DNA from: a phage
Sequence record: PZ445521.1
Length of the DNA stretch: 64,000 bases
Strand: one strand, 5' to 3'
In this document: positions 1 to 64,000 of the stretch, in pieces
How the letters are laid out: every line of letters begins with the position of its first letter
How positions within the stretch are numbered: the first letter of the stretch is position 1
Made by a program: the position numbers and the translations under genes
The notes under the pieces: generated by a model
The model's input: the letters and a program-made list of their open reading frames with translations, nothing else
What the model was told of the DNA's origin: nothing
Database searches by the model: none

Positions 1-255
1 CTGGCCAAATTGAATCACCTTCAGTTGACGTTTTAATTCTTTTATCATTTCTTCGTTCATCGCAATATAAAGATCGCGTAAAGCAGGTTTTAGCATGTCA
101 TTTATTATAGAACTAAATGGACATACATAATCTTTTCCTACGAGCTTTTTGGTGAATTCCATATCACAGAACTTAAATCCCGGCTCATTGGTATAAATTC
201 CCCAATTAGTTGACATCATTTTATTGGCATATTCTAGTGCCTGGATTTGATTCAT
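1..255 (-). CDS. hypothetical protein, N-terminal part (runs off window start)
   Basis: Minus-strand ATG at 255-253 opens a frame (MNQIQALEYANKMMSTNWGIYTNEPGF...) with no stop through position 1; not in ORF track because it has no stop in the window. Confidence 0.35.
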   Translation of the reverse strand, partial: MNQIQALEYANKMMSTNWGIYTNEPGFKFCDMEFTKKLVGKDYVCPFSSIINDMLKPALRDLYIAMNEEMIKELKRQLKVIQFGQ

Positions 256-287
256 AATTCCATCAATTTGAAACTTTTTAATATTCA

Positions 288-749
288 TTAGTAAAGGTCC
301 TCAGAGTAAAGTTCTTTTTCACTACCACCACGTTCAATACGTACTTGTCCAGCGTAAGTTGCAATAATCATTGCTTCTTCGCGAGTCCAATAATTACTAT
401 ATTGGTCAATAAATCCTTGGTCATCATCACAAACTTGCTGAGTAACTAATTGGGGTTTAACTACATCTAAAACTGCTGCCATATCTTTAGAATAATGACG
501 AGCACCTGGAATAATAAGAGTTCGTCCATCTTTTAATTTAAAACGGTTGGCTGCACAGACAATTCGTCGTTGATACTTTTGATTTTCATCCCAGTACGCA
601 GTCTGCCAACAAATTTCAGGAACTTCTTTCAGAATATCTTCTTCTGTGCATTTATAACCATGTGCTTTAAACTTTTGAACAAGACTTTCTGGAGTTTCAC
701 GAGATAAAGGAACATTCAGCATTTTTAAACGATTAATAAATGGGTTCAT
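288..749 (-). CDS. hypothetical protein, 153 aa
   Basis: ORF track; stop/start overlap with next gene; position downstream of motA. Confidence 0.55.
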
Positions 750-1075
750 TTAAACCATCCTTTAATACGTTGCCACAAAGTTTTCTGCTGAGCTTTGTTA
801 ACGCCAATTGAGCGAATAACCGGTTGAGATTCCTGGAATTCTTTATAATCGGCAAGGTAAATTTCGTAAGCTGCATCTGTAAAGGAACTTATCGCTGCCA
901 TGAAATTATTGCGAATACCTACTGGAGCATCTTTACTTTCACGAATAATCATGTATTTACCAGTCTTAATCTTTACAATAGTTCCAAGATAAGCTCCATG
1001 ATACCAGATGTCCCACCCCTCTTGAGTGGGTTCTGCGCAACGACGAAGTTCATTGACAATTTCTAACTTGTTCAT
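746..1075 (-). CDS. hypothetical protein, 109 aa (motA.1-like position)
   Basis: ORF track; 4-nt overlap with downstream ORF; directly downstream of motA. Confidence 0.55.
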
Positions 1076-1085
1076 TATTTATTCC

Positions 1086-1721
1086 TCACAGTTCAGATGC
1101 TACAGTGATTACAGCTTCAATGTTTTCTGCCGAGCGTTTAATGTCAAGATACACATTACCGTTTTTAGCGATTTTACATGACATTCCGATGTCAGTAAAT
1201 TTCTGAATATGATGTTCCATCATTTTGTATCCAAAAATTCGCATATTTCCATTGTTGTTAATTTCAAAATTACGAATTCCGTGGGTGCGTTTTTCTAAAA
1301 TAGCGAGATAGTTACTGCGGTAAGTTTCAACCTTTTTAAGAACAAATCCATTTTCATCTAAAAGTTTTAACATGAGGTCTTTATCTTCTTCCATATCAGA
1401 AGTAATCTCGCGAGCTTTACGAGTTGCTCGTTTTTTCAGTAGTTCCGGAGCATTTTCCTGTGCGTATAAAGTTGCTGCGTTTGAAATAATATCTTGCGCT
1501 TCGCCTGTGATGATTAATCCATCACCTGATTTCTCTACCAGGCCTTTTTTGATCAATACCCCAATATTACTATTAACTACTGCGTTACCTAAATCTGGAT
1601 GCACCTCACGAACTTCTGCAGCTGTAATGAAATCTTTCTTAGCAATAGTAATTAAAATCGCAGCAGTTTTTTCATTCAGAACATCGTTAGAAGCTTTGAT
1701 GATGTAAGTTACTTTAGACAT
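1086..1721 (-). CDS. motA: MotA, activator of middle transcription
   Basis: 211-aa ORF, same length as T4 MotA, sequence recognised; early promoter immediately upstream; synteny next to gene 52. Confidence 0.9.
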   Translation of the reverse strand: MSKVTYIIKASNDVLNEKTAAILITIAKKDFITAAEVREVHPDLGNAVVNSNIGVLIKKGLVEKSGDGLIITGEAQDIISNAATLYAQENAPELLKKRATRKAREITSDMEEDKDLMLKLLDENGFVLKKVETYRSNYLAILEKRTHGIRNFEINNNGNMRIFGYKMMEHHIQKFTDIGMSCKIAKNGNVYLDIKRSAENIEAVITVASEL

Positions 1722-1754
1722 TTTCTAATCTCCGTAATTCTGTATCAGTAGTTG

Positions 1755-1795
1755 ATAGTTGTATAGTACCACAGTATGCTTTGGTTGTAAACCGT
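1755..1795 (-). promoter_or_regulatory. early promoter, sigma70-type (-35 TTTACA, 17-bp spacer, -10 TACTAT)
   Basis: Plus-strand tgtaaa at 1786-1791 and atagta at 1763-1768, spacer exactly 17; A/T-rich element upstream; member of the repeated cassette. Confidence 0.6.
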
Positions 1796-1810
1796 TTTGT
1801 GAAAAAAATT

Positions 1811-1843
1811 TTAAAATAAAAAAGGGAGAGCCTCGGCTCTCCC
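1811..1843 (-). terminator. intrinsic terminator-like hairpin with U-tract
   Basis: Stem gggagagc...gctctccc at 1824-1843, followed on the minus strand by a run of U (plus-strand A-run 1811-1823). Confidence 0.55.
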
Positions 1844-1848
1844 TAAAA

Positions 1849-1998
1849 TTACTGCATGACTGTGATAACTGTCATGATAACACGTTGAATGCCGAACGCA
1901 AGAAGACCTCCTGCTACGGCTGGAACAACACCTACCCCCGCTAGTAAAATGCCGCCAGATACTAATGCTGCGCTTGTAATACCTATAAATGGACTCAT
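1849..1998 (-). CDS. small hydrophobic protein, 49 aa
   Basis: Read from DNA: ATG at 1998-1996 overlaps gene 52 stop (ATGA); GAGGAAA Shine-Dalgarno upstream; MSPFIGITSAALVSGGILLAGVGVVPAVAGGLLAFGIQRVIMTVITVMQ; length is a multiple of 3. Confidence 0.4.
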   Translation of the reverse strand: MSPFIGITSAALVSGGILLAGVGVVPAVAGGLLAFGIQRVIMTVITVMQ

Positions 1999-3323
1999 TT
2001 GATTTCCTCTAAATCTTTAGTGTATTCTGTAACTACATCAGTAGTTTTCCAATATTCGTTTTCTTCTTTCTTAGCTTTAGCTTCTTCAGCAAGTTTCTTT
2101 GCTTCGTCGGAAGTCATATGAAAAATATTCATTCCGACTAGTTTATCAACATAAGAAGAATACATATCAATTTTAGAAAGTTCTTCGGTCAGTTCTTTGC
2201 GAGTTTTACCCTGTACAACGATTTCACCTGAAATTACTTTCTTAATGAAATGTGCCTTGGCAAAGGCTAAACGAAATGCTGATTCAGTTTCTTTGATTTT
2301 GTTATCAATTCGTTTTTGGACATAAGTTTTACGAACTTCAACGAAGTCTTTGATTAAATCAACTACGTTATCGTAAACTTGTAGCTTTCCTTTCTCATTA
2401 ATAACGGTAATATTTTGGGAACGACGCTCAATCAACCCGAAGTCTTTCATAATTTTCGCGTGACGTTCTTCTTCGTTATCGCTCAAAGCGTATTCTTTGC
2501 GGAATTTAACTTTAAAGCCAAAACCATGCTCACCACAAGCATCATCCCATGTAATGAAGCCTTTATCTTCAAGTGGGTCTAAGATTTTACTCACATAAGT
2601 TTCACGATCATACTTATACGGAATCTCAGTGATGTGCATTTGAGTTCGTGAAGTAAACTTATATGTTCCACGAATTTCATATTGTCCATCAATTTCAACG
2701 ACTTCACCACGAAATTCTGGGAATTCTACCTTCGGTTTAGTTACTTTCTTTCCTTGAAGAGCTTGTAGTACAGCTTTCTTGACAGAAGAAACACTATGAG
2801 GAAGAATGTAAGTTGCATAACCAGTTGCAATACCGGAAACGCCATTAAGAAGAACAGTAGGAATAATAGGCAAATAGAAAGCAGGCGGAATGTGTTCTTT
2901 ATCTTGATGTACCGGAGCATACTCAGTATCTTTATATACACTATAGAAATTTTTACTTACACGAGCAAAAATATAACGACTTGCTGCTGCTTTTTGGACA
3001 GTACGAGAACCAAAGTTTCCTTGACCATCTAACAGAGGAAAGTTATTATTCCAAGTGTTAGCCATCAAAGCACCTGCGTCTTGCGCAGAGTTTTCACCAT
3101 GATGATATCCAAGGTCCGCTACACCACCTGCAATAGAAGCGAGTTTGTGAAACTTATCTTTATTTCCTCGTGCCAAATCAAGAGCTCGAGCAATAACAAA
3201 TCGTTGAACTGGCTTAAATCCATCAATCATATTTGGAATAGCACGATTTTCAACCGTGTACATAGCATAAGCCAATGCTTCATTATCAATGATACTTTTT
3301 AAATCGCGATTATTCAGTTGCAT
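1995..3323 (-). CDS. 52: topoisomerase II medium subunit gp52 (GyrA-like)
   Basis: 442-aa ORF, same length as T4 gp52; sequence recognised; synteny. Confidence 0.92.
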   Translation of the reverse strand: MQLNNRDLKSIIDNEALAYAMYTVENRAIPNMIDGFKPVQRFVIARALDLARGNKDKFHKLASIAGGVADLGYHHGENSAQDAGALMANTWNNNFPLLDGQGNFGSRTVQKAAASRYIFARVSKNFYSVYKDTEYAPVHQDKEHIPPAFYLPIIPTVLLNGVSGIATGYATYILPHSVSSVKKAVLQALQGKKVTKPKVEFPEFRGEVVEIDGQYEIRGTYKFTSRTQMHITEIPYKYDRETYVSKILDPLEDKGFITWDDACGEHGFGFKVKFRKEYALSDNEEERHAKIMKDFGLIERRSQNITVINEKGKLQVYDNVVDLIKDFVEVRKTYVQKRIDNKIKETESAFRLAFAKAHFIKKVISGEIVVQGKTRKELTEELSKIDMYSSYVDKLVGMNIFHMTSDEAKKLAEEAKAKKEENEYWKTTDVVTEYTKDLEEIK

Positions 3324-3327
3324 AAAT

Positions 3328-3468
3328 TTACCATACTAGTGAATGTAGTGCCATAATAACATCAGAAATGAAAAGCACGACTTGAATTAATCCGAACATT
3401 ACTCCATAATATAGTGCTACTAATAAAGTAGCAAGGGCTAATGAATAGCCCAAGATTTTCTTAATCAT
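3328..3468 (-). CDS. small hydrophobic protein, 46 aa
   Basis: Read from DNA: ATG overlaps ac stop (AATGATTAA); predicted MIKKILGYSLALATLLVALYYGVMFGLIQVVLFISDVIMALHSLVW; sits between ac and gene 52. Confidence 0.35.
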   Translation of the reverse strand: MIKKILGYSLALATLLVALYYGVMFGLIQVVLFISDVIMALHSLVW

Positions 3469-3619
3469 TAGTAGATAACAACACAAATGTTAAATATGCA
3501 CACATACCCTGAGCTAAAGCTTGCGAAAACACACTGCTGGCATCAATACAGATAGTTAAAACACATGCTACTATCCAACAAATAAATGAAATAACTCCTA
3601 ATAATTTTGCAATATTCAT
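3461..3619 (-). CDS. ac: Ac-like small membrane protein (acriflavine sensitivity), 52 aa
   Basis: Read from DNA: GAGGAAAAT-ATG at 3619; MNIAKLLGVISFICWIVACVLTICIDASSVFSQALAQGMCAYLTFVLLSTND; length and position between stp and 52 match T4 ac. Confidence 0.5.
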   Translation of the reverse strand: MNIAKLLGVISFICWIVACVLTICIDASSVFSQALAQGMCAYLTFVLLSTND

Positions 3620-3626
3620 ATTTTCC

Positions 3627-3707
3627 TCACTGGAGTCCGAAGACGCCTTTGGTTTTAAGATTGTTACGATAGAACTGCATCACGTGTTCGTTGTGGAAAT
3701 TACTCAT
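3627..3707 (-). CDS. stp: Stp, 26-aa peptide (activator of host PrrC anticodon nuclease in T4)
   Basis: Read from DNA: [26 protein letters not shown]; start overlaps ndd stop (TAATG); length 81 nt; matches T4 Stp as remembered. Confidence 0.7.
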
Positions 3708-4165
3708 TAATATGCCTGTAAAACAAATTTAAAGTTATCAGCCAACATACGGTTCATTTCTTCAAGTGTTTGATACTCAGAATGATGATTACGAGTAAAC
3801 GCCAAAGCTAACTGACCTTTACCAAATCCCGTCGTCAGAGGTTTCATCTTAGAAGCAGGCAGATAAAACACTGTGTATGGAACATTGTTATTTGCAATAG
3901 TACGCGCAAGTTGAGACCGGCGTTGACGAATATGACTTAAAACCGCACTGAATCCTTGCTTAGAACGCTGATTACCTACATAAAATCGTGCTGACACACA
4001 TGGATTACTAAATGGACGACCATCTAATTTACTTACTAAAAAGTAAAATCCAGGTTTAGATAAAATGTCTTTATGCGGAGTTCCCAAAAACCATTCACCG
4101 CCCTTGATTGTGCCAATAACAGTAGCGCCTGCATTATTCAGATCAGTAACAGTCATGTATTTCAT
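3707..4165 (-). CDS. ndd: Ndd-like nucleoid disruption protein
   Basis: ORF 3707-4213; chosen start MKYMTVTD has GAGGAAA 7 nt upstream, giving 152 aa (T4 Ndd about 151 aa); position upstream of stp. Confidence 0.6.
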
Positions 4166-4225
4166 ATTAATTTCCTCTAAATTATTTTCTACTCCAAGGC
4201 CGCATGAATACACACGGCCATTAAA

Positions 4226-4441
4226 TTACTCGTCGCAGTCGACGCTCAATTCCCAGAATTCTTCTACGGTATAAGTTTCAGTATCATTTTCAATACAGAA
4301 ACGTTCATTACTGTTATTTGCTAAAGTAGCGTTAACTGTCATTTTCTCGCTAGTGCTCTTAAGAGGTGAAATACGAATTAACTGATCACCATTATCTAAA
4401 CAAAAAATTTCACCAACTTTTACATCTTTAAAGCTTTTCAT
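4226..4441 (-). CDS. hypothetical protein, 71 aa
   Basis: ORF track; synteny block between ndd and denB. Confidence 0.5.
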   Translation of the reverse strand: MKSFKDVKVGEIFCLDNGDQLIRISPLKSTSEKMTVNATLANNSNERFCIENDTETYTVEEFWELSVDCDE

Positions 4442-4556
4442 AATTCACCTCAAGGAGTATAAAATCCAAATGCAGTTGTTGACCATCCCATCCAATATGG
4501 GAAATTTGCACCAATGTAAAACATAAGAATATAAAACCAACCGCTCAGCAAATTCA

Positions 4557-4775
4557 TCATTTTACACCGTTCCAAATTGTTTCAACCACAGATTTTAAAC
4601 CATTTTGATGAATATCCATTCCGACTACTGCCATCAAATAGATTCCAACTACAACTGAACCTAAGGCAAAAATCAGCATGAAAATGAATAAAGCCGGAAA
4701 AATATTATCGAAAAACCATTCAATAAATGTAAAAGCACTGCGTTTACGCTTCATATTTTCCTCACATAAATCCAA
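4557..4775 (-). CDS. small membrane protein, 72 aa
   Basis: ORF track; hydrophobic stretch LFIFMLIFALGSVVVGIYLMAVVG. Confidence 0.5.
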   Translation of the reverse strand: MDLCEENMKRKRSAFTFIEWFFDNIFPALFIFMLIFALGSVVVGIYLMAVVGMDIHQNGLKSVVETIWNGVK

Positions 4776-4875
4776 AGTAAACGTTTAATACATCAATCAT
4801 TAAAACGATTGGGAATATACTCAAAACTATTAGTATTATAACTACATTCCATATAGCTTTAACAATCTTTTTCAT
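4762..4875 (-). CDS. small membrane protein, 37 aa
   Basis: Track ORF 4762-5010 trimmed to the first ATG after the promoter (GGAGG Shine-Dalgarno, MKKIVKAIWNVVIILIVLSIFPIVLMIDVLNVYFGFM); upstream part of the track ORF is translated promoter. Confidence 0.35.
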   Translation of the reverse strand: MKKIVKAIWNVVIILIVLSIFPIVLMIDVLNVYFGFM

Positions 4876-4894
4876 TTTCTGTTCCTCCGTAGTT

Positions 4895-4935
4895 GATAGG
4901 GTAATAGTACCACGGAAGAACAGTCTTGTAAACAA
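4895..4935 (-). promoter_or_regulatory. early promoter cassette
   Basis: tgtaaa 4927-4932, atagta 4904-4909, 17-bp spacer. Confidence 0.55.
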
Positions 4936-5118
4936 CTTTTTTAAAAATATTCGTAATAAATGTGAATACCAATCACTACTGCCGAAACTTGTGCAACCAA
5001 CCATGCACACGCAATAAGTACAGAATTCAAAATTTTCATAATAACCTCATCACAAAAGTAAATGTTAAACAAATTACTGGAATACTAATTAACCAAACAA
5101 AACACCACCATAATGAAC

Positions 5119-5382
5119 TCATAGTTCAATCTCAGCGATTTTCATTTCACTACTATTAATAGCCGCTTTAAGACTATCTGAAAGAATTACATTCCAGTGG
5201 TCATTCATATGACCATTAACTAAGCGTGTAATTTCTTCAGGAGTTGAAAAATAAGGCTGATCAGACTCCCAATGCGATAATCCTAAGCGAGTATAAATCA
5301 TGCCTTCATCATCGCTAGAATATTCAACTGACACAAACTCATCAGTTATTTTATGTTTAGCGTAATAAAATTTAAATTTCAT
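5119..5382 (-). CDS. hypothetical protein, 87 aa
   Basis: Track ORF 5119-5484 trimmed to MKFKFYYAKHK after GGAGAATAAA; N-terminal extension is translated promoter/leader. Confidence 0.5.
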   Translation of the reverse strand: MKFKFYYAKHKITDEFVSVEYSSDDEGMIYTRLGLSHWESDQPYFSTPEEITRLVNGHMNDHWNVILSDSLKAAINSSEMKIAEIEL

Positions 5383-5409
5383 TTTATTCTCCAAATCCGT
5401 ATCAGTTGA

Positions 5410-5450
5410 TAGTTGTATAGTACCACGGTCCTTGTGGTATGTAAACTGTT
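5410..5450 (-). promoter_or_regulatory. early promoter cassette
   Basis: tgtaaa 5440-5445, atagta 5417-5422, 17-bp spacer, conserved leader. Confidence 0.55.
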
Positions 5451-5465
5451 TTGTGAAATTTTTTT

Positions 5466-6023
5466 TTAAATGGAAAGATACCATCCGTTGTAGTTGCTTT
5501 TTCTTACAACCTTACGAAGGTCTTCTCTGTCACCGATGAACTTCGGAGTGTACTGGATGACACCTGGATGAATTTCTTTAGTGTTGAATATAATTATACA
5601 GTCAGCGACTTGATGATTTAGAATGGGCCCTAGATTTATTCCAGAACCGTATGGATACTCTCCGCTGCATCCTGTTGTTACAGAAATCCAACGTGAGTCA
5701 GTTTGGTGTGTCTTAACTTCTACACGAAGCCCGCAGTATCTTGGATGCGCCAATACATCCCATGCGTATGTATACGGGTCATTAACATCCTCTTGGCCTT
5801 TATTGACATATCCGCTTAGCCAATCTGCTACAAAAAATTCTGCGTACACAGCGATACGACATCTTTCAATAACTTCTGCTTTATCCTGGTTCGGGTTTTG
5901 TTTTAAAGAGTATCTTGCTGTATCAGCAATTTTGACCTTCATTTCACTAGTCAAGTCACTGTTCGATAGGGTAAATGTCGGAATCTGAAATAGTCTCTGT
6001 AAACCCGGATTCGTTTTCTGCAT
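5466..6023 (-). CDS. denB: DenB-like endonuclease IV
   Basis: 185-aa ORF, same length as T4 DenB; position near rIIB. Confidence 0.6.
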   Translation of the reverse strand: MQKTNPGLQRLFQIPTFTLSNSDLTSEMKVKIADTARYSLKQNPNQDKAEVIERCRIAVYAEFFVADWLSGYVNKGQEDVNDPYTYAWDVLAHPRYCGLRVEVKTHQTDSRWISVTTGCSGEYPYGSGINLGPILNHQVADCIIIFNTKEIHPGVIQYTPKFIGDREDLRKVVRKSNYNGWYLSI

Positions 6024-6285
6024 TTAGACTTTCCTTTTTACCGCTGAGATAAGCGTTATATACTTTAAGAGTGCCATAATAAATTCGGTCATTTTCATCT
6101 AAAGACTCGCGGTCAAGTTCATCGAGCTCCTTTTTATCCATGACTATAACATCATTACAGTAAAGAAACCCAAGTTTTTCGTGACCAAACTCAAATTTAT
6201 TACAGTACACAATATTAGCGTGATGATTTCCGTGCAGTTTAATCTCTTTTATGTCGGAATCACCGATATTCATACAATAAATCAT
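5956..6285 (-). CDS. hypothetical protein, 109 aa
   Basis: ORF track; 3-prime end overlaps denB start by 68 nt. Confidence 0.5.
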   Translation of the reverse strand: MIYCMNIGDSDIKEIKLHGNHHANIVYCNKFEFGHEKLGFLYCNDVIVMDKKELDELDRESLDENDRIYYGTLKVYNAYLSGKKESLNAENESGFTETISDSDIYPIEQ

Positions 6286-6294
6286 AATTTTTCC

Positions 6295-6317
6295 TTAAAA
6301 CAAAAGGGCCGAAGCCC
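6295..6317 (-). terminator. tetraloop hairpin with U-tract
   Basis: gggccgaagccc at 6306-6317 (GGGCUUCGGCCC on the transcript) followed by a U-run. Confidence 0.5.
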
Positions 6318-6323
6318 TTTATT

Positions 6324-6518
6324 TTACTTGAATTGTGCAATTCTTTTCTCTAGACATTCAGCATAAGATTTCATTGAGATGAACTGTGAAAGCAGCAGTT
6401 CTTGCTCAACTGCACTAACTGTTAGAAACTTTGCGCTTTCTAAAAATTTACTCAGTGCATTAATTTTGAGCATTAATTGATCGTATTCTTCTTTTACTCG
6501 TGCTTGATAACCTAACAT
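6324..6518 (-). CDS. hypothetical protein, 64 aa
   Basis: ORF track; between rIIB and denB. Confidence 0.5.
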   Translation of the reverse strand: MLGYQARVKEEYDQLMLKINALSKFLESAKFLTVSAVEQELLLSQFISMKSYAECLEKRIAQFK

Positions 6519-6546
6519 AATTTTCCTTAGTTAAGGGCCGAAGCCC

Positions 6547-7485
6547 TTATTTAAATTGTTCAGTAACGTCTTCAACTACTTCGTATTGGCAGGTACGCAT
6601 TTTAGCATCGTTGTAATCAATCGGAATTGATACTACATCACGCGGATGTACTTTAACTTTTACGACTCGGCTGGTTGAACTGCCAAAGTGACGAATATAA
6701 GATTTAGAACACACATGCAGACCACGAGAACAAGTTTGTGTATCATCGTCATTCACACGAGTACGTGGCATTTTAACTACTTTACCCGGACTGTTATCAA
6801 AGGTGTTTGAGTGACAGTCAAAGTAATTGCTGCGAACTACTTTCCAAGCATAGAAGTAACCATCTTCTGTAATTTCAATATCGTTTGCTACCAAGAAATC
6901 AAAGAGTCGAGATACCGCTTTTTGGCTTGGGTTTTCCAGCAGATTTTCCAAGAACGGAAAATAAAATTCAAAGTTTTCGCCTTTTTCCATCGAATCAAGA
7001 ATACGATCAACTAAACCAGACCGCAATTCAATATTTTGATAGAACAAGCTTCCACCTTCAATTCGAACATCGCCGGAAATATATTTTTCAACAGCGCGAC
7101 GAACATTAATTTTTTGTGCAGCTTCTTCCAGCCTATCCGCTACAAGCAGATTAAGAATTTCCTGGAAGTTTGAATGAGTATTAGGAGTTGCGTTATAAGT
7201 TACACCGTCAACAGTAATTGAAATGAATTTTTTAGATGCATTCCAAATAATGTCAGATTTAGCAACTGGAGCAATAACTGCATCGCTATTAACTTTAACT
7301 GTAATATCACCGCTAATAGTAACTTTAGAGCGTTTAGCTTCTTCAGCATTTTTCAAAACACGACGGATTGTGTCAACCGATACATCCTTCCAATAAGCTA
7401 ATTCCTGTTGGGTATAATTACCACTTGAATACAGTTTAACAATTTCAGCTTGTTCGTTTTTGGTCAGGCATTTAATATTGTACAT
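6547..7485 (-). CDS. rIIB: RIIB
   Basis: 312-aa ORF, same length as T4 rIIB; directly downstream of rIIA. Confidence 0.9.
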   Translation of the reverse strand: MYNIKCLTKNEQAEIVKLYSSGNYTQQELAYWKDVSVDTIRRVLKNAEEAKRSKVTISGDITVKVNSDAVIAPVAKSDIIWNASKKFISITVDGVTYNATPNTHSNFQEILNLLVADRLEEAAQKINVRRAVEKYISGDVRIEGGSLFYQNIELRSGLVDRILDSMEKGENFEFYFPFLENLLENPSQKAVSRLFDFLVANDIEITEDGYFYAWKVVRSNYFDCHSNTFDNSPGKVVKMPRTRVNDDDTQTCSRGLHVCSKSYIRHFGSSTSRVVKVKVHPRDVVSIPIDYNDAKMRTCQYEVVEDVTEQFK

Positions 7486-7496
7486 AATTTTCCTTA

Positions 7497-9674
7497 TTAG
7501 GCCGCAAGGGCCTTCATAGTTTTAGCGATTTGGGAAACTTCATCATCACTTAAAGAGTTGCGATAACCGATGAAGTCGGAAACAATACGGAATTTCTTGG
7601 TAAACTCAGCAACCATTTTATCACTATTTTTTGAAGCATTACGTGATAATTCATCAAAAAGATTAGTTACCGTCCAGATGTCATGACCGATGGTATCTTT
7701 TCCACCATTAAAATATACACCGCGCAATGAACTAACTATATTAGCGAGTCGTGTATATTCTTCAGAAACTTCATCTGTACTGAAGTACTTCATCATAAAA
7801 TCTAGTTCAGGATGCTTGATAATTTTATCAATATATCGTTGAGCTGAACTTGAATAACCTACATACTTATCATAATCTACATCATCAAAAGCATCTACAT
7901 ATAAATCACGCAAAGCTTCAAAAATACATTGGCACTGACCAAGCTCTTTTACCTTTTTCTGCAAAAGCGGACGAATAACATAAAATTCATTAATGCCAAT
8001 AAGATTAGCCATACGAATCAAAATATTCATAGATGGATGACAAAGCGATGTAGTACCATCCATAGAGAAAATATCAGAACGATGCATATACGCTACATAA
8101 CCAGTAATTTCATCTGCTTCTGACGTAAGTGTAAATAGTTCCTCTTTTTCCCAGCGCCCGTCTTTAATTTCAAACTTAAATGCTGTAGCAGCTTTAGGAC
8201 GAGGAGCTTTACTTTTAACTACCTTTGGAATATAACTTTTTACTAAAGCTTCAATTTCTGACAAATAGTGAATGTTAACTTCATCACTTTCAAACATCGC
8301 CATAATATCAGGGAGTAAATCAATCTGCGATTCTACTTCCGGATTAATAAACAGAAGACGCTCATTGTGATGAATATTTAAAGTGTTATTAAATTCACTA
8401 TCATCTAACGCATGTGCTAATCCACGGACAATATTAACACGATTTTTAATATTATCAATAACGATATTAATTTTTGTTGTATTAATACCAAACAGACGAT
8501 AACTTGATGCAACGGCTGAAGTTTCATGACTTTGCTTAATACGCTTCAGTCGAGGGTCAAGATTTACTTCATACACAACCCCTGCATTGCATAGCTTACT
8601 GTCAGGTTCAAACATGCTCTGCATTTTCTTATATGACAGATTTTTAGTCGTGAATTTGACTGAATTACTAATCATATAATCTCGAGCAGAATACCCCATC
8701 TTCATCAATTCACGATATGTATGACGAGGAGATGTAGATTCTTTAAATCGTTTTACATCTTCATTAAATGCTTTCTCACTGAGTTCTTTAACTCGTTCAA
8801 TAATATTTTTACGAGTACGATCATCAAGTGAAAGAGCCTCACGAGATGGAGCAATATCCAGTGAACCCATTGGAAACTTAATGTAATTCACTTCATTGCG
8901 AATGCTTAGCCAGTTACGGTCTCTAATAACACCATCGATAGGATAAACGATACCGCCGTAGATAGCATATAATCCACCACGATCTGGCCAGTATCTTTCT
9001 GGATTTACACCGTAATAATCATCAAAATCCGGAAAATAATCAATTTCGCGGTCAAGACCATTAATGATAGCCAAATCTTTGAATGGTCGCATGATATAAG
9101 AAACTTCATAAGCAAAGTTTCTAAAGTCTTTTTCTTCAACTGGAACTACGATTTCAATACCAGTTTTATCATCTGGACCCATTTCTTTTACGAATGTAGG
9201 TTTAATTTGTGGACCATCGCCATCCATGTAAGCTACATAACCACGAATTTCACCTTTATGATACGAAGTAATACTAAATGTATCAGTATAACTAAACGGA
9301 GATTTAGAACCTAAACCAAATCCGCCAATGAAATCGTTAGATTCAGCCTTAGATGAACTGAAGTATGAATTATACAAACCAGGAGAATTATCATCACCTT
9401 GAATATCAAAATCACTCATACCCGGACCAAAATCTCGACAAACAAATCGTGGGTCTAAACGTCCAGGAACTTGTATGATAAATTTTTCAGGATTTCCATT
9501 AAGTGCATGGGCATCAATCATGTTAGTAATCAATTCACGGACTACTGCGCGAATCTTGTTTGTATACAAATCAGATGACAGAATTTTAAATACTTTAGGA
9601 TTTGCTGCGATGCTAAATGCTTTTGATTTAGAACCATTACCAAGAATTGTTTCTTTTTCAGTGGTGATAATCAT
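7497..9674 (-). CDS. rIIA: RIIA
   Basis: 725-aa ORF, same length as T4 rIIA; synteny rIIA then rIIB. Confidence 0.9.
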
Positions 9675-9684
9675 AATTTCCTCA

Positions 9685-9888
9685 TTAATTCATATTACGC
9701 TTAATAACTTCAGCAACTTCTAGTAGTTCATCTTTAGTTGCAGTGTCGGATTGAATTTTATCTCTAATATCTTTAAAGCGGTTTTTAAATTCTTCGGCTT
9801 CTCCCATATCGAAAAAGCGTTGAATGATTCTATATTCTCGATGAACTGCTTTATCAAAAAGTTCTAAATTTACTTTATATGATTTCAT
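9685..9888 (-). CDS. hypothetical protein, 67 aa (rIIA.1-like)
   Basis: ORF track; between the early promoter and rIIA. Confidence 0.55.
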
Positions 9889-9907
9889 TTCAATATCCTC
9901 ATTTGCC

Positions 9908-9945
9908 CAATTAATTATACCACATCCTTGTGGTAAAGTAAACTA
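9908..9945 (-). promoter_or_regulatory. early promoter (-35 TTTACT, -10 TATAAT)
   Basis: agtaaa 9937-9942, attata 9914-9919, 17-bp spacer; overlaps the 3-prime end of gene 39. Confidence 0.6.
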
Positions 9946-11763
9946 CTGGCTCATCCATTCTTTACGAAGGTCAGCATTATCTCCCATGAGCATTTCAAAA
10001 AGCTCTTTCCAGTTCTCAGGAAGTTTAACAACATCATATACTGGATTTTGAATCATCTCACGATATTCAGATTTTTCCAAAGAGCCAAGTCCCTTAATAT
10101 AACGGATGCTATGTTTAGGTAGAGCATCTTTGGCACTCTCATATTCAGCGACTGTATAAAACCATTCTTGTTTTTTACCGACCTGAGCGATGATTACAGG
10201 AGTTTTGACAAAGCGAATTCGTCCTTGCTCAAACAATTCTGGCCAATTACTAAAAAACCCGAGCAGAGAAGGATAAATGCTTCCTAGACCATCATGGTCA
10301 GCATCGGTCATAATAGCAATATTATGATAATTCAAGTTTTCAGCTTTTTCACCAAGAACTAATCCAGTGATTGCGCAAATATCAAACAGTTCTTTGTTTT
10401 TAAGCATATCAGCATATGACATACCCCAACTGTTGAGAACTTTACCACGCAATGGATAACCACCATGAAGTTCTTTATCACGAACATCAATAAGATATCC
10501 GATAGCAGAATCACCCTCAGTCAAGAAAAGAGTAGTATCAGCATCTTTACCACAAAGATTCGCTTTGATATGTTTATGAACCTTAGCTTTAGAAGCCTTT
10601 TTAGCTGCTTTAGTTTCTGCTGCTTTTTCTGCTGCCAATTTACGGGCCAAGGCAGCTTCAATAATCGGCATTAAAATTGCTTCATTATTTAGAATAGCGC
10701 GTGAAATCTTTTTAGCATCAAGTTGAATATGACTACGAATTTCACCAAAAGGAGAAGTAAGTCGTTCTTTAGTTTGAGAATCAAATCGCATGTTTTTCAT
10801 ATCACGGACAAACATAACGATAGTCAAACATTCTTTAACGCGTGCTTTAGTTACATCAATTTTGAACTTACGTTTGATTTGTGGAATAAGGTCTTCACAA
10901 ATATCATCCATAACACAGTCAATGTGATGGCCACCATTCTTAGTGTGAATGTTATTCACATAAGTTAATTGGCGAAATCCATCCGGTGAACGACCAACCG
11001 CAATAGAACAATTTTCTTGTTCTTGAACAATAGCATGTTCATCATACTGTCGTGCATATTTCTTAAAATTGCCCTGAACCTTTTTACCATTAAAGGTAAA
11101 TTGAATATCAGGATAAACAACAGCAAGTGTCTGGAGACGATCTAGTGTAATGTCAAGATAAACTTGGGACAGCTCATTAGTTTCAAATGACATAAAATCA
11201 GGAATGAAAGTAACACGGGTTCCTTTCCATTTTCCTGGAATAGTTTCCCATGATTTATTTTCCATGCCATTTGAACAACGAACTACAATATTATTTTGAC
11301 CATCGCCAGTTTCACCGACAAACATCACAGAAAAAATGTTAGTTAAACTAGAACCAACACCATTCATACCACCGGTGACACGTTCTTTATCATCACCGAA
11401 GTTACCACCCGCTTTTGGAATAGTCCAAGCAGCAACTGGACCAGGAATTTCTTCACCGGTAGGTGTTTTAACCATCGCTTGTGGAATACCGCGACCGTTA
11501 TCTTCAACTGTTACCTGATTATTTTTAATGGTAACATTAATTTTATTCGCGAATTTAAACTTAGTACGAATACCTTCATCGACTGAGTTATCGATAATTT
11601 CATCAATAAGCTTAACAAGACCAGGTACATACTGAACACTTTCCCATTTACCAAACAGAAAGCGCTCATGCATTTCATTAGCAGAAGAGCCAATATACAT
11701 GCCGCTACGCTTTTTGATATGTTCAATATCGCTCAGAATTTTAATTTCATTCTTAATCATCAC
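9943..11763 (-). CDS. 39: topoisomerase II large subunit (GyrB-like), single 606-aa ORF
   Basis: GHKL ATPase-type sequence (GGMNGVGSSL) plus TOPRIM-like region in one continuous ORF; T4 splits this into genes 39 and 60. Confidence 0.92.
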   Translation of the reverse strand: MMIKNEIKILSDIEHIKKRSGMYIGSSANEMHERFLFGKWESVQYVPGLVKLIDEIIDNSVDEGIRTKFKFANKINVTIKNNQVTVEDNGRGIPQAMVKTPTGEEIPGPVAAWTIPKAGGNFGDDKERVTGGMNGVGSSLTNIFSVMFVGETGDGQNNIVVRCSNGMENKSWETIPGKWKGTRVTFIPDFMSFETNELSQVYLDITLDRLQTLAVVYPDIQFTFNGKKVQGNFKKYARQYDEHAIVQEQENCSIAVGRSPDGFRQLTYVNNIHTKNGGHHIDCVMDDICEDLIPQIKRKFKIDVTKARVKECLTIVMFVRDMKNMRFDSQTKERLTSPFGEIRSHIQLDAKKISRAILNNEAILMPIIEAALARKLAAEKAAETKAAKKASKAKVHKHIKANLCGKDADTTLFLTEGDSAIGYLIDVRDKELHGGYPLRGKVLNSWGMSYADMLKNKELFDICAITGLVLGEKAENLNYHNIAIMTDADHDGLGSIYPSLLGFFSNWPELFEQGRIRFVKTPVIIAQVGKKQEWFYTVAEYESAKDALPKHSIRYIKGLGSLEKSEYREMIQNPVYDVVKLPENWKELFEMLMGDNADLRKEWMSQ

Positions 11764-11784
11764 TTATCCTCGTTTGGTTTCGGG

Positions 11785-11815
11785 AATATTATACTCCAGT
11801 AATCATAAAGCTAAA
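11785..11815 (-). promoter_or_regulatory. middle promoter-like (MotA-box-like AGCTTTA, 12 bp, TATAAT)
   Basis: Plus-strand taaagct 11806-11812 and attata 11788-11793; upstream of the gene 39 start. Confidence 0.5.
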
Positions 11816-11830
11816 GGCCCGAAGGCCTTT

Positions 11831-12100
11831 TTATTTAAAACGAATAGTTGAATCCTTAAAGAACAGCCCAGAACATACTGTTCCTTCTACTTTCTGCCCG
11901 GTAGGTCCAACAGCACGAAATCCAGTATGTTGGAAATCATTTTCAGAGCAACCGAACCAGTTATATCCAGTGATTTCAATATTCGTAAAACCACTCGATG
12001 ATAAAATTTTAGTTGCATTATCAGCATCAGTACATCCTACTAAAGATACTGCTAATACTAATGCTGCGATAGAACGATTAACATATTTCATAATTTTCAC
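11831..12100 (-). CDS. putative lipoprotein, 89 aa
   Basis: Signal peptide with lipobox LVGC; ORF track. Confidence 0.55.
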   Translation of the reverse strand: MKIMKYVNRSIAALVLAVSLVGCTDADNATKILSSSGFTNIEITGYNWFGCSENDFQHTGFRAVGPTGQKVEGTVCSGLFFKDSTIRFK

Positions 12101-12468
12101 TTAAATTTAATGGCTTGAAGGAGACTAATAATTCTTAAACGGCTTCTTTCATCTTTAACTGTAAAAGAAAGAGGATCGCCAGATTTCATAGTGATAGTGC
12201 ATTCAAAATCAAAATCTTCGGAAACTTCTTTGAAGAAGTCAAATTCTTCATCATAAATTAGAACATTACTCTGACAACTATGAAGAATTTTTCCATCATT
12301 TCCAGATGCTGTACTAATCATTGTAACATTATGACCTTTCATATCTTCAACGATAAATTCACTAGTCAATATTACAGCATTAATAGAACTATTCCTATTA
12401 CTAGCAGAAAGTAGATATTTCTGTTCTTCACCTTCACGAATGCGATATTTCTTACCAATTTTAAACAT
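12097..12468 (-). CDS. hypothetical protein, 123 aa
   Basis: ORF track; 4-nt overlap coupling. Confidence 0.5.
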   Translation of the reverse strand: MFKIGKKYRIREGEEQKYLLSASNRNSSINAVILTSEFIVEDMKGHNVTMISTASGNDGKILHSCQSNVLIYDEEFDFFKEVSEDFDFECTITMKSGDPLSFTVKDERSRLRIISLLQAIKFK

Positions 12469-12470
12469 AA

Positions 12471-12647
12471 TTACCCTTTAAGTAAGTCGTAAAAACCACC
12501 ATTCACATGCTTAGGAGCAGAAGGCCGACGAGTAGACAAACGATGACATTTAGGGCAAACATCATTTTCTCGTTCAGAAATCTTTTTAATTTTTTCATAT
12601 TCATGCCCGCAATCTTCGGATTGGCATTTATAATCATACATTGGCAT
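12471..12647 (-). CDS. FmdB-like zinc-ribbon protein, 58 aa
   Basis: Read from DNA: MPMYDYKCQSEDCGHEYEKIKKISERENDVCPKCHRLSTRRPSAPKHVNGGFYDLLKG; two CxxC pairs; AAGGAATAATT-ATG start. Confidence 0.5.
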   Translation of the reverse strand: MPMYDYKCQSEDCGHEYEKIKKISERENDVCPKCHRLSTRRPSAPKHVNGGFYDLLKG

Positions 12648-12649
12648 AA

Positions 12650-13075
12650 TTATTCCTTAAAGTGTGCTTTCAACATTTGATACAAGGACCATGCCTGTTC
12701 ATTATTTTCAATAGTAACTTTCATGACAGGAAATTCTGTGAAATCTTCTATTTGTTCTTGCTCTTTCTCTTCCTGCTCTTGCTCTTCAGCTGCCTGGTAT
12801 GGATTTTCAACTTCATCAAAGAATTCAGCTTCGCTAGTAGAAAGCCAAATAAAATCTTCATCCAAAATATCTTTACCGGAGGATAATGCCAATCTTCCAG
12901 TAGATGACATAATTTTAGTTGGACGACCAAGATAGTCAATATCTATAACTTTAAAAGGTTCCATACCTAAACGTCGTGCATAAATTCCGTTTTCAGTATG
13001 GTCTTTAATAAAAGCTTCTTGAGCTTGTTTATTTTTAAATTGATACCATTTATTAACTTCAAATCTAATAGCCAT
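12650..13075 (-). CDS. GoF-like protein, 141 aa
   Basis: Length matches T4 goF and position is downstream of gene 39; acidic repeat region. Confidence 0.55.
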
Positions 13076-13290
13076 TAATAAATTTCCTTCCAGTAAGTTG
13101 TACCGTCTTCAGTGATTTCACGGAATACACCGTAAATCGGTTGTTTATCACCAACCTTTTCATACACATAAACCGAAGTCAAGTGAGTAAACTTGATGGT
13201 GTGTTCCTTTTGAACTACTACCAAATCTGGATTGAATAATACATCTTCAAATTCGTCATTAGTGCAGTTCTGAACAATTTTACGTTTCAT
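13075..13290 (-). CDS. Cef-like protein, 71 aa
   Basis: Length and position match T4 cef; ORF track. Confidence 0.5.
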
Positions 13291-13303
13291 TACAATTTCC
13301 TCA

Positions 13304-13585
13304 TTAATTGAACAGTGGAGCGATGCGTTTCAGAAGAGTAGCAGCACCTTTGGCAAATTTTACATCATGAAAAACAGTTTCTTCTTCCGTTACAACACGA
13401 GCTTTAATGTTTTCACAATCCCAATTTTTGCGAACAATCTTCAAAAGCTGCAGTAAATCTTTACATTCAGCAATATCAATAACACATCCACGAGAATCTT
13501 CCATTATCGCACGATAACCGTAAGCCATACCATAATCATTAAAAGATTGCTCGATGATAATTAAGTTTTCCATTTTATTCTCCAA
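13304..13585 (-). CDS. hypothetical protein, 93 aa
   Basis: ORF track; preceded by promoter cassette. Confidence 0.5.
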   Translation of the reverse strand: MENKMENLIIIEQSFNDYGMAYGYRAIMEDSRGCVIDIAECKDLLQLLKIVRKNWDCENIKARVVTEEETVFHDVKFAKGAATLLKRIAPLFN

Positions 13586-13609
13586 GTTATTTTCTGTATC
13601 AGTAGTTGA

Positions 13610-13648
13610 TATTGATATAGTACCATAATCAACTACTGATGTATATAG
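13610..13648 (-). promoter_or_regulatory. early promoter cassette variant (weak -35 TATACA) with flanking inverted repeat
   Basis: atagta 13617-13622; 17-bp spacer; cagtagttgat ... atcaactactg inverted repeat flanks the -10. Confidence 0.45.
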
Positions 13649-13670
13649 TTTTATGAAAAAATTTTAAACT

Positions 13671-14162
13671 TTATGCATAGCGAGCTTTGCTGTAGTGTTT
13701 AATCCAACTTTCAGGAATGACTTTGTATGTTCCTAAAAATACCGCGTTGTATAACTTAACGCCATCTTCTACCCATTGATCGGTAATGTATGCACACATA
13801 GCGCGAGTACGGTTAACAACACCTTCCTCACCTTCAGTAAATTCAAACTCATAAGGAGCAACGAACTTGATAGCTTGACCGAGTTTCCACTTAAAGTCTA
13901 CACCTACATGCGAAGTATCAATCGTTTCAATTCCTTTAGCGGGAACAGCTTTCAAAAACGCAGGCTCAAGAAATTTCCATCGAACATAACCAAACTGAGG
14001 TTTAGACATTCCATCTTTAGGAATGATACGCACTTTTACTTCAGAATCTTCATCTTTAACACCATGTTTAAGCTGAATGCTTACGACTTCAACCAATTTT
14101 CCTGCTGCCTTAGAACGGGATTTATCAGATACACGAGCAATTTCACCGATATTAATATTCAT
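13671..14162 (-). CDS. MotB-like protein, 163 aa
   Basis: Length close to T4 MotB (162 aa); early promoter upstream; paralog of the next ORF. Confidence 0.55.
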   Translation of the reverse strand: MNINIGEIARVSDKSRSKAAGKLVEVVSIQLKHGVKDEDSEVKVRIIPKDGMSKPQFGYVRWKFLEPAFLKAVPAKGIETIDTSHVGVDFKWKLGQAIKFVAPYEFEFTEGEEGVVNRTRAMCAYITDQWVEDGVKLYNAVFLGTYKVIPESWIKHYSKARYA

Positions 14163-14199
14163 AATTATCTCTCACTTGTTAAAAAGATTTTATACTCCA

Positions 14200-14240
14200 C
14201 AGGACCATTATACTCTGGTCCCAAGAGTTTGTAAACTAGC
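14200..14240 (-). promoter_or_regulatory. early promoter (-35 TTTACA, -10 TATAAT)
   Basis: tgtaaa 14230-14235, attata 14207-14212, 17-bp spacer. Confidence 0.55.
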
Positions 14241-14739
14241 TTACACGAACATTAATCACTGCGCTACGAGGAACTACAGAGTATTCTCCAGCATGAACTA
14301 CGTTCAGAAGTTCAACGCCATCTTCAATCCACTGGTCAGTTACCCAACCACCGACCGGATTCGCGAATGGACGACGAATGTAAACCGCCTTACACAACAA
14401 ATCAGTCGGGTCTTCAATTTTTTCAACTGGTGCCACATACATAGAAACTAAATCCATATCAATATGGAATTTTTCCTGTTCTTCTTTTTCAATTTCTGTC
14501 AATAGACTAAAATCTTTTTCATAAATAATAAGCGATGACACCATTCCATAATAGTTTCTAATTTCAATATACATCATGCCGATAAGAATTCCGCTATTAA
14601 CACTAATAACAGTAAAAGGATATCCGCCAGTTAAAGCAAGAAGTTCACAAAACTTATTATGAGCTGTATTAGACAGTACCGGAAAATTCTTAATTTCATC
14701 AAATTTTTTCAATTGATAAACAGCATTATTTTTAATCAT
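14236..14739 (-). CDS. MotB-like paralog, 167 aa
   Basis: Shares YITDQWVEDGVKLYNAVFLGTYKVIPESW / WVTDQWIEDGVELLNVVHAGEYSVVPRSA with the 13671-14162 ORF. Confidence 0.55.
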   Translation of the reverse strand: MIKNNAVYQLKKFDEIKNFPVLSNTAHNKFCELLALTGGYPFTVISVNSGILIGMMYIEIRNYYGMVSSLIIYEKDFSLLTEIEKEEQEKFHIDMDLVSMYVAPVEKIEDPTDLLCKAVYIRRPFANPVGGWVTDQWIEDGVELLNVVHAGEYSVVPRSAVINVRVS

Positions 14740-14749
14740 AATTTTCTCT

Positions 14750-15253
14750 TTAATCTAAGGTAATAAAGCCTTTTAGTTCGGCATGAGATTTGCGGAACAT
14801 TACTTGATGCCCGCCAACGATAACTTGGTCATCTGGTACTTCGTATACAGCAAGATAAAATCCTTTAGAAGCTAATTCTTCACGCTCTTCTCGTGTGAAC
14901 CATCTCATCATATCATATTCGCTAGCGAAAGCAAAATGATAAAGAGCTATAAACCATCCTGGAATATAGTGATCTACGCCTACATATTCTTCTTTCTCAA
15001 AATTAGTATTAATTGCTATATTAGCATTTTTAACTAATAATTTGTCTTCATGCGGCACAGGAATTCTTTTATTATCATTACTATGATGCATAAAATTGGG
15101 TCTGTCATAACCTACGCGTAATAACCACTCTTCACTCCATGAATCTATTATACTCCTGTACGGAGTTATTTGAACACAAAGATCTCGACGTATTGTTATA
15201 GCATCTTCATAATTAAGAATACTAAACGATGATTCAACACGATAAATTTTCAT
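14750..15253 (-). CDS. hypothetical protein, 167 aa
   Basis: ORF track; promoter cassette upstream. Confidence 0.55.
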   Translation of the reverse strand: MKIYRVESSFSILNYEDAITIRRDLCVQITPYRSIIDSWSEEWLLRVGYDRPNFMHHSNDNKRIPVPHEDKLLVKNANIAINTNFEKEEYVGVDHYIPGWFIALYHFAFASEYDMMRWFTREEREELASKGFYLAVYEVPDDQVIVGGHQVMFRKSHAELKGFITLD

Positions 15254-15274
15254 TTTATTATCCTCAGTAGCTAT

Positions 15275-15312
15275 GGTGTTATAATACCATAACTAACCGA
15301 GGAAGTAAACAA
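15275..15312 (-). promoter_or_regulatory. early promoter (-35 TTTACT, -10 TATTAT)
   Basis: agtaaa 15303-15308, ataata 15280-15285, 17-bp spacer. Confidence 0.55.
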
Positions 15313-15316
15313 CTTT

Positions 15317-16000
15317 TTATCGTTTTGTTGGAAGAGATAGAGGATCGCACTCTTCCTCTGACGGAGCATCTTCAAGACCCATAGCATAGCGCAAAGCATA
15401 CTTCATCATCAGGATGTCTTTCGCACAGTCATGAATAGAATCATGCGCAACGAATCCATCTAAAGTTCCTTTTGGAAGAGGACACGTGGTCATATCACGA
15501 ACAAGGAGAAGTGCTTCAATTCTGGTACGAATATCACGCTGATTCCAAAATTTACAAGGTTCTAACTTAAATGTATCAAGCTCATTCTCGGAAACGCCGT
15601 TAAGACGTTGAATATCGCGAATGAGATCGACTAAAATTGGAAAATCAAAAGACATTCCACGGCACCAGCCTTGAGATTTCCAAGGATCGATATTATGCGC
15701 ATTGATGTAATCATTAAATTTTGCAATACCATCGATAGTGCTTACATCTTCATCTGATGGCGCAATATTTTTTCGAGCTTCAGGAGATTGATTCTTCCAC
15801 CATTCGATAGTGCTTTTAGTAAAAAGACGATGTCCTTTTTGGCTTTTTAAATCAAATTTGATTTTAATGCCACGTGAAACTAATTCATCAAATGTTTCAA
15901 CGACTTCTGGATTAGGGTCAAAAGCAATTACAGCCAAATCAATAACAGCTGCTTTTTCACCGCTTCCCATTGTTTCAAAATCTATAATAAAATCAAACAT
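15317..16000 (-). CDS. dexA: exonuclease A (DnaQ-like 3-prime-5-prime exonuclease)
   Basis: 227-aa ORF, same length as T4 DexA; N-terminal DFETMG exonuclease-type motif; synteny with dda. Confidence 0.85.
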   Translation of the reverse strand: MFDFIIDFETMGSGEKAAVIDLAVIAFDPNPEVVETFDELVSRGIKIKFDLKSQKGHRLFTKSTIEWWKNQSPEARKNIAPSDEDVSTIDGIAKFNDYINAHNIDPWKSQGWCRGMSFDFPILVDLIRDIQRLNGVSENELDTFKLEPCKFWNQRDIRTRIEALLLVRDMTTCPLPKGTLDGFVAHDSIHDCAKDILMMKYALRYAMGLEDAPSEEECDPLSLPTKR

Positions 16001-16275
16001 TAAATTTTCCTTGCTAAATCGCGAATTTGACCTACAGTATAATCTTGGATATAAACTTTATTAATAGGCTCATCAATAAATTTTGCCATAGATTCAATAT
16101 CTTTTTGTATCTCTTCAAGACTGTATACTATCTTTAAAGCTTTTTCGCGAATAGTAATATTTTCAGGACTAGAATTTTCCTCAATGACAGCTTTAACATT
16201 TGTCATAAGAGATTTAAACTGATGCAAACTTAATTCAATCATTAATAACCGCCTTATAAAGATGGCTAATTTCAC
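16000..16275 (-). CDS. hypothetical protein, 91 aa (dexA.1/.2-like)
   Basis: ORF track; paralogous to 16235-16495 (LEEIQKDIESMAKF ... DYTVGQIRDLAR versus LEEIERDLIALEFF ... DYVLGEISHLYK); true start may be internal. Confidence 0.45.
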   Translation of the reverse strand: MKLAIFIRRLLMIELSLHQFKSLMTNVKAVIEENSSPENITIREKALKIVYSLEEIQKDIESMAKFIDEPINKVYIQDYTVGQIRDLARKI

Positions 16276-16495
16276 CTAAAACATAATCACTGATTGTGAC
16301 AGTTTTCACTTCACCACAAAAGAATTCTAACGCAATTAAATCTCGTTCAATTTCTTCTAATTGAAGCATTAACTTGCCAGATTCAATTTTTACATTTCTA
16401 CGATTTTTACTATAAGCTATTTCATAAATTTCGCTCACTTTATCTTGAAGCAGATAAAACTGGTCTTTAGTTATTTCCACGAATAGCTTCCTCAA
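16235..16495 (-). CDS. hypothetical protein, 86 aa (paralog)
   Basis: ORF track; paralog of neighbouring small ORF. Confidence 0.45.
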   Translation of the reverse strand: MRKLFVEITKDQFYLLQDKVSEIYEIAYSKNRRNVKIESGKLMLQLEEIERDLIALEFFCGEVKTVTISDYVLGEISHLYKAVIND

Positions 16496-16727
16496 ATTTA
16501 ATTAGTAATTTACAGACACTTTCATCTAGTGTAATTACCGTATCTGTATTACTGTGATATGATTGTTTTTCAATTCGTTTAATTGCTAATATAGTATCAC
16601 TTATAAGATAAAGCTTATGAAGGAGCTCAGCTCCTGTTACCATAACATCGAGATTATCTTGCTTATTAGTATGCTTCCTTATACCATCTATTAGACGATT
16701 TAAATATTTTGAATTAATGTTAATCAT
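16467..16727 (-). CDS. hypothetical protein, 86 aa
   Basis: ORF track. Confidence 0.45.
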   Translation of the reverse strand: MININSKYLNRLIDGIRKHTNKQDNLDVMVTGAELLHKLYLISDTILAIKRIEKQSYHSNTDTVITLDESVCKLLIKFEEAIRGNN

Positions 16728-16733
16728 ATAGCC

Positions 16734-18053
16734 TCACACATAAAACACATCATAACGACCACGTGTTACACCAACATAAAGAAGCTGCTGAGCTAGTTCA
16801 GCATCTGCATAATGAATACAAGGCGTATAAATGAAAGCACGGTCTACAGACATACCCTGGGCTTTATGGAATGTTGATGCAGGAAGTGCTTTCACTTTAC
16901 TAAACTGTGATTTAGCATCCCAAAAATCACTCCACGGAGCCTTTCCGCCTTTATTCCAATTTTTATAAGTTTCTGCCGTTTTACCTAAAAACAGGTTAAA
17001 CTTATATAGCTCTTCATCAGATGAAATTATTTTAATCTTTTCACGATAATATTCATCATCGCCGTAAGTTTCTACTGTTAAATCCCAATGACGAATTAAG
17101 TATTCTCCAGGAACACCACGAGCTTTAACAAACGTTGATGTATACTCTGCTTCTATAATACGAACTAATTGTCCATTATTAAAAATAATTTCTGATACCG
17201 GTTTTCCGTCAATTTTATACGTTTTAATTAACGGTTCTTGCATTACAATAATTTCACCGACAATAAAGTCTTTATCAGTTTCAAAAATCTTTTTGCGAAT
17301 AATATTGTTTAACTTATCAACAGATTTATTCGTAAATGCCATTACGCGATTTTCAAACAAATCATCTAATGATTTTACGATTGAAAAATAATTTACCATA
17401 AAATCACGTAAAGCGGTATCACCAGTAAATCCACGTACTCCATGCCCGTCAACAACTTTATCATAAATCCACTTACCGTTGCGAACATCAGTAGCTACAT
17501 CAATAATAGGAGCATTACTGCGTTTAACTTCAGTAAGTTCACACTGATAAAAATCTTTGTGTGTAAAGAATGGACTGATATAAGCAGTATTTTCTCCTGG
17601 GTCAACAGGTCTAATTTGCTTATTATCGCCTATTCCAATTATAGTACACCACGGTGGAATAGTTGAAAGCAAAATTTTGAAGAGCTTTCTATCATACATT
17701 GACACTTCGTCGCAGATTAATACCCTGCATTTAGCTAAATCTGGTACTTCCTTCTGTTCAAAAAGAACGTTTTCTTCATACGTAACTGGGTTAATTTTAA
17801 GAATACTGTGAATAGTACTCGCTTCTTTCCCTGACAGTTTTGAAAGAATCTTTTTAGCTGCATGAGTAGGAGCTGCTAAAATAATACCAGTTTCACCCGT
17901 AGATATTAAAGCTTCAATGATGAATTTTGTAAGAGTAGTCTTACCAGTACCAGCAGGTCCATTAATAGTTACATGATGTTTCTTTTCTTTAATAGCCCTC
18001 ATAACGATGTTAAAGGCATTTTTCTGGCCTTCTGTCAAATCATCAAATGTCAT
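16734..18053 (-). CDS. dda: Dda DNA helicase (SF1)
   Basis: 439-aa ORF, same length as T4 Dda; Walker A GPAGTGKTT; synteny. Confidence 0.88.
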   Translation of the reverse strand: MTFDDLTEGQKNAFNIVMRAIKEKKHHVTINGPAGTGKTTLTKFIIEALISTGETGIILAAPTHAAKKILSKLSGKEASTIHSILKINPVTYEENVLFEQKEVPDLAKCRVLICDEVSMYDRKLFKILLSTIPPWCTIIGIGDNKQIRPVDPGENTAYISPFFTHKDFYQCELTEVKRSNAPIIDVATDVRNGKWIYDKVVDGHGVRGFTGDTALRDFMVNYFSIVKSLDDLFENRVMAFTNKSVDKLNNIIRKKIFETDKDFIVGEIIVMQEPLIKTYKIDGKPVSEIIFNNGQLVRIIEAEYTSTFVKARGVPGEYLIRHWDLTVETYGDDEYYREKIKIISSDEELYKFNLFLGKTAETYKNWNKGGKAPWSDFWDAKSQFSKVKALPASTFHKAQGMSVDRAFIYTPCIHYADAELAQQLLYVGVTRGRYDVFYV

Positions 18054-18361
18054 CGGAAAGTCCCTGCAATTGGAATACTAACAATACGCCCAGTATCTAG
18101 AATTCGTTGATATAATCTTTGTGTATCTACATCAGGCTTAACATGTTTAACTTCTATTTTATTAAACCAAAACTTGCGTGGAGTCTCAACTAGTCTTGGA
18201 ATTCCCATACCTAAAGCTAGTTTATATTGGTCTTTGAGAGTAGTAAAAACTCTATCAGCAATCTCTCTTTCAAAAAACACAGCAGGACGATGTTCATCAA
18301 GTGGAACTGGCGCCGTAAATCCGTCTTTGTCTCGGTAAACTATCGCGTATACATAAACCAT
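18050..18361 (-). CDS. hypothetical protein, 103 aa (dda.1-like)
   Basis: ORF track; 4-nt overlap with dda. Confidence 0.5.
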   Translation of the reverse strand: MVYVYAIVYRDKDGFTAPVPLDEHRPAVFFEREIADRVFTTLKDQYKLALGMGIPRLVETPRKFWFNKIEVKHVKPDVDTQRLYQRILDTGRIVSIPIAGTFR

Positions 18362-18362
18362 A

Positions 18363-19109
18363 TTATCCTCGGATAAGTTTAAACATTGAACAATTTAGCG
18401 GGTATCCTCTTTTCAGTTTAAGTTTATCAATAAAAGACAAATTTTGATACCGCTCTACACCTTGAATAATTTTATCACACATATCATATTGCATTTCTGC
18501 TTCTGACAGCTTTTTCACAATTTTCCAATCCGAGCCTTTAAGAAGAACGTTCAATTTAACAACTTCAGCGCCTTCTGCTATGCGAGAACCATCAATACGT
18601 GCTTTAAGTGCTATAATCCTTAGCTTAATGTCAGAGGTCTGTTTTGATTTAGAAAGCTGAGAAATGTGTTCAATTCGGTTTTCACGTTTTTTCTGTATAG
18701 CTTTAATTTGATTATAAGTCTTTTTGATTTTAGCCCATTTCTTTTCATCTAAATTTAGTTTATGAACTTTTTTCGCAGATGAACGACCAATTCGCAAAGC
18801 AAACAAATCACGTTTTTCAATTAACTCCTCTAAAGTATAATCAGAACGAAATGTATTATACTTTTTCTTTACTGCAATAACATTCCCTTTAATGTATCCA
18901 ATGTTATTATCAAAACGTTCTAATGATAATTTCTCTCCTTCAATACGATTATCAAAAGGTTCTCCTGAATAGGCACAAACTTTTTGATCTAAAATATTCT
19001 TAATGTAATTGAAGTCTAAGTTAAAATCTTTAGAACGTCTTTTTGCAGATGCCTGAGTGTGCTCTAAACGACGTTTAATTTTACGAATTTGATTATTAGA
19101 CAGTTTCAT
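18363..19109 (-). CDS. srd: Srd-like protein, 248 aa
   Basis: Length and position (between dda and modA) as for T4 srd; very basic protein. Confidence 0.55.
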   Translation of the reverse strand: MKLSNNQIRKIKRRLEHTQASAKRRSKDFNLDFNYIKNILDQKVCAYSGEPFDNRIEGEKLSLERFDNNIGYIKGNVIAVKKKYNTFRSDYTLEELIEKRDLFALRIGRSSAKKVHKLNLDEKKWAKIKKTYNQIKAIQKKRENRIEHISQLSKSKQTSDIKLRIIALKARIDGSRIAEGAEVVKLNVLLKGSDWKIVKKLSEAEMQYDMCDKIIQGVERYQNLSFIDKLKLKRGYPLNCSMFKLIRG

Positions 19110-19139
19110 ATTTTCTCACATCTTACGGACGATTGACTA

Positions 19140-19175
19140 CTATATTATAACATTTTTACCTTGGCTTGTAAACAA
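19140..19175 (-). promoter_or_regulatory. early promoter (-35 TTTACA, -10 TATAAT)
   Basis: tgtaaa 19167-19172, attata 19144-19149, 17-bp spacer. Confidence 0.55.
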
Positions 19176-19182
19176 TTTTATG

Positions 19183-19212
19183 AAAAATGCTTCAAAAATT
19201 TCATGGTATAAT
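19183..19212 (+). promoter_or_regulatory. plus-strand MotA-box middle-promoter-like element
   Basis: Plus strand aaaaaTGCTTCA (19183-19194), 12 bp, TATAAT (19207-19212); would transcribe antisense into modA. Confidence 0.35.
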
Positions 19213-19229
19213 GAATCTAAGTCCTTCCG

Positions 19230-19832
19230 TTATAGATTAAATCCTTCAAAATCAAGAGTATAGATAGTATATGTTGAATACTTTTTATACTCATATCTAT
19301 CTGCAATTCTAAATACACTTCCAGCTGGTATCATTACTTCTTGTTCATCTGAAACTAATTCCATATTACGATAACGATGGCTATCCGGAAACTTAAAGTT
19401 TGGATTGTATTCTTTACAGCGTAGAGCTTTTATAGCATACTCCTGGAAATTGAATACCATAGGAGCTTTGAATTCAAAAATAACTTGTGTGTTATACTCT
19501 AAACCAGAAGCAAAATGTAGAGCTATATTTTTATCATATGAAGCTGATACTACTTTATCAAATGTAATAATATCAATTCCTTGATTTAACACCTGCTTAG
19601 TCTCAGCTGGAACACCTCTCCAAAGAGGTTTATCGTTTGGAACCAAACGAGATTTGATTATTTCATTTAACCAAGAATGATCGTCTGGTTTATTAGTAAT
19701 ACAATGAATTAAAAGTTCAATTTCAGATAAATTAAACCCTTCAGAAAGTAATTCTTCACGAATAGAAGCACGCACCGATGCATCCATTGATTTTATTTTA
19801 AAATCTTTTAGTTGCATTACTGAGTATTTCAT
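19230..19832 (-). CDS. modA: ModA-like ADP-ribosyltransferase
   Basis: 200-aa ORF, same length as T4 ModA; paralog of adjacent 207-aa ORF; synteny. Confidence 0.65.
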   Translation of the reverse strand: MKYSVMQLKDFKIKSMDASVRASIREELLSEGFNLSEIELLIHCITNKPDDHSWLNEIIKSRLVPNDKPLWRGVPAETKQVLNQGIDIITFDKVVSASYDKNIALHFASGLEYNTQVIFEFKAPMVFNFQEYAIKALRCKEYNPNFKFPDSHRYRNMELVSDEQEVMIPAGSVFRIADRYEYKKYSTYTIYTLDFEGFNL

Positions 19833-20452
19833 TCAACTACCTCAATATCATAAACTTTAAATGTTCCAAATGAATCGTGTAATTTTTCTTTTGAAATAGA
19901 AGTTATTCTATACTTTCCAATTGGAATCATCCATTCTTGTTCACGCACAATCATCATTAAGTTATCAGTACGCTCTGAATCTAGCCCATCAGTATCTTCA
20001 TACGTGTACTTAAACTCAGTATTAGGAGAAGAAAGTATAATATCGCTGATATGGTCAGAATAATTAAAAGCTTTATTAGTTTTTAAGCGAAGTATTATTT
20101 TAGTAAAATATTCAGCGTAAGAAAAAGAACATGCTGTGAGCAAACTAGTAGTAAATGAATCTACTCTATTCGTTGAAAACACTTCTCCAACTTGTAAATC
20201 TTTAATAAGTTCTTCTGTTGATTTTGATATACCACGATATAACTGATAAGGTGATTTAGTTAAATGCTTTTTAATGATTTTATTCAACTGCCGATGAAGA
20301 GCTTCATTCTTTTTGGCTTCCATACATTGCCAAAGAACTGACTGCTCAAAGTCAGTAAATTTTTCACAGACCTTTTTATACATATCATATTGAAAATCGA
20401 CGCTTTCAGCTTTTATAGATAACTGTTCAACATCTGCAAGATTAATAATCAT
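19829..20452 (-). CDS. modB: ModB-like ADP-ribosyltransferase
   Basis: 207-aa ORF, same length as T4 ModB; 4-nt overlap with modA. Confidence 0.65.
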   Translation of the reverse strand: MIINLADVEQLSIKAESVDFQYDMYKKVCEKFTDFEQSVLWQCMEAKKNEALHRQLNKIIKKHLTKSPYQLYRGISKSTEELIKDLQVGEVFSTNRVDSFTTSLLTACSFSYAEYFTKIILRLKTNKAFNYSDHISDIILSSPNTEFKYTYEDTDGLDSERTDNLMMIVREQEWMIPIGKYRITSISKEKLHDSFGTFKVYDIEVVE

Positions 20453-20474
20453 GATAGCCTCCGTATACTTCAGA

Positions 20475-20510
20475 AGCTATCATATCATCGTTAGAAAGGA
20501 AAGTAAACAA
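20475..20510 (-). promoter_or_regulatory. early promoter (-35 TTTACT, -10 TATGAT)
   Basis: agtaaa 20502-20507, atcata 20479-20484, 17-bp spacer. Confidence 0.45.
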
Positions 20511-20519
20511 CTTTTTGAA

Positions 20520-20702
20520 TTATTTTGCCCAGGGAGCCCAGGGCGGAGGGTCAAGATGGTATGAAGCTAGTTCTTCTAGAAGAGCATCTGGGGCTTCAAT
20601 TCCATAATTCTGTAATACTATACGGTACTCTTTCTTATAATCACTGGAATCATTCTGGTTATTCGTAGAATGATTATCTTCTAACATCTCAAATAAATCC
20701 AT
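20520..20702 (-). CDS. hypothetical protein, 60 aa
   Basis: ORF track. Confidence 0.45.
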   Translation of the reverse strand: MDLFEMLEDNHSTNNQNDSSDYKKEYRIVLQNYGIEAPDALLEELASYHLDPPPWAPWAK

Positions 20703-20710
20703 ATTAATTC

Positions 20711-21181
20711 CTAGCGATAAAAACCAAATTGACGATTAGCTTCAATAATCTTTCTTTCTTCTTCGGACATTCTCCAGCGTAGTCCAACGTCAAAATGAGC
20801 CCAGACCATCTTAACAAATGCATTTATATCTTTAATATCTTCAATAATGAATGTTTTACTTTTAAAAGGCTGACTCGCTAATTTAACTTTATCATCTTCA
20901 AACAGGTCAAAAAGACCATATTCATGAGCTCTTTTATAGCCTTTAATAGTTAAAGCTTCAGAAGAAGAAAATGGTGAATCTGTATTCTGCAAAATATCTT
21001 CAGTATGCTTTATAATTAGAATAATATTTTCTGGATATTTTCTTTCTTTTATATCTTTAATTAAAATATCCGGATTTTCTGCTAAAGGAATAATTAATGA
21101 GCATTTTTTATCAAGTGTATTTACTGATTTACCTTCTTTAGACATAAATTCTATTGAATAATGTTTTGCTACTTCAATCAT
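20711..21181 (-). CDS. hypothetical protein, 156 aa
   Basis: ORF track. Confidence 0.5.
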
Positions 21182-21326
21182 GGGATTTCCTTTTGCCTAC
21201 TAATGGACCATCGGGAATTTTGTTTTCCTGGATATATTTCTCATTTTCTTCCATCATTTTACTGCCAATTTTAAGAAGCAAATCCAGTGCTTCATTTGCT
21301 TTAGCTTTAGCCTCTTCCAGCGTCAT
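21174..21326 (-). CDS. hypothetical protein, 50 aa
   Basis: Read from DNA: [50 protein letters not shown]; stop overlaps next start (CATGATTGA); below the track length cut-off. Confidence 0.35.
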
Positions 21327-21334
21327 ATCTTTGT

Positions 21335-21538
21335 TCACGATTTATCCCCATAGATGTCTCTCATCAATTTAAGCGCTGAGCGTTCTAATTTCTTTTCTTT
21401 CTCAGCACTAATCATTGATTTCATCCATTCTTCCGATTCGTTCTGCATTTCTTTATTTGCTTGTTCAACCCAACCATCATCAATGTACATTGAGTTTGGT
21501 CTATTGAACCATTCAAGAATCTTCTTGAGAGCTTTCAT
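21335..21538 (-). CDS. hypothetical protein, 67 aa (srh-like position)
   Basis: ORF track. Confidence 0.45.
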
Positions 21539-22010
21539 TTATTTTACCTAAAACAATAGTAGGAGCATTGTCAAATTTATGAATTTTTAGCAAATTTGGA
21601 TTTAAATTATTCCATAAAGAGGTAATAAAATATGATAGCGCACTTTCGTCCGTAATTATAAATTTATTTCCTTTATCTATTTTCCAATCATATATTGAAT
21701 CATATGAATAGAAGGATAACGGTTTATTATTATAATATGCTTCAGCAACATCAATATAGTTAGATTTAGTAAATGCTTGAATTGCCATAAATGGAGAATT
21801 TTGTACAGTTTCAATAATTCCGATCTTTTTAAGTTTTATTTCAACATCTTCTGGAATTGGCATTGAAATAAAATCTTCTACTAGATACATGTTATTGTCA
21901 TATCTTTTATCAATCATTACTGCTACGGTAATTGGAACATCCTTGACAAACGCCATACTAATGCTATTGATAGACATTTCAAACAAAATTGCTTCCATAA
22001 TTTTCCTCAA
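21513..22010 (-). CDS. hypothetical protein, 165 aa (mrh-like position)
   Basis: ORF track. Confidence 0.5.
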
Positions 22011-22348
22011 TCACAAGATGTAGATGAACAACTAGAATCACAAGAACTTCCACATGAATCGCCCGTCCATACATAAACAGGAACATTAGTATCATATGAA
22101 TCAGAACTAGACTGTGTTTTCTGTGTGTTAGATGATGTAGTAGGTACTGACCAGCGCCAAGGATTTTTATAATATTCTTGGGCTTCTTCATAAGTCATAG
22201 TAACTGCTTCTACTGTTCCATCTCCCATATAAACATATTCAACTACAGTTAAAGGAAGGTAGTCATTTGAAATAGGAACTACACCTTCCCCAGGAGTCGT
22301 AGAGAAAAAATCCGTAAAGAAACTTTTAAACCAGTTAAAGATAAACAT
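22007..22348 (-). CDS. hypothetical protein, 113 aa, Cys/Ser-rich C-terminus
   Basis: ORF track; C-terminal [18 protein letters not shown]. Confidence 0.5.
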
Positions 22349-22554
22349 TACAAAAAGCCTCTTTTGAATTCGACTTGCTTTTCACCATAATCATATCGAA
22401 TCTCTGCATTAAATTCGACAGAACCATCTGCGTACATCATAAATGAATGCACAACAACTTCTGTAGACCATGGTTGCAATTCATATTTCTTCATTACATG
22501 TCGTGAAATGATAATATCTAAATCTTCATTCGGTTTAATCCAACGATTTAACAT
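22348..22554 (-). CDS. hypothetical protein, 68 aa
   Basis: ORF track. Confidence 0.45.
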   Translation of the reverse strand: MLNRWIKPNEDLDIIISRHVMKKYELQPWSTEVVVHSFMMYADGSVEFNAEIRYDYGEKQVEFKRGFL

Positions 22555-22574
22555 AGTGCTCTCCTCTATAAGAT

Positions 22575-22612
22575 AATTCTATTATACCATACTCATTTTG
22601 GAAAGTAAACCG
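22575..22612 (-). promoter_or_regulatory. early promoter (-35 TTTACT, -10 TATAAT)
   Basis: agtaaa 22604-22609, attata 22581-22586, 17-bp spacer. Confidence 0.55.
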
Positions 22613-22620
22613 TTTAAATG

Positions 22621-22647
22621 AAAAAAAAAGGACTCCCGAAGGAGTCC
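22621..22647 (-). terminator. intrinsic terminator downstream of soc
   Basis: Stem ggactcc cgaa ggagtcc at 22630-22647, followed on the transcript by nine U. Confidence 0.6.
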
Positions 22648-22653
22648 TTGAAT

Positions 22654-22899
22654 TTATTCACCAGTTACTTTCCACAAATCTTCATTTGCAGCAATCCATT
22701 CAGTACGTTGATTTTCTTCATATACTGTAGAATATGCTGCTTTTTCTGAAGGGAATGTCTGGTAATGAGCTCCAGAAATTTTGTGAACGTCAGAATAAAG
22801 AGGGAAAGCTACGGAAATTTCCTTTCCTTCAATTTTCTTATTTCCATCTAATTTCTGCTCAAATGTTTTGATATTAACATAACCGCGAGTACTAGCCAT
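22654..22899 (-). CDS. soc: small outer capsid protein Soc
   Basis: 81-aa ORF recognised as T4 Soc; late promoter TATAAATA about 30 nt upstream. Confidence 0.85.
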   Translation of the reverse strand: MASTRGYVNIKTFEQKLDGNKKIEGKEISVAFPLYSDVHKISGAHYQTFPSEKAAYSTVYEENQRTEWIAANEDLWKVTGE

Positions 22900-22929
22900 G
22901 TAATTCTCCTTTTATTTAAATTACATGAT

Positions 22930-22937
22930 TATTTATA
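22930..22937 (-). promoter_or_regulatory. late promoter core TATAAATA
   Basis: Plus-strand tatttata at 22930-22937 is TATAAATA on the minus strand, upstream of soc. Confidence 0.5.
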
Positions 22938-22982
22938 ATAAATTCTCGCGGCTTTTAAGTCGTCGTTTAAATAAACGAGCTA

Positions 22983-23501
22983 TTAATAGCCTCGATCTTG
23001 ACGTGCGAAATTTTCGGCATTTTTCAGATAATAAAGTTTAAAGATTTCCTCAGCTGACATTCCAAGAGCAATAAATTTATTCATAAAAAAGTGAAATTGG
23101 TCAATCAGTTCAAATTTAATTTCAAGCTGATCTTCAGGAGATAAGTCTTGAATTTTCTTGGATTGCATTTCAGAATAACGTTTCTTCCAAGGTTTCCATA
23201 CGGCAGAAGCTTCTTTTTCACCATTACTCATACCACCAAGAGAAGTATATAGCTCGCGAGTTTCATCTGCGATATAATCGTCTTGGTTTCGCAGCCAAGC
23301 AAGAACTTCTCCTGCGGTTTCAAGTGAATCAGGATGACGATTTGTTTCTGGCTTATCATTAGCCAAACGAATCTGTAAAGACCGCTGCATATCAAGCATA
23401 ACCTGCAATGGGTCTTTTTCATCACCGAGAATATCCCAGTATTCATTTTGAGCTTTATCAACACCTTCGATCAAATGAGCGCATTCATTAAAGTGAGCCA
23501 T
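22983..23501 (-). CDS. 56: dCTPase/dUTPase gp56 (MazG-like)
   Basis: Track ORF 22983-23594 trimmed to MAHFNECAHL (AGGAAA Shine-Dalgarno), giving 172 aa against T4 gp56 171 aa. Confidence 0.8.
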   Translation of the reverse strand: MAHFNECAHLIEGVDKAQNEYWDILGDEKDPLQVMLDMQRSLQIRLANDKPETNRHPDSLETAGEVLAWLRNQDDYIADETRELYTSLGGMSNGEKEASAVWKPWKKRYSEMQSKKIQDLSPEDQLEIKFELIDQFHFFMNKFIALGMSAEEIFKLYYLKNAENFARQDRGY

Positions 23502-23529
23502 TATTTTTCCTTTCAATTCATGGGTTAGT

Positions 23530-23562
23530 AGATTAATTATACAATAAATATATAAAGCAATA
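23530..23562 (-). promoter_or_regulatory. middle promoter (MotA box TTGCTTTA, 11 bp, TATAAT)
   Basis: Plus-strand taaagcaa 23553-23560 and attata 23536-23541; upstream of gene 56. Confidence 0.55.
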
Positions 23563-23572
23563 AGGAGGACAT

Positions 23573-23773
23573 ATGGTACAAAAATTAATGGCACTTGTTG
23601 ATGCCATAAAAGGTAATAAGAAACGTATAGCTTTTACTATTTCTGCTATGGTAGGAATTTTACTCTGGAACTTTATTCTATCACCTGTTGCGATTGCACA
23701 TGGTATTAATATTCCAGTAGTTACTCTTGATACATTCGTAGATTTAGCATTTGCTTTAGTTGGGTTAATTTAA
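23573..23773 (+). CDS. small membrane protein, 66 aa (plus strand)
   Basis: AAGGAGGA Shine-Dalgarno 4-5 nt before ATG; two hydrophobic helices; stop overlaps primase stop; only well-supported plus-strand ORF in the window. Confidence 0.4.
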   Translation: MVQKLMALVDAIKGNKKRIAFTISAMVGILLWNFILSPVAIAHGINIPVVTLDTFVDLAFALVGLI

Positions 23774-24798
23774 ATCTTGGCATATTTAGATAGCCGCATT
23801 TTAGCCATCAACCCCTGGGCAATATTATTTTTCATATATTCCATAATTTGTTCAGTGGTTGCACCTTCCTTTCTAATCATATCATTAACATCTTTTGATT
23901 TCCAGGGAGATTTATCCCAAAACATAACCCTTTCTCCTGCATCAACTAATTTAGTCATTCGCTTAATAGTGTCAGGATGACGAGGTTCATTATCTAAAAC
24001 CCACACACGTCTATCTTTAAATGGAACAACTTCTAGGTCTAATTGACCACCCGTAATAGCTATACCATTTTCAATAAAAAGTGAATCTATAGGTCCTTCT
24101 AGAACATATACATCACCATCTTTAACTCGTTCTACTCCATAGATTTTTGTTGCCTCAGGATAAGCTTTGATGGTGATATATTTTTGAGGAGCATCTTTCT
24201 TTAATGCACGTCCTTGAAAAGACTCAGCTTTTCCATTAGCATTATAAATTGGAATAACAAGACGAGGCTCAGAAATTTCCTTTTTATATGTTCCCGGTGC
24301 TATACTATTAACTAATTTAGGCCATTCGGTTGTAAACCAAAGATATTTCCATTTATCCTTTGGAATACAACGAGCTTTTACGTATTTTATAATTGGATGG
24401 TCTTCCGCCAGTTTATCTAATCTAACACATGACGGAAGAGATTTAATTATTTTCTTCTCAGGTTGTTTAGGAAGTTCTTTAGGTTTTTCTACTGGACGAC
24501 TTTTACCTTTTTCTTTTCTTATTTCAAAGATATACTCACGATATAAATCAGGTTCAAACTCCTTTAAATATATTCCGATTGGTGCATGATAGTTACAGTT
24601 ATAACAATGAATATTTCCTTCATTATTATCGCCATAATACCATCCACGAGCTTTATTCTGGTCGGTTTTTGAATCTCCACAAACAGGGCATCTAAACCGT
24701 AATTTAAAAGTTGAACTATTATTTACTTGTGTGAATTTAGGTAAATGGGCTAATGCACGATACGCAAACTCATTATCAATCCAAGGTATTGATGACAT
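23770..24798 (-). CDS. 61: DNA primase gp61
   Basis: 342-aa ORF, same length as T4 gp61; zinc ribbon CPVCGDS ... CYNC; TOPRIM-like EGPIDS / LDNE. Confidence 0.9.
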   Translation of the reverse strand: MSSIPWIDNEFAYRALAHLPKFTQVNNSSTFKLRFRCPVCGDSKTDQNKARGWYYGDNNEGNIHCYNCNYHAPIGIYLKEFEPDLYREYIFEIRKEKGKSRPVEKPKELPKQPEKKIIKSLPSCVRLDKLAEDHPIIKYVKARCIPKDKWKYLWFTTEWPKLVNSIAPGTYKKEISEPRLVIPIYNANGKAESFQGRALKKDAPQKYITIKAYPEATKIYGVERVKDGDVYVLEGPIDSLFIENGIAITGGQLDLEVVPFKDRRVWVLDNEPRHPDTIKRMTKLVDAGERVMFWDKSPWKSKDVNDMIRKEGATTEQIMEYMKNNIAQGLMAKMRLSKYAKI

Positions 24799-24800
24799 TT

Positions 24801-24965
24801 TTACTCTTCTTTTTCTTTAGATTCCTCTTTTTTCTTTTTAGGAATCTGTTCAGGACCTTTATTTACTACAGCACCTGATGTTGTTCCAGTAGAGATATTT
24901 TCAGGATTACCACCTGAATCTCCAGCAACCATATCTTCTTTAATAAATTCTTTATATGTTTTCAT
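24801..24965 (-). CDS. hypothetical protein, 54 aa (61.1-like)
   Basis: Read from DNA: MKTYKEFIKEDMVAGDSGGNPENISTGTTSGAVVNKGPEQIPKKKKEESKEKEE; TAATATG junction with upstream gene. Confidence 0.5.
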   Translation of the reverse strand: MKTYKEFIKEDMVAGDSGGNPENISTGTTSGAVVNKGPEQIPKKKKEESKEKEE

Positions 24966-24966
24966 A

Positions 24967-25323
24967 TTAACCTCTATTCATAAAAGCATTAAAAATTTGG
25001 TCATCAATAGATGGCGCAGTAATATTTTCTGCATCATTTAGCAAATCATTAATTTCATCGGATAGCATAACACATGTACCTTTATTTCCTGTAATTGTTA
25101 CTGCACAATTACGAACGTTTTCTTTATCAAATTTTAGGTTAATATTTTCGTAGTGAAAATCCTTTAATGCCGAATATATCTTTAAAATGAAATTGTCTTT
25201 TACTACAATAAACCCAACCTCACTATTAAAACGCGGTTCATGGAAACTGTAATAAACCTTTTCATCTATAAAATCGTATGAAATTTTTTCCATTTTTAAA
25301 TATGAAAATTCAGAACTATACAT
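24967..25323 (-). CDS. hypothetical protein, 118 aa
   Basis: ORF track; C-terminus SIDDQIFNAFMNRG encoded by the duplicated junction cassette. Confidence 0.55.
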   Translation of the reverse strand: MYSSEFSYLKMEKISYDFIDEKVYYSFHEPRFNSEVGFIVVKDNFILKIYSALKDFHYENINLKFDKENVRNCAVTITGNKGTCVMLSDEINDLLNDAENITAPSIDDQIFNAFMNRG

Positions 25324-25324
25324 A

Positions 25325-25957
25325 TTAACCTTTATTCATAAAAGCATTAAAAATTTGATCGTCAATAGAAACTTTTACTTTAGGCTGTTCTTCAAACGGT
25401 AATTCATATCCACATATTACAATTTTGTGATCGATACCAAAATACACAGAAGCAATATTATTAATATTATTTTCAGTGAAATCTAAATCAACATCAATAT
25501 CTTTTTGACTAACGCTCAAAGGATAATTAATACGAATAATTCGATTATCTTTAACAAAGATTCCACCGACATACTCTGTGCTGCGTTTAAAGTTTACACG
25601 TTTCCTAAATGAAAAATATTCAGGTTCTTTATGGGCTCGACTCATAGGGCTTAAAGTGTATTCCGAATATGAAATATCAAATCCTACACCTTCAATATGA
25701 GCCAAAGTATCATGATTAAACCAATTATAATCGTATGCCAAATCCATTAAATTGTAATATGTGAAAGGCACCGGATTAACATCATATGTTGTACCTTTAA
25801 AATCTGCCCAGGCAACGATTTCGTTATCTTTAACAATTACAAAAATTGTGCCAATAAGATATCCACGGTTATTTTCATCAGGTGTTATATTATAACATTG
25901 TGCATCAGGAAATTTACCGTATTTAAACGGTGGATTTTTGTGCATATAATAAATCAT
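25325..25957 (-). CDS. hypothetical protein, 210 aa (61.2-like position)
   Basis: ORF track; length close to T4 61.2; C-terminus SIDDQIFNAFMNKG. Confidence 0.6.
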   Translation of the reverse strand: MIYYMHKNPPFKYGKFPDAQCYNITPDENNRGYLIGTIFVIVKDNEIVAWADFKGTTYDVNPVPFTYYNLMDLAYDYNWFNHDTLAHIEGVGFDISYSEYTLSPMSRAHKEPEYFSFRKRVNFKRSTEYVGGIFVKDNRIIRINYPLSVSQKDIDVDLDFTENNINNIASVYFGIDHKIVICGYELPFEEQPKVKVSIDDQIFNAFMNKG

Positions 25958-25958
25958 A

Positions 25959-26252
25959 TTATTCGCCTGTGATTTCGGTTACGATATTTTTGTTATTAAA
26001 GTTTTTATCGCAATACAGAACATAATTATACTGCATTACACCACCAGACTTAAGTTGTTTTTGCACTTCAGCTTTCATTTCAGGACGATCGCGCTCAACG
26101 ATATTCATAATATCCGCTTCAATTTGAGTTTCAACTTCAGTCTGATCTGCAGTCATAGACCATTCACACAAATCTTTATCATATCCTGCCATAGCAGGCT
26201 GAGCAGCACAAGAAGCCAAAGTAAAAATTGTAGCAAAAATAAATTTTTTCAT
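25959..26252 (-). CDS. sp: Spackle periplasmic protein
   Basis: 97-aa ORF with signal peptide, recognised as T4 Sp. Confidence 0.8.
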   Translation of the reverse strand: MKKFIFATIFTLASCAAQPAMAGYDKDLCEWSMTADQTEVETQIEADIMNIVERDRPEMKAEVQKQLKSGGVMQYNYVLYCDKNFNNKNIVTEITGE

Positions 26253-26312
26253 GATAATCTCCTCAGTAGTTTATGTTTATATAGTATCTCAATTTCCAAC
26301 AAAAGTAAACAG

Positions 26313-26570
26313 CTATTTTAAAACTTCTGCGTAATCACATGTTACAAACTGTTTCTCTAGCTTAACGATTTTACGAAAATACCTTTTATACTGACGAATC
26401 TGCCTCTTCGTAGGACGTACAGCAAACTTAATAAATTCCACTCGACCAAATGGAGGACTTTCTTCTGCTGGAATATCTAGCACCAATTCCCACGTATCTG
26501 CAATAAGTGCTTTGAATTGAGTATTTTTCCTGACGTTATACGGAGTAGGTTTAAATAAAACAATATGCAT
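26313..26570 (-). CDS. hypothetical basic protein, 85 aa (61.4-like position)
   Basis: ORF track; immediately upstream-adjacent to dmd. Confidence 0.55.
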   Translation of the reverse strand: MHIVLFKPTPYNVRKNTQFKALIADTWELVLDIPAEESPPFGRVEFIKFAVRPTKRQIRQYKRYFRKIVKLEKQFVTCDYAEVLK

Positions 26571-26571
26571 A

Positions 26572-26754
26572 TTATCCTCGGCAATCTACTTCACATACTT
26601 TCTTGTCATCAATGAAAGCTTTAACTAATGCTTTATTAACTTCAGCATATTGAGTAGTAGCCCATTGAACGTCATCTTTCATCATTGTGGTTTCTTTAGT
26701 AAACATGCTTTCATTCTTAAACCACCCCATAAAAACTACCTTTACCAATTCCAT
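26572..26754 (-). CDS. dmd: Dmd antitoxin (inhibitor of host RnlA/LsoA)
   Basis: 60-aa ORF MELVKVVFMGWFKNESMF..., recognised as T4 Dmd; early promoter upstream. Confidence 0.8.
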   Translation of the reverse strand: MELVKVVFMGWFKNESMFTKETTMMKDDVQWATTQYAEVNKALVKAFIDDKKVCEVDCRG

Positions 26755-26777
26755 AACAATCTCCTCATTTAACCAAC

Positions 26778-26815
26778 AAGACTACTATACCATAGTCTCG
26801 TCAGCTTGTAAACTA
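26778..26815 (-). promoter_or_regulatory. early promoter (-35 TTTACA, -10 TATAGT)
   Basis: tgtaaa 26807-26812, actata 26784-26789, 17-bp spacer; lies just after gene 41 stop. Confidence 0.55.
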
Positions 26816-28240
26816 AAATTTTAATTCATTCGCCAAAGCATCTAACTGAGCTCGAGTGGATTCATTTCTTTGATAGCGATTCTGCTCAGCCTGAATCTGT
26901 TGTGAACCTGCTACTTCACTCACTTCAGTTGGAGTAGAATCTTGTTCGATTTCTACCCATTTCTGATTTCCCTTTTGAACACCCATCAAAAACTTATTCC
27001 ATTTATTTTTATCACCATATCGTGATTTGATTTGCTTAATGAGTTGTTGTTCAGCAGCTGCTAACTCCTCGGTTTCAATGACCGCAAGCATAAAATCGGC
27101 TGTTGCTGGAAGACCGGCAGATTCTGCAATATCGCTCATGTTAACATCGGAAGAGTCCCAAGCTTGTTTACCAACCTGTGCTGCAGTCCAAAGAACAGTT
27201 TCGGTTTCAACAGCAAGAGCACGCAATTCCTCTGCAATAGCTTTAACAGTTGTGTAACTATTTTCTGAATAAACTCTAATGCGGCAAGATTTACAAATAC
27301 CCAGATAGTCGACAATAATGATTGTTGGAACAAAATTCTTCTTAAGCTTCAATTCGTTTAAAAGTGATCGAAATGTATTAGCATCTGCTCCACCAGTAGG
27401 ATACTGTTTAACGATTAAACGACCGAGAGTAGATTTCTCGCGCCATTTTTCCATTTTTCCTTTATACTCAGCGTAAGAAATATGCCCATCATCAATGTCA
27501 TCAAGAGAAACATCAAGCATGTTAGCGTCAATACGCTTAGCACAGACTTCTTCTGCCATTTCCATGGAAATGTAAAGAACATTATGTCCGAGCTGTAAAT
27601 AATCTGCCGCTAATGAACACAATCCTAATGATTTACCAACGTTAACGCCAGCCATTAAAACGTTCAGTGTTCCAGTTTCAGCTCCGCCTTTAGTAATTTT
27701 GTTTAGAATTCTGAGTTTAAATGGAACCTTACGAGCTTTATTCATATAAGATAGCCAACGCGCTTCATAGTCATCCATCCAATCATGACCAACGTAGCTA
27801 TCAAATGAAATTGATAATGCTTGGCGCATGATGTCAGGAATAGCACCTACATCTGGCATTTTCTTATTTCGTTTTTCCGGAGGAAGCTCAGCATTAGTTT
27901 GAATTTCGATTATTTTAGACGTAGCATTAAACATCGCCCTTTGCTGAACATATTTTTCTGTTTCTTTTACTAACCAGCTGTGGTCTTCTGGAGAATCAGC
28001 CAGTTTTGAAATAAGTGTTTTTACACCAGAATATTCTGTTTCAGTAAATGAACTATTTTCTAATGCAACATTTAATGCATTAATAGATGGAACGCTATGA
28101 TACTCATTAACATGAGATTTAATTAATTTGAATGTATTTTTAGCTGGACCACTTTCAAAATATTCTGAATCCATATATGGCCAAACTTTTGAAAAATAAG
28201 CTTGATCAAATATAAGATGAGAAAGAATAATTTCTACCAC
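26813..28240 (-). CDS. 41: replicative helicase gp41 (DnaB-like)
   Basis: 475-aa ORF, same length as T4 gp41; Walker A GVNVGKS. Confidence 0.92.
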   Translation of the reverse strand: MVEIILSHLIFDQAYFSKVWPYMDSEYFESGPAKNTFKLIKSHVNEYHSVPSINALNVALENSSFTETEYSGVKTLISKLADSPEDHSWLVKETEKYVQQRAMFNATSKIIEIQTNAELPPEKRNKKMPDVGAIPDIMRQALSISFDSYVGHDWMDDYEARWLSYMNKARKVPFKLRILNKITKGGAETGTLNVLMAGVNVGKSLGLCSLAADYLQLGHNVLYISMEMAEEVCAKRIDANMLDVSLDDIDDGHISYAEYKGKMEKWREKSTLGRLIVKQYPTGGADANTFRSLLNELKLKKNFVPTIIIVDYLGICKSCRIRVYSENSYTTVKAIAEELRALAVETETVLWTAAQVGKQAWDSSDVNMSDIAESAGLPATADFMLAVIETEELAAAEQQLIKQIKSRYGDKNKWNKFLMGVQKGNQKWVEIEQDSTPTEVSEVAGSQQIQAEQNRYQRNESTRAQLDALANELKF

Positions 28241-28249
28241 ACTTACTCC

Positions 28250-28612
28250 TTAAAAGAATTTAAACTTTTTCTTTGACCTTTTATTAAATGCATCTTGTAG
28301 TTGCATTGTAATACATTTTTCTACATGAGGAGCTAACTCAGCTTTTCTTTCTTGGTCAAGAACAGCAAAGTCCATTACAACCTTTCCATCAACCCAATCC
28401 AGTTTTGTTACATACACTATATGTGTAGAACCATCTTCTAGTTTAATGACAATCTCCTGGATAACATTTTCCATGGCAGATTTAATTATCTTAAGAGACT
28501 CATTAAAAAGACGTTCTTTTCTTTCTTCTTCCCCCTCCGAAGAGGGGGATTCATCGATAATTTCTAGATCTAAATCTAAATCATCTTTATTCATTAAATT
28601 CTTCCATATCAC
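28250..28612 (-). CDS. gp40-like protein, 120 aa
   Basis: Position between 41 and uvsX as for T4 gene 40; start may be internal (overlaps uvsX 3-prime end). Confidence 0.55.
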   Translation of the reverse strand: MIWKNLMNKDDLDLDLEIIDESPSSEGEEERKERLFNESLKIIKSAMENVIQEIVIKLEDGSTHIVYVTKLDWVDGKVVMDFAVLDQERKAELAPHVEKCITMQLQDAFNKRSKKKFKFF

Positions 28613-29768
28613 TTAACTGTTCGAGGTCAGTTTCTAAATCAGCTGCTGATTTACTTTTACTTTCTGGAGATTTAAATTTTTCAACCTTTGAGTTAATCAA
28701 TTCATCAACTTCAGCTTCAACAATTTCATTACTATCAATAGCACCTAACTGATAAGCACGTTTAATAGCATCTCGGAATGGTTGATGCTTAAATAAAGGA
28801 CCCCAGAATGTAGTGCAGTTGGTATCTTTTGCACGCCAAGATTTTTCTTCGCGAATCATCTCGCCGGTTTCTTCATCAAGAAATTCACGAGCATACCAGC
28901 CATTTTTAGGTTTTACCACGAATCCTAATTCTAGAGCCATATCTAACAATCCAGAATAAGGATCGATACCACCGTCAAATTTAACATCAATAAAGAATTT
29001 ACTTTTTTCTTTAACGGTACGAGATTTTTCTACATTTAGAACAAATTGATACCCCTGAAGATCAGAACCATCTTTAATCTGACGCTTACCGATAATGAAT
29101 ACGGTATCAGCCGAATACATTACGCCTGTACCACCTGTCATCACGGTTTTACTAAACATTTCAATTGTTTCAATTGTATGATTAACCGCAACACATGGAA
29201 TATTTTTAATGCTAAAGTAAGGAGTAACAATACGGAATAATGACTTCAGTGATTTAGCACGAGTCATATCTGCCACAGATTTTTCATTCAAGGCATCTTC
29301 CGTTTCTTTCTTAGAAGCCATATTACCGATTGAGTCGATGAATACAATAACTTTTTCACCGCGCTCAATAGCTTCAAGCTGATTCACCATATCAATTTTC
29401 AGCTGTTCAACTGACTGGATTGGCGTATGAATTACTCGTTCCGGGTCAACTCCCATGGATCGTAAATAAGCTGGAGTAATACCAAATTCACTATCATAGA
29501 ATAGACAAACCGCGTCAGGATATTTGTTCAAATATGCCGCAACCATAGTCAAAGACATATTTGATTTAAAGTGTTTAGAAGGCCCTGCGAAAATAGTTAA
29601 ACCAGACTGCATACCGCCATCAATCGCGCCAGAAATAGCAATATTAAGCATTGGGATTTTTGTACGGATTACATCCTTTTCATTAAAGAATTTAGATGTA
29701 GTCAGTTCAGCAGTCATTTTAGAAGTGGAAGCTTTAATCAAACGGGATTTTAAATCTGCAATAGACAT
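28587..29768 (-). CDS. uvsX: UvsX recombinase (RecA-like)
   Basis: 393-aa ORF with RecA-type Walker A region (GPSKHFKS); T4 UvsX is 391 aa. Confidence 0.92.
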   Translation of the reverse strand: MSIADLKSRLIKASTSKMTAELTTSKFFNEKDVIRTKIPMLNIAISGAIDGGMQSGLTIFAGPSKHFKSNMSLTMVAAYLNKYPDAVCLFYDSEFGITPAYLRSMGVDPERVIHTPIQSVEQLKIDMVNQLEAIERGEKVIVFIDSIGNMASKKETEDALNEKSVADMTRAKSLKSLFRIVTPYFSIKNIPCVAVNHTIETIEMFSKTVMTGGTGVMYSADTVFIIGKRQIKDGSDLQGYQFVLNVEKSRTVKEKSKFFIDVKFDGGIDPYSGLLDMALELGFVVKPKNGWYAREFLDEETGEMIREEKSWRAKDTNCTTFWGPLFKHQPFRDAIKRAYQLGAIDSNEIVEAEVDELINSKVEKFKSPESKSKSAADLETDLEQLSDMEEFNE

Positions 29769-29845
29769 TCATTTTTTCCATAGGCATCATTATATTTTCC
29801 TCACTGGTTAAAGATAGAGTAATTATAACACAATAAATTTAGGCA

Positions 29846-30694
29846 TTAATCAACTGCTATTGGATGAATAGCATTAAACTTATGAAATGCTTCTGATTTT
29901 TCTTTACGTGAAACACACATGCGAAGAACCTTTAATGGCTCGTCTTCTTCACCCAACGATTTTCGTTTTTCAATATTCGATGTTTTCCAACGAGCTTGCT
30001 CTGGAAACTCTCTATTGATTTGCTCAAGCGCTCTATTATGTTTAGAATTACTACGAATTGAACTGCACCCGCCAGGAGCTTGTGCTTTTCCAGATACAAC
30101 CAGATATTTGAACAAGGCCAAATGCGGATAACCTTGATTAATTAAATTGAGAAATGCATACATATCTTCGCACAAATCAATTTTTCCATACCCAATTTGT
30201 TCTGTCGTAAGTTTTCCAAGGTCATACCATGTATTCGTGAATCCATATGAATTTTCACGATAATTACCCCAAGATGAAGTAATTTTAAAAATTGGTAGAC
30301 GAGCATGGCCATGATAATACCCGCAATCCATGGCATCTTCGACGTATTGAATCAATTCATAGAACTGTTCACGGGTTAATTGATTGACTTTATCTACACA
30401 ACGACGGTCATCTCTTTTTCGCATTGAACTCATACGAATAGTAGTATCATCGTCAATCATCCAGATTCGTTGACCTGCATACATATCAGTAATTGCTTTA
30501 CGAGTACCAGCAATTCCATTTACATCGTCAGGAATAGTTATAATTTTAGCTCTAGACCCATAGGCATCATAATAAGCTTTTTCTTCATGTTCACGCACTA
30601 CAATATGGGGTTCATAATTAGTCGGAAACATATCAAGGGCAGAAACTGCCCCGACACGCTGATAACTTGGAATTACGAATTGAATCATTTCCAC
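29846..30694 (-). CDS. GT-A/GT2-like glycosyltransferase (DxD), 282 aa, in the beta-gt slot
   Basis: N-terminal FVIPSYQR strand and IWMIDDDTT DxD motif; sits between uvsX and 42 where T4 has the 351-aa beta-gt. Confidence 0.6.
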   Translation of the reverse strand: MEMIQFVIPSYQRVGAVSALDMFPTNYEPHIVVREHEEKAYYDAYGSRAKIITIPDDVNGIAGTRKAITDMYAGQRIWMIDDDTTIRMSSMRKRDDRRCVDKVNQLTREQFYELIQYVEDAMDCGYYHGHARLPIFKITSSWGNYRENSYGFTNTWYDLGKLTTEQIGYGKIDLCEDMYAFLNLINQGYPHLALFKYLVVSGKAQAPGGCSSIRSNSKHNRALEQINREFPEQARWKTSNIEKRKSLGEEDEPLKVLRMCVSRKEKSEAFHKFNAIHPIAVD

Positions 30695-31425
30695 TCACCT
30701 TTATAGTCTTTTTTCACAATATGAGTTTCGCCAGTATTCCACCAATGATCAACCAAGTAAAAATGACGAGAATATACATGAAGACTTCCAACATTCCATA
30801 TAATAGAACCTGCTTTATACTGACGAGTTGAATCGCCTGCATTCAAATCAGATACTAATTTATCTAATACGTATTTTTGCCATGCATAATCATTACGGAA
30901 TCCGAAGACCACGTCATTTGAGCGCATGCTTACTACTGCATTGACTTTCTTATCACGAATCAGGTACTGTACTGTATTAGTACACATGAAATCTGACATA
31001 CCATCTTTATTGTAGTCAAATTGCATGGATGGACGAGTATAAATCATGATACCACGCCGAGAATCAGGATTTTGACCAAGTTCAGCTAAACACATATCAT
31101 ACTGGGCATAGTTATCTTCTGACCAAATAGCCCAACCATAATTCGAGTTAATTTCGCCTTTAGAAGATGCTACCTGCTGCCAAATCTTTGGTGTTTCACC
31201 TGGAATATCTTTAACAAACAAGCTCTTAGATTTATACCATTCAAGTTCGCGCTGAATGTATTCATCATTAAGAGCACCAAAAATAAACGGTTCATCTGCT
31301 ACAAATGATGCGCCAATAATTTCAATAGTTTTAACACCAGTTTTATCAACTACGAAATCTTTTTCTTTTAATGCAAGCCCCAAATGAAGACGGATTTCTT
31401 CAACTGTCATAGAGTCACTAATCAT
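30685..31425 (-). CDS. 42: dCMP hydroxymethylase gp42
   Basis: 246-aa ORF, same length as T4 gp42; thymidylate-synthase-like sequence. Confidence 0.92.
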   Translation of the reverse strand: MISDSMTVEEIRLHLGLALKEKDFVVDKTGVKTIEIIGASFVADEPFIFGALNDEYIQRELEWYKSKSLFVKDIPGETPKIWQQVASSKGEINSNYGWAIWSEDNYAQYDMCLAELGQNPDSRRGIMIYTRPSMQFDYNKDGMSDFMCTNTVQYLIRDKKVNAVVSMRSNDVVFGFRNDYAWQKYVLDKLVSDLNAGDSTRQYKAGSIIWNVGSLHVYSRHFYLVDHWWNTGETHIVKKDYKGEWK

Positions 31426-31432
31426 TTAAACC

Positions 31433-31582
31433 TCAATTGATACATTCATATTTAACTTGTAACAGTAATAAACCCCAACCTAAAATAATAGTTGGAATCA
31501 TAAGAGGAACCGTTACACTATAGTATATACTTATTATAATCATCAAGATTAAAAGCAACACTGTTATAATTTTGCTTTTCAT
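31433..31582 (-). CDS. small membrane protein, 49 aa
   Basis: Read from DNA: MKSKIITVLLLILMIIISIYYSVTVPLMIPTIILGWGLLLLQVKYECIN; ATGA overlap with imm stop. Confidence 0.4.
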   Translation of the reverse strand: MKSKIITVLLLILMIIISIYYSVTVPLMIPTIILGWGLLLLQVKYECIN

Positions 31583-31830
31583 TCCTTATCTCTGATGATA
31601 ATTACCTGATTTGGTTGTGCAGACTTTTTAGTTTCACCCGCAATTGACCAAATAAATGTAATAAACCAACCAATAATTGACCAGTTAAACAGTAAAGATG
31701 TGAAAAAGATTCCTACTGTCGATTTTGACCCACGCATCAAAGCAATAAACCATGGAAGCATGTATATAATAATAGCCAACACACCTGAAACTAAAACCAT
31801 AAAAATTGAACCTGCTACTAAAGTTTCCAT
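31579..31830 (-). CDS. imm: Imm superinfection immunity membrane protein
   Basis: 83-aa membrane ORF, same length as T4 Imm; synteny between 42 and 43. Confidence 0.8.
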   Translation of the reverse strand: METLVAGSIFMVLVSGVLAIIIYMLPWFIALMRGSKSTVGIFFTSLLFNWSIIGWFITFIWSIAGETKKSAQPNQVIIIRDKE

Positions 31831-31837
31831 ATTTTCC

Positions 31838-32218
31838 TCACTTAGTCAAATTTTTTACGCATGAATTATAAGAATTCACTACATACTCCATCGGAGCATT
31901 TTTACCAGTACGCCATTGGTAATTATTGGCCCAATTAGCCCAAAGCTCGGCGCAGTAGTTTTCAATTTTTTCTTCGCGTGTAATTACATCCGAATTACGA
32001 TATGCTTGAGCAGATTCATCTGGACGAATAGCTTCGTCAAAATTCGCCTGCATTTGTTCGACTGTTTGCTTTGGAGCTTCTTTATAACACTTGACATTAG
32101 GATTATAAAATTTGCTTGAACAGTTTACAATTTTTCCTGCATCAGACTGATTTACTACCGGTCCTTGAGCTACACAACCAGTAAGACCTAATGCAATAAC
32201 CAAAATAGCGATTTTCAT
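31838..32218 (-). CDS. putative lipoprotein, 126 aa (imm.1-like position)
   Basis: Signal peptide with lipobox LTGC. Confidence 0.55.
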   Translation of the reverse strand: MKIAILVIALGLTGCVAQGPVVNQSDAGKIVNCSSKFYNPNVKCYKEAPKQTVEQMQANFDEAIRPDESAQAYRNSDVITREEKIENYCAELWANWANNYQWRTGKNAPMEYVVNSYNSCVKNLTK

Positions 32219-32228
32219 AATAATTTCC

Positions 32229-32465
32229 TCAAATGCAAGTAGTAATTACTCCAGTAGTGCTTATGCAGGTATTACCCATTTGCACACCTAAAGATCCATT
32301 TGTATTCACATGAAGATTATCATCAATTTTAACTGATATTTTACCATTAGTGTGAATAACAGTGCTAGATTCAATCACAGGTTGAGTATCATTTTCAACA
32401 CTAACAAATGGAACTGCTGCTAATGCAACTAAACAAACTGCTAAGCATCCCATAACAATTTTCAT
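32229..32465 (-). CDS. secreted small protein, 78 aa
   Basis: Track ORF 32229-32522 trimmed to MKIVMGCLAVCLVALAAVPF (GGAGAATAAA Shine-Dalgarno); signal peptide. Confidence 0.5.
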   Translation of the reverse strand: MKIVMGCLAVCLVALAAVPFVSVENDTQPVIESSTVIHTNGKISVKIDDNLHVNTNGSLGVQMGNTCISTTGVITTCI

Positions 32466-32494
32466 TTTATTCTCCAAATCCGTATCAGTAGTTG

Positions 32495-32533
32495 ATAGTT
32501 GTATAGTACCATGGAAGAACATTCTTGTAAACA
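32495..32533 (-). promoter_or_regulatory. early promoter cassette
   Basis: tgtaaa 32525-32530, atagta 32502-32507, 17-bp spacer; conserved leader and Shine-Dalgarno. Confidence 0.6.
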
Positions 32534-32613
32534 GTTTTGTGAAAATTTTTTAGGGAATTCTAAATGTCCAGAATCATCTGTTTTTCATAAGTATAGATTT
32601 ATATTACTTGTAT

Positions 32614-32635
32614 GAAAAAGGGACCCGGAGGTCCC
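32614..32635 (-). terminator. terminator hairpin downstream of gene 43
   Basis: Stem gggacc cgga ggtccc at 32620-32635 plus U-tract. Confidence 0.55.
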
Positions 32636-32648
32636 TAGATTTATTCTA

Positions 32649-35345
32649 TCAGCCAAACAGGAAGTCTAACGAAGCTTTTTCTTCATAGTCCATACCAGCC
32701 GATTCACACATGCCCGCAAGCGGTTTAACAAACGATTTTTGGAACAAAGTTGAGTAGTCAATCCAAGACAGTACGTCAGAACGAATTTCTTTTGGAAGTT
32801 CTGTACCCGACGGCCAAGCAATGCATTTGTCACCAAATGGATTTCCTTCACGCAATGGAAGAACCATTACTTTATTTCCATCCAAAATTGGAGCTACACC
32901 TAAACCGCTAACAGCTCGACGATAAGTTAGCACACCACGAATATGGAACGGACATTTAAATCCTGGCCAACCTTTATCATCATATTTCGCTATATCGTTC
33001 GCAGTTTTTACTTCAGCAATAACTTTATAGTCAAGTTGACGATATTCTTTCTCGAAGTTCTTGTAATATTCTTGGACAGACTCTTCACCTTCCTGAAGAA
33101 TACGACGAATACTTTCTTCGAGAGCTTCTTGGACCGCTTTAGGCGTTGAACTTTGCTGAGTTTCCATACCCATGATTTTTAGATGCGGTTCAGCAAATCG
33201 CTTATCTTCCATATCATAAACGTTCAGAGCATAACGCTTTTTCGCTTTCCAAAATCCACCAACGCCCTTTGAACCAAGTGGAGGGCAAGAAATAGCTTCA
33301 CGGTCCATATGCATCAGATGCTCGCGGTTATTCATATAATCACATAACTCACGATATGCAACATCAATCATAGGTTCCATCTTTTTCTTACCGAACTGAT
33401 TCATGAATTCAACTAAATCGTTCTGCTCTTTGAATCGGTCAAGACCAACTTTTTCAATAACTTTATCTACACAAACATATACCGAATCAGTATCACCTGC
33501 TGCGATGAAATCTTCGCCATTAGTTCCGCATACTTTATTCAGATATTCATTAATTTTACGAGCAATCCACTGAATACCAACTTGGCCGAAAATTGTGATA
33601 GCAGTAGCATTTCGCAAATCATAGTAACGGAAATGAATATTACCAAGAGCACCGTAAAGGCTGTTAATAAGAATTTTACGGTTCAGCTGATTTGTATTAG
33701 CAAGTGTAGCAGCTTTTTCACATTCTTCAATCAGACTATTGAGAACAGATTCAGTATAATTCGATAGTTCATTTAAGAAATCATCACTGAACTTAACATA
33801 TCGTTCAACTTCAGGTTTAGTTGAACAAGACCCTGCGCCTTTCATAATAATCTTTTTAATAGCTTCGGCATTCATTTCTTCAGCGAACATTTTCTTTTTC
33901 CAATCTTTACGCTGGAAAAATACTTTAGCGATTTCCTTTGGAATGATACCTTCTTGATGCTTATCATACATCCATCCATTCGGAGAACAAGAATATTCAT
34001 CACTCGGTTTAGGAGCTGTTCCTGCGATATATTCATGAATTGGATGAACTTTAAACTGACCACGAATAGTCTCAGGACTAATGTTAACCTGACGAATAAT
34101 GCTCGGATACAGAGACGTCAAGTCAAAACTCATAATATATCGACGAGCAATTGGTTTAGGTTCAAATACGAATGCACCCGGAAAACTCTGTTTAACGTGC
34201 GAACCTTGTTGAGGAATAACCTTATGTTCACCTTTCAATGAGTTAAAAATAATAGCATCCCAGGTTTTAATAGGACTCATTACACCAGAAAAAGGCATTT
34301 TAGCGTAATAAGACATACTTAAAACTAGATCGATAAACCCGCGAATTTTATCAATTGCTTGAACTGATTCTACGTCAATGATGTTATAACTAATGTATCG
34401 TTGATGATTAGTCTCACGAAGTTTATTAATAGGACCGTCGTATGGTAATTTACCTTTTTTGGTTTCATGTTGAGCAACTGATTCCAAAGAGAATGACGGC
34501 AAATTAGTAAAAGCGAATTTCTTGTACAAATCTAAATAATCAAGAATAGATACGCCATCAATAGAATAAATTTCTTTGCTACCGTACATATTTTGAATTA
34601 GTTTAGATTTTACCCGACCGATTGGAGAGAAACGTTTCATACTGCGTTCACCGAGAACCATTTTAACGCGATTCATGATATATGGAACGTCAAACCCCTC
34701 AATATTCCAACCAGTAAAAATAGCAGGTCGTTTCTGTTCCCAGAGATTGATATATTCCATGAGCATATCACGCTCATTATCGAATGGCATATAAATTACT
34801 CGGTCAAGAATTTCTTGAGGAACTTCATCACCACCTTCGCAGTCAAGCTTAGCAGCTAACTTTGCATCCCATTTTGATACTGAACCGTACATTGAATTCA
34901 AAAGGTCGAAAACATAAAAACGATCATCAATTGAATCGTAATGAGTGATAACATCAATTTCATATTCAGCTTTCATTGGGTCAGGAAATTTATCACCAGT
35001 AACCTCAATGTCACAGTTAGCTACACGAACAAATTTTCGGTCATAAACAATTTCTGAACCGTATGTATCACTGATATAAGCGAGTTTAAAATCGTTCATA
35101 CCGAGAGCTTCGAGACCGATGTCTTCCATTCGCTTCATCCAATCTCGAGCATCTTTCATTGATGGAAATTTTTGAGGAGCGCAATTTTTACCATAAATGT
35201 CTTTGTATTTTGACTCTTCCTTACAATGCCTAAACATAGTCGGAAGATATTCTACTTCACGAGTACGTTCCTTTCCGTTTTCATCAATATAACGTTCAAC
35301 AATGTTATTTCCGACTGTTTCGATAGAGATATAAAATTCTTTCAT
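32649..35345 (-). CDS. 43: DNA polymerase gp43 (family B)
   Basis: 898-aa ORF, same length as T4 gp43; N-terminal sequence recognised. Confidence 0.95.
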   Translation of the reverse strand: MKEFYISIETVGNNIVERYIDENGKERTREVEYLPTMFRHCKEESKYKDIYGKNCAPQKFPSMKDARDWMKRMEDIGLEALGMNDFKLAYISDTYGSEIVYDRKFVRVANCDIEVTGDKFPDPMKAEYEIDVITHYDSIDDRFYVFDLLNSMYGSVSKWDAKLAAKLDCEGGDEVPQEILDRVIYMPFDNERDMLMEYINLWEQKRPAIFTGWNIEGFDVPYIMNRVKMVLGERSMKRFSPIGRVKSKLIQNMYGSKEIYSIDGVSILDYLDLYKKFAFTNLPSFSLESVAQHETKKGKLPYDGPINKLRETNHQRYISYNIIDVESVQAIDKIRGFIDLVLSMSYYAKMPFSGVMSPIKTWDAIIFNSLKGEHKVIPQQGSHVKQSFPGAFVFEPKPIARRYIMSFDLTSLYPSIIRQVNISPETIRGQFKVHPIHEYIAGTAPKPSDEYSCSPNGWMYDKHQEGIIPKEIAKVFFQRKDWKKKMFAEEMNAEAIKKIIMKGAGSCSTKPEVERYVKFSDDFLNELSNYTESVLNSLIEECEKAATLANTNQLNRKILINSLYGALGNIHFRYYDLRNATAITIFGQVGIQWIARKINEYLNKVCGTNGEDFIAAGDTDSVYVCVDKVIEKVGLDRFKEQNDLVEFMNQFGKKKMEPMIDVAYRELCDYMNNREHLMHMDREAISCPPLGSKGVGGFWKAKKRYALNVYDMEDKRFAEPHLKIMGMETQQSSTPKAVQEALEESIRRILQEGEESVQEYYKNFEKEYRQLDYKVIAEVKTANDIAKYDDKGWPGFKCPFHIRGVLTYRRAVSGLGVAPILDGNKVMVLPLREGNPFGDKCIAWPSGTELPKEIRSDVLSWIDYSTLFQKSFVKPLAGMCESAGMDYEEKASLDFLFG

Positions 35346-35363
35346 AGATATTCCTTAGTTTAT

Positions 35364-35382
35364 AGCCCGAGTTATTAGGCTC
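35364..35382 (-). promoter_or_regulatory. gene 43 translational operator hairpin
   Basis: Transcript reads GAGCC UAAUAACUC GGGCU just 5-prime of UAAGGA and the AUG; loop matches the classical T4 gp43 operator loop AAUAACUC. Confidence 0.6.
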
Positions 35383-35405
35383 TTGATATATTATACTCCA
35401 AATAA

Positions 35406-35419
35406 GGGGCCGAAGCCCC
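35406..35419 (-). terminator. tetraloop hairpin
   Basis: ggggc cgaa gcccc at 35406-35419, U-rich 3-prime side. Confidence 0.45.
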
Positions 35420-35425
35420 TTTGCT

Positions 35426-35662
35426 TTAAATTTCTATTGTACGACGCGATATAACGGACTTGCCATCTGTATTTGTGGTTTTGATAATCGCATGAAATGC
35501 GCGTTGGCGTGGGTAAACTAATCGTTGGAATTCTTTTTGGAATTCTATTTGTTTATCTTCCGGGAGGTCAAAAACCAGTTGGGTAGAAGACAGACCATAT
35601 GTTTGTTTTAGATTTTCGAATATTAGAAAAGCTTCGGTAAACTGAATCTCTGATTGTGTCAT
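35426..35662 (-). CDS. hypothetical protein, 78 aa, between regA and 43
   Basis: Track ORF 35426-35713 trimmed to MTQSEIQF (TAAGGT Shine-Dalgarno, start 11 nt after regA stop). Confidence 0.45.
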   Translation of the reverse strand: MTQSEIQFTEAFLIFENLKQTYGLSSTQLVFDLPEDKQIEFQKEFQRLVYPRQRAFHAIIKTTNTDGKSVISRRTIEI

Positions 35663-35672
35663 ATAATTTACC

Positions 35673-36041
35673 TTAATTACCAATCGTATATTTAGGAACG
35701 AGTTTCCATTCATGTTTTTGCTTAAAAGAAATAACTCGGAAGTTATTAGTTAAATCTTTCATAAAAGTTCTTTGACCAGGAACGATTTCAATCAGTCCCC
35801 AATCTTCTAACAACCATGCTATTGAATCACGACGAACTTCATCTTCTTCTGTCATTTCAACTTGGCGACCATCCATACGAAGCATTTCTTTAAAATGAAC
35901 GATATAGTATAGTCCTTTTTTCTGAAGAATATGACAGGACTGATACAGAACTTTATCTTTATTATTAGCAATTCCCATACGAGTCAAAGTTTCTTTTACT
36001 TTCAGAAAATCTTCAGGTTTTTTAAGAGTAATTTCAATCAT
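35673..36041 (-). CDS. regA: RegA translational repressor
   Basis: 122-aa ORF recognised as T4 RegA. Confidence 0.9.
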   Translation of the reverse strand: MIEITLKKPEDFLKVKETLTRMGIANNKDKVLYQSCHILQKKGLYYIVHFKEMLRMDGRQVEMTEEDEVRRDSIAWLLEDWGLIEIVPGQRTFMKDLTNNFRVISFKQKHEWKLVPKYTIGN

Positions 36042-36042
36042 T

Positions 36043-36606
36043 TTACCATTCCAATGCTAGTTTTTTGAGTTGTTTCTGTTCTTTTACGTTCTTAGTCACT
36101 TCTTTCAAAAAATCATCCGTGACTAATCCTTTAAGTTCTTTTAATACTAAAGGAAGTTTTCCATTTTTAGTAAGAATTGATTTATAGTTAATTGCATCAT
36201 TTGTATTAACTTGATACCGCTTAGCAAGTAACTTAATAATCAATACTTCGGTGGAATCTTCAACTAGTTTTGCCCATTTACCATATCTTTTACCACGAGG
36301 AACTGCAGCCATTAGATAATTAAAATGAGCTTCATCACTTAAGCCTGATCCAATTAAATTCATAGCATATACAGCTGGCATGCACTCTGGAAATTGTGAT
36401 AATGCATTTTCGACCATGAATTTTGAATAATCTTTTTGAGCAATTGAGCATTTAGTTTTATTATTGATAGCTCCAATTATTTCAAAAAATTCATTTTCAG
36501 CTTTTTCTTTAAAAGAATCAGCAGCGGATTGGACAGCTGTCCAATCTTTTGAATACCAAGCAATTTGATGCTCGTTTAATTGAATATCATCTTCAAATAA
36601 GCTCAT
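36043..36606 (-). CDS. 62: clamp loader small subunit gp62
   Basis: 187-aa ORF, same length as T4 gp62; synteny. Confidence 0.9.
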
Positions 36607-36607
36607 A

Positions 36608-37567
36608 TCACTTCCACTGCATTTCGCATGCTAATTGAATGAAAAGATAAGCTAAATGCAATTCAGTATTAGCTGCAATACCATGATACTGATTATTTTC
36701 GCCGACAATTTCGTACATACGAATAATACTTTGTGGAGTTACACGTGAATAGATTTCTTCGGCAAGTTTACCCACGAACCACGAATAATCGGCTGCATAT
36801 TTTGGTGCTAAAGCTCTGAGTTGTTTAACATCTTTATTTTTGAGAGACTCAAGAACATCATCAATAGCACCACGATCGTTAGTAACCAGTGATAAAATAC
36901 CAGCATCCAAAACACCTTTAGATGAATAACTATCGAGCTCGCCAATAGTTTTACGAAAATCAGGAAAATTCTTTTTAACCAAAGCTGCCACAACTTTCAT
37001 ATCAGCTATAGCAATACCTTCATGTTTACAGATTTCAGTCAATCGACGAATCATCTGCTTCATCATTTCAATTTTATCTTCATCGGTCGGTTGACCGAAC
37101 GTAATAACTCGGCAGCGTGACTGAAGTGGTTTAATAATACCATCAATATTGTTAGCAGTAATAATAATACTACAGTTTGAACTATAAGCTTCCATAAAGG
37201 AACGAAGATGTCGCTGAGATTCTGCTAAACCTGAACGGTCAAATTCATCAATAACGATTACTTTTTGACGACCATCAAATGAAGCGGCGCTGGCAAAATT
37301 AGTCAAAGGACCACGAACGAAATCAATTTTACAGTCTGATCCATTCACAAACATCATATCAGCATTTACATCATGACACAATGCTTTTGCTACAGTTGTT
37401 TTACCTGTTCCTGGAGAAGGAGAATGAAGAATAATATGTGGAATCTTACCTTTACTTGTAATAGATTTAAAGGTTTCTTTATCAAAGGCGGGAAGAATAC
37501 ATTCATCGATAGTAGATGGACGATATTTCTGTTCAAGAATGTGTTCTTTTTCATTTACGGTAATCAT
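36608..37567 (-). CDS. 44: clamp loader ATPase gp44 (AAA+)
   Basis: Track ORF 36608-37582 trimmed to MITVNEKEH (GAGGAAATT Shine-Dalgarno), 319 aa as in T4; Walker [11 protein letters not shown]. Confidence 0.9.
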
Positions 37568-37602
37568 AATTTCCTCATTCAAGTTTTAGTGTAAATTATA
37601 AA

Positions 37603-37614
37603 GGGCCGAAGCCC
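37603..37614 (-). terminator. tetraloop hairpin between genes 45 and 44
   Basis: gggccgaagccc at 37603-37614. Confidence 0.45.
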
Positions 37615-37618
37615 TCTA

Positions 37619-38305
37619 TTAAAAATCATGGGTAGAATCAGCTTCAAGAGCTACTACATAATTCGCATGTTCACCTTCAAATTTAGCAGCGCCTTGTTTA
37701 CCTTTTGCCCAAAGCAGAAGTTTATAATTTCCTGGTTGCATTTTCATATTTGCCATATTGATAATGAAATTAAATGTGTTTTCACCATCATAATCACCAA
37801 GAGTCAAAGAATATTTAACACGAGTCAAAGCAGAATCTTCTACTTTATTAAAACCGTTAATTACGATTTTACCTTCTTTTACTGTGATAGCAATTGTATC
37901 AATCTGCAGACCGCGAGATACACGCAACAGCTGTTGAAGGTCTTCAGCTTTAATTTCGGTAACAACAGATGCTACCGGGAATGGAATTGGTTTATTAGGA
38001 GCAACTACTGTACTCGGATCGGCTGCTGGCCAAAAAATTGTTGAACGGGCATCAGCAATTTTAATATTTCCATCTTCTGACTGGGAAATTTCTGCATCAT
38101 CATTAACTAGAGACAGAATACCGAGAAAACCGTTCAAATCGTAAATTGCTACATCAAAATCAATAACGTCAGAAATATTTGCTTCCGCATAAGTTGTACC
38201 ATTAACTGCGCGAGTCATAATAAATTGACCGGATTTAAGCATAATACCGGAGTTAATAGTAGCGAAATTTTTAAGCAGAGCAGTAGTATCTTTAGACAGT
38301 TTCAT
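37619..38305 (-). CDS. 45: sliding clamp gp45
   Basis: 228-aa ORF, same length as T4 gp45; synteny. Confidence 0.92.
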   Translation of the reverse strand: MKLSKDTTALLKNFATINSGIMLKSGQFIMTRAVNGTTYAEANISDVIDFDVAIYDLNGFLGILSLVNDDAEISQSEDGNIKIADARSTIFWPAADPSTVVAPNKPIPFPVASVVTEIKAEDLQQLLRVSRGLQIDTIAITVKEGKIVINGFNKVEDSALTRVKYSLTLGDYDGENTFNFIINMANMKMQPGNYKLLLWAKGKQGAAKFEGEHANYVVALEADSTHDF

Positions 38306-38329
38306 GTAATTTCCTTCAATTCAAATGAG

Positions 38330-38362
38330 ATTTAATTTTATAACTAATTTAATAAAGCAATT
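38330..38362 (-). promoter_or_regulatory. middle promoter (MotA box TGCTTTA, 12 bp, TAAAAT)
   Basis: Plus-strand taaagca 38353-38359 and atttta 38335-38340; upstream of gene 45. Confidence 0.55.
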
Positions 38363-38750
38363 AACGATTAAAATCAGCCGCAATTGTTTCCGCAACAATT
38401 TGTGCAGCAACAATTAGACGTTCATCTGCATTACCGCAATAATCATCTTCAAGGCGTTCACCACATGAAGTCATAATAAATTTAGCACCGGCGTTTAGTG
38501 ATTCTGCAGTATGTTTGCGCATTAGTTCAATCCATTTATTACTTACTTCACGATCGATAGCTTCATAATACGCATGGCGAGCAGGTGCAGATTTAATTTT
38601 GTTCTGAATAACTTCCATTGCGTTATCAGAAAGAGACAAAACCCATGCTCGACGAATTTTATTTTGGTTTTGTGGATTTGATTCAGAACGCACGTGTTTT
38701 GGCTGAATATCTTTTACGTCAACAGTATAATTCACAGTAATTTTAGTCAT
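38361..38750 (-). CDS. rpbA: RpbA RNA polymerase-binding protein
   Basis: 129-aa ORF, same length and position as T4 rpbA. Confidence 0.8.
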
Positions 38751-38759
38751 AATACACCT

Positions 38760-38948
38760 TTAGTCATAATAATCAGTAACAGTCCAAGCTTCATTTCTAT
38801 TGGACATTATTTTTGTATATTCTGCTTTAAATGCATTCCTAAGCATAGATTCAGTAACTATATGCTCTTCATTAGAAAAATTATTTCTCAGAATATATCG
38901 TTTTATTTCAGGAATAGTTAATAGATGTTGTCCAGTTGAATATTCCAT
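38760..38948 (-). CDS. hypothetical protein, 62 aa (45.2-like)
   Basis: ORF track; synteny. Confidence 0.5.
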   Translation of the reverse strand: MEYSTGQHLLTIPEIKRYILRNNFSNEEHIVTESMLRNAFKAEYTKIMSNRNEAWTVTDYYD

Positions 38949-39003
38949 GTTTTTCCTCCACAGAGATTATACTCTAATAAATTAAAGCATAATCTCTTAT
39001 AAA

Positions 39004-40686
39004 TTAAACCATTACAGTAAATCGACCAACTTTCTTCATTTGAAGATGCTGACCATATTCTTGCGGGTCATGGTCTTTATGCGAAATTATAAAAACATTA
39101 GTGTTTTTCATTGAATTTATAATATTAGCTACACCTTTAATACCTTCGGCGTCAAATGACCCATCAAACACTTCATCGAGTATTAATGTACTAATACTAA
39201 CACCAGATACAATAGAAGCAATATCACGCCAAGTAAATAAAAGAGCAATATCAATTCTTGCCTTTTCACCTTCACTAAATGAAGCATAACTAAAATCTTC
39301 ACGACCACGGGATTTAATTGTCTCATTAAATTCTTCATCTAATGTAAACACATAATCCGCTTCCATTATTTTAAGATAATGGTTAATCTGCTTATTAAAT
39401 AATGGAATGTACTTTTTAATAATAGCACCTTTAATACCAGAATCTTTGAGCATATCAGTCAAAATTCCTCTGTGGTATTTTTCCATTACTAAATTAGTTT
39501 TTGTCTTAACAATTTTATCAAGTTCTTCTTGAAGCAGTGCTATTTCATCAGCATGGTCAATAAACTCAGAAGATGCTTTTTCTATAGCCGCTTTAACCTT
39601 TTTAGCTTTATCTACCGTCGTGATTAGAGATTGCTTTTTATTGCGAATATCATTTGCCAACGACTGTTGGGTTTTAATATTATCTCGGTATTCATCAACA
39701 AGAACTTTTAAATTATCACGGTGTGTTGAAAGCTGTTCAAACGAATGCGTACATTCAGAAACTTTATCTTTAATTTTAGAAACAACTTTATCACCGGAAC
39801 TTAATTGTGACAAACAGGTTGGACATAATCCACCTTCGTGATACATATTAATGACTTTATTATATGAGTCAATTTTTGATTTAATTAAAACTGCTTCTTG
39901 ACCGATTTTATTAAATGCATCAGTCGGGTCTTCATCCAAAACAATATTAACTAATCTTTCATTAGCTTCTTCTATTTCCGATTTTAGCGTTCTAGCTTCT
40001 TTTGCCAAATCATCGTACATATTTTGCAGACGAGTAAGGTTGTCACCCGTTAATTTTTTCTGGCGTTCAACGTTATCATTATATATTTTAATTTGTTGGA
40101 TAATACTATCTTTTTTAACATCAAGCACTTGGTTCTGCGAATTTAATTCACGTATTAGTGCTTTATTAAGCTTATCCATTTCAGCTAATGTTCCTACCTC
40201 GAGCAGGTCTTCCACAAGCTTTCTTCGCGCAGGGGTCGACAAACCCATGAAAGGGGTATACCCTGCTGTACCAAGGACAACAATCTGCTTGAAACTGGCA
40301 TATGACATTCCGATAAGCTGTTCAAATTCTGCTTGGAAATCTTTACTGCTGGCAGATTCATTAAGACGCGTACCGTTAACGGTGATTTCGAAAACGTTTG
40401 GTTTTTGTCCTCTTTTGATATAGTACTTTTTCTCATCATATTCCATCCACAGTTCAACTAAAAGTTCTTTCTTATTTGTGCTGTTTATTAATTGACCTTT
40501 CTTTACATCGCGAAATGGCTTGCCAAAAAGCCCAAATGTGATGGCTTCTAGCATAGTAGACTTACCACCGCCATTTCGTCCAGTAATAAGAGTTTTTTGA
40601 ACCTTATCTAATTGAATGTCAATAGGATTTCCACCTACTGACATTATATTTTGATACCTAACTCGATTTAGTTTAAAATTCTTCAC
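39004..40686 (-). CDS. 46: recombination nuclease subunit gp46 (Rad50/SbcC-like)
   Basis: 560-aa ORF, same length as T4 gp46; Walker A GRNGGGKST; coiled-coil middle. Confidence 0.92.
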   Translation of the reverse strand: MKNFKLNRVRYQNIMSVGGNPIDIQLDKVQKTLITGRNGGGKSTMLEAITFGLFGKPFRDVKKGQLINSTNKKELLVELWMEYDEKKYYIKRGQKPNVFEITVNGTRLNESASSKDFQAEFEQLIGMSYASFKQIVVLGTAGYTPFMGLSTPARRKLVEDLLEVGTLAEMDKLNKALIRELNSQNQVLDVKKDSIIQQIKIYNDNVERQKKLTGDNLTRLQNMYDDLAKEARTLKSEIEEANERLVNIVLDEDPTDAFNKIGQEAVLIKSKIDSYNKVINMYHEGGLCPTCLSQLSSGDKVVSKIKDKVSECTHSFEQLSTHRDNLKVLVDEYRDNIKTQQSLANDIRNKKQSLITTVDKAKKVKAAIEKASSEFIDHADEIALLQEELDKIVKTKTNLVMEKYHRGILTDMLKDSGIKGAIIKKYIPLFNKQINHYLKIMEADYVFTLDEEFNETIKSRGREDFSYASFSEGEKARIDIALLFTWRDIASIVSGVSISTLILDEVFDGSFDAEGIKGVANIINSMKNTNVFIISHKDHDPQEYGQHLQMKKVGRFTVMV

Positions 40687-40946
40687 AAAAGATTCCTTTT
40701 AATGTATCTTTTAGACCATTCTATCATATCATCATAATCTAAAAAGTATTCGTCAAATTCAGCCATGCAAACAACGCCTTGTGCTGTTTTTGATGTAATG
40801 TAAATTATTCCAACATATCTAGAATCTTCTTCGATATAATCAATATTTGCTATGAATTCATCATTAATGTCAAATGTCGAAAACTTCACAGTATGCATCC
40901 TTAATACAAGATACAGCCATATCTCGTAATGATTTAGGTGTGTCAT
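40683..40946 (-). CDS. hypothetical protein, 87 aa
   Basis: ORF track; start probably internal. Confidence 0.45.
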   Translation of the reverse strand: MTHLNHYEIWLYLVLRMHTVKFSTFDINDEFIANIDYIEEDSRYVGIIYITSKTAQGVVCMAEFDEYFLDYDDMIEWSKRYIKRNLL

Positions 40947-41133
40947 TATCTAAAATGTTGAAGTTAAAAGATACAGCCCAGTCAGTGCAGACTGTAACCT
41001 TTTTAATACAATTATCTTCAACCTCTAACGGTTCAAACCAATATTCAATAATTTCTTTATGCCCAATATCATCTTTTACTTCGCATTCAAAATGCTGACT
41101 CATCATAACATTTTTAAATTCATCAAAAGTCAT
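40870..41133 (-). CDS. hypothetical protein, 87 aa
   Basis: ORF track. Confidence 0.45.
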   Translation of the reverse strand: MTFDEFKNVMMSQHFECEVKDDIGHKEIIEYWFEPLEVEDNCIKKVTVCTDWAVSFNFNILDNDTPKSLRDMAVSCIKDAYCEVFDI

Positions 41134-42149
41134 TGTGTTGCCTCTACATATAACTGATTTGCATATTGAATAAGTGCTTCACGGTCAGAATCAGTGATGT
41201 CTGGAATTGCATTAATGTATTCTTCCATCAACGTCTGAAGAGATTGAACTTCAACTTCTTCACTGTCATCTGACTCGACAGAGTTATCAATCTTTGACAC
41301 AACTCGTAATGAATGCACAACTTTTTCTAGTTCAGATTCGAACTTCGTCAGATTTTTGTCTACTTCAGTTACTATAACACGTACTGATAGATTTGTAAAA
41401 TCTTTATAGTCAATTTTTCCTTTAAATGGATAATGAATTCTACGATGCCAGGTAGTATTGTTTGGAATAAATTCCATTCGTTCTGTTTCTGTATCAAACA
41501 TCCAGAACCCACGAGGGTCATTCTCGTCACCTGCAGTTAGTGTCCATGGTGTCCCAATATATCTGACGTTAGCAGCCTCAGAAATAGTATGGAAGTGACC
41601 AGACCACACCTCTTTATAAGTCTTAAGGAAATCAGGTTCAAGACCGTGAGATTTCATTCCTTTATAAAAATAAAATCCATTCAGCTCCCAGTGACCAACA
41701 CAAAAAGAAGCAGATGAAGTTTTGATGTGTTCAAGAATTTCACCAGTATTTTCTTCACACATCCAAGGAATTAAATCAATCAAACATCCGTCAAAATCTA
41801 CTGTAGTAGGCTTATCATATACTTTAACATTATGATATTTAGCCAAAAGCTCAGTAGAGGCATTTGGAGTTAAAGTATTTTTAAAGTGCATATCATGGTT
41901 TCCTACAACAGTATGTAGGGTAATACCAGCATCATCAAGCATTTGAACTATTTCACGAGCGAACTCCATAGTTTTATGCGTGATTGCTTTTCGCACATCA
42001 AAAATATCGCCGTATTGAATCCATGTAGTAATTCCATTTTTCTTAGAATATTCTATTGCTTGTTTAATTCCATCCAACTGAATGGATTGAACCCACTCAT
42101 CATCGGCTTTAACGCCTAAATGCCAATCACCTAAATTTAAAATTTTCAT
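41130..42149 (-). CDS. 47: recombination nuclease subunit gp47 (Mre11/SbcD-like)
   Basis: 339-aa ORF, same length as T4 gp47; phosphoesterase motifs GDWH, GNHD. Confidence 0.92.
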   Translation of the reverse strand: MKILNLGDWHLGVKADDEWVQSIQLDGIKQAIEYSKKNGITTWIQYGDIFDVRKAITHKTMEFAREIVQMLDDAGITLHTVVGNHDMHFKNTLTPNASTELLAKYHNVKVYDKPTTVDFDGCLIDLIPWMCEENTGEILEHIKTSSASFCVGHWELNGFYFYKGMKSHGLEPDFLKTYKEVWSGHFHTISEAANVRYIGTPWTLTAGDENDPRGFWMFDTETERMEFIPNNTTWHRRIHYPFKGKIDYKDFTNLSVRVIVTEVDKNLTKFESELEKVVHSLRVVSKIDNSVESDDSEEVEVQSLQTLMEEYINAIPDITDSDREALIQYANQLYVEATQ

Positions 42150-42279
42150 ATATCAAGAACCGTCATTGAAATGCAAAATAAAATTATTGAAATAAATCCA
42201 TCTGGAGTGCTAAAGAACCCAATCCAACATGCTCTAGTGAATAGATAAAATGCAAGAAAAAGTATCACATATCCAAGAA

Positions 42280-42312
42280 ATATCATTATATCAAACTCCG
42301 TATAAAGCTAAA
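42280..42312 (-). promoter_or_regulatory. middle promoter-like (AGCTTTA, 12 bp, TATAAT)
   Basis: Plus-strand taaagct 42303-42309 and attata 42285-42290. Confidence 0.5.
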
Positions 42313-42324
42313 GGGCCGAAGCCC
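42313..42324 (-). terminator. tetraloop hairpin downstream of alpha-gt
   Basis: gggccgaagccc at 42313-42324, U-rich flank. Confidence 0.5.
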
Positions 42325-42325
42325 T

Positions 42326-43528
42326 TTATTTTGTAATAATGTCAAACTGTTCTTTAAAGCAGAAGCTTGAATCTTGATGCTGATACAAAAATTCATATGC
42401 TTTTTCTCGCTCACGGTCATAAAGAGCTCGGTCAGATGACAGTTCTTTAATACGCTCGAATGTTGATTCCATGTCATTTTCATCAAACCAAATGATACCG
42501 CTATCATGCGAGGTCAAAGGAGTATTATCAACACGGAATTTTAAATTTTCGCCAGTAGATTTCCAAAATACCGGAATTGTTCCACATGCACCAAGCTCGA
42601 GATGAGTATATTCTAAAGAGCGCTGTAGATATTTTTTATCCAACTTACTCAACTGATAACCAAATCCGGATTTACTCATACGTTCAAGCATTTCGCTATT
42701 TACATAACGATCGAGAATTTGCGTTGGTAAATTAGGAGCAATTTTAATTTGGTCTACTTGATGAAGACGATAATACTCGTATGGAATTCCTTTTTCTTTA
42801 ATAGGAATGAACGCTGGAGAACGTTCCAGACCTTCCATAATAGTACTTAGTCCTGCAGGTTTAAGATGTTTTTCATGAAAATCAAACATCTGATAAAAAC
42901 CTTTCCATGTAGTCGTACGACCAATCCAACGATTGATATTCATGTTAATTTCAGAAACATCTTTCCAGTAGGTTGACCGAACCTTCGCAATATCCATAGG
43001 AGGCTGAAAGTTATATACTGTCGGTGCTTCTTCAATATCATCAAACAGAGAAACTGTTTCAGGATACCATTCTTTCATCAGAACTTTATTAAAATCACCA
43101 TTATCAGAATGGCTAAAAATAACATCAGCTCGACGAACAGTTTCTTCTAATCCCAAATTTCGGCGCAAAGAAAGAGAAGAATGGTCATGTTGATAAACTA
43201 CAACACGAACAGAAGGTTTAATGTTATCAATAATTTTTTTATAGTTATTAATAGTGTCTTCTTCAACCGAAGTAGCAGGAACTGAATTGATAATTAGAAT
43301 ATCACAATCATTTACCAGCTTAAGTGTTTTATCGTATTCTTTTGCCAATAAAACCGGAATTGAAAATGATTTATAATCATGCGCACAGTTACGAGTAAAT
43401 GATTTATCTTTGGCATAAACCAAAGTTACTTCATGACCATTTTTAATAAACCAATCACGTTGCTCAAGAGAAAATTTAGTTACACCGCAACCTTCAAGAC
43501 CTCGAGCCATAAAAATACATACTTTCAT
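42326..43528 (-). CDS. agt: alpha-glucosyltransferase
   Basis: 400-aa ORF, same length as T4 alpha-gt; sequence recognised. Confidence 0.88.
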   Translation of the reverse strand: MKVCIFMARGLEGCGVTKFSLEQRDWFIKNGHEVTLVYAKDKSFTRNCAHDYKSFSIPVLLAKEYDKTLKLVNDCDILIINSVPATSVEEDTINNYKKIIDNIKPSVRVVVYQHDHSSLSLRRNLGLEETVRRADVIFSHSDNGDFNKVLMKEWYPETVSLFDDIEEAPTVYNFQPPMDIAKVRSTYWKDVSEINMNINRWIGRTTTWKGFYQMFDFHEKHLKPAGLSTIMEGLERSPAFIPIKEKGIPYEYYRLHQVDQIKIAPNLPTQILDRYVNSEMLERMSKSGFGYQLSKLDKKYLQRSLEYTHLELGACGTIPVFWKSTGENLKFRVDNTPLTSHDSGIIWFDENDMESTFERIKELSSDRALYDREREKAYEFLYQHQDSSFCFKEQFDIITK

Positions 43529-43549
43529 TTAATATCCTCATTGTTTTGG

Positions 43550-43580
43550 TTTATTTTACCAAAAATTTATAAAGCAATAT
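43550..43580 (-). promoter_or_regulatory. middle promoter (MotA box TTGCTTTA, 11 bp, TAAAAT)
   Basis: Plus-strand taaagcaa 43570-43577 and atttta 43553-43558. Confidence 0.5.
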
Positions 43581-43581
43581 A

Positions 43582-43595
43582 GGAGCCGAAGCTCC
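43582..43595 (-). terminator. tetraloop hairpin
   Basis: ggagc cgaa gctcc at 43582-43595. Confidence 0.45.
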
Positions 43596-43771
43596 TATCC
43601 GCATAATACGCCATACAAAGGCTCATTAGAACTTCTAAATTTTATGCGCTTATATGTTATAGTTCCTTCTGCTTTAGCTTTATCATAAGACTCTTTAAAG
43701 AGTCTCATCATTTCCTCTTTAGAGGAACGAATTTTATTATAATCTATTTCAGAAGTCTGGGTGTTCATCTT

Positions 43772-43978
43772 TCATAACTGCCACCATTTTTTGACTTGAT
43801 AAGAATCAACCCACACTTTCATATTAGGGTCTGCTCTTACAATAGGAGGATTAACTTCTTTAATTGAACTATCATGGTATTCTTTTTCAGAAATTTTCAC
43901 ACAAAGATGACCATTCAAAGATTCAGTAAATCCTGCATTAATTTTAAGACGCTTGAATTTTACGCGTGTAAGCATCAA
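43772..43978 (-). CDS. hypothetical protein, 68 aa
   Basis: ORF track. Confidence 0.45.
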   Translation of the reverse strand: MMLTRVKFKRLKINAGFTESLNGHLCVKISEKEYHDSSIKEVNPPIVRADPNMKVWVDSYQVKKWWQL

Positions 43979-44261
43979 TCATATCCTCAATTTGCGATCT
44001 AGTAGTCTTCCAAAGAATACTGATGAGTTCATCGTTATATGGCTGTTTTAGAATATCCCGACTTTTCTTGATAGCATATTCGTATTGAGCAAAATTATTG
44101 TTTTCAGCTGCGATCTGAGCGTGCTTATAAAGACGATTCAGTTCGCGTTTGTTTTTAGACAATAACTTATTTGCTTTTCTTTCTGCTTCAAGACGGTTCT
44201 TTTCTTCAATAGAAGAAATAAGCTTTTCCACTTCATCATTAATTTCGGGTTTATCAGTCAT
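43944..44261 (-). CDS. hypothetical protein, 105 aa
   Basis: ORF track. Confidence 0.5.
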   Translation of the reverse strand: MTDKPEINDEVEKLISSIEEKNRLEAERKANKLLSKNKRELNRLYKHAQIAAENNNFAQYEYAIKKSRDILKQPYNDELISILWKTTRSQIEDMIDAYTRKIQAS

Positions 44262-44262
44262 A

Positions 44263-44481
44263 TTATTTCTCTAATATAAAATAAAAATCATCATCTGTTA
44301 AATGATACCTGTAATTTAATTCTACACCATTAGATTTAAAAGCGGTATCATACGGATTTTCTGGATCAATATCAATGTCAAGAGCTAAAACTTCCCTGAG
44401 ATACATTTTAAGTAAATAGGGAATAGCTTCAACTTCAGGTATTTCTTCCAAGAATCCGGAGAGGTTAATCGTTAGCCTCAT
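44263..44481 (-). CDS. hypothetical protein, 72 aa
   Basis: ORF track. Confidence 0.5.
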
Positions 44482-45022
44482 ATAAAAAATCCAAACTAGG
44501 AGAATCGTCTACAACACTTTTCTTTTCAGCCCCCGGTGTTCTATAGGTTGATTCTTCGTAATGCGTCATTTTATCATAGATGTCTTGAATAAAAGTTTCA
44601 TCTACTAACGCAACCATATCGTCGTCACGACTGTCATAGACATTGTGAACGAAGTAACTATATTTCTTTGCAACTTCCTTACGTTCTTTTTTAATACGTT
44701 GGACGAATGCATTAAAACAAGCTTGAGTTATATATGCATGTGGGTTTTTATATTTCGTTTCATCAAAATTATGAAGCCCCTTAATAGAAGCTTCTATACC
44801 ATCTGCAATCATTTCTTGTTTCCAAGACTGGGTGTATCCTGAAAAGTTGAAACGTTTAGATAAGCCTTCTGCAATAAGCATAATGGCTAATCCAATAGTA
44901 TCATTTTGACGAACTACTTTATTTGGGTCTTTATTATTTGCTAATTCTGTTTTCCAATCAATAATAGCTTGTAAAAGCTCTTTATTGTTTACGTAATTAT
45001 ATTTAGGCTTAGTTTCTGACAT
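44465..45022 (-). CDS. 55: late sigma factor gp55
   Basis: Track ORF trimmed to [10 protein letters not shown], 185 aa as in T4 gp55; sequence recognised. Confidence 0.88.
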
Positions 45023-45100
45023 TTTCACCTCTTAGCTCAATTCATAGATCTATTATATCATAATATTTGAAGATCTATCTTAAAGCATAGAGGATATCAG

Positions 45101-45370
45101 TTATCTAAGTAAACAGTATGCTTGGAATACTTTTTCCATCATCTTTTTAAATTCATGAATATCTATATAATGACTAGTTAAATCAGCATGATATAAAAAG
45201 TCTAAAAACTTTTCATGTGTACTAACATATTCACTTTCATTTAATTCAGAAACATGACTTTCCCAATATCCAACACCAGTTTTATTTGGGAAAAATGAAA
45301 TTTTCATGTATTGGTCAACATAGAAAATGCCATAATTTTCAATAGTAATAGAAATATTAATAAATTTCAT
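45101..45370 (-). CDS. hypothetical protein, 89 aa
   Basis: ORF track. Confidence 0.5.
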   Translation of the reverse strand: MKFINISITIENYGIFYVDQYMKISFFPNKTGVGYWESHVSELNESEYVSTHEKFLDFLYHADLTSHYIDIHEFKKMMEKVFQAYCLLR

Positions 45371-45582
45371 ACATTCATCAACTTAGCCGCTTCAAGAGCT
45401 GCATCTAGTGAATCAAATTGGTCAACATATTCAATCAATTCGCCATAATTGGCATATAACCACCATTGGCTAAATTCATACTCAAGGATGAATCCATTTC
45501 CTTCAATTTGAGTTAAACCATTGCCGTTTGTATTTACTTCATATCCGGCAAGACGCAAATCGTTAATAAGAGCTTCGTTCAT
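45367..45582 (-). CDS. hypothetical protein, 71 aa
   Basis: ORF track. Confidence 0.5.
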   Translation of the reverse strand: MNEALINDLRLAGYEVNTNGNGLTQIEGNGFILEYEFSQWWLYANYGELIEYVDQFDSLDAALEAAKLMNV

Positions 45583-45584
45583 AA

Positions 45585-45911
45585 TTATACCTTAGTAATT
45601 TTCAGGTCTGCAAATTTTTTCTTGCGTTGATTTTTCATGCGACGAATAGTTTTATCGGAAATTTCATGCTTTTGATAAGCTTTAGATTCTACACCAAAAG
45701 CTTTAACATCAAATTCTGACAAGATATATTGAACCAACAATTCACGGACAGTATTGCGTCCAATCTTCTGATCATTCTGTTTCATCGTCTGATGAAGCTC
45801 TTTTTCCCATTTATCCAAAATTTGAGGAGTTACAATATCGCCTTTTTCTAGCAAAGAAACTACTTTATCATATGCGTAAGAATTAATGACGTTTTTAATT
45901 TGAATAGTCAT
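45585..45911 (-). CDS. hypothetical protein, 108 aa
   Basis: ORF track. Confidence 0.5.
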   Translation of the reverse strand: MTIQIKNVINSYAYDKVVSLLEKGDIVTPQILDKWEKELHQTMKQNDQKIGRNTVRELLVQYILSEFDVKAFGVESKAYQKHEISDKTIRRMKNQRKKKFADLKITKV

Positions 45912-45946
45912 ACATTATCCTCAATTACGTTAAAATTTTATTATCC

Positions 45947-45963
45947 AAAAAGGGCCGAAGCCC
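45947..45963 (-). terminator. tetraloop terminator
   Basis: gggc cgaa gccc at 45952-45963 followed by a U5 tract. Confidence 0.55.
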
Positions 45964-46164
45964 TTAGCTAAACTTTTTGGCACCCTTCCAGCCTTCATAC
46001 ATCATTGCGGCTGATATTAATATTGCTCCTGAGCAACTTGAATATTTGTGATTCCAAAACCAGTTTAGAAAAACTTCATCATCAATACCTTGGGCTATCA
46101 TATTTTCAAAGAACTGACGACGAGATTCGGCAATTCGTTGTGATAATTTAGATTCAGGATTCAT
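45964..46164 (-). CDS. hypothetical protein, 66 aa
   Basis: ORF track. Confidence 0.45.
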   Translation of the reverse strand: MNPESKLSQRIAESRRQFFENMIAQGIDDEVFLNWFWNHKYSSCSGAILISAAMMYEGWKGAKKFS

Positions 46165-46380
46165 TTAAATTTTCCAGTTACCATTTTCATCAATAAATTT
46201 AATCCAGTCATTTACTGACCACTTAGTTGTATCGCCTTTTGGAGTAACATTTAAAGTGTATAACCCCTGCTTAAAAAGCATTCGTTTAATATTCATATTT
46301 TCCTCAGCTGTAACGATAACATTCGTTTGATTTGCGCTTAGCAACCCATTGAGATGTATTATAATCAAAATCATCGTCAA
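46165..46380 (-). CDS. hypothetical protein, 71 aa
   Basis: ORF track. Confidence 0.45.
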   Translation of the reverse strand: MTMILIIIHLNGLLSANQTNVIVTAEENMNIKRMLFKQGLYTLNVTPKGDTTKWSVNDWIKFIDENGNWKI

Positions 46381-46636
46381 TGTAAACTGATTTTTTCAAC
46401 TTTCTTACTTCACCACGCAGTTGACGATTCAATTCATTCTTAACCTCTGAATCAACACCTCGCATACGTCGCCATTTATCTGAACGAAAAATGTTTTCAA
46501 CCATATCTTTATGACTTACCCCATCAGGAGCTTTACGCTTTCCGAAATAGTCATAATCACGCACTTTTAAGTCTTTACGACGATACGTTTTACCCATGGA
46601 GTTTAATTTCCTTAGCAACTGAACTAAATGCAGCAC
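46304..46636 (-). CDS. hypothetical basic protein, 110 aa
   Basis: ORF track; overlaps next ORF, start may be internal. Confidence 0.45.
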   Translation of the reverse strand: MLHLVQLLRKLNSMGKTYRRKDLKVRDYDYFGKRKAPDGVSHKDMVENIFRSDKWRRMRGVDSEVKNELNRQLRGEVRKLKKSVYIDDDFDYNTSQWVAKRKSNECYRYS

Positions 46637-46772
46637 GATCGCAAATCATGCGTTTATGTAACTTGAGTATAATATAGCAAACTTCAAAACTATTTACATG
46701 AGTAACACGAACAGCATTACCATTAATGAGATAATACTGTCCCTTTTTAATTTCTTTATCAACCATAACCAT
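46590..46772 (-). CDS. hypothetical protein, 60 aa
   Basis: ORF track; promoter upstream. Confidence 0.45.
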   Translation of the reverse strand: MVMVDKEIKKGQYYLINGNAVRVTHVNSFEVCYIILKLHKRMICDRAAFSSVAKEIKLHG

Positions 46773-46797
46773 ATCAATTCCTCAAAGGTAATTCATA

Positions 46798-46835
46798 TGT
46801 TAATAATACCACGGTTTGAACTTGTTGTAAACAAC
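46798..46835 (-). promoter_or_regulatory. early promoter (-35 TTTACA, -10 TATTAT)
   Basis: tgtaaa 46826-46831, ataata 46803-46808, 17-bp spacer. Confidence 0.55.
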
Positions 46836-46903
46836 TTTGTGAAAAATATTTTAGGGAATGATAAGAAAGGAACGATAGCTTAGAATGGTAATATACAGAA
46901 TGT

Positions 46904-46926
46904 GAGAAAGAAAGGCCCAGAGGGCC
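46904..46926 (-). terminator. terminator-like hairpin
   Basis: ggccc aga gggcc at 46914-46926 with U-rich 3-prime tract. Confidence 0.5.
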
Positions 46927-46930
46927 CGTC

Positions 46931-47225
46931 TTAATCTTCTATGATATCTCTATCATATCCAAGTGAAATGAGAGTTTCTTTGAAGTGTTTAATGTTCTTT
47001 TGTCTAGAATCATTAATGAAAATGACTGGATAACGAATGTTAAGAGATGTGAATCCAGCGCGTTTAGCAAGAGATACAATCAGTGGACGATCATACTCAA
47101 TCTTACCATTATTAGTAAGAACTTTATAAAAAGTAAAAGGAGCATTGAGCTCCTTTAGAAGTTTTGTAACTGATTGACATCCAGGACAACGACCTACTTC
47201 ATCTGGAATTCCATAGACTTCAATC
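46931..47225 (-). CDS. glutaredoxin-like redoxin (CPGC), start codon unresolved
   Basis: KIEVYGIPDEVGRCPGCQ glutaredoxin-type motif; no in-frame ATG/GTG/TTG between the upstream stop at 47226-47228 and the motif. Confidence 0.5.
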
Positions 47226-47537
47226 TTATTCTTTAAGTTCGAGTTTTGTTCCACGAGAAATAATTCCTTGGTAAGCCCAATAAGGAGGATTAACAGAATC
47301 CTCACCAGAGTTTTCTTCAGGAAAATAAACCTGGATAACGAAGCCGGATTCATCAAAGGTAAAATAAACCGTAGGCAGTTCACCTAACAATTCGGCACGA
47401 GCATTAATTTCTTCGAGATCTCGTTCACGTCCAGCCCAAAAACTAGGATTTAGACTACATTCGTAAAAATAATAGTCATTACCGAACATATCAAAACCCT
47501 TCCAACTCTCTACCACATACCGCTCAAAACTAATCAT
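47226..47537 (-). CDS. hypothetical acidic protein, 103 aa
   Basis: ORF track. Confidence 0.55.
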   Translation of the reverse strand: MISFERYVVESWKGFDMFGNDYYFYECSLNPSFWAGRERDLEEINARAELLGELPTVYFTFDESGFVIQVYFPEENSGEDSVNPPYWAYQGIISRGTKLELKE

Positions 47538-47539
47538 AA

Positions 47540-47755
47540 TTAAGCCTTTTTATCAAGAACAGAATTCAGCTTGTTAGTAATTTTATCCAGACGCTCATTG
47601 AACTCACTAGAAGATAAGCCCTTTTCTGGAGAAATCAAACTAATCACGAAAAATATAGCAATAAAAGGAATAAGGAAAATAGCTCCAACTGCCATAAACA
47701 GAAAGAATGTTACAGTTGTAAGAAAATCAGCTAAACCTTTACGAAATTTATACAT
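47540..47755 (-). CDS. small membrane protein, 71 aa
   Basis: ORF track; hydrophobic helix. Confidence 0.5.
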   Translation of the reverse strand: MYKFRKGLADFLTTVTFFLFMAVGAIFLIPFIAIFFVISLISPEKGLSSSEFNERLDKITNKLNSVLDKKA

Positions 47756-47870
47756 ATTTTACCCTTAATTGATTAACCAAGCATTGATAAGCACTAAACT
47801 ATATTGCGAATAAAATTCTGGACCAAAATGAAAAATCATATCATTTATAGTATCCATAATGTAATTCAAT

Positions 47871-48341
47871 TTAATCATGTGTCCACACCCCATCGGTATT
47901 TGACCAAAGTCGCTGATTATCTGATCCTCGCCACAGCTTTTTAGTCGGAAGATTTTTCTCATACTTCCCATCAATAATAACATCAACATATTTAAGCATT
48001 TCTAGTTGTTTAATATCTTCAAACTTATATCCTGTCCACAACCAAATGCTTTTATTGGGATAAAGATTTTTAATAGTTTGAACCACAGAGTGAATCACGT
48101 CTCTGTTATCAGGATAAAGAGGGTCACCTCCGGTTATAGTCAATCCTTCTATATAATCATTATTCAAACATTCAATTAATTGTTCTAGTGTTTCACCAGT
48201 GAATGGAACACCATTTCTAGCATTCCATGTTGATTTATTATAACACCCTTCGCATTTATGCAAACAACCTGTAACGAAAAGAACGACCCTGCATCCAGGG
48301 CCATTCACAAAATCACAGGGATAAAATCTATCGTAATTCAT
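47871..48341 (-). CDS. nrdG: anaerobic ribonucleotide reductase activase NrdG (radical SAM)
   Basis: 156-aa ORF with Cx3Cx2C (CLHKCEGC); 4-nt overlap with nrdD. Confidence 0.85.
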   Translation of the reverse strand: MNYDRFYPCDFVNGPGCRVVLFVTGCLHKCEGCYNKSTWNARNGVPFTGETLEQLIECLNNDYIEGLTITGGDPLYPDNRDVIHSVVQTIKNLYPNKSIWLWTGYKFEDIKQLEMLKYVDVIIDGKYEKNLPTKKLWRGSDNQRLWSNTDGVWTHD

Positions 48342-50155
48342 TGGTGTTTAACCCTATGCATGATTTCTTTATTTTTACCGAGATTAAATCCGCGTTCGTT
48401 CGGATTTCCCAAATAACCACATGTTCTTCTTATTGTGTTCATCTTTTTAGGATCAGTTTCTCCACAAATAGAACAAACAAATCCGTTTTCAGTAGGAGTC
48501 ATTTCATGGGTACTTCCGCATGTAAAACATTTATCTACTGGCATATTAACACCAAAATAATCTAAATGTTGTGCAGCATAATCCCATACGGCCTCAAGAC
48601 CTTTTAGGTTATTTTTCATATCAGGAAGTTCAACATAAGAAATGTGGCCGCCTGTCGCAATGAAATGATATGGTGCTTCGCGAGAAATCTTTTCAAACGG
48701 AGTAATATTTTCTTCTACTGAAACATGGAAACTGTTAGTGTACCAGCCTTTATCAGTAACATCCTTTACACTTCCATATTTTTCTGTATCAAGTTTACAG
48801 AAGCGATAACAAAGGTTTTCAGCAGGAGTCGAATATAAACTAAAAGCAAATCCGGTTCTTTCAGTCCACTGCTTAAGATGAGCATTCATTTTAGTTAAAA
48901 TTTCTTGTCCAATATCACGACCGACAAGAATATTTAATTCGTGAATACCAATGTATCCTAGAGACACTGAACTTCTACCGTTTTTAAATAACTCAATTAT
49001 ATCGTCATCGGGTTTAAGACGAACCCCGAATGCACCTTCTTGGTAAAGAATAGGAGCAACAGTCGCTTTAACTCCTTTTAAGGAACTAATTCTACACATC
49101 AAAGCTTCAAAACACAGATCCATTCGTTCATTAAATAGCTCAACAAATTTCTGCTCATTGAATTGAGTTCCAATATAAGAATCTAATGCGATACGAGGAA
49201 GATTCAGTGTTACAACACCGAGATTATTACGTCCATCAAGAATTTCATTACCGGTTGAATCTTTCCACACACTCAAAAAACTGCGGCAACCCATTGGAGA
49301 AACAGGAATAGATGAGCCGGTGATAGCTTTATTGTTCTTAGCTGAAATAATATCAGGATACATTCTTTTGCTTGCGCACTCTAGAGCAAGCTGTTTAATA
49401 TCATAGTTCGGATCGTCTTTATAAAGATTAACACCTTCTTCAACAAACATAACAAGCTTAGGGAAAATAGGAGTTATCCCATCACGACCAAGACCTTTAA
49501 TACGATTTTTCAGAATTGCTTTCTGAATCATTCGTTCAGTCCAGTCAGTTCCTGTACCAAATGTAATTGTTACAAAAGGTGTTTGTCCGTTTGAACTAAA
49601 GAGAGTATTTACTTCATATTCATAAGCTTGGAATGCATCGTATACATCTTTTTCTGTTTTAGATTGAGCATAATTCAACGCATCAGCGATTTGCCATTTT
49701 TCTGCATCCTCAATATGTTTTGCATAGGTGCGTTTAACATAAGGAGAAAGTACTTTATCTACATTCGCAAAAGTCGTTCCGCCGTATTGGTGAGAAGCAA
49801 CTTGCGCAGTAATTTGCGCCATAATTGCAGTAGCAACTCCAATTGATTTAGGAGTTTCAATCTGTGCATTACCTAGCTTAAATCCGTTTTCAAGCATTCC
49901 TTTTAAATCTACTAAACAACAATTAGTAAATGGAAGAGCAGGGGAATAATCAATATCGTGGAAATGGATAATTCCGCTTTCATGCGCTTTCATAATAAAA
50001 GACGGGACCATATTTTTGGCAATGTGTTTAGACACAATACCAGCCATAAGGTCCCGTTGAGTTGGAAAAACACGAGAATCTTTATTAGCATTCTCGTTCA
50101 AAAGGTCTTTATTAGTTTTATGAATCAATCCTTCAATTTCTTTTTCAATTGTCAT
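48338..50155 (-). CDS. nrdD: anaerobic ribonucleotide reductase NrdD, uninterrupted
   Basis: 605-aa continuous ORF; C-terminal glycyl-radical region RRTCGYLG and Zn-ribbon cysteines. Confidence 0.92.
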   Translation of the reverse strand: MTIEKEIEGLIHKTNKDLLNENANKDSRVFPTQRDLMAGIVSKHIAKNMVPSFIMKAHESGIIHFHDIDYSPALPFTNCCLVDLKGMLENGFKLGNAQIETPKSIGVATAIMAQITAQVASHQYGGTTFANVDKVLSPYVKRTYAKHIEDAEKWQIADALNYAQSKTEKDVYDAFQAYEYEVNTLFSSNGQTPFVTITFGTGTDWTERMIQKAILKNRIKGLGRDGITPIFPKLVMFVEEGVNLYKDDPNYDIKQLALECASKRMYPDIISAKNNKAITGSSIPVSPMGCRSFLSVWKDSTGNEILDGRNNLGVVTLNLPRIALDSYIGTQFNEQKFVELFNERMDLCFEALMCRISSLKGVKATVAPILYQEGAFGVRLKPDDDIIELFKNGRSSVSLGYIGIHELNILVGRDIGQEILTKMNAHLKQWTERTGFAFSLYSTPAENLCYRFCKLDTEKYGSVKDVTDKGWYTNSFHVSVEENITPFEKISREAPYHFIATGGHISYVELPDMKNNLKGLEAVWDYAAQHLDYFGVNMPVDKCFTCGSTHEMTPTENGFVCSICGETDPKKMNTIRRTCGYLGNPNERGFNLGKNKEIMHRVKHQ

Positions 50156-50625
50156 TTTAAACTCTTTCTAAGCTGCTTCTTGAATGAAGCTATTAATTGT
50201 GTTTTGGTGTCAGATTCATTATATTCAAATCCTCTTTGAAGCATCTCGGCCATCATTTCCTCTTTTCCTAAACGAGAAAATTCCTTTGATTTATCTCCAA
50301 CGAAGTTAGGGTGAATATTATTTTGGGTGTAATCGGATTTTAAATAAGTAAGTAAATTTTCTAACCATTCAAGATAATCAACACCTTGTCCCTTTAAGCC
50401 AGAACGATTAAATTTATGCTTCATTTGACCTTCTGCGGCATTGCAGAGATTACAAAGCAATCCACGTACCTTTCCTGCTTTTGGTCCATTTAATTCATGG
50501 TCATGGTCGAGGTGATTAGCTTGAACGTCAGGATTTAGTTCTCGTTGGCAAATTAAGCATTTACCATTTTGTGCATCATAAAATTTCTGTTTTTCTTCTT
50601 TGTATAATTTGCCAGTCAATAACAT
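50152..50625 (-). CDS. 49: endonuclease VII gp49
   Basis: 157-aa ORF recognised as T4 endo VII; cysteine/histidine zinc motif. Confidence 0.9.
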   Translation of the reverse strand: MLLTGKLYKEEKQKFYDAQNGKCLICQRELNPDVQANHLDHDHELNGPKAGKVRGLLCNLCNAAEGQMKHKFNRSGLKGQGVDYLEWLENLLTYLKSDYTQNNIHPNFVGDKSKEFSRLGKEEMMAEMLQRGFEYNESDTKTQLIASFKKQLRKSLK

Positions 50626-50667
50626 AATAAAACCCTTACCTTAAATAGATAAGGGTATTTATTATTT

Positions 50668-51153
50668 TCAAGTATTGTAAAACATTTGATTCAATCGCTT
50701 ATATTGCCGAATCTTTTGGTCAGAAAAAGAAATTTGGGTTTCAAGCCATTCAATATATTCTGCCGCAGCTTGCATCAAATTTCCTTCATAGCCATCGTTA
50801 TTTTCTTGTGCAGCTAATTTAGCTAATGCGTATGAAATACGTTCACCTTGAAAATCGGCTTTAGGCTTCTGAACAACTTGATTAGTTCTCTCTACAACTT
50901 CTTCAATTTCGCCATTTTCTACTGATTCAGTATTCCACAAGCACCAATACGTAATTGGCTTATCGTAGATGTTAATAATCTTTCCATCAGAAAGTTCAAT
51001 TTCAATAATTCCAGTATCAGGTTCTATATCATCTTCACATTCTTTTGCAAGTTCACGAACTTTAAAGACAGTACCTGCACTAAGTTCCGGCCAGTAATTA
51101 CACAGCCCTGTATCAGCACGATTAATTCTAAACCACTTATCTACTGTAATCAT
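50668..51153 (-). CDS. pin: PinA-like protein
   Basis: Track ORF trimmed to MITVDKWF (GGAG Shine-Dalgarno), 161 aa; position after gene 49 as T4 pin. Confidence 0.6.
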   Translation of the reverse strand: MITVDKWFRINRADTGLCNYWPELSAGTVFKVRELAKECEDDIEPDTGIIEIELSDGKIINIYDKPITYWCLWNTESVENGEIEEVVERTNQVVQKPKADFQGERISYALAKLAAQENNDGYEGNLMQAAAEYIEWLETQISFSDQKIRQYKRLNQMFYNT

Positions 51154-51276
51154 GTCCCATCTCCATATCAATTAAGTCATTTATCGTTGGTTCATTATAT
51201 ACTGTTTCTTCATCAGTGTAAACCGGTTCTTCCGGCTCTGGCTCTACAGTTTCCCATCTAGCCGCCCACCAAGGTT

Positions 51277-51597
51277 TTATAGCGTAATCCATTCTCGTAC
51301 TGTCTGAGTTACTACACGTTCACGGGGCTCGACTAGTTCAACAGTCGGAACTGCATAATACCAATCAGAATGATAAGAACCTGACCGAGATTCATTTACA
51401 GCCACATGTACATTATGTTTTGGACTAAAGTAAACACACTGACGATATTGACATTTACCATCTTGCACCCAGTCTTCTATTTCGACAGGTTTAAGATAAT
51501 CGGAAAAATCGAAATCATAGTTTTCCGAAAATGCATCATGGTCTTCAATGATTTCGCTCAGAACTGCATCAACATCTAATTTATTTTCAATAGTCAT
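51277..51597 (-). CDS. hypothetical protein, 106 aa
   Basis: ORF track. Confidence 0.5.
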   Translation of the reverse strand: MTIENKLDVDAVLSEIIEDHDAFSENYDFDFSDYLKPVEIEDWVQDGKCQYRQCVYFSPKHNVHVAVNESRSGSYHSDWYYAVPTVELVEPRERVVTQTVREWITL

Positions 51598-51607
51598 TTT
51601 TCACCAA

Positions 51608-51778
51608 TTAATTTCGCAATTTATTAAGTTCTTCATCATCAATCCAGGATTCTAATCCTGATGGCAGGTCACATTCAATTTCCCAAAGAAGTTCTTCAAT
51701 TTTATGAAGACGATCTAATTCTTCAACAGGAATAGTAACCATTGATGGAGCTCTTGCTGCACTAATATCGTATATCAT
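51608..51778 (-). CDS. hypothetical protein, about 56 aa
   Basis: Track ORF 51608-51817 trimmed to the internal Met after the upstream stop. Confidence 0.45.
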   Translation of the reverse strand: MIYDISAARAPSMVTIPVEELDRLHKIEELLWEIECDLPSGLESWIDDEELNKLRN

Positions 51779-51780
51779 AT

Positions 51781-51996
51781 TTACCCCAGTTTGACCATGC
51801 AATCGCCGTATTTCCACTTAGAAATAGACTTTTCACCATTAGAATAATAAACTTCGAGTTTAGCACGATTATTTTTAATTTGAATAACCTTGGCTGTCAT
51901 CAAAGTTCCATACCCATAATAAACTGCAACCTCATCACCTACATATACCGCGCTTCCGCGGTAATCATGGATATAATCAGTTCCTTCGAGAATCAT
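51781..51996 (-). CDS. hypothetical protein, 71 aa
   Basis: ORF track. Confidence 0.45.
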   Translation of the reverse strand: MILEGTDYIHDYRGSAVYVGDEVAVYYGYGTLMTAKVIQIKNNRAKLEVYYSNGEKSISKWKYGDCMVKLG

Positions 51997-52256
51997 TTAA
52001 AGTATTCTCGCAATTGGTCAAATCCACCAATATGACTTCCATCAGGAGCAAATACCTGGGGCATTGTCAAGCCGATTTGAGTATCACGACCTAGTTTAGT
52101 CAGAAGCTCAGCGATTTTCTCATCATCAAAAACACCTTTTTCCGGCATAATGTTGATAAATTCAAACGGCTGTTTCTTCACGGTCAAAAGACGTTTTGCA
52201 TTATCGCAATACACACATTTATGAATGTTGCTATCATAACCATATACTTTAAACAT
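51993..52256 (-). CDS. nrdC: thioredoxin/glutaredoxin NrdC
   Basis: 87-aa ORF with CVYC active site, recognised as T4 thioredoxin. Confidence 0.85.
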   Translation of the reverse strand: MFKVYGYDSNIHKCVYCDNAKRLLTVKKQPFEFINIMPEKGVFDDEKIAELLTKLGRDTQIGLTMPQVFAPDGSHIGGFDQLREYFK

Positions 52257-52257
52257 A

Positions 52258-52500
52258 TTATTCCTTAATTCCTAGTACTTGTTTAAAAGTCTCGTCGTAA
52301 TCAAGACTTTGGCCCGTTTGTTCTTTATGTTTGTATATAATATCACTTACTTCTGATAGCATATTTTTATATGAACGAGTTAAAGCAGATTTAAGCACGC
52401 TGTATCTATCAGGAAATTTACCGTGTTCATTATAATAAGCTATTGCTAATTCACGGACTGCCTTTTCAGCAGCCTCCATATATTCTTTACGCTTGGTCAT
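52258..52500 (-). CDS. hypothetical protein, 80 aa
   Basis: ORF track. Confidence 0.5.
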
Positions 52501-52502
52501 TT

Positions 52503-52892
52503 TTAATCCAAAATATTATTAGGCATTGGTTGAACACTCACAAGTTCTTTAAAGAACTCAGTAGAGTCAGGCAATTTAACCATTTCCGGAGCATGCTTAC
52601 TGAATTTATGTTTACATTGACGGCATTTATATTCAAGCTCTGGTTTACGCCAGTTAATCAACTGAACTTGTTCAGTACCGCATTCAGGGCAATTAGGAAC
52701 GTTTTTAGAAGCTCTTTCACGTCGTTCAACCATAGCCATAATAGCATCCCATGCTGGAGGTTTAAAATCTAAATCGTCGCAGCCGTGAATCTTTCCACGC
52801 ATTTCCATATCATCTTCCTCACCAGCCATAATAATTTTAATTAAACTGGAATTACTTGAAGCTGCAATGTCTTCTAATAAACGCTTTTTCAT
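52503..52892 (-). CDS. zinc-ribbon protein, 129 aa
   Basis: CPECG ... CRQCKH motif. Confidence 0.5.
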
Positions 52893-53818
52893 TTCAATAC
52901 CTCAATAGCATTACGTAAACCATTTGCTTTTGCATTAAGAGCTTTTAACAATTTGGTGTGTTCTGCAATTTGGGCTTCAACTTCAATCAAACGGGCATTG
53001 AGATATTCACGTTCTTCACTCAGATTATCAACCTTTTCCACTTTAGGCTCTTTTACAACTGTCTTATATGTATTAGGGTTCTTCAGTTTAATTAGAATGC
53101 GTGAACTGTATAACATTGAACCATTATCTTCGGTTTCGTCATACATTTCCACTACGTCCATAATTTTTAACATCATGCGGAGTTTATAAGACAACGAACG
53201 AATAGTTTTGTTGTGCTTATTAATTTCTTTAGCTGTCATGGTGCCAAGATTACGTGAGTAATAATAAGGAACCTGGATATTAATTAATACTGATGAACCA
53301 CCTGGCTTGTGTGTTACTTCATCAGCAATAACCCAGTCCTTAACATGAACTGTATTTGTACGGTCATCGCCCGCGGTAAATAGTTTGCGAGCATGCTTAA
53401 AAAGCATATTCACTTGGGTATTGAATTGACAAGCAAATTTATCAGCAAATTTAGTTTCAGGAATGGTAGATAACCAATCAGCCAAATGGGTCTTTTTAAC
53501 ATCGTTAACAATAGTAAATTCAACCAAATCGGTTATAGATGTCGCAGTTTTAATGAATCTCGGCTTCATAAAGTTTTCAATGTTATCACGAGCTACAGTA
53601 GAAGATAACATACGAGAACGTTTAAACCATTCAAGCAAATTGCCTAACGAATGAGAATAAGCGTTTTGAGTATCTTTACAGATATGATTTTCCTGGCCAA
53701 CATATTGAAGGAAATCACGAAGAATATTATTGATTACTGCTCTGTGTCCTATCTGATAATTACGATGTTTAGTAATAAGACTGTCAAAATAATCAATATA
53801 ATGTTTACGAGTTTTCAT
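52889..53818 (-). CDS. coiled-coil family protein 1, 309 aa
   Basis: N-terminus MKTRKHYIDYF; C-terminal heptad coiled coil; tandem family member. Confidence 0.6.
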   Translation of the reverse strand: MKTRKHYIDYFDSLITKHRNYQIGHRAVINNILRDFLQYVGQENHICKDTQNAYSHSLGNLLEWFKRSRMLSSTVARDNIENFMKPRFIKTATSITDLVEFTIVNDVKKTHLADWLSTIPETKFADKFACQFNTQVNMLFKHARKLFTAGDDRTNTVHVKDWVIADEVTHKPGGSSVLINIQVPYYYSRNLGTMTAKEINKHNKTIRSLSYKLRMMLKIMDVVEMYDETEDNGSMLYSSRILIKLKNPNTYKTVVKEPKVEKVDNLSEEREYLNARLIEVEAQIAEHTKLLKALNAKANGLRNAIEVLK

Positions 53819-53870
53819 GTTCTTCTCACTTGGTTAATGATTTATACTCCGAGCCATCCTTGGCTTTAAA

Positions 53871-54872
53871 TTACTTAATTAACTGTAAAGCTTGTTCAAG
53901 ACGATCCAGGCGATTAACAGATTCTTCCCAAATCCTTTTAGCCTGCTCATATTCTTTCTGCGCTTTATTAGAAATTTCTAGAACTTCTTTATAAGCTTTT
54001 TCTAATGCAATAACTTCTGGACGAATTTCTACCGGTTCAGGCGAATCATCAAGATTATCCATTAGTTCCTCAAGGGTAGTTTCTTCTTTAGGAGTATTCA
54101 CAATTTCATCACATTTTTGTTGGTAAATTTCTTTATCAGTAGGTGAATAAGCACATTTCACTTCACGAAGACTAATTACAATTTTATATCCTTCCCAGCC
54201 GCATATATTCTTAAAAGGATATGTATGAATATTTTCTACTGTTTCCATACAAAGTAATGCGGTCTCTAATTGACGAGTTATAGTGCTAGCAATTGAGAAA
54301 AATTTATTAATATTCTTTTGGTTAGTTTCTGGTGTAAAAAATCCATAATTCACAAAAATAGATACTTTATTTTTATCAAGTTCATATTCTTTTATGATAA
54401 TCATGTCAGAAGCCAAAGGATGAATTTGACGATAATCACCATAACATAATTTAGAAGCTGATTTTAGAATTTGCTTCTTAAAAAGTCTGAAATTACTAAT
54501 CCAACGACGAGTAAAAATATTCTCAGGGTCTTCTTTATTATTAAGATGATAAGAATTAACATCACCGAACCAATTATATCCTACTACATCTTTGGTTCGT
54601 TTAATTTCTTTCCCAAAATTACCAAGAATATCCCGATTAACCAAATATGAAAGAAGACGAGACTCTTTAAAGGTTTTCTTGATAACATCTTTATCTACAC
54701 GACTAGAAATTTTACGAATTTCATGAATAAATTTAGTAGAAGAAACAATACTTGCATCAACACTATTGAGCCATTGATTGATAATAGAAAGAACGATATT
54801 TTGACCAAACATCGGTATAGCTTTATCATCAATAACGCTATTGAATGATTTGATATATTCGTTACGAGTCAT
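53871..54872 (-). CDS. coiled-coil family protein 2, about 333 aa
   Basis: Track ORF trimmed to MTRNEYIKSF (GAGGAG Shine-Dalgarno); shares FKKQILKSASKL-type block with next ORF; C-terminal coiled coil. Confidence 0.6.
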   Translation of the reverse strand: MTRNEYIKSFNSVIDDKAIPMFGQNIVLSIINQWLNSVDASIVSSTKFIHEIRKISSRVDKDVIKKTFKESRLLSYLVNRDILGNFGKEIKRTKDVVGYNWFGDVNSYHLNNKEDPENIFTRRWISNFRLFKKQILKSASKLCYGDYRQIHPLASDMIIIKEYELDKNKVSIFVNYGFFTPETNQKNINKFFSIASTITRQLETALLCMETVENIHTYPFKNICGWEGYKIVISLREVKCAYSPTDKEIYQQKCDEIVNTPKEETTLEELMDNLDDSPEPVEIRPEVIALEKAYKEVLEISNKAQKEYEQAKRIWEESVNRLDRLEQALQLIK

Positions 54873-54894
54873 ATTAATCTCCTCATTAGAAAGT

Positions 54895-54932
54895 AAGAAC
54901 ATTATACCACATCCTTGTGGCGAAGTAAACTA
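54895..54932 (-). promoter_or_regulatory. early promoter (-35 TTTACT, -10 TATAAT)
   Basis: agtaaa 54924-54929, attata 54901-54906, 17-bp spacer; near-identical to the promoter at 9908-9945. Confidence 0.55.
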
Positions 54933-55955
54933 GTTTAGTGCATTTAGTGCATTGTTCAGTTTAGAACGTTGCTTTGTCAGATTTTGAACCCTTGACTGAG
55001 CTTGTTCTAACACCTTTTCAGCTTCTAGCACTTCATTGGTCGCTTTAACGAGTTCATCATCTACTGCCTTAAGAGACTTCTCAATCGCGTCAGCGTGCCA
55101 TTTTTCTACAGGTTTAAGACTCGGATTTTCAACAGGAAGAAAATTCACTTTATTGAATTTCCATGCATCATTATTACCTGAACTATACATCCAAAATTTA
55201 GAATCGTTTGATGAGTAATTGGATAAATTTAAATTTAAGTTATCTTGCACTTCTTGCTTTTTCTCTTGCGGGACTTCGTCCTTTCTCAAAAAATCGTATT
55301 TAAATGAAACGATCATATCAAGTTCATATGTTGTCGTATCTAACTTAAATCGTTCAAAACGAGGTAAAATCTTAGATTGAACAGCAGCAACAACATCCAT
55401 ATACTTAAATGCTTCTGTCAACTGTGATTTAAGACATTCACAAATTGAAAGAGAATTTTTAGTATTAGGCTTAAAGCTAATTCGTGCAGTTCTATTATTT
55501 TCTTTAGATGGTCTTACTTCCATTTGAAGAGTATAACCATCAAATTTCAAATTCTTTAAGTTAATATCAGAACCTTTTAATCGACTAGCAGTAGACAAAA
55601 TTTGCTTTAATTGTTTACGGAATAGAGCAATAAATCTCCATTCAAGACGATAATGATTTGGATTAAAAAATCCTGTTGATAAATCAACCTTACTCTGACC
55701 AATGCCTTGAACAAATAGAGGATTTTTATAATCAATAGTTTTACAGAAATCGGTGAGCTGCTCACGAGCAGTCATTTGTGTAATATATCCCGCTTTACTA
55801 AAATGACGTAACCATTCACTGCTATTCATATATTTAAAGTGAATATCACGATTAACTTTATCAGGGTCTAAATTATTTTGGCACAAAAATGTCATAACAT
55901 CACGAGTATAGCTGGCATTACGAACCATATCTTCAATTTGAGAACGAGTTTTCAT
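54930..55955 (-). CDS. coiled-coil family protein 3, 341 aa
   Basis: MKTRSQIEDMV; RKQLKQILSTASRL block; C-terminal coiled coil. Confidence 0.6.
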   Translation of the reverse strand: MKTRSQIEDMVRNASYTRDVMTFLCQNNLDPDKVNRDIHFKYMNSSEWLRHFSKAGYITQMTAREQLTDFCKTIDYKNPLFVQGIGQSKVDLSTGFFNPNHYRLEWRFIALFRKQLKQILSTASRLKGSDINLKNLKFDGYTLQMEVRPSKENNRTARISFKPNTKNSLSICECLKSQLTEAFKYMDVVAAVQSKILPRFERFKLDTTTYELDMIVSFKYDFLRKDEVPQEKKQEVQDNLNLNLSNYSSNDSKFWMYSSGNNDAWKFNKVNFLPVENPSLKPVEKWHADAIEKSLKAVDDELVKATNEVLEAEKVLEQAQSRVQNLTKQRSKLNNALNALN

Positions 55956-55963
55956 GGTGTTCC

Positions 55964-56866
55964 TTAAGATTTAAGTAAATCAACAATTTTAATTAACTTT
56001 TCACGCTCAGATTTAGCTTTACTACTCAATCCAGATAGTCTGAATATTTCATCATCATATTGTTGAATAGAAATATTTAGCTCTTCTATTTGTTTACTGA
56101 AATAATCAATCTGCTCGGAATATTTTTCATTACTGCGAACTGGTACAGGTTTTGTAGGAAATTTAGTTAAACTGGATTCATCCGGGCGATAAATTAAAAT
56201 GCAATTTGAACCAATCGGGCATTTAGCACCAGATGAATATTCTAACGTTCCAGCTTCTTTTAAAACTTCAAAAGCTAAACAGAGATGATGCCCCATATTA
56301 ACATAATCTGTAGAGCGAGCTCTGACGTAATAATCATCGCCGCGAATACTAAATTTAAAGCATTTAAGGTCTTCTGTATTATTGGTCTTAAAAATCATTT
56401 GTTTATCTAGACCTTTAGCTAATCGAGCGCCTAATGCTAATAATCGTCGTTGATTTTCCCACAAATCCGTAATCATTTGATCGAATGATAATTTAGGCAT
56501 TAGTCGACCATAAAGGTCATATCCTTTATTATAATTGCGAAGGATTTCACTCGCATTAATACGAGACAACGCTCCAATTTTATTAAGGGCTTTCATGATG
56601 CGATTAGATAAACCCATTCCAGACCCATTTGTTCGTTGTAAATGTTTTTCTAATCCAAATCCAATATCAACTTTAAATTTATCTAAAATTTCAGCATGAA
56701 CATCTCTGTCAATAACATTCAAATCCAAAGTTGGGTTAAATCTATGAAAAAATTTATCTGGCTCTCCACGACGAAGTACAGTCCATTCATTTAATTTTTT
56801 ATTAACTAAAGATTTAATTACTGCATTGACATTATTAATTACTACTGACATATTTTTCTCACTCAA
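55964..56866 (-). CDS. coiled-coil protein, 300 aa
   Basis: ORF track; C-terminal coiled coil (QIEELNISIQQYDDEIFRL...). Confidence 0.6.
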   Translation of the reverse strand: MSEKNMSVVINNVNAVIKSLVNKKLNEWTVLRRGEPDKFFHRFNPTLDLNVIDRDVHAEILDKFKVDIGFGLEKHLQRTNGSGMGLSNRIMKALNKIGALSRINASEILRNYNKGYDLYGRLMPKLSFDQMITDLWENQRRLLALGARLAKGLDKQMIFKTNNTEDLKCFKFSIRGDDYYVRARSTDYVNMGHHLCLAFEVLKEAGTLEYSSGAKCPIGSNCILIYRPDESSLTKFPTKPVPVRSNEKYSEQIDYFSKQIEELNISIQQYDDEIFRLSGLSSKAKSEREKLIKIVDLLKS

Positions 56867-57267
56867 TTTTCAATTTTACTAAATACACAGAATATGATGG
56901 AAAAGACTATATAAGCACCGCATACAGATTGAACTAATACCATTCCAAAGAACCAAACAATATTATCAAACAATGTCTGTTTTACGTCGAAAGGACGTAA
57001 ACTTACAGTAATATTATCGCCTTTTTCTATTGATGAATACATCTCTGGTGAAATATATTCACTAAATCTATAACCGTCTTTGAGTTCATATACGGCAATA
57101 AACGATAAACTAGACCCCTTTCCTTGAGTTCCTGTAAGGGTATTAACTACAGTAACATCATAATCTTTATAATGCATATAATCATTAATTGCATAATAAC
57201 CATATGCAACTACTACACATAAACAACATATCAATAAATTCAATCTTTTAATTATCAACTGTTTCAT
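56863..57267 (-). CDS. membrane protein, 134 aa
   Basis: N- and C-terminal hydrophobic helices; 4-nt overlap coupling. Confidence 0.55.
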   Translation of the reverse strand: MKQLIIKRLNLLICCLCVVVAYGYYAINDYMHYKDYDVTVVNTLTGTQGKGSSLSFIAVYELKDGYRFSEYISPEMYSSIEKGDNITVSLRPFDVKQTLFDNIVWFFGMVLVQSVCGAYIVFSIIFCVFSKIEN

Positions 57268-57296
57268 AATAATCTCAATTAAAAGGGCTTAGAACC

Positions 57297-57320
57297 ATTA
57301 TACCATCCTTGGTATAAAGC
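57297..57320 (-). promoter_or_regulatory. middle promoter-like (GCTTTA, 12 bp, TATAAT)
   Basis: Minus strand reads CGCTTTATACCAAGGATGGTATAAT. Confidence 0.4.
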
Positions 57321-57322
57321 GG

Positions 57323-57850
57323 TTATGCGAGTACCGTCTTTAACCGTTCTTCAAACTTCCGAAGAGTATTTTGGCGTTCAGCTCTTTGCTTTTTGTAAGT
57401 TTCAATACGCTCTGAAATGAGAGTGTATCGTTCATTTACTGATTCTTTCATAAAATCAGGAATTTCACGAGAAGCTTTAATCTCATCAAATTTATCAATA
57501 ACAGCTTGCTCTTCAGCAATTAAGTTATCATACATCAAAATATCTTTCTTGATGAACTCAATATCTTCTTGAGTTACACGAGATAATTTAGATGCTTTAT
57601 CCTTTTTGTACTGTTCGTTAGTATCACGAGACCAGTGTAATGTACGATTTTTATTCGTATTCTTGTAAATTTCTACAATACCAATCTCATCAATAATAAC
57701 GATCCAATTCCAACGAGATTTGTAAATTTGTCCTCCGTCAACCGTGATTTCACCTCCGATTGAGATGTCATTAAAGAACTTGCTTTGTGCTTCAGATTTA
57801 AATTTACCATCGTTGTAATTTACCAGGTTGAAAATATCTTTAGCGTTCAT
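57323..57850 (-). CDS. hypothetical protein, 175 aa
   Basis: Track ORF trimmed to MNAKDIF after the promoter/leader; C-terminal coiled coil. Confidence 0.55.
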   Translation of the reverse strand: MNAKDIFNLVNYNDGKFKSEAQSKFFNDISIGGEITVDGGQIYKSRWNWIVIIDEIGIVEIYKNTNKNRTLHWSRDTNEQYKKDKASKLSRVTQEDIEFIKKDILMYDNLIAEEQAVIDKFDEIKASREIPDFMKESVNERYTLISERIETYKKQRAERQNTLRKFEERLKTVLA

Positions 57851-57871
57851 TTTGTGTTCCTCCGTAGTTGA

Positions 57872-57910
57872 TAGTTGTATAGTACCACAGAGGAACGGTC
57901 TTGTAAACAA
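57872..57910 (-). promoter_or_regulatory. early promoter cassette
   Basis: tgtaaa 57902-57907, atagta 57879-57884, 17-bp spacer. Confidence 0.6.
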
Positions 57911-58225
57911 CTAAAAGAAACTTCTTTCACAATTTTTTCCACTGAACCACGCACTCACTGCTTTCTTAGTCTCAGGAGCAGTGTTATCCATAAACCATTC
58001 AAAGGCAGCCTTTTTATGATTCTGGAGGGCTTCTCGGGCTTTAATCTGCTCACGGTCTATTAACACTAACATATGAGCCTTTCTTGTCACCATGGGCTTC
58101 TTATGATTTTTTGAATACTCCCAATCATTTGTCCATCGCATCGTTGTTGCGAACTGAAATACAGCTTCTTTAATTTTAGTTTCGTAAATTTCACGAGCCT
58201 TTGAGTATAACATCACTACCTCCAT
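57911..58225 (-). CDS. hypothetical protein, 104 aa
   Basis: ORF track. Confidence 0.5.
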   Translation of the reverse strand: MEVVMLYSKAREIYETKIKEAVFQFATTMRWTNDWEYSKNHKKPMVTRKAHMLVLIDREQIKAREALQNHKKAAFEWFMDNTAPETKKAVSAWFSGKNCERSFF

Positions 58226-58314
58226 TTATCAGTTTAATTCTAATCATCTTTTTGATGGCAGTCCATATAATCTATTTCTGAACTGCCTTTTTGTCATAGA
58301 AGGCCTCTTATGAA

Positions 58315-59283
58315 TTATTTCAGAAGAGTAACCTCAGCAATTTCTTCCCAACCGTTTTTGTCTGTCATAATAAAGTCAGCAAGATAAAGAGCAGTACGCA
58401 GTGAAACATTACGTAAACGATTAACATTGACTTTCATCCATGATAATGCTTTATAAGTTTCTTCATCAGAAAGACCGCGCTTTTGCATCATGTCAGTTGA
58501 AAGAATAACATCTTCAACCCTGACCATAATTTCTTCATTAGTGTGAACACCCAAATCCAAATAAACTGAGCGGGACACTAATGCTTGTAAATGTGGAGCA
58601 AGTTTAGTACCACGGTCTAATTCGCGGTCAATGTCAACGTTTGTGATAAAAACAATCGTTCCTTTAAATTCAAACTCACGCTCAATGCCTTTTTCTTCTA
58701 AGTAAGAAGATGCGGTGCTCCAGCAGACTTTACGGGTCTCTCCGGTGTCCAGAGCAGCTTTCAGAAGATTAAGAATGTCCATATCAGAGAAAACATCCAC
58801 ATCATCAATCAAAAGGACAGAATTCTCTTCACGATTATTCCAAAGCTGCTCATAAAGACCAATACCAGAGATTTTACCATTAATGCTTTTATATTCAATG
58901 TATCCAATATCATTTGCTTTATTTAAAGCTTTATCTAAAGAATACGTTTTACCAATACCCGCCGCACCAGAGATAATTAATGAACGAATATTTCCATTAA
59001 TAATACCATTCGTCATCATTCCCATAACATTAAATCTTTTATTAATGCGGGTTTTCATATCTTCATACGATTCTTTAACTTCTTCAACTTTTACACCATC
59101 ATATGAAATGTCTGATTTGTAAACCCAAACACCGCGACGTTTACCGTCAATTTCAACAAAAACTTTACCATCTCCTTGTGCATCTACCGGAGCATTATCT
59201 GGGAACCATTCGCCTAAGAGCTCAAAAGTTCCAGAGATTTCTTTACCGAAGTAGATACCCTTATTGATAGTTACAGTTTTCAT
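58315..59283 (-). CDS. P-loop ATPase (AAA-like), 322 aa
   Basis: Walker A GAAGIGKT and Walker B LLIDDVD after a roughly 100-aa N-terminal domain. Confidence 0.7.
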   Translation of the reverse strand: MKTVTINKGIYFGKEISGTFELLGEWFPDNAPVDAQGDGKVFVEIDGKRRGVWVYKSDISYDGVKVEEVKESYEDMKTRINKRFNVMGMMTNGIINGNIRSLIISGAAGIGKTYSLDKALNKANDIGYIEYKSINGKISGIGLYEQLWNNREENSVLLIDDVDVFSDMDILNLLKAALDTGETRKVCWSTASSYLEEKGIEREFEFKGTIVFITNVDIDRELDRGTKLAPHLQALVSRSVYLDLGVHTNEEIMVRVEDVILSTDMMQKRGLSDEETYKALSWMKVNVNRLRNVSLRTALYLADFIMTDKNGWEEIAEVTLLK

Positions 59284-59340
59284 TTTATTCTCCTTTGATT
59301 TGATAGGACTACTATAACATAGTCCTATCAGTTTGTATAC

Positions 59341-59541
59341 TTATTTTGACATTTCTTCGATGTCACGACGATACCCGTCACGAACTTCACGAAGAGCTTC
59401 AAGGCCACACATAGGCTCGATACCAGTAATGTGAACTTGATTAATCTGATACTCTACATCTTCTAACTGAGCGAAAACATAACGACGTTCAGCTGCACAA
59501 CCAGGTTTAGCTTTACCGAAACGTTTATTCAAAGTAGTCAT
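59341..59541 (-). CDS. hypothetical protein, 66 aa
   Basis: ORF track; first gene after the promoter at 59573-59611. Confidence 0.5.
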   Translation of the reverse strand: MTTLNKRFGKAKPGCAAERRYVFAQLEDVEYQINQVHITGIEPMCGLEALREVRDGYRRDIEEMSK

Positions 59542-59572
59542 TTTGTATCTCCAATTTACTCATTTGTTTTGA

Positions 59573-59611
59573 TAGTTGTATAGTACCATAAAGCTTTATG
59601 CTTGTAAACAG
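59573..59611 (-). promoter_or_regulatory. early promoter cassette
   Basis: tgtaaa 59603-59608, atagta 59580-59585, 17-bp spacer. Confidence 0.6.
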
Positions 59612-59630
59612 TTTTGTGAAAAATTTTTGA

Positions 59631-59657
59631 AATAAAAAAGGGAGCCCGAAGGCTCCC
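59631..59657 (-). terminator. intrinsic terminator downstream of the nucleotidyltransferase gene
   Basis: Stem gggagcc cgaa ggctccc at 59640-59657 followed by a U6 tract. Confidence 0.6.
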
Positions 59658-59659
59658 TA

Positions 59660-60673
59660 TCATTTATAATAACTTCGGTGGTTTTCAAGATAGACCTTCT
59701 CAAGGAAGTCATCCCAGAAACTCATGTCTACTGTTTTAGGCATACCGTTCTTAGAAGCTTCAGTAGATGCTGCTTCTACTTGATCGACCACATCTTCCAA
59801 AAACTCTTGAACTGTTTTAAATGGATGTTTACCCAACTTCACGTCGAGAATAAATGGAGCATCTTGAAGTGGATAGACTAAGTCACCAGTTTTGTAAATT
59901 TCCAATAGTTGAAGTCCACCACGACAAGCATGGCTCAGAGCTTTCCAGTCAATGCCTTCATTGGCTTCGGCCTTACGAGCGCGTTCACCATATTCAGCAT
60001 CTAATTTGTTCAGTGACTGCTTAAGCTCAATAAGAGAAAGAGTTGTCTGATATTTACGACCCAACACTGTGTAAAACGTCTGTGGGCCTGTTTTCTCATG
60101 ATTATGGAACACCCATTCACAGAATTCGTTTTCTGGAAGACGATGCTTAATATCTTCAACTTTAGTACGACGCTGCTTAATGGAACCGTCTTCTTGGTAA
60201 TCAACCCATTGCTCAGGGATTTGATTAACTACTTTCAATACATCACGTAATGCAGCCAAACGAGAACCCTTGACACCGTATTTAGAAGCTTGCTTGCGAA
60301 CATATCCTAAATAGGATTTCATGTTAGTCGTATAAAAACGAGAACGGTTGTCTTGAATAAACTTCCACACATCAGGCAAATCAGATTTAACCACTAGTTC
60401 AGGTGGAGTATGAAGCATATCTAATGCTACAGTTTCACCATCTGCAGCTAATTTAAAGAAATATTTAAGACTGTATAGTTCATGGTCAATATCATCTTTA
60501 GTGTTTTTAGATGATGTGTTGTTGGTGTTTTTACTCATGTGCTCTTTGACATTTCCGATAAGAATATCGCGAGCAGGAGGAACAAAAATTTCTTTAAAAT
60601 CTACATCAGATTCTGGGGTAGAAGTTCCATAAAGATGACTACCAAAATAGCTTTTCATTACTGTTTTCATCAT
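59660..60673 (-). CDS. MNT/ANT-type (Pol-beta superfamily) nucleotidyltransferase-like protein, 337 aa
   Basis: N-terminal GSHLYGTSTPESDVDF fits the GS-x3-G-x5-SD-x-D nucleotidyltransferase signature; long helical C-terminal region; start overlaps upstream membrane ORF (ATGA). Confidence 0.65.
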   Translation of the reverse strand: MMKTVMKSYFGSHLYGTSTPESDVDFKEIFVPPARDILIGNVKEHMSKNTNNTSSKNTKDDIDHELYSLKYFFKLAADGETVALDMLHTPPELVVKSDLPDVWKFIQDNRSRFYTTNMKSYLGYVRKQASKYGVKGSRLAALRDVLKVVNQIPEQWVDYQEDGSIKQRRTKVEDIKHRLPENEFCEWVFHNHEKTGPQTFYTVLGRKYQTTLSLIELKQSLNKLDAEYGERARKAEANEGIDWKALSHACRGGLQLLEIYKTGDLVYPLQDAPFILDVKLGKHPFKTVQEFLEDVVDQVEAASTEASKNGMPKTVDMSFWDDFLEKVYLENHRSYYK

Positions 60674-61131
60674 TCAGCCTTATATTCAATAACAGGACAT
60701 ACTTTAGCTTTACGAGCTTTTAAAAATTCGACGATAATCGATTTCTTGGGTTGAATAGGAGGTAAACCTTTATACGCTCTATCAATATTTTCTACGTGTA
60801 AAGCATAATCCTTTTTCCATTTATAATCTTTATATTTTTCACGCAAATGTGCAGGAATAACAAATGAACCGATAATAAGTAAAACAACCAAAAGTGCAAG
60901 TATAAATGCCGATGGAAGAAGAGTCCATAAACTACCGAAAATAAGCCAACGTTGTAGGCTTTCTGCACAAATAATTGTTAACCCTACGAGTATAGCACAC
61001 CCAAAAATAGAAACGAAAAATGTAGGAATGGCAATAGACCAAAAATATGCGCATAGTGTCTTAGGTCGTTGCCATTCGTCGTTAAACAATTTGAATAATT
61101 TATAATGCCAAGAGTTTTCATTAATAATCAT
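60670..61131 (-). CDS. membrane protein, 153 aa
   Basis: Two to three hydrophobic helices; translationally coupled to the nucleotidyltransferase ORF. Confidence 0.55.
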   Translation of the reverse strand: MIINENSWHYKLFKLFNDEWQRPKTLCAYFWSIAIPTFFVSIFGCAILVGLTIICAESLQRWLIFGSLWTLLPSAFILALLVVLLIIGSFVIPAHLREKYKDYKWKKDYALHVENIDRAYKGLPPIQPKKSIIVEFLKARKAKVCPVIEYKAE

Positions 61132-61133
61132 AA

Positions 61134-61655
61134 TTATCCTTTCATTGAAGGAGTAATGGTTGTTAAATACTTAATCATAGCTTCAGCTTCTGATTTTGAT
61201 AATGAAATTTCTCCATTGTTTTGACGAATAGAAATAAAATCCGGATGACGGTCACCACCAGCTTTTAAAACACACATATAAGTATCAACTTCACCTTCAA
61301 TATTTGAAATGATTGAAGCAGTTCCGCATGAATGTGGTTTTTGATAAATCAATGCAGCTTTTCTTCCACCATTTGACTGTTCATAGGCTTTTAATACATC
61401 AAACAAATCAGTTCTTTTATCAATAGCTAAAATGTTATTTTCATCTTCAATGTTAAATCCTTCGGATACTTCATAAAGCGTTACCCATAAATCACCGATG
61501 TCAATAACAGCATTTACTTTTCCACGGCTTTCAAGAGTATGACAAATTTTCTTGATTTCGTCATAACTCATTTTAATAATATCATCTCCTTGACTAAGGA
61601 AGATGTCATTTTTAAATTCAACACGAATTAAACCACTTTCACTTGAAATAAACAT
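61134..61655 (-). CDS. hypothetical protein, 173 aa (paralog pair)
   Basis: Shares GFNIE(D/S)E and a C-terminal block with the next ORF. Confidence 0.55.
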   Translation of the reverse strand: MFISSESGLIRVEFKNDIFLSQGDDIIKMSYDEIKKICHTLESRGKVNAVIDIGDLWVTLYEVSEGFNIEDENNILAIDKRTDLFDVLKAYEQSNGGRKAALIYQKPHSCGTASIISNIEGEVDTYMCVLKAGGDRHPDFISIRQNNGEISLSKSEAEAMIKYLTTITPSMKG

Positions 61656-61661
61656 ATTTCC

Positions 61662-62207
61662 TCACTTTGAAATCATAGTTGGAATAACAGAATCAAGATA
61701 AGTCTTTAGTGCAATAGCTTCGTCTTTGGTAAATGTGACAATATGTGCTCGAAAATCATCAATTTGACGAATAGTTAAGACATCTCCATCTTCATAACAT
61801 TTTGATACGTTTAAAACAGTTTCATCATTCTGATTGCAAGCGTTAGTAATAATAGCATTGCAATTTTTAAACCATTTTAAACTATGTTTTCTTTCATTAG
61901 AATAATAAAAATATTTAATCTTATCTATAAAACTATCCCAATGGATAACTGATAAGCATATTGACTCGCTTTCAATATTAAATCCTGGGCATGAAGAATA
62001 AAAATGAATTTTATGCTCATCATTAATGCTTACAATTTTATCAGTATAAGGATTTTCAATTTTGGTTAAATGAATGATTTCACTAGGCGTAAAATACAGC
62101 ATATCGTCTTCTTGTGTCAAACGATACATATTATTTACTTTTTCTATAGCCAATTCACCAAAAAGTGAACTAACTTCTAATACTAATCGTTTCGCCGCTA
62201 CCGTCAT
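61662..62207 (-). CDS. hypothetical protein, 181 aa (paralog pair)
   Basis: C-terminus TKDEAIALKTYLDSVIPTM versus SKSEAEAMIKYLTTITPSM in the neighbour. Confidence 0.55.
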   Translation of the reverse strand: MTVAAKRLVLEVSSLFGELAIEKVNNMYRLTQEDDMLYFTPSEIIHLTKIENPYTDKIVSINDEHKIHFYSSCPGFNIESESICLSVIHWDSFIDKIKYFYYSNERKHSLKWFKNCNAIITNACNQNDETVLNVSKCYEDGDVLTIRQIDDFRAHIVTFTKDEAIALKTYLDSVIPTMISK

Positions 62208-62332
62208 TACATACTCCTCTGAATCATATCAATAATGTTGTTCACCAGATTATAAGTAAACATTGGGTAATTATATTGAATCACCACATACACAACAAAC
62301 AAAACTTTCATTCTCTTCTCCTTGGCAGTTGA

Positions 62333-62370
62333 CAAGATTACTATACCATAACCTTGCCAACTTGTAAACC
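62333..62370 (-). promoter_or_regulatory. early promoter (-35 TTTACA, -10 TATAGT)
   Basis: tgtaaa 62362-62367, actata 62339-62344, 17-bp spacer. Confidence 0.5.
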
Positions 62371-62534
62371 ATTAAATGACGTTTTCGATAAAATTCTGAA
62401 GCTTTGTATGAGCATCAACCATGATTTTCATTTCTTCCTTTGCGAAAGCTGTACCTCTTTCACGAGAAGAACATTCATAGTCAGAAACTGCATTAGCATA
62501 TTCTTCAATTAGCTTCATTAAAAACATCTGCTTT

Positions 62535-62729
62535 TCAGTTTTCATTATTCCACCTAATCATTTCAAGATATTGAACTAACTTAGCTTTGGATTTATCCAA
62601 ATCCTTTTTAGCTGCTTCTATACCGTCGTATGAATATCCTTCACAATGCTCAACTGCTAATTGATATGAATCTATTTCAATATCACGTGCTAATTTAATG
62701 ATTTTTTCAAACTGTTCGCGTGTTAGCAT
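62535..62729 (-). CDS. hypothetical protein, 64 aa
   Basis: ORF track. Confidence 0.45.
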   Translation of the reverse strand: MLTREQFEKIIKLARDIEIDSYQLAVEHCEGYSYDGIEAAKKDLDKSKAKLVQYLEMIRWNNEN

Positions 62730-62731
62730 AC

Positions 62732-62971
62732 TTAAACTCTCGTATTATGATCGATAATTTCATCAAGAAACATATCTAACGCTTCTACAGCATTATTAAC
62801 TTTATCTTCAAGTTCTTCAATACTTTTATTTGCAATGCCTGACGAAAACCAAGCAAAGTCACTAAGTTCCTCATCTGCTTTACGAATTAAAGCTACCAAT
62901 TCCTTAATTTTATCCGCTTGTTCGATACTAATCATTATTCCACCACATATGAAAGAGAGAATATTGCACAC
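62732..62971 (-). CDS. hypothetical protein, 79 aa
   Basis: ORF track. Confidence 0.45.
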
Positions 62972-63123
62972 GCCATGTGAGTTGCAACTTCATCACACAT
63001 ATTATAACGTTTCTTAAGAAATTCTACAAGTTCTTCACTAGTAACTTCATCCATGTCGACGAAAAAATCACCATTAATGATGACGTAGATATTTCCTTCT
63101 TGATTAAGTGCTTCAATTTTCAT
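62935..63123 (-). CDS. hypothetical protein, about 62 aa
   Basis: Track ORF 62935-63168 trimmed to MKIEALNQ after the promoter/leader (AGAGGAGAACATC-ATG). Confidence 0.45.
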
Positions 63124-63144
63124 GATGTTCTCCTCTTTATCCGA

Positions 63145-63183
63145 TAGTTGTATAGTACCACAGCTCAAACGGAAAGTAAACCG
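63145..63183 (-). promoter_or_regulatory. early promoter cassette
   Basis: agtaaa 63175-63180, atagta 63152-63157, 17-bp spacer. Confidence 0.55.
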
Positions 63184-63190
63184 GTAAAAT

Positions 63191-63213
63191 GAAAAAAGTC
63201 TCCCGAAGGAGAC
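63191..63213 (-). terminator. intrinsic terminator
   Basis: Stem gtctcc cgaa ggagac at 63198-63213 followed by a U6 tract. Confidence 0.6.
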
Positions 63214-63218
63214 TAATG

Positions 63219-63605
63219 TTATTCGAGGGAAAGAAGATACTTACTCTGGTAAAACATTCCAGTAATATCATCTATCGTGCTTTGGATGGCTGGAGGCATT
63301 TCTTTATAAATGCTGTTAGATTGGTCTAGTATGTGATCAATCATTTTAATTGTGTCGGTAGGAAGTTTACTGGCATCTGGAATTGAAGGTGTGTATTTTC
63401 TACCAGAATACCCCAAATATTGCTCACCAAATTTATCAATCAAATCTGGCAACTCGGAGAAAATAAAATCGTATGCTTTGTGTCTAGCATAACTTTTAGT
63501 TTCAAAATGTGCAGAATGAAAATAAGCTTGTGCAGCCATTAATAAACCTAAGTATTCATCTGCCTTTGAAGGTTTTCCACTTTGTGAAAAGTCGCTGAAT
63601 TTCAT
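63219..63605 (-). CDS. hypothetical protein, 128 aa (rI.-1-like position)
   Basis: ORF track; 4-nt overlap with rI. Confidence 0.5.
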
Positions 63606-63895
63606 TCAGTCTCCAATTTAATGTTCATAATTCTAGCGTATGATTGTGCCATCTCCGCGCCTCGCTCTATACATTCAAAATCAGAAGAGCACGGGTCATT
63701 TTTATAGGTCGTTCTCATAAAACTATAGAATTGTTCAGACGATTCTACGCTTTTATTTTCAAAAAGCATATAAACGTGCCTAATACCAGATTCCATAAAT
63801 TTATCAAAATGAGGATCGACATTCGCTTCAATCGGTGGAGATAAAACAAATGACAATCCTAGCATGGCAAATAGTGCCGTTGCTTTTAAGGCCAT
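63602..63895 (-). CDS. rI: RI antiholin (lysis inhibition)
   Basis: 97-aa ORF with N-terminal signal-anchor MALKATALFAMLGLSFVLSP, recognised as T4 RI; TAGGAGG Shine-Dalgarno. Confidence 0.8.
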   Translation of the reverse strand: MALKATALFAMLGLSFVLSPPIEANVDPHFDKFMESGIRHVYMLFENKSVESSEQFYSFMRTTYKNDPCSSDFECIERGAEMAQSYARIMNIKLETE

Positions 63896-63910
63896 AAAGG
63901 CCTCCTATCA

Positions 63911-64000
63911 TTTTTGTCCTGTATTTACTTTATGCCGATGCACGGCCTTAACTTTATCAAGGTATTTTTCAAAATTTCGCAATCTAGTATAGTCTGCCGG
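63911..64000 (-). CDS. hypothetical protein, C-terminal 29 codons (rI.1-like position; runs off window end)
   Basis: Open minus-strand frame from the window edge to TGA at 63911-63913. Confidence 0.3.

Follow-up and report, generated by a model that had tools for sequence, protein, structure and literature searches.

A beta-glucosyl-HMC-alpha-glucosyltransferase gene of the T2/T6 type in the beta-gt position of a T4-like phage

The window analysed here is a 64-kb stretch of phage DNA (PZ445521.1) which carries, between uvsX and gene 42, an uninterrupted open reading frame on the minus strand (29846..30694) that would encode 282 aa if it were initiated at a GTG codon. A first description of this DNA, made from its letters alone (the sequence-only reading), had placed at this position a DxD-bearing GT-A glycosyltransferase unlike T4 beta-gt, and had pointed out that alpha-gt and dCMP hydroxymethylase were both present. 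The slot is bounded as it described, by the two uvsX domain families on one side and the thymidylate synthase fold on the other, and genes for both partner enzymes lie in the window. The genes of interest and the junction between two of them are as follows.

28587..29768, minus strand: uvsX recombinase, the downstream neighbour that bounds the slot (PF21134 and PF00154)
29846..30688, minus strand: ba-gt, coding sequence for beta-glucosyl-HMC-alpha-glucosyltransferase (also ggt or TAGT); open reading frame annotated in phages JK38, T2, QOTSP and RB33, assigned by identity to T2, PF20691 and PHROG 842
30685..30688, minus strand: ATGA overlap of the gene 42 stop codon and the ba-gt start codon, read from the sequence
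30685..31425, minus strand: gene 42, dCMP hydroxymethylase, which makes the hmdCMP precursor (PF00303, thymidylate synthase fold; annotated in JK38; 100% identical to the QOTSP protein)
42326..43528, minus strand: alpha-gt, DNA alpha-glucosyltransferase, whose product alpha-glucosyl-hmC is the ba-gt acceptor (PF11440, E 1.8e-237)
22983..23501, minus strand: gene 56, dCTP pyrophosphatase, which belongs to the same pathway and excludes unmodified C from phage DNA (annotated in JK38, positions 15487-16005 of that record)

Translation of ba-gt almost certainly begins with the ATG at 30688, for a product of 280 aa ending at a TAA stop codon (29846-29848). A GTG start at 30694 was dropped in favour of this ATG because of the ATGA overlap, an AGGTGA Shine-Dalgarno-like sequence 6 nt upstream of the ATG, and the annotation of relatives, in which an 843-nt coding sequence begins at the same ATG (JK38, T2, QOTSP and RB33). 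The earlier figure of 282 aa arose because the longest open reading frame was taken; the frame is indeed open throughout, and it is the length of the protein that has to be corrected. The ATGA junction is also found in T2 and T6, and the overlap suggests that translation of gene 42 and ba-gt is coupled. Judged by its conservation, ba-gt is a real gene and not a chance open reading frame: it is 100% identical at the nucleotide level in two database phages, and megablast recovered it at full length with at least 90% nucleotide identity in at least 475 phage records. A scan of positions 29600-31700 for promoters and terminators returned counts equal to the shuffle expectation and was uninformative. 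One of the terminator-like elements in that scan, a GC-rich hairpin (GGGGCAG-TTT-CTGCCCT) with a T-rich tract at 30636-30652 on the minus strand, sits in the 5'-terminal part of the ba-gt coding sequence; such elements are as numerous as expected after shuffling. On the other side of gene 42, between it and imm, is a 49-codon open reading frame (31433-31582, minus strand) which is annotated in JK38 ('gp57'), QOTSP and RB33 ('42.1') and is without annotation in the T4 reference, though T4 DNA is about 96% identical there.

The identity of the gene, its family and fold, and the presence of its pathway partners were established directly in this work. Over 25 kb around ba-gt the window matches Shigella phage JK38 (MK962755.1) with 100% identity; in this Tequatrovirus, which came from sewage and was isolated on E. 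coli BL21, the gene is annotated as beta-glucosyl-HMC-alpha-glucosyl-transferase. Window coordinates were obtained by adding 7496 to those of the JK38 record. The linear JK38 record begins in rIIA, and positions 1-7496 of the window lie ahead of its base 1; the genome copy from which the window was taken therefore seems to be circularly permuted or to have another starting point. Of its 280 residues the ba-gt protein shares 277 with the enzyme of phage T2, and it is about 99% identical to those of T6 (NC_054907) and RB33, so that the suggestion of a T2/T6-type diglucosyl modification in the sequence-only reading was correct. It matches PHROG 842, which bears the same enzyme name, with an E value of 2.4e-89, and the Pfam family PF20691 (TET-associated glycosyltransferase, TAGT) with 38.4 bits against a gathering cut-off of 27.5, residues 6-209 aligning with profile positions 3-205 of 205. 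In a tblastn search the gene was found in 689 records, among them versions 60-80% identical in T4-like phages of Klebsiella, Enterobacter and Salmonella, and an exhaustive HMMER search gave 334 cluster representatives at E<=1e-3. The T2 and T6 enzymes have the same length, the same slot between uvsX and gene 42, the same ATGA junction and the same partners, alpha-gt and gp42; the T2 protein differs by point substitutions only (H11, D24 and S251, where the window has R11, N24 and P251). The original cloning and first description of the ba-gt gene are reportedly those of Winkler and Rüger (Nucleic Acids Res 1993).

The slot was compared with that of T4 by a blastn search of T4 positions 20000-30000 against the window, from which the borders of the following segment were taken.

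29757..30702, no strand assigned: 946-bp segment without DNA homology to T4, which replaces a 1941-bp T4 segment containing segA and beta-gt (blastn and T4 annotation)

The flanks of this segment are 94-96% identical to T4 DNA. T4 beta-gt, which occupies the same genomic slot, also transfers glucose from UDP-glucose to hmC-containing DNA and also forms a beta linkage, but it has a GT-B fold, where ba-gt is GT-A, and it takes bare hmC as acceptor and makes a monoglucoside. It is also accompanied by the homing endonuclease gene segA, which is absent from the window; tblastn searches of the window with T4 segA and segF gave chance matches only (E 0.6 or higher). A relationship between ba-gt and T4 beta-gt was ruled out, as the sequence-only reading had anticipated: the best BLASTP alignment has an E value of 2.2 over 8 residues, and the ba-gt protein has no match to PF09198, the T4 beta-gt family, at E<=1. 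No homologue of T4 beta-gt was found elsewhere in the 64-kb window (best tblastn E value 1.3). A relationship with the candidate arabinosyltransferase of RB69, ORF003c, was likewise ruled out (BLASTP E value 1.1; probability of 0.2% in hhalign with a profile of 65 sequences).

Both of the motifs on which the glycosyltransferase assignment had first been based, FVIPSYQR and IWMIDDDTT, are present, at residues 4-11 and 75-83 of the 280-aa protein. These and a third position are located as follows.

30656..30679, minus strand: FVIPSYQR (residues 4-11), strand beta1 and the loop after it (motif position; strand at residues 3-7 in the model; R11 invariant)
30446..30454, minus strand: DDD (D79-D81), the DxD motif, directly after the strand formed by residues 74-78 (conservation, model and GT-A neighbours)
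30164..30166, minus strand: D175, in CEDMY, about 95 residues past the DxD motif, a candidate catalytic base by analogy (invariant in 65 sequences)

In an alignment of 65 homologues taken from the 334 representatives, R11, D80, D175, G186 and G207 are invariant, and I6, P7, R63, D79, D81, G206, R212 and P229 are conserved in at least 90% of sequences. An AlphaFold2 model built on this alignment has a pLDDT of 93.8 and a pTM of 0.91, consists of one Rossmann-like alpha/beta/alpha domain and resembles solved GT-A, GT2-like transferases: the best Foldseek matches in the PDB are the WrtF fucosyltransferase, the E. coli K4 chondroitin polymerase (K4CP) and the S. aureus teichoic-acid GlcNAc transferases TarS and TarP, with a probability of 1.00 and TM scores of about 0.5. 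These enzymes share the fold over about 250 columns, with DxD after the central beta-strand, but their sequence identity to ba-gt is just 9-15%, their acceptors are teichoic acids or glycans where that of ba-gt is DNA-bound glucose, and they are much larger, ba-gt being without their extra domains. The model, the structural matches and the conservation of the aspartates together confirm the earlier claim of a DxD-bearing GT-A enzyme.

In GT-A enzymes the DxD motif binds a divalent metal and the diphosphate of the UDP-sugar, and its standard position is after a core beta-strand. We infer by analogy that the DDD of ba-gt (residues 79-81) holds the divalent metal and the UDP-sugar diphosphate; D175 is likely to be the catalytic base. 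These roles rest on analogy because a sequence search of the PDB with ba-gt gave chance matches only, with E values above 1. GT2-like enzymes are expected to invert, and ba-gt is probably a small, inverting, GT2-like enzyme of the GT-A fold, a mechanism which fits the formation of a beta linkage from UDP-alpha-glucose. The T6 TAGT has been modelled as a GT-A fold and placed as sister to GT2, whereas T4 alpha-GT and beta-GT are GT-B enzymes (PMC13216743). The 65 aligned members have in common the conserved positions R11, DDD, D175, GG and R212. The ba-gt pathway departs from that of the TET-associated family in two respects: it contains no TET/JBP dioxygenase, the hydroxymethyl group being added by gp42 at the nucleotide level, and the glucose is added not to the base but to a sugar that the DNA already bears.

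In the pathway that these genes would form, gp56 and gp42 would supply hmdCTP, from which phage DNA would be synthesised with 5-hydroxymethylcytosine; alpha-gt would add an alpha-linked glucose to about three quarters of the hmC; and ba-gt would move a second glucose from UDP-glucose onto the first in a beta-1,6 linkage, the predicted product being alpha-gentiobiosyl-hmC. What is known of the chemistry of the DNA and of the effect of deleting the gene comes from the work of other groups, done with enzymes identical or orthologous to this one. T2 and T6 carry both alpha-gt and ba-gt, and their second glucose is beta-1,6 linked, yielding gentiobiosyl-hmC; the levels given for it are about 5% (T2) and about 72% (T6), and each of the two phages has about 25% bare hmC (PMC6024577; PMC13216743; bioRxiv 10.64898/2026.02.25.707755). 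The extent of second glucosylation thus varies among close phages, and in some phages of the Durham collection the ratio is 1:2:2 (PMC13390438). A ba-gt deletion mutant of T6, described as having alpha-glucosyl-hmC only (~75%), is more sensitive to the Brig1 glycosylase (PMC11078745), and in T6 with g-gt deleted the DNA becomes a substrate of the BapA glucosyl hydrolase (bioRxiv 10.64898/2026.02.25.707755).

The closest measured case is phage QOTSP (vB_Eco_QOTSP), in which HPLC/MS found about 1/3 5-hmdC and about 2/3 alpha-5-gentiobiosyl-methyl-dC (PMC13390438), with alpha-glucosyl-mdC at background and no beta-glucosyl form (PMC13390438, Durham collection). The ba-gt gene of QOTSP is 100% nucleotide-identical to that of the window, its alpha-gt and gp42 proteins are identical at 400/400 and 246/246 residues, and over the surrounding 20 kb the two match at 98-99% identity. 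The Durham phages with the different ratio of 1:2:2 form a group for which a Dam-like gene is a marker (PMC13390438); T4 dam methyltransferase has no tblastn match in the window at E<=1. Because its ba-gt, alpha-gt and gp42 are identical to those of QOTSP and no dam homologue lies in the window, the DNA of JK38 is expected to be QOTSP-like, that is, T6-like. For the DNA of the window phage we would expect, by analogy with QOTSP, about one-third bare 5hmC, about two-thirds gentiobiosyl-hmC and little monoglucosyl-hmC. The position of dam in T4, between gene 56 and gene 61 (window 22983-24798), holds in JK38 an annotated 201-nt plus-strand open reading frame. QOTSP has beside gene 46 an opposite-strand gene for a homing endonuclease that the window lacks (at about 38945-39018); in blastn some 790 bp of QOTSP are left unmatched there between two blocks.

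We are highly confident that the gene is a T2/T6-type beta-glucosyl-HMC-alpha-glucosyltransferase which makes alpha-gentiobiosyl-hmC by beta-1,6 glucosylation of alpha-glucosyl-hmC, and no evidence contradicting a T2/T6-type enzyme was found in this analysis. The presence of the gene is no guarantee of high activity, however, because T2, whose protein is 99% identical, has only about 5% gentiobiosyl-hmC and laboratory T6 records carry lesions in ba-gt. The enzyme of the window phage might by the same token be inactive or hypomorphic, leaving the DNA T2-like, mostly monoglucosylated and with a few per cent of gentiobiosyl-hmC. We regard this as improbable, since the window allele keeps every residue that is invariant in the family, including R11, which is H in T2, and is the same allele as that of QOTSP with its two-thirds gentiobiosyl-hmC, the alpha-gt and gp42 proteins being identical as well.

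It is very improbable that the sugar transferred by ba-gt is another one (arabinose, for example, as in RB69-type phages) or that the linkage differs, so that the DNA would be modified unlike that of T2 and T6. In favour of this reading, the Pfam TAGT family is a broad one, with donors and acceptors that are thought to vary among its members, the score of ba-gt to its model is just 38 bits, and solitary TAGTs with unknown products have been reported (PMC13216743). The protein nevertheless shares 99% identity with that of T2 and has nothing in common with RB69 ORF003c by sequence or profile comparison, and QOTSP, whose DNA has gentiobiosyl-hmC, has the identical enzyme; the sugar other than glucose that the sequence-only reading had allowed for is thus not borne out. 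Equally slight is the chance that ba-gt is a first-step beta-glucosyltransferase acting on bare 5hmC, a functional analogue of T4 beta-gt whose exact position it occupies and whose name some records give it ('b-gt' or 'putative beta-glucosyltransferase'), since it has no homology to T4 beta-gt, phages with ba-gt leave about 1/3 of hmC unglucosylated and have no beta-glucosyl-mdC (PMC13390438), and the T6 deletion is described as alpha-glucosyl-hmC only, at ~75% (PMC11078745).

As a second-step glucosyltransferase of the T2/T6 type, ba-gt is already known: it is a textbook T2/T6 gene, the one that T4-like coliphages usually have in this slot, and its presence is the majority state in Tequatrovirus. 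In the vast majority of phages that encode glycosyltransferases a TAGT accompanies either alpha-GT or beta-GT, and the pair of alpha-GT and beta-GT is found in only 6 of 753 such genomes, those of T4 and its close relatives (PMC13216743). Because of this rarity the arrangement of alpha-gt with ba-gt is the norm and T4 the exception, and what had been noted from the sequence is correct but, given the usual occupant of the slot, ordinary.

The gene matters to the phage because it decides whether hydroxymethylcytosine bears one glucose or gentiobiose, and with this the phage's sensitivity to the defences of its host changes. Gentiobiosyl-hmC withstands the BapA glucosyl hydrolase and, in vitro, the Brig1 glycosylase (PMC11078745; bioRxiv 10.64898/2026.02.25.707755; PMC13216743), GmrSD-type enzymes still attack it (PMC13216743; PMC11078745; bioRxiv 10.64898/2026.02.25.707755), and the third of hmC that stays unglucosylated exposes such phages to the 5hmC glycosylase Brig3 (bioRxiv 10.64898/2026.02.25.707755). 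The DNA modification state of JK38 is predictable from its sequence, and so, therefore, is its likely restriction profile; this is of practical value for the window and implies no new biology.

A comparison of the T2 and T6 alleles, differences on which no discussion was found in the papers cited here, bears on the gene family and does not make the window itself unusual. In T2 (LC348380) the enzyme has R11H, and Arg11 (codon 11, window 30656-30658) is invariant in the 65 aligned family members. The exact T2 5' sequence is confined to eight records, seven of T2 and one of its relative SV76, and the next-closest class includes RB33, which has R11. The substitution might underlie the ~5% of gentiobiosyl-hmC in T2; if R11H were hypomorphic, it would explain why T2 and T6 (~5% against ~72%) differ despite near-identical enzymes. 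It is a tentative and rather doubtful idea, drawn from these alleles, that the window carries the fully active wild form of the enzyme and that the classical laboratory phages carry impaired ones.

Both T6 records that were checked carry ba-gt lesions, different from each other, though T6 is the classical gentiobiosyl-rich phage; the window keeps both the Q10 codon and the DDD motif intact, whereas each of the two records lacks one. The lesions may be stock-specific mutations, sequencing errors or tolerated variants. In NC_054907/AP018814 a 3-nt in-frame deletion at residues 79-81 turns the conserved DDD into DD. In MH550421 a CAG to TAG change makes an amber codon at position 10, unique among 518 matching records, because of which the ggt coding sequence of that record is annotated from Met20 (261 aa, without strand beta1).

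Follow-up and report, generated by a model that had tools for sequence, protein, structure and literature searches.

orf43.1, a small gene with divergent alleles between regA and gene 43 of T-even-type phages, is probably an accessory gene

Introduction

Miller and Jozwik are said to have reported, in the Journal of Bacteriology in 1990, on the conserved regA sequences and the variable orf43.1 sequences of T4-like bacteriophages (RB18 and RB51). The orf43.1 family has a Pfam entry, PF25760 (Phage_RB18_ORF43, "Phage RB18 ORF43.1 protein"), and its members have been annotated as "similar to RB18 43.1" in RB32 (RB32ORF047c) and as "putative protein ORF43.1" in slur03. No mention of orf43.1 was found in the full-text literature that we searched. 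Adjacent or overlapping stop and start codons are a classic layout for translational coupling. This layout is found in the T4 44/62 pair, in which it implies coordinated synthesis of the subunits of the essential gp44/62 complex.

Two other described systems are relevant to the regA-43 region. The translational operator of gene 43, the DNA polymerase gene, has been described (PMC3014915), and it has been proposed that the UAA of an upstream gene may aid RegA recognition when it lies inside the next ribosome-binding site (PMC3014915). In the hyperplastic regions of RB49 and phi1, ORFan cassettes with promoter-stem-loop elements (PeSL) have been described (PMC2839356).

Here, we present an analysis of the regA-43 interval in a 64,000-nt stretch of phage DNA (sequence record PZ445521.1; referred to below as the window), in which a 78-aa ORF lies between the two genes. 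A sequence-only reading of this DNA had treated the ORF as an unrecognised gene that was inserted into the replication operon. Our results indicated that the gene is a member of the orf43.1 family, and that its absence from T4 more likely reflects a deletion.

Results

The ORF was located at 35426..35662 on the minus strand of the window, with an ATG start codon at 35662-35660, 78 sense codons, and a TAA stop codon at 35428-35426. All of the genes of the regA-orf43.1-43 region were on the minus strand. The regA gene (35673..36041) encoded the translational repressor, a 122-aa protein that was 100% identical to RegA of T4 and RB32, and gene 43 (32649..35345) encoded an 898-aa DNA polymerase whose first 400 aa were 100% identical to those of T4. 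Over a 461-nt stretch, the sequence matched that of Shigella phage JK38 (Tequatrovirus) with 100% identity, and the same 237-nt CDS was annotated there as a hypothetical protein.

The product of the ORF matched PF25760 with a score of 108.9 bits (E = 1.1e-31; the gathering score, which served as cut-off, is 27 bits). The match spanned residues 12-78 and model positions 3-69 of 69, and it was the only Pfam match of the 78-aa product. PHROG 3826, a family of unknown function, was matched over its whole profile length (E = 8.2e-34). The protein shared 97.4% identity with the RB51 ORF, but only 44% with the copy of the RB32/RB18 type. In addition, the gene had regA and gene 43 of a T-even-type phage as its neighbours, and its product had the size (about 70-80 aa), the motif LKxxYGLxxxxxxFDLxExxQxxFQ, and the C-terminal (I/V)E(I/L) of the family; L18, Y22, L24, F31, D32, L33, E35, Q38, F41, Q42, E77, and I78 were invariant or nearly so in the alignments. 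The names given to the protein in source records were "hypothetical" or "uncharacterized". Thus, the homology search that the sequence-only reading had proposed led to a named family that has no assigned function, and a tblastn search of a phage collection yielded 313 phage records that encode a member. Together with the RB32 and slur03 annotations, these results do not agree with the idea of an unrecognised gene: orf43.1 is already known and named, is covered by a Pfam entry, and appears in the annotations of hundreds of genomes.

The regA stop codon (TAA, 35675-35673) was part of the ribosome-binding region of orf43.1. Specifically, the TAAGGT Shine-Dalgarno sequence consisted of the regA stop codon followed by GGT; it was located 7 nt 5' of the ATG, and the spacer between the regA stop codon and the ATG was 10 nt (GGTAAATTAT). 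The ORF and its TAAGGT ribosome-binding site had been placed between regA and gene 43 correctly to the base, and the gene had been said to start 11 nt after the regA stop, which is accurate as a count to the A of the ATG but 1 nt too long for the spacer. The translation initiation region as a whole, UAA (regA stop)-GGU-AAAUUAU-AUG at 35660..35675 on the minus strand, was A/U-rich and unstructured: the fold of 61 nt around the start had an energy of -5 kcal/mol (z = +0.5), which was no more structured than that of shuffled sequences.

A longer, 95-aa form of the ORF, which would start at an ATG inside regA (35713), was considered and rejected. Its extension was the 3' end of regA read in another frame, and the form appeared only sporadically in gene calls (P0010, P0017, and P0019). 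The 78-aa form was favoured because its start was the conserved start of the family and because it was the form annotated in JK38. It should be noted that gene callers often extend orf43.1 into regA (window 35663-35713, minus strand), yielding 85- to 95-aa forms with MNGNSF... or MTGNYC... starts (P0010, P0013, P0017, P0019, and P0046); the seeming conservation of the extension was that of the regA 3' end in the other frame.

Other small ORFs were observed nearby. A second ORF that has no T4 annotation was located at 32229-32522 (minus strand) of the window, between gene 43 and an imm.1-like gene. It was 97 aa long in the ORF list and 78 aa long in JK38, had a hydrophobic, signal-like N terminus, and matched PHROG 4189 (unknown function); T4 has a 183-nt unannotated gap at this position. 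A 49-aa ORF was located between imm and gene 42 of JK38 (L002, 8179-8328), in the counterpart of the window region downstream of imm. In this interval, T4 has a 153-nt unannotated gap, and RB69 has a small ORF described as "similar to T4 42-imm intercistronic region".

Members of the orf43.1 family were found in the regA-43 slot of five genera. The gene order regA, 43.1, hairpin, 43 was observed in RB32 (Tequatrovirus), JS98 (Dhakavirus), VR7 (Gaprivervirus), KM16 and CF1 (Moonvirus), PEi20 and IME523 (Kanagawavirus), and the unclassified Yersinia phage MHG19, which carried two tandem members in the slot. In Tequatrovirus, the RB51-type allele of the window (type A) was present in 69 of 517 records (about 13%), the RB32/RB18-type allele (type B), which was the 44% identical one, was present in 178 of 505 records (about 35%), and the site was empty in approximately half of about 510 records, including those of T4, RB55, RB59, and AR1. 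As had been supposed, there was no gene at this site in T4; the regA-43 interval of NC_000866 was 78 nt and contained no ORF. The proposed comparison with RB69 gave a similar picture, as its interval was 81 nt and contained no gene.

No copy of orf43.1 was found outside of the regA-43 slot via tblastn, a protein profile search, a scan of IMG/VR, or inspection of the window, and no paralogue was present in the 64,000 nt of the window. The profile search, which covered 1.84 billion representative proteins, yielded nine small relatives and two very long repetitive proteins, and the IMG/VR scan yielded eight loci, all of known types. The long proteins (P0034, 3009 aa; P0039, 5500 aa), one of which matched in 49 stretches, were taken as spurious; their matches were probably a compositional or repeat artefact of an EFQKE-like helix. 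Because relatives were few in the protein and IMG/VR searches, the family appeared to be small and confined to this phage group.

As shown by the pairwise comparisons, orf43.1 varied strongly between nearly invariant neighbours. The window (type A) and RB32 (type B) were 100% identical in RegA and in the first 400 aa of gp43, and 44% identical in orf43.1; each was also 100% identical to T4 in RegA and the first 400 aa of gp43, and orf43.1 was absent from T4. In Moonvirus, CF1 and KM16 were 99% identical in RegA and 44% identical in orf43.1. In Kanagawavirus, PEi20 and IME523 were 88% identical in RegA, 93% identical in the first 400 aa of gp43, and 36% identical in orf43.1. The dN/dS values within orf43.1 allele classes were 0.05-0.28, and dS was saturated between classes. 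These values argued that the alleles were old functional lineages that recombination in the conserved flanks had carried from genome to genome, as opposed to products of rapid local divergence. Thus, orf43.1 does encode a protein and is subject to purifying selection.

The sequence between the T4 regA stop codon and the gene 43 ATG was identical to that between the RB32 orf43.1 stop codon and the gene 43 ATG, such that T4 corresponded to RB32 minus 223 nt between ...AATTAA and ...ATTTAA. The RB69 spacer closely resembled the sequence that follows orf43.1 in PEi20. Frameshifted type B copies were found in JB75, PhiZZ23, and one metagenomic contig. The gene had been regarded as inserted in the window relative to T4. 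Because the same slot was occupied in five genera of Tevenvirinae, the T4 spacer was that of RB32 minus exactly the ORF, and decaying copies existed, we consider loss in T4 and RB69 likelier than insertion. By parsimony, the empty site of T4 would most likely have arisen by a clean 223-nt deletion.

Several type B copies were truncated (JB75, L020, 368-535; P0031; P0033) by a frameshift after about residues 40-45, and their products were 55, 62, and 40 aa long. Such copies were either pseudogenes or the result of homopolymer sequencing errors.

In a neighbour-joining tree built from a short alignment, KM16, PEi20, and the second MHG19 gene formed a clade apart from all other members, and the first MHG19 gene was divergent and fell outside of this clade. 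The two MHG19 genes overlapped (L019, 1283-1495 and 1492-1743), and the match of the first gene scored 22.5 bits. The tree and the tandem pair together suggested an ancient duplication with differential retention, to the extent that such a short alignment allows, and the MHG19 pair may represent the ancestral duplicated state from which different copies were kept as "alleles". A similarity between the 3' ends of regA and orf43.1 was examined as a possible footprint of duplication and set aside as too weak (11 of 18 nt matched, including the stop codon).

The DNA between orf43.1 and gene 43 contained several elements. A hairpin, AAGGGGC-UUCG-GCCCCUU, was located 4 nt 3' of the orf43.1 stop codon (35404..35421, minus strand). 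It was followed by TATAAT, a -10-like element that was identical in T4 (35390..35395, minus strand), and by the gene 43 translational operator with its spacer, AAGGAA Shine-Dalgarno sequence, and AUG (35343..35381, minus strand; AUG at 35345-35343), a region that was identical to that of T4. The operator hairpin, AGCCU-AAUAACUC-GGGCU, was located at 35381-35364 and was supported by folding. Hence, the ORF did end ahead of a tetraloop hairpin and an intact gene 43 operator, as had been read from the sequence.

The UUCG hairpin had a stable stem of 7 bp and was labelled a terminator in the annotations of JB75, G50, and KAW1E185. Its 3' tail, UAUUUGG, was short, and a terminator scan of the minus strand made no call there. 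We consider it likely that the hairpin terminates the regA/orf43.1 transcripts or stabilises their 3' ends. In other phages, stem pairing was kept by compensatory changes (GGGGC/GCCCC, GGGAC/GUCCC, GGGCC/GGCCC, and GGAGCC-UACG-GGCUCC), and a UNCG tetraloop (UUCG, or UACG in IME523) was retained across genera after orf43.1 or regA. Therefore, selection seemed to act on the RNA structure itself. No Rfam family matched the regA-43 region. The TATAAT element was not called in a sigma-70 scan because it had no -35 element; in fPS-90, a promoter was annotated in the interval that holds it.

Compared to T4, the 80 nt 5' of the gene 43 ATG were shared, including the UUCG hairpin, TATAAT, and the operator loop, and the exceptions were one extra A and 3-4 nt next to the ORF stop codon. 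In T4, the hairpin-operator sequence joined the regA stop codon directly, whereas 247-249 nt with orf43.1 lay between them in the window. Because the UNCG hairpin and TATAAT intervened, orf43.1 appeared to be the last cistron of the regA-containing unit and to lie outside of the gp43 autoregulatory unit. The sequence-only reading had placed the gene in a single replication operon that ran through gene 43. The regA side of this claim was retained: within the replication gene cluster, orf43.1 was on the regA side, and so its product is expected with the early and middle proteins. The view of gene 43 as simply the next cistron was not retained, since the conserved hairpin and TATAAT separated orf43.1 from the gene 43 operator.

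Of nine arrangements examined, eight had an orf43.1 start codon that was 1 nt past the regA stop codon or overlapped it. The coupled starts had the form UAA-U-AUG, with GUG as the start codon in CF1 and the overlap UAAUG in KM16. The type A allele had the 10-nt spacer and the UAAGGU Shine-Dalgarno sequence instead of a start 1 nt past the stop. We propose that orf43.1 would be transcribed on prereplicative messages that also carry regA and have their 3' end at the UUCG hairpin. In most phages, ribosomes that finish regA at its stop codon would go on to translate orf43.1, and in the type A allele, the UAAGGU sequence would replace this coupling. With either layout, synthesis of the orf43.1 product would be in step with that of RegA. 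The arrangement is like that of the T4 44/62 pair in its adjacent or overlapping stop and start codons, but orf43.1 is dispensable and RegA shows no co-variation with it, in contrast to the essential gp44/62 complex.

Because the A/U-rich, unstructured start region contained the regA UAA, it was possible that orf43.1 is repressed by RegA. The start region, AAAUUAUAUGA, resembled the gene 44 operator, AAAUUAUGAUU, and UAAGGUAAAUUAUAUGA, which was unstructured, also resembled the gene 44 site. The motif AAATTAT(N0-2)ATG occurred 4 times versus 2.85 expected, which was not a significant enrichment. Since the motif was not enriched over chance, we offer RegA control of orf43.1 only as a hypothesis. 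For gene 44 itself, the ORF list used an upstream TTG start (324 aa; window 37568-37582, minus strand), and JK38 and T4 annotate an ATG five codons downstream (319 aa), the start region of which is the classical RegA operator.

An AlphaFold model of the small, soluble orf43.1 protein, based on a 20-sequence alignment, had a pLDDT of 93.9 and a pTM of 0.81. It consisted of two helices (residues 3-21 and 35-49) and a beta-hairpin (strands 55-63 and 69-77), and the conserved loop YGLxxTQxxFDLxE was located between the two helices. The type A protein differed from all other alleles in its longer first helix, which contained an extra FTEAFLIFEN segment. The predicted fold had no match in the PDB, and none of four family members tested matched a PADLOC defence-protein HMM. 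Proteins of the family were hydrophilic and neutral to acidic (pI 4.5-6.6), with no conserved cysteines or membrane segments; these properties favoured a protein-binding role over direct binding of nucleic acids.

Discussion

The gene studied here and orf43.1 of RB18 and RB51 (PF25760) belong to the same family and occupy the same regA-43 position, and nothing of substance differs between them. The results presented here are probably best explained by a small, non-essential accessory gene in a fixed slot, which is bounded by the regA stop codon and by the hairpin at the end of the regA transcription unit. The role that we predict as most likely for its product is that of a non-essential protein-binding accessory factor that is made together with RegA.

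The partner of such a factor might be a host or competitor factor, so that the protein would act in host takeover, anti-defence, or exclusion and would not be a core part of the replisome. This proposal is tentative, and we would not put it quite at even chances. It was favoured because the gene showed presence/absence polymorphism and ancient, swapped alleles although its flanks were identical. Genes that face variable host or competitor targets are expected to show just such a polymorphism, with a null state and two alleles beside flanks that do not differ. More doubtful, but still worth considering, is the idea that orf43.1 encodes an uncharacterised effector with a new small fold and RegA-timed synthesis, which is kept in balanced polymorphism against a variable host factor, and whose alleles may be differently retained copies from an old tandem duplication that can still be seen in Yersinia phage MHG19. 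The target of this effector would be, for example, a defence system or a competing phage, and the two ancient allele classes and the null state would make up the polymorphism.

A functional tie of the protein to RegA or gp43 would explain just as well why orf43.1 keeps its position so strictly and is coupled to regA in different genera. In that case, it would be a partner or modulator of its neighbours, such as an anti-repressor or specificity factor of RegA, or a partner of gp43 or the clamp-loader, and it would tune translational control or replication. This would account for the invariant position in five genera and for start codons that are 1 nt past or overlap the regA stop codon, an arrangement that resembles the coupled 44/62 pair, and the conserved polar and hydrophobic residues of the core motif (L18, Y22, L24, F31, D32, L33, E35, Q38, F41, and Q42) could face a conserved partner. 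However, RegA and the first 400 aa of gp43 were 100% identical in the presence of allele A, allele B, or no orf43.1 at all; since the neighbours were identical whatever the allele, there was no co-variation, and they evidently work in the absence of orf43.1. Furthermore, about half of the Tequatrovirus records, including that of T4, and also RB69 do not have the gene. Thus, a modulator of the neighbouring proteins seems unlikely, both as a description of the protein and as an account of its constant placement and coupling.

A recent mobile cassette, such as a moron, a PeSL cassette, or homing-endonuclease cargo that entered a T4-like ancestor, is much less probable. The presence/absence polymorphism, the sharp boundaries at gene ends, and the short TTAA-containing similarity at both junctions are features that a cassette could leave. 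The PeSL cassettes (PMC2839356) are also similar in that a small ORF that can be dispensed with adjoins a GGGG...CCCC stem-loop and a -10 element, and in that gain or loss occurs exactly at gene boundaries. However, PeSL cassettes are flanked on both sides, and here the hairpin and -10 element were present on the 3' side only, with the regA stop codon on the 5' side; this single stem-loop/promoter element is also present in T4, and no two flanking repeats were found. Moreover, orf43.1 lies inside a conserved replication cluster and not in a hyperplastic region, and it would rely on upstream transcription and regA-coupled translation. The 78-aa ORF was the only ORF in the variable segment, which contained no endonuclease, integrase, transposase, or other domain. 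The slot was filled in five genera and synonymous sites were saturated, which argues for old residence, and the frameshifted remnants point to ongoing loss. In addition, no copy was found away from the slot. Finally, a chance open frame within a non-coding spacer, which might be imagined for an ORF that is short, AT-rich, and devoid of functional annotation, is extremely improbable given HMM E-values of 1e-31 to 1e-34, dN/dS values well below 1, a confident fold, and the conserved placement of the start and stop codons.

As a finding, the gene is not new to phage biology, and that T4 lacks it is an already known difference between strains. What it represents is a dispensable, allele-swapping cassette within a replication gene cluster that is rigid in other respects. 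No known relative was found for the predicted fold of its product, which could turn out to be a new factor in host interaction or to modulate expression under RegA control.

Follow-up and report, generated by a model that had tools for sequence, protein, structure and literature searches.

The nrdC.3-nrdC.6 cluster of Shigella phage JK38, a diversifying paralogue array and candidate counter-defence set

Four consecutive genes of Shigella phage JK38, nrdC.3, nrdC.4, nrdC.5 and nrdC.6, constitute a single paralogous superfamily. We put at slightly better than even (about 0.55) the chance that these non-essential early genes form a counter-defence set, each adapted to a different sensor of host immunity. 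To our knowledge, most genes of the nrdC-mobD early region are without function in T4, the best-studied phage. The window analyzed, i.e. a stretch of 64,000 nucleotides, was identified as Shigella phage JK38, a Tequatrovirus (100% identity). According to the T4 and JK38 annotations and to synteny, four consecutive minus-strand ORFs are the orthologues of the T4 genes of the same names; they sit between nrdC.2 and nrdC.7, as in T4, and their products are similar to the T4 proteins over the full length. A first reading based on the letters alone (hereafter the sequence-only reading) had placed four consecutive genes at 52889-56866, which agrees with the ORF list. The features are as follows:

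52889..53818, minus strand: nrdC.3 homologue, 309 aa; phrog_1435 (E 6.8e-116); T4 and JK38 annotation
52892..53038, minus strand: nrdC.3 C-terminal helix, last 49 residues; hydrophobic a/d positions 86% vs 29% elsewhere, P = 0.003
53871..54872, minus strand: nrdC.4 homologue, 333 aa; phrog_1435 (E 9e-169); PF26897 on its homologues
53874..54020, minus strand: nrdC.4 C-terminal helix, residues 285-333; a/d 86% vs 26% elsewhere, P = 0.0005
54901..54930, minus strand: T4-type early promoter, GTTTAC-N17-(TG)gTATAAT, between nrdC.5 and nrdC.4
54930..55955, minus strand: nrdC.5 homologue, 341 aa; DUF7235 (PF23882); phrog_2351
54933..55106, minus strand: nrdC.5 C-terminal helix, last 58 residues; a/d 88% vs 20% elsewhere, P < 0.0005
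55964..56851, minus strand: nrdC.6 homologue, 295 aa; phrog_2257; PF26899 on its homologues
55967..56131, minus strand: nrdC.6 C-terminal helix, residues 241-295; a/d 81% vs 18% elsewhere, P < 0.0005

Two of the starts and sizes first proposed were corrected. Gene nrdC.4 starts at ATG 54872, which is preceded by GAGGAG, and its 333-aa product begins MTRNEYIKSF; the start of the longest ORF, ATG 54902, was rejected since it overlaps the promoter -10 box. The 300-aa ORF proposed for nrdC.6 begins at an upstream TTG, and was replaced by the 295-aa ORF starting at ATG 56851, as in the JK38 and T4 annotations. The JK38 proteins are 60% (nrdC.3), 98% (nrdC.4), 94-95% (nrdC.5) and 96% (nrdC.6) identical to those of T4. 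The predicted products are soluble, of 34-40 kDa, with no transmembrane segment in their sequences. Three of the four are basic (pI about 9.2-9.4), the N-terminal and core domains being positively charged; a basic pI would equally suit nucleic-acid binding.

The early promoter announced inside the array at 54895-54932 is real and was located more precisely, at 54930-54901 on the minus strand (GTTTACTTCGCCACAAGGATGTGGTATAAT). T4 early promoters are defined here by a GTTTAC -35 box, a 17-nt spacer, a TATAAT -10 box, often with an upstream TG, and location on the early-gene strand. The pattern GTTTAC-N16-18-TATAAT occurs at 7 sites in the window, all on the minus strand, for 0.06 expected, and the homologous site of phage ASO78A carries a T4 early promoter annotation. 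The promoter drives nrdC.4 and nrdC.3, and transcription of the array genes is early.

The relationship between the genes was examined by pairwise and profile alignments, and significant similarity was found. BLASTP identifies nrdC.3 and nrdC.4 (E 5e-8, 26% identity over 226 aa) as the sole significant pair among six; both fall in phrog_1435 and HHalign gives them a probability of 97.7%. The other links need profiles or structures. HHalign aligns nrdC.3 with nrdC.5 (probability 92%, E 7.5e-7) with a score of 53.3, compared to 15.2 +/- 2.7 for column shuffles (z = 14), and a joint nrdC.3 and nrdC.4 profile scores 50.0 against nrdC.5 (z = 16.6, column shuffles). Between nrdC.5 and nrdC.6 the score is 27.9 (z = 6, 0 of 60 shuffles as high), over a region corresponding to a shared helix motif. 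The sequence link of nrdC.6 has an HHalign probability of 6% and is significant by the shuffle test only: its membership is weak in sequence and clear in the structure models described below. The product of 54930-55955 matches the full DUF7235 profile of Pfam (403 bits for a gathering cut-off of 30), and the Pfam search gave no PF23882 match for the other three products; the place of nrdC.5 in the fold family is suggested by profile alignments. The paralog array foreseen for at least three genes therefore extends to all four, nrdC.6 joining through its z of 6 and its fold matches. A rival view, in which unrelated coiled-coil proteins happen to be neighbours and resemble each other in these blocks by chance or composition, could be argued from the lack of BLASTP significance in 5 of the 6 pairs and from the three families into which Pfam and PHROGs place the four genes. 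It is effectively refuted by profile-profile scores lying outside the coiled coil and 6-17 standard deviations above column-shuffled nulls, by two independent structure models that agree in topology and database matches, and by a syntenic slot kept across Straboviridae.

The N-terminal features noticed in three proteins correspond to an M(K)TR motif whose T2 and R3 are invariant in 28 sequences of the nrdC.3, nrdC.4 and nrdC.5 families; this motif is absent from nrdC.6. The internal block that had also been noticed (RWISNFRLFKKQILKSASKL versus RFIALFRKQLKQILSTASRL) does not reach significance when BLASTP is used on its own (E 0.42), but it falls within the significant collinear profile alignment and maps to helix 119-140 in the nrdC.4 model; the same element is present in nrdC.3 (KFACQFNTQVNMLFKHARKLF) and in nrdC.6 (MITDLWENQRRLLALGARLAKG).

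Fold comparison was built on AlphaFold2 models of nrdC.4 (mean pLDDT 84) and nrdC.6 (mean pLDDT 79). In the two models the secondary-structure elements follow each other in the same order, and both match the same set of about 8 uncharacterised 300-370-aa proteins of T4-type phages in BFVD. The nrdC.4 model also matches a nrdC.3-type protein (308 aa, 19% identity, E 2.3e-8) and the NrdC.6 of JS10 (E 3.8e-5, probability 1.00). Over their full length, family members superpose with modest TM-scores (0.3-0.5). The models indicate one fold common to the superfamily. The predicted architecture would comprise a bundle of helices at the N-terminus, an alpha/beta core in which two helices and a beta-hairpin precede a long helix and a second beta-hairpin, a disordered linker and a C-terminal heptad helix of 49-58 residues. 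The central regions do diverge in sequence, as claimed initially, but they are not simply divergent because a conserved core fold sits there. Searches of solved structures and of the PADLOC and NCBIfam defence and anti-defence models gave no meaningful match to the four proteins.

The C-terminal coiled coils, first estimated at 40-50 residues, correspond to heptad segments of 49-58 residues at the end of each protein. These segments keep one unbroken heptad register, in which hydrophobic residues occupy 81-88% of a/d positions compared to 18-29% of the others (P <= 0.003 against shuffles for all four proteins). In the nrdC.4 model the segment is a single 48-residue terminal helix (285-332) that follows a low-confidence or disordered linker (274-283); in the nrdC.6 model it consists of helices 242-271 and 277-294, after a linker of the same type (227-241). 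In all likelihood, the C-terminal helix assembles into a coiled coil through which the protein would oligomerise. The last 25 residues of nrdC.3 are 100% identical to those of T4, despite a divergent centre.

The array is clearly diversifying. Identity between phage genera is 24-51% for its four proteins, far below the 67-89% of the flanking EndoVII, NrdC, NrdC.8 and NrdC.10. The nrdC.3 of JK38, 60% identical to its T4 counterpart, is a mosaic with a T4-like N-terminus and a Mosigvirus-like centre. Copy number, whose comparison across T-even genomes had been suggested as a check, varies from 1 to 4 among phages, with natural deletions and an in-frame nrdC.6::nrdC.4 chimera. In Mosigvirus, Gaprivervirus, Dhakavirus and Acinetobacter phage Acj61, arrays of 2-3 members are found at the corresponding syntenic position. 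The family is restricted to T4-type phages.

Concerning function, the T4 NrdC.5 protein overcomes Dsr1, a SIR2/NADase defence protein of E. coli ECOR17: cells carrying Dsr1 can again be infected when nrdC.5 is provided in trans, and the array genes are dispensable in T4 (Srikant, Guegler and Laub, eLife 2022, PMC9391042). The ORF at 54930-55955 is the orthologue of this gene, in the same position, and nrdC.3, nrdC.4 and nrdC.6 are its distant paralogues. As nrdC.5 is known in T4 to switch off Dsr1, this paralogy makes the array most likely a small anti-immunity arsenal. The published activity is that of the T4 protein only, against the Dsr1 of ECOR17; about 5% of positions are different in the JK38 protein. 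A full-text literature search on the four gene names gave no phenotype for nrdC.3, nrdC.4 and nrdC.6, for which paralogy suggests a counter-defence role. The sequence-only reading had expected host-interaction or exclusion factors: host interaction is published for one member, T4 nrdC.5, whereas exclusion, in contrast to counter-defence, has no support. What Dsr1 recognises through its TPR sensor is the major capsid protein (PMC12803255). We propose a probably stoichiometric action of the family proteins: a sensor would be bound and blocked by the globular body (for NrdC.5, in our own model of competitive binding, the TPR sensor of Dsr1), the coiled coil would give oligomeric avidity, and each paralogue or allele would target a different host immune sensor. 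The resulting arms race would lead to duplication, allele replacement, domain-level recombination and loss.

An unlikely alternative is that the paralogues are host-takeover or nucleic-acid-binding regulators, NrdC.5 acting on Dsr1 indirectly, through the timing or level of the capsid trigger or through host metabolism. The charge of three of the four proteins, positive in the N-terminal and core domains, would fit, and no mechanism for NrdC.5 is published. The N-terminal region of nrdC.3 also weakly resembles the SAM-like core-binding domain of tyrosine recombinases; however these matches (Pfam E 0.071; NCBIfam E 5.6e-4, far below cut-off) fall under every curated threshold. Genes dispensable in the laboratory and deleted in natural isolates would be unusual for a general takeover factor, and the extreme cross-genus divergence is more readily explained by partner-specific arms races than by a regulatory target that is conserved.

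The counter-defence reading would make the array an ordinary kind of system, a family of counter-defence paralogues. The T4 genes dmd, tifA and adfA ("anti-TA island") and ipI-III follow the same logic of clustered, non-essential early genes in hyperplastic regions, variable among T-even phages and each required only on hosts with a given defence (PMC9391042); those genes are mutually unrelated, whereas the nrdC.3-nrdC.6 cluster is a single expanded paralogue family. A functional analogue is DSAD1, which PMC10981675 and PMC11087589 describe as a phage protein acting against DSR2, a SIR2 effector that depletes NAD+ and has a sensor for a virion protein. DSAD1 belongs to other phages, its target is DSR2 and not Dsr1, and it is likened to NrdC.5 by function alone. 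The searched literature does not treat nrdC.3-nrdC.6 as one family, unlike this analysis; the genes are known, and the unity and fold of the family appear undescribed there.

The core would resemble phage tail-terminator proteins, at fold level only. Tail-terminator and tail-completion proteins (lambda gpU, T5 p142, SPP1 gp17-like, Mu, R-type pyocin collar, T4 gp15 class) have no sequence similarity to the nrdC proteins, which add an N-terminal helical domain and a C-terminal coiled coil and, unlike them, are early, dispensable and outside the structural module. A long shot for the superfamily as a whole is an exapted tail-terminator-like virion fold: its members would be early oligomeric decoys that occupy, without activating, different TPR-type sensors (Dsr1, Avs-like). 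Such sensors normally recognise conserved late structural proteins, and the array would then be, with the same low odds, a general "anti-sensor" toolkit tracking the host sensor repertoire. If the tail-terminator-like core were confirmed, it would tie counter-defence to recent evidence that conserved folds of virion proteins are what bacterial sensors detect. It is very improbable that the proteins are tail-terminator descendants still acting on virion assembly, either as chaperones or as dominant-negative caps poisoning the tails of rival phages or satellites. Array proteins match no tail-terminator Pfam family at E <= 1, HHalign against T4 gp13, gp14, gp15 and gp19 gives no signal, and the array is an early-region locus served by an early promoter, is deleted in natural phages and is dispensable in T4 (PMC9391042).

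If nrdC.3, nrdC.4 and nrdC.6 are paralogues of an anti-Dsr1 gene, they provide three counter-defence candidates, together with many T-even alleles, and the common architecture (a variable globular body and a constant coiled coil) offers a route to the mechanism of NrdC.5. Phage Manna is devoid of nrdC.5, and phage ACG-C40 retains nrdC.6 only. These two phages predict which phages should be Dsr1-sensitive, a prediction that bears on the host-range choice of therapeutic T-even phages.

The four minus-strand genes located between 52889 and 56866 are orthologues of T4 nrdC.3, nrdC.4, nrdC.5 and nrdC.6, as identified from the T4 and JK38 annotations, and are paralogues of one another with a common architecture. 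The sequence-only reading had described them as a diversifying paralogue array; profile comparisons, shared structural models and fast divergence indicate that this was essentially right. Over the 5-kb stretch around the array, identity to Shigella phage JK38 (Tequatrovirus, MK962755) is 100%, and 742 T-even-type phage records match. The array is flanked by nrdC.2 and by the membrane protein gene nrdC.7, and lies downstream of the genes for endonuclease VII and the NrdC thioredoxin. Its members are:

52889-53818, minus strand, nrdC.3
53871-54872, minus strand, nrdC.4
54930-55955, minus strand, nrdC.5
55964-56851, minus strand, nrdC.6

All four open reading frames were present as first described, except that two starts had been placed too far upstream. 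nrdC.4 begins at the ATG at 54872, which is preceded by GAGGAG and gives a protein of 333 aa; the ATG at 54902 is not the start, since a promoter -10 box overlaps it. The nrdC.6 start is the ATG at 56851 (295 aa). The GenBank label "thioredoxin" is widespread on nrdC.3-nrdC.11, genes for which no domain evidence supports it; on the array genes it is a carry-over from the locus name in annotation. JK38 nrdC.7 is annotated as "Mur ligase domain-containing protein", again with no domain evidence for the label.

Relatedness of the four proteins was only partly visible in pairwise alignments. With BLASTP, nrdC.3 and nrdC.4 were significantly similar (E 5e-8, 26% identity over 226 residues), whereas the other pairs were not. 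In the family databases, phrog_1435 holds both nrdC.3 and nrdC.4 while nrdC.5 and nrdC.6 each fall in a separate PHROGs family, and Pfam splits the array into three families (PF26897, DUF7235/PF23882 and PF26899). Initial HHalign comparisons of shallow alignments gave nrdC.5 a probability of only 41-47%. This weak signal was resolved by building family alignments from database homologues together with the Gaprivervirus, Dhakavirus and Mosigvirus arrays, and by adding a column-shuffled null (60 shuffles).

Profile comparisons between array families (HHalign probability; score against column-shuffled alignments)
nrdC.3 vs nrdC.4: 97.7%
nrdC.3 vs nrdC.5: 92%, E 7.5e-7; score 53.3 vs 15.2 +/- 2.7, 0/60 shuffles
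(nrdC.3 + nrdC.4) vs nrdC.5: 87%; score 50.0, z = 16.6
nrdC.5 vs nrdC.6: only 6%; score 27.9 vs 14.3 +/- 2.3, 0/60 shuffles

The neighbouring nrdC.2, nrdC.7, nrdC.8, nrdC.9 and nrdC.10 did not match the family profiles. The profile alignments are collinear, never fall within the coiled coil and are anchored by a pair of motifs common to the four proteins: (K/R)xGx(L/I)(S/T)xxxAxxxLxx(F/Y)xK, and a helix, RW/RF-I..FR...K.IL..A.(K/R)L. The latter corresponds to the 20-residue internal block noticed originally, which is not significant by BLASTP alone (E 0.42) but holds as part of the collinear alignment. The M(K)TR N-terminus, also proposed as a shared feature, is shared without exception by 28 sequences of the nrdC.3, nrdC.4 and nrdC.5 families and absent from nrdC.6. 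The predicted C-terminal coiled coils are supported: all four proteins keep one heptad register through their last 49-58 residues, with 81-88% hydrophobic residues at a/d positions compared to 18-29% at other positions (P <= 0.003 vs shuffles).

Structure prediction extends the common architecture to nrdC.6. The AlphaFold2 models of nrdC.4 and nrdC.6 (mean pLDDT 84 and 79) have an identical order of elements: the N-terminal domain is helical and leads into two short helices, a beta-hairpin, a long helix and another beta-hairpin, after which a low-confidence linker connects to a long terminal helix. Searched against BFVD, both models match the same uncharacterised 300-370-aa proteins with probability 1.00, in T4-type phages of Pectobacterium, Enterobacter, Acinetobacter, Yersinia and Serratia; further matches of the nrdC.4 model are an nrdC.3-type protein and JS10 NrdC.6 (E 3.8e-5). 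Full-length TM-scores range from 0.3 to 0.5, modest values which are expected since the three parts are flexibly joined. The family core may resemble tail terminators, at fold level only. Pfam tail-terminator families did not match the array proteins, profile comparison with T4 gp13, gp14, gp15 and gp19 found no similarity, and descent from T4 neck or tail proteins was rejected on this absence of profile signal. PDB sequence searches, PADLOC and NCBIfam gave nothing usable for the array proteins, the PDB searches returning no solved structure related by sequence. Matches to PHL, integrase-SAM, BrxC and PgrA were below threshold and were treated as noise or coiled-coil bias; the protein P0236 was discarded as a repeat artefact.

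The family was found only in T4-type phages; its bacteria-labelled records lie on contigs whose length, 165-171 kb, is that of a T4-type genome. An exhaustive HMMER search of 1.84 billion representatives with the nrdC.5 profile returned 13 proteins only and linked no other family, and a related-locus search with the nrdC.6 alignment returned only 13 loci, all close T-even relatives. With tblastn in the phage collection, nrdC.3, nrdC.4, nrdC.5 and nrdC.6 matched 654, 554, 582 and 742 records respectively. Copy-number comparison across T4-type genomes showed that array content varies by lineage.

Array content by lineage
Tequatrovirus: nrdC.3, nrdC.4, nrdC.5, nrdC.6
Mosigvirus: nrdC.3, 5-like gene, nrdC.6
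Gaprivervirus and Dhakavirus: nrdC.4, 5-like gene, nrdC.6
Acinetobacter phage Acj61: two members

The Acj61 structure matches, p120 and p121, are adjacent genes between nrdC and nrdC.10, the slot occupied in T4, which argues that the family is old within Straboviridae and has kept its position. In VR26 (L004 4733-4948, locus-internal coordinates as for all L loci) and WG01 (L005 4724-4939), a strongly hydrophobic 71-aa ORF lies between nrdC.6 and the nrdC.5-like gene; this Gaprivervirus/Dhakavirus ORF has no counterpart at that position in JK38 or T4.

The array genes are dispensable and fast-evolving. Between genera the four proteins share 24-51% identity, compared to 67-89% for EndoVII, NrdC, NrdC.8 and NrdC.10. 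Relative to T4, JK38 nrdC.4, nrdC.5 and nrdC.6 are 94-98% identical and nrdC.3 (52889-53818) only 60%. The latter has a mosaic structure, T4-like over residues 1-50 (84-92%) but with a centre that matches Mosigvirus nrdC.3 at 80-92% identity and T4 at only 28-56%, which indicates that the central domain has been exchanged between genera. Deletions also occur within Tequatrovirus. In ACG-C40 (NC_019399, L003 5805-6216) a 71-codon nrdC.5 stub is followed by the out-of-frame last 72 codons of nrdC.3, and nrdC.6 is the sole intact family member. Salmonella phage Manna (PP987310, L023 2715-3752) has lost nrdC.5 and most of nrdC.4, and its in-frame nrdC.6::nrdC.4 chimera of 345 aa joins nrdC.6 residues 1 to ~268 to nrdC.4 residues 251-333 at a shared DEI; this phage should be without anti-Dsr1 activity. 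Another nrdC.5/nrdC.3 junction product, P0056, comes from a different phage. On an 803-bp metagenome contig (L021 120-641), a 173-aa ORF (P0230) carries an unrelated N-terminus and the nrdC.5 coiled coil, with the same early promoter and then the nrdC.4 start downstream; P0230 was set aside as evidence, the contig being too short to separate a module swap from an assembly chimera.

One array gene has a published function: T4 nrdC.5 defeats Dsr1, a SIR2 defence protein of E. coli ECOR17. A T4 clone lacking part of the region did not grow on ECOR17 or on MG1655 carrying ECOR17 dsr1, and plasmid-expressed nrdC.5 restored its growth (PMC9391042). According to a 2026 preprint, Dsr1 senses the phage major capsid protein through a TPR domain that it shares with Avs7, and Avs15, of another family, recognises tail terminators (PMC12803255). 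Full-text literature search returned this single functional report and no function for nrdC.3, nrdC.4 or nrdC.6; no paper was found under the array's Pfam and PHROG family names. We propose that these three would also be counter-defence proteins, directed at other targets, the globular body binding a host sensor and the C-terminal helix probably oligomerising the protein. The mostly basic charge of the array proteins would also fit a rival reading, nucleic-acid binding. Being soluble as well, and without a membrane segment, they are poor candidates for superinfection exclusion at the membrane or for DNA mimicry. The array represents no new type of system, since its genes are long-annotated T4 ORFs, one of them with a published counter-defence role. 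The grouping of nrdC.3 to nrdC.6 in one superfamily with relatives across Straboviridae, and its architecture of helical domain, possibly tail-terminator-like core and predicted coiled coil, appear to be absent from the literature searched. Three members of this superfamily thereby become concrete candidates for new anti-defence roles.

The early promoter reported inside the array was recovered as GTTTAC-17-TGgTATAAT at 54930-54901 on the minus strand. Seven copies of the GTTTAC promoter pattern occur in the window, every one on the minus strand, compared to 0.06 expected, and the homologous site of phage ASO78A carries a T4 early promoter annotation. The early promoters at 9914-9943 and 54901-54930 (minus strand), 45 kb apart, are near-identical over a 30-base stretch that takes in the spacer (GTTTACTTTACCACAAGGATGTGGTATAAT vs GTTTACTTCGCCACAAGGATGTGGTATAAT); by analogy with the promoter cassettes of T4-type phages, they could be recombination substrates. 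Upstream of nrdC.7, at 57297-57320 (minus strand), GCTTTA-12 nt-TATAAT (CCGCTTTATACCAAGGATGGTATAAT) resembles a T4 middle (MotA-dependent) promoter; this putative promoter would drive nrdC.7, nrdC.6 and nrdC.5.

Among neighbouring genes, the nrdC.8 homologue (57323-57850, 175 aa) ends in a heptad-patterned helix over its last 42 residues (P = 0.0055) and has no similarity to the four-gene family profiles. A weak Foldseek match of the nrdC.4 model is to a 175-aa protein of Klebsiella phage KPV15. The nrdC.2 homologue (52503-52892) encodes 129 aa in JK38, among them a zinc-ribbon signature, CPxC...CxxC (Pfam Zn_ribbon_8, below cut-off at E 6.6e-6), and overlaps the start region of nrdC.3 with its stop; T4 nrdC.2 is annotated as 315 nt (104 codons) and is 78% identical to the JK38 protein across 77% of the length. 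Finally, between gene 49.2 and nrdC (51608-51996), two small JK38 ORFs, annotated as 195 and 216 nt, take the place of T4 gene 49.3 (309 nt), another variable spot of the early region.

Follow-up and report, generated by a model that had tools for sequence, protein, structure and literature searches.

Recurrent minus-strand cassettes in a Tequatrovirus genome are very probably T4-type early promoters joined to translation-initiation regions

The minus-strand sequence at positions 57872-57910 reads GTTTAC-aagaccgttcctctgtgg-TACTAT-acaactatcaactacGGAGGaacacaaaATG and lies upstream of nrdC.8, in a stretch of phage DNA of 64,000 nucleotides (record PZ445521.1) that is called the window below. The window is from a Tequatrovirus. 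Over 12 kb it matches Shigella phage JK38 at 100% identity. It runs colinear with two T4 stretches, 161.9-168.9 and 0-59.6 kb, with a DNA identity to T4 of about 92-98% in most shared blocks and 78-86% in three.

A preliminary description of this DNA had proposed a recurrent minus-strand module in about 20 copies and suggested a motif search, which bears it out. The pattern GTTTAC-N18-TANNNT occurs 20 times in the window, always on the minus strand, where 0.88 matches are expected; none of 100 shuffles reaches 20. The spacing is fixed, since other spacings from N14 to N22 give only 0-2 matches each, N17 after GTTTAC being represented by one chance match. The exact 17-bp spacer of that description is thus invariant with TTTAC(A/T) as the -35 hexamer, and corresponds to 18 bp counted after GTTTAC. 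A profile scan at a threshold of at least 14 bits finds 22 sites, every one of them on the minus strand, and so adds two degenerate copies at 13617-13646 (ATATAC) and 59311-59340 (GTATAC); the -35 GTTTAC is exact in the other 20. Seventeen of the 18 positions originally listed are strict matches and the last, given as 13610, is the real but degenerate copy at 13617-13646. The list had missed 26281-26310 (sp), 59311-59340 and two doubtful intragenic matches, 46358-46387 and 51194-51223. The cassettes and their associated elements are as follows; hairpins are folding predictions.

57848-57932, minus strand: focal cassette upstream of nrdC.8, with UP region, GTTTACA (57902-57908), 17-bp spacer, GTGG-TACTAT (-10 at 57879-57884), predicted +1 A at 57872, SD GGAGG and ATG at 57850
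57856-57896, minus strand: focal read-through hairpin; the 5' arm is the spacer GUUCCUCUGUGG, the 3' arm CUACGGAGGAAC includes the SD
1719-1816, minus strand: motA cassette, full leader ACAACTATCAACTACTGATAC, RegB-type SD GGAGATTAGAA
1818-1843, minus strand: intrinsic terminator directly upstream of the motA cassette (-15.7 kcal/mol, T6), an arrangement of the promoter-early stem-loop (PeSL) type
4873-4957, minus strand: ndd.4 cassette, paralogous to the focal cassette
4879-4923, minus strand: ndd.4 read-through hairpin, SD sequestered (-22.7 kcal/mol, z -4.8)
5380-5470, minus strand: cassette before an 87-aa ORF that replaces T4 ndd.6/ndd.5; SD GGAGAATAAAA, the exact RegB consensus
9886-9967, minus strand: rIIA.1 cassette, promoter inside the 3' end of gene 60
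13571-13670, minus strand: degenerate copy with -35 ATATAC and full leader
14160-14260, minus strand: motB cassette; hairpin 14194-14228 brackets the -10
15251-15334, minus strand: motB.2 cassette; hairpin 15261-15303 sequesters the SD GAGGAU (-23.7 kcal/mol, z -6.6)
19107-19197, minus strand: srd cassette (motif, T4 orthology and phage fPS-90)
20450-20532, minus strand: modB cassette (motif and T4 orthology)
20444-20489, minus strand: modB hairpin; the -10 (UAUGAU) and discriminator pair with SD and AUG (-18 kcal/mol, z -3.9)
22552-22647, minus strand: mrh.2 cassette, intrinsic terminator upstream at 22621-22647
26250-26334, minus strand: sp cassette (motif, T4 orthology and fPS-90)
26752-26837, minus strand: dmd cassette; hairpin 26771-26806 with the -10 in a 6-nt loop (-18.6 kcal/mol, z -4.6)
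32463-32635, minus strand: cassette driving a 78-aa ORF; full leader, exact RegB-type SD, terminator 32615-32635
46770-46856, minus strand: 55.6 cassette (motif, T4 orthology and fPS-90)
54870-54954, minus strand: nrdC.4 cassette (motif and T4 orthology)
59281-59364, minus strand: nrdC.10 cassette, weak -35 GTATAC; hairpin 59301-59330 brackets the -10
59539-59657, minus strand: cassette driving a 66-aa ORF inserted relative to T4, terminator upstream at 59634-59657
62309-62393, minus strand: mobD.2 cassette; hairpin 62327-62362 with the -10 in its loop (-19 kcal/mol, z -3.85)
63121-63213, minus strand: mobD.5 cassette, terminator upstream at 63192-63213
46358-46387, minus strand: doubtful match within gene 55.5, without TGn, 91 nt from the next start codon
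51194-51223, minus strand: doubtful match within gene 49.1, without TGn, upstream A+T 43%

The 22 sites share more than their -35 hexamer. The -10 is TACTAT in nine, TATAAT in seven, TATAGT in three, TATTAT in two and TATGAT in one. It is extended by TG at -15/-14 in 18 sites, and GTGG is present in eight. Upstream, TTTCA(C/T)AAA occurs in seven sites, and the 30 preceding nucleotides contain at least 70% A+T in 13 (background 65%). Start sites were placed by position and by orthology to T4, about 7 nt past the -10; the predicted +1 is an A in 15/22 sites. The leader holds GGAG in 17/22, and the start codon of the early gene lies 19-38 nt downstream of the site.

An A/T-rich UP element at -40 to -60 characterizes the set but is missing from both intragenic matches, which are compatible with the roughly 0.9 matches expected by chance. 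The one at 46358-46387 carries no promoter annotation in fPS-90 and may be a chance match or a weak internal promoter. The two copies with a degenerate -35 (13646 and 59340) may be weak promoters.

A scan of the window with the generic sigma-70 motif (TTGACA/TATAAT) revealed no enrichment, with 61 matches for 53 expected, and a combined generic sigma-70 and terminator scan did not discriminate the promoters. Only the T4 variant of the motif thus gives the promoter signal. This background-level result is all that speaks for the repeats being chance matches in A/T-rich DNA, a reading whose probability is practically nil: it is refuted by the excess over expectation and shuffles, by the restriction to one strand with fixed spacing, and by positions orthologous to those of T4.

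The sites of the window have one-to-one counterparts in T4, upstream of motA, ndd.4, rIIA.1, motB, motB.2, srd, modB, mrh.2, sp, dmd, imm.1, 55.6, nrdC.4, nrdC.8, nrdC.10, mobD.2 and mobD.5, with identical or nearly identical sequences; for the focal site, position -36 of the orthologue is T4 53943. A scan of the whole T4 genome gives 39 matches, again confined to the minus strand. Applied to T4, our +1 rule yields 133295, in agreement with 'early promoter Pe133295' of the T4 record, the one site compared with an annotated T4 start. On the minus strand of T4 (NC_000866.4) the rule further predicts +1 at 163637 (motA), 166771 (ndd.4), 167050, 2422, 7179 (motB), 8182 (motB.2), 11815 (srd), 13150 (modB), 15252, 20073 (sp), 20576 (dmd), 27044, 41670, 50937, 53907 (nrdC.8), 55348, 57954 (mobD.2), 58744, 62761 (regB) and 136300 (alc). 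In Yersinia phage fPS-90, nine orthologous sites are annotated 'predicted early promoter'. Differences from T4 are few: some promoters drive other first ORFs, such as the 78-aa ORF, which has no T4 counterpart and whose cassette drives imm.1 in T4, and an inserted ORF that brings a cassette of its own has displaced the nrdC.10 promoter.

The published consensus agrees with the module (PMC1524935, PMC2988021, PMC4122927), which confirms the core of the preliminary description, namely sigma-70 early promoters with UP element, GTTTAC(A/T), extended -10 and an SD-bearing leader. T4-like early promoters have GTTTAC at -36 to -31 and an UP element (Nolan et al. 2006, PMC1524935), and those of T4 were described as 'UP/-35/TGn/-10' promoters with additional regions of consensus (Hinton 2010, PMC2988021). 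The PeSLs of PST and T4 contain TTTACW-N17-TAYWAT (Comeau et al. 2014, PMC4122927). Differential RNA-seq of T4 found the early motif TGTG(A/G)TA(C/T)(A/T)AT upstream of mapped starts, with A at 60% of start sites (bioRxiv 10.1101/2024.04.04.588121; data set GSE255091). Our sites match T4 early promoters (Pe) in the position of GTTTAC, the A/T-rich UP region, TGn, TAnnnT at -12 to -7, the fixed spacing, the single strand and the early-gene orthologues downstream; nothing of substance differs. We conclude that the repeats are, with high probability, T4-type phage early promoters, each forming one package with the region that initiates translation of the first gene under its control.

As published for T4, such promoters combine multiple contacts. 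Directly after DNA injection, unmodified host sigma-70 RNA polymerase would bind the cassettes, its alpha C-terminal domains touching the A/T-rich UP element and sigma regions 4, 3 and 2 contacting GTTTAC(A/T), TGn and TAnnnT, respectively. Judged from position, and in line with the Pe133295 numbering, the first transcribed nucleotide would be about 7 nt past the -10 and in most cases the A of cTATCAAC. The unstructured leader of 19-38 nt would carry the SD, usually GGAG with an A-rich tail, and the phage RegB/S1 endonuclease would target this SD region, shutting off the early messages. Both the early promoter class and the PeSL cassette have long been described, and the finding as stated is not new biology. 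Rediscovering them from raw sequence is of use to annotators, since such promoters are left unmarked in most GenBank entries for these phages.

A conserved transcribed leader had been reported in many copies, which was generous: the 15-mer ACAACTATCAACTAC is exact in only three, with 2-3 mismatches in a few further copies, and CTATCAA is shared by about 8/22. Nor is the segment wholly transcribed. Its ACAACT occupies -6 to -1, upstream of +1, and is therefore untranscribed promoter DNA. The peptide GTIQLSTT, noted in six-frame translations, is indeed the translation of GGTACTATACAACTATCAACTAC. As for a shared 5' UTR function in processing or translational control, the leader shows no structure, and the suggested function is one already described: the GGAG and A-rich tail correspond to a known RegB/S1 site.

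With the transcribed part AUCAACUAC..., six of eight leaders fold at 0 to -0.6 kcal/mol and the other two at -3.3 and -4.7 kcal/mol; z-scores of the eight range from -0.5 to +1.3, so that none is more stable than its shuffles. A structured leader was rejected, including a 5'-terminal AUCA/UGAU hairpin that could have shielded the RNA from RNase E but reaches only -0.6 kcal/mol. An Rfam scan of the whole window returned no match, and the literal leader sequence gave no phage match in a literature search.

These results bear on the idea that ACAACTATCAACTAC(T)GATAC serves as a leader dedicated to regulation in cis, as a structured RNA or as a regulator binding site; the quasi-palindrome ATCA-N5-TGAT (+1 to +13), for instance, could be an early shut-off operator. 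Paralogous leaders are at least 70% identical in 16/231 pairs, against 3/231 for spacers, the segment is found 2-7 times per genome across 542 phage records, and the shut-off of early promoters has been described as incompletely understood (PMC3014915). We nonetheless judge such a leader very improbable. The first 6 nt of the segment precede +1, the leaders are unstructured and without Rfam match, and only about 8/22 cassettes have the segment, though every early promoter shuts off. RegB requires no information 5' of GGAG (PMC1702504). In three genera the core CCTATCAA recurs as a start-site consensus at a fixed position, and in several cassettes the segment forms the loop or 3' arm of a spacer-leader hairpin. 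We conclude that AUCAACUAC is a start-site consensus shared across genera, found also in Mosigvirus and Dhakavirus, and not a special leader.

The part of the leader with a known target motif is the GGAG. RegB/S1 cleaves at GGAGRAYARAA, between the second G and the A (Durand et al. 2006, PMC1702504; Uzan and Miller 2010, PMC3014915), and by sequence match the GGAG with the A-rich leader part is this known site. Exact GGAGAATAAAA, the T4 optimum, occurs in four leaders, and four more are one mismatch from GGAGRAYARAA. The GGAG of 17/22 leaders lies in or beside the SD, and the leaders are predicted to be mostly single-stranded in transcripts from their own promoter. Several SDs, such as GGAGGAACACA at the focal site, match the consensus less well. 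In T4, motA and motB are good RegB substrates, nrdC.8 is moderately cleaved and the GGAU of motB.2 is cut (PMC1702504); the poorer focal SD is consistent with moderate cleavage of nrdC.8.

PeSL cassettes (Arbiol et al. 2010, PMC2839356; Comeau et al. 2014, PMC4122927) combine an A/T-rich region, early promoter, stem-loop, SD and ATG, are repeated and are enriched at indels between close relatives. The cassettes of the window resemble them in all these respects. A stable stem-loop accompanies early promoter, SD and ATG in 14/22, as five upstream terminators and nine promoter-overlapping hairpins, and of 22 breaks in colinearity with T4, four have their start within a cassette (P = 0.0036). There are also differences. 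A figure legend on PST/T4 places the stem-loops just upstream of the promoter, whereas here they lie across it in 9/22, and in four of these nine the SD is the 3' arm. The published reading is termination or attenuation plus recombination, not gating of SD or RegB; in RB49, stem-loops may overlap the -10.

The cassettes also constitute repeated homologous DNA, with spacer and leader families in mosaic combinations, in accordance with the published view of PeSLs. The cassette at 32532 joins the spacer family of 4933/57908 to the leader family of 5446, whose own spacer core is common to 9943 and 54930. ORF insertions relative to T4 begin right after GGAGAATAAAATGAAA or inside the leader, and mini-circle crossovers in RB49 map between the -10 and SD/ATG (PMC2839356). 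There is accordingly not far from an even chance that the copies owe their extended identity, seen in shared spacers, identical leaders and SD-ATG, to recombination or gene conversion by PeSL shuffling as a side effect, rather than to selection on each nucleotide. Position-specific conservation, however, persists across genera whose spacers have fully diverged, and the complementarity of spacer and leader is kept by compensatory change, which requires selection and not copying alone. Shuffling is compatible with the identification as T4-type early promoters; the two do not exclude each other.

Folding predicts, for 9/22 cassettes, base pairing between the promoter spacer and the leader or SD of the same cassette. 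The 5' arm of these hairpins is the promoter spacer, upstream of the cassette's own start, and the hairpin is thus confined to read-through RNA. These 5' arms lie at -30 to -13 (-12 to +2 in modB), and transcripts from the cassettes' own promoters fold at only 0 to -1.4 kcal/mol. At the focal site, the longer RNA is predicted to form a hairpin of -19.4 kcal/mol (z -4.86, none of 200 shuffles equally stable) with the -10 and the start region in its loop; for RNA begun at +1 the value is 0 kcal/mol. SD or AUG are predicted to be paired in the longer transcripts of ndd.4, motB.2, modB and nrdC.8 (-18 to -23.7 kcal/mol, z -3.9 to -6.6). In the degenerate copy at 13617-13646, spacer and leader are exact reverse complements of each other and form a predicted stem of 13 bp at 13598-13640. 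Strong structure upstream of the gene is found for 6/21 genes with a Pe and for 3/86 without.

Spacer and leader covary across genera. At nrdC.8, Dhakavirus orthologues pair via different sequences; at motB, Dhakavirus-type orthologues retain a different stem; at mobD.2, the Mosigvirus-type orthologue has a different, compensated one. In an alignment drawn from cassettes already seen to fold, 95.5% of cells are paired (76.2% in shuffles) and both sides have changed in 5/11 pairs. Because of this preselection, the unbiased support comes from a partner-swap test of spacer-leader pairing, with z = -9.2. For polymorphism statistics, the IMG/VR sample comprised 8-11 relatives per gene. A DNA cruciform was rejected, since close relatives differ by G.U-compatible changes of the sense strand (17 WC/G.U interchanges vs 4 A.C), which would be C.A mismatches on the other strand.

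From thermodynamic prediction and comparative sequence, supported by covariation, we infer an added layer: at about 40% of the cassettes, transcripts from upstream would fold a stable hairpin, and those from the cassette's own promoter would stay open. Tentatively, and with clearly less than even confidence, we propose that in about 40% of Tevenvirinae cassettes the spacer serves as an anti-leader or anti-SD. The read-through helix of -18 to -24 kcal/mol would, in the SD class, bury the SD and RegB site. This would tie translation and RegB sensitivity (nrdC.8, ndd.4, motB.2 and modB; regB and alc in T4) to transcript origin, confine expression to the immediate-early burst and replace an upstream terminator as insulator. 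We did not find an SD-gating reading of promoter-overlapping stem-loops in print.

The same hairpins might instead be attenuators or terminators of upstream transcription, as has been proposed for the PeSLs of RB49 and phi1, and not gates of translation or RegB. Stem-loops of those phages lie between -35 and -10 or over the -10, and one of them lowered the expression of a downstream lacZ to the same degree as rrnB T1 did (Arbiol et al. 2010, PMC2839356). In the window, upstream terminators accompany 0/9 hairpin cassettes vs 5/13 others, and in all of T4 none of 35 sites has both (p = 0.031), a mutual exclusion that fits two ways to insulate. Against attenuation, 0/9 hairpins are followed by a U-tract and 0/9 resemble a terminator when the sense strand is scanned. 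In 4/9 the 3' arm coincides exactly with the SD (plus the AUG in modB), and in other genera this arm tracks the SD while the remaining stem changes, which a terminator would not need. Attenuation thus appears possible but rather unlikely for these hairpins as a whole; those that bracket the -10 without touching the SD are compatible with it.

If the proposed gating by transcript origin is correct, the same DNA would act both as promoter and as a switch responding to the point of origin of a transcript. The spacer of a very strong promoter, usually treated as free sequence, here appears selected to pair with the downstream ribosome-binding site. Gating would help to explain the short-burst expression of dense early genes with many read-through transcripts, the RegB resistance of some GGAG sites and the 'additional regions of consensus' of T4 early promoters.

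A related control is known from T4 e, soc, 49 and I-TevI, with promoters inside hairpins (Uzan and Miller 2010, section 29). There, as predicted here, a helix in the long transcript buries SD/AUG, and a promoter in or at its 5' arm yields a shorter, open transcript. Their embedded promoters are late (gp55) with late-only translation, whereas the present ones are sigma-70 early promoters and translation would be early-only. Having no late promoter, the early hairpins are at most a similarly working variant of this group, not members; if gating holds, they would be its early-phase mirror image. Gene 49 itself lies in the window and was recovered as a positive control in the scan for structured upstream regions.

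Over bases 52000-64000 the window matches Shigella phage JK38 at 100% identity, and many Tequatrovirus genomes at about 97% (sequence search); its bases 1-12000 hold rIIA, the topoisomerase genes, rIIB, motA and ndd. By local alignment, its colinear counterpart is T4 161885-168903 followed by 1-59600, with block identities of 92-98% in most blocks and 78-86% in three, interrupted by about 22 indel or replacement breaks. The minus strand carries all the genes. Judged from sequence, the window is the classical T4 early region. Homing-endonuclease elements form the bulk of the large differences: the mobA/60.1 insertion (the gene 60-39 split), segF, segA/beta-gt, mobB, mobC, the nrdD intron with I-TevII, and mobD are absent or replaced.

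Homing-element differences from T4 (comparison with T4)
10278-10343
22937-22983
29756-30703
43519-43544
48321-48341
49617-49620
60674-61637

The focal cassette, upstream of nrdC.8, reads GTTTAC-aagaccgttcctctgtgg-TACTAT-acaactatcaactacGGAGGaacacaaaATG on the minus strand (57908; cassettes are numbered by the first base of GTTTAC or its degenerate form). The pattern GTTTAC-N18-TANNNT occurs 20 times in the window, exclusively on this strand, against 0.88 expected; 0 of 100 shuffles reach 20, and the other spacings from N14 to N22 give 0-2 matches apiece. The exact 17-bp spacer of the preliminary description holds with TTTAC(A/T) as the -35 hexamer. A profile built from the sites retrieves 22 minus-strand and 0 plus-strand sites at a cut-off of ≥14 bits. 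Seventeen of the 18 positions first listed are strict matches, and the last is a genuine copy, 13646, with a degenerate -35 (ATATAC); the list lacked the sp promoter 26310, the GTATAC copy 59340 (nrdC.10) and the intragenic matches 46387 and 51223. Neither of these last two has TGn or an A/T-rich stretch upstream, and they may represent the roughly one match expected by chance. Among the 22 sites, the -10 is TACTAT in 9 and TATAAT in 7; TG at -15/-14 is found in 18, GTGG in 8, TTTCA(C/T)AAA in 7, a leader GGAG in 17 and A at the predicted +1 in 15. The peptide GTIQLSTT does come from the cassette, as had been proposed: GGTACTATACAACTATCAACTAC translates to it.

The sites map to orthologous T4 positions upstream of motA, ndd.4, ndd.6, rIIA.1, motB, motB.2, srd, modB, mrh.2, sp, dmd, imm.1, 55.6, nrdC.4, nrdC.8, nrdC.10, mobD.2 and mobD.5, where the T4 sequence is identical or near-identical; the complete T4 genome has 39 matches to the pattern on the minus strand and 0 on the plus strand. 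With +1 set at the seventh base past the -10, the T4 site with GTTTAC at 133331 starts exactly at 133295, and the T4 GenBank record names 'early promoter Pe133295'. The suggested comparison with the published consensus shows agreement: GTTTAC at -36 to -31 with an A-rich UP region (PMC1524935), 'UP/-35/TGn/-10' with additional regions of consensus (PMC2988021), and TTTACW-N17-TAYWAT ending in a Shine-Dalgarno sequence (SD) and start codon in promoter-early stem-loop (PeSL) cassettes (PMC4122927). In T4 dRNA-seq, mapped start sites are preceded by the early motif TGTG(A/G)TA(C/T)(A/T)AT, and A is the preferred +1 base (bioRxiv 10.1101/2024.04.04.588121), and the GenBank record of Yersinia phage fPS-90 carries 'predicted early promoter' at nine orthologous sites. 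Because these lines converge, the sites can be securely identified, by comparison, as T4 early promoters with SD-bearing leaders. The repeated cassette is thus an already known feature; multi-contact recognition by sigma-70 polymerase and stimulation by Alt are established for T4 early promoters, and it is likewise established for T4 that RegB cuts GGAG SDs and that shuffling accompanies PeSLs.

ACAACT, previously taken for transcribed leader, sits at -6 to -1 and is untranscribed. The leader said to be conserved in many copies is exact as a 15-mer in only 3 (1792, at motA; 32532; 57908), CTATCAA recurring in about 8. Across 57 non-redundant cassettes of Tequatrovirus, Mosigvirus and Dhakavirus, the start-region consensus is position-specific, C(-3) C(-2) T(-1) A(+1) T C A A; the conserved segment is a start-site feature of the promoter class, not a leader of a special kind. 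When the leader is folded from +1, six of eight tested copies give 0 to -0.6 kcal/mol and the other two -3.3 and -4.7, none of the eight exceeding shuffles in stability; an Rfam search found nothing. In the proposed shared 5' UTR element, the SD is the portion that has a known function, as a RegB target. This phage endonuclease, with ribosomal protein S1, cleaves GG^AG where an A-rich tail follows (consensus GGAGRAYARAA; commonest T4 form GGAGAAUAAAA) and needs no information 5' of GGAG (PMC3014915, PMC1702504). GGAGAATAAAA is exact in 4 window leaders and within one mismatch in 4 more. In T4, RegB cuts motA and motB well and also cuts motB.2 (GGAU); nrdC.8, orthologue of the focal site, is 'moderately cleaved' (PMC1702504).

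The cassettes also behave as repeated DNA. The 46-nt segment from -10 to ATG of the 32532 type occurs at 2353 places in 542 phage records, and spacer families are paired with leader families as a mosaic in the window. Breaks in T4 colinearity start inside a cassette at 4 of the 22 (binomial P = 0.0036), and ORFs extra to T4 sit directly after GGAGAATAAAATGAAA or within the leader, as does the 66-aa ORF between 59609 and 59340. Five cassettes have an intrinsic terminator directly upstream. Mosaicism, terminators and insertions together are the PeSL picture; in RB49, the mapped PeSL crossovers fall in the interval from the -10 to the SD or ATG (PMC2839356).

Upstream intrinsic terminators
1818-1843, motA
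22621-22647, mrh.2
32615-32635, cassette 32532
59634-59657, cassette 59609
63192-63213, mobD.5

Small ORFs absent or different in T4
59341-59609, 66 aa
32229-32465, 78 aa
5119-5382, 87 aa
13304-13573, 89 aa

Each of these ORFs starts directly after a cassette SD-ATG, and T4 homology ends inside the leader or just past ATGAAA. Just inside the 78-aa ORF, AAAATTGTTATG (32451-32462, minus strand) coincides with nucleotides 1-12 of the RegA SELEX consensus aaAAUUGUUAUGUAA (given in PMC3014915); translation may in fact begin at the second ATG of this ORF, which a RegA operator would then cover.

Inverted repeats flank the -10 at some sites, and the predicted hairpins form two classes.

Predicted hairpins, minus strand, SD pairing
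4879-4923, ndd.4
15261-15303, motB.2
20444-20489, modB
57856-57896, nrdC.8

Predicted hairpins, minus strand, bracketing the -10
13598-13640, cassette 13646
14194-14228, motB
26771-26806, dmd
59301-59330, cassette 59340
62327-62362, mobD.2

Folding -36 to +34, as in a transcript arriving from upstream, gives -17.7 to -23.7 kcal/mol (z -3.3 to -5.9) in 9 of 22 cassettes; the leaders of these nine, folded from +1, give 0 to -4 kcal/mol, and a second round of folding confirmed the result. Tested systematically against shuffles, spacer-to-leader stems reach p ≤0.001 in six cassettes. The predicted hairpins, with the promoter spacer as 5' arm and leader or SD as 3' arm, can form only in read-through RNA. 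In the first class the SD itself is the 3' arm; at modB this arm takes in the AUG as well and pairs with an atypical -10, TATGAT. In the second class the stem flanks the -10 and leaves the SD free. Together with the discriminator, the modB TATGAT complements GGAGGCUAUCAUG; the -10 thus belongs to the arm predicted to occlude the SD and start codon of modB. In a control fold of the 68-nt regions upstream of 107 gene starts, strong structure (z ≤-3) occurs at 6 of the 21 genes that have an early promoter, against 3 of the 86 that lack one (Fisher p = 0.0017). One of these three is gene 49 (~50625; z -3.3, SD 97% paired), which fits its published SD-sequestering hairpin. The 45.2 upstream region (~38948), also without an early promoter, folds at -20.8 kcal/mol (z -5.8).

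In orthologous cassettes of other genera, pairing is kept while sequences differ. The nrdC.8 arms are TTCCTCTGTGG/CTACGGAGGAA in Tequatrovirus and ATCTCCAGTAG/CTACTGGAGGT in Dhakavirus, and Mosigvirus has a -10-bracketing stem, GGTCTAT/ATAGACC, in place of the SD stem; likewise TTCCTCGGTTAGTT.../...AGCTACTGAGGA faces TTCTCCTCATG/CATGAGGAGAA at motB.2, and GTTGACAAGATT/AATCTTGTCAAC faces TTGGTAGGATT/AGTCCTACCAA at mobD.2. Over 60 non-redundant cassettes, the mean duplex energy is -9.84 kcal/mol when each spacer meets its own leader and -7.0 when partners are swapped (z = -9.2; none of 10000 permutations as low), and 18 cassettes reach ≤-12 where 5 are expected. An SD-sequestering alignment of ten cassettes from three genera has 95.5% of cells paired against 76.2% in shuffles (0/500), with 5 of 11 pairs changed on both sides and slid registers pairing at 45-60%; since these ten were chosen because they fold, the partner swap is the unbiased test. 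By these measures changes in the spacer go together with changes in the leader across Tequatrovirus, Mosigvirus and Dhakavirus. Stem polymorphisms interchange Watson-Crick and G.U pairs 17 times against 4 for A.C, which points to sense-strand RNA and disfavours a DNA cruciform.

Upstream terminators and promoter-overlapping hairpins never coincide in the window or in T4: a terminator precedes 0 of 9 hairpin cassettes and 5 of 13 others, and of the 35 sites in whole T4, 13 have a hairpin and 7 a terminator, no site having both (p = 0.031). At the T4 regB promoter (62740-62797), the spacer TTTTCCTCTTGACTG pairs with regB's own SD CAGTTAAGAGGAGAA, a reported RegB cut site in regB's own mRNA; at the alc promoter (136275-136336), the spacer pairs with the alc SD.

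We infer that, in cassettes without an insulating terminator, the spacer was selected to pair with the leader. Read-through RNA would adopt a closed structure, which in the SD class should block ribosome binding and also RegB cleavage, since structure protects against RegB (PMC3014915). The cassette's own transcript would be open, translated and then cut by RegB, thereby confining expression to the immediate-early burst. Such hairpins would mirror those formed at the late promoters of e, soc, 49 and I-TevI (PMC3014915). The -10-bracketing class shows no U-tract and no sense-strand call in a terminator scan; its function may be attenuation, as proposed for RB49 PeSL stem-loops (PMC2839356), or RNA-end protection.

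Stem-loops overlapping PeSL promoters are already published for RB49/phi1, and two 2010 T4 reviews list SD sequestration for late-promoter cases only. We found no description of early-promoter spacers as anti-SD in the literature searched, which did not extend to Miller et al. 2003 or to older work on T4; this reading may be a novel case, or may have been described before.

The nrdC.10 cassette hairpin receives a terminator-like call on the opposite, plus strand (59300-59331), where the complement of GTATACAAA gives a T-rich tail; it might halt antisense transcription.
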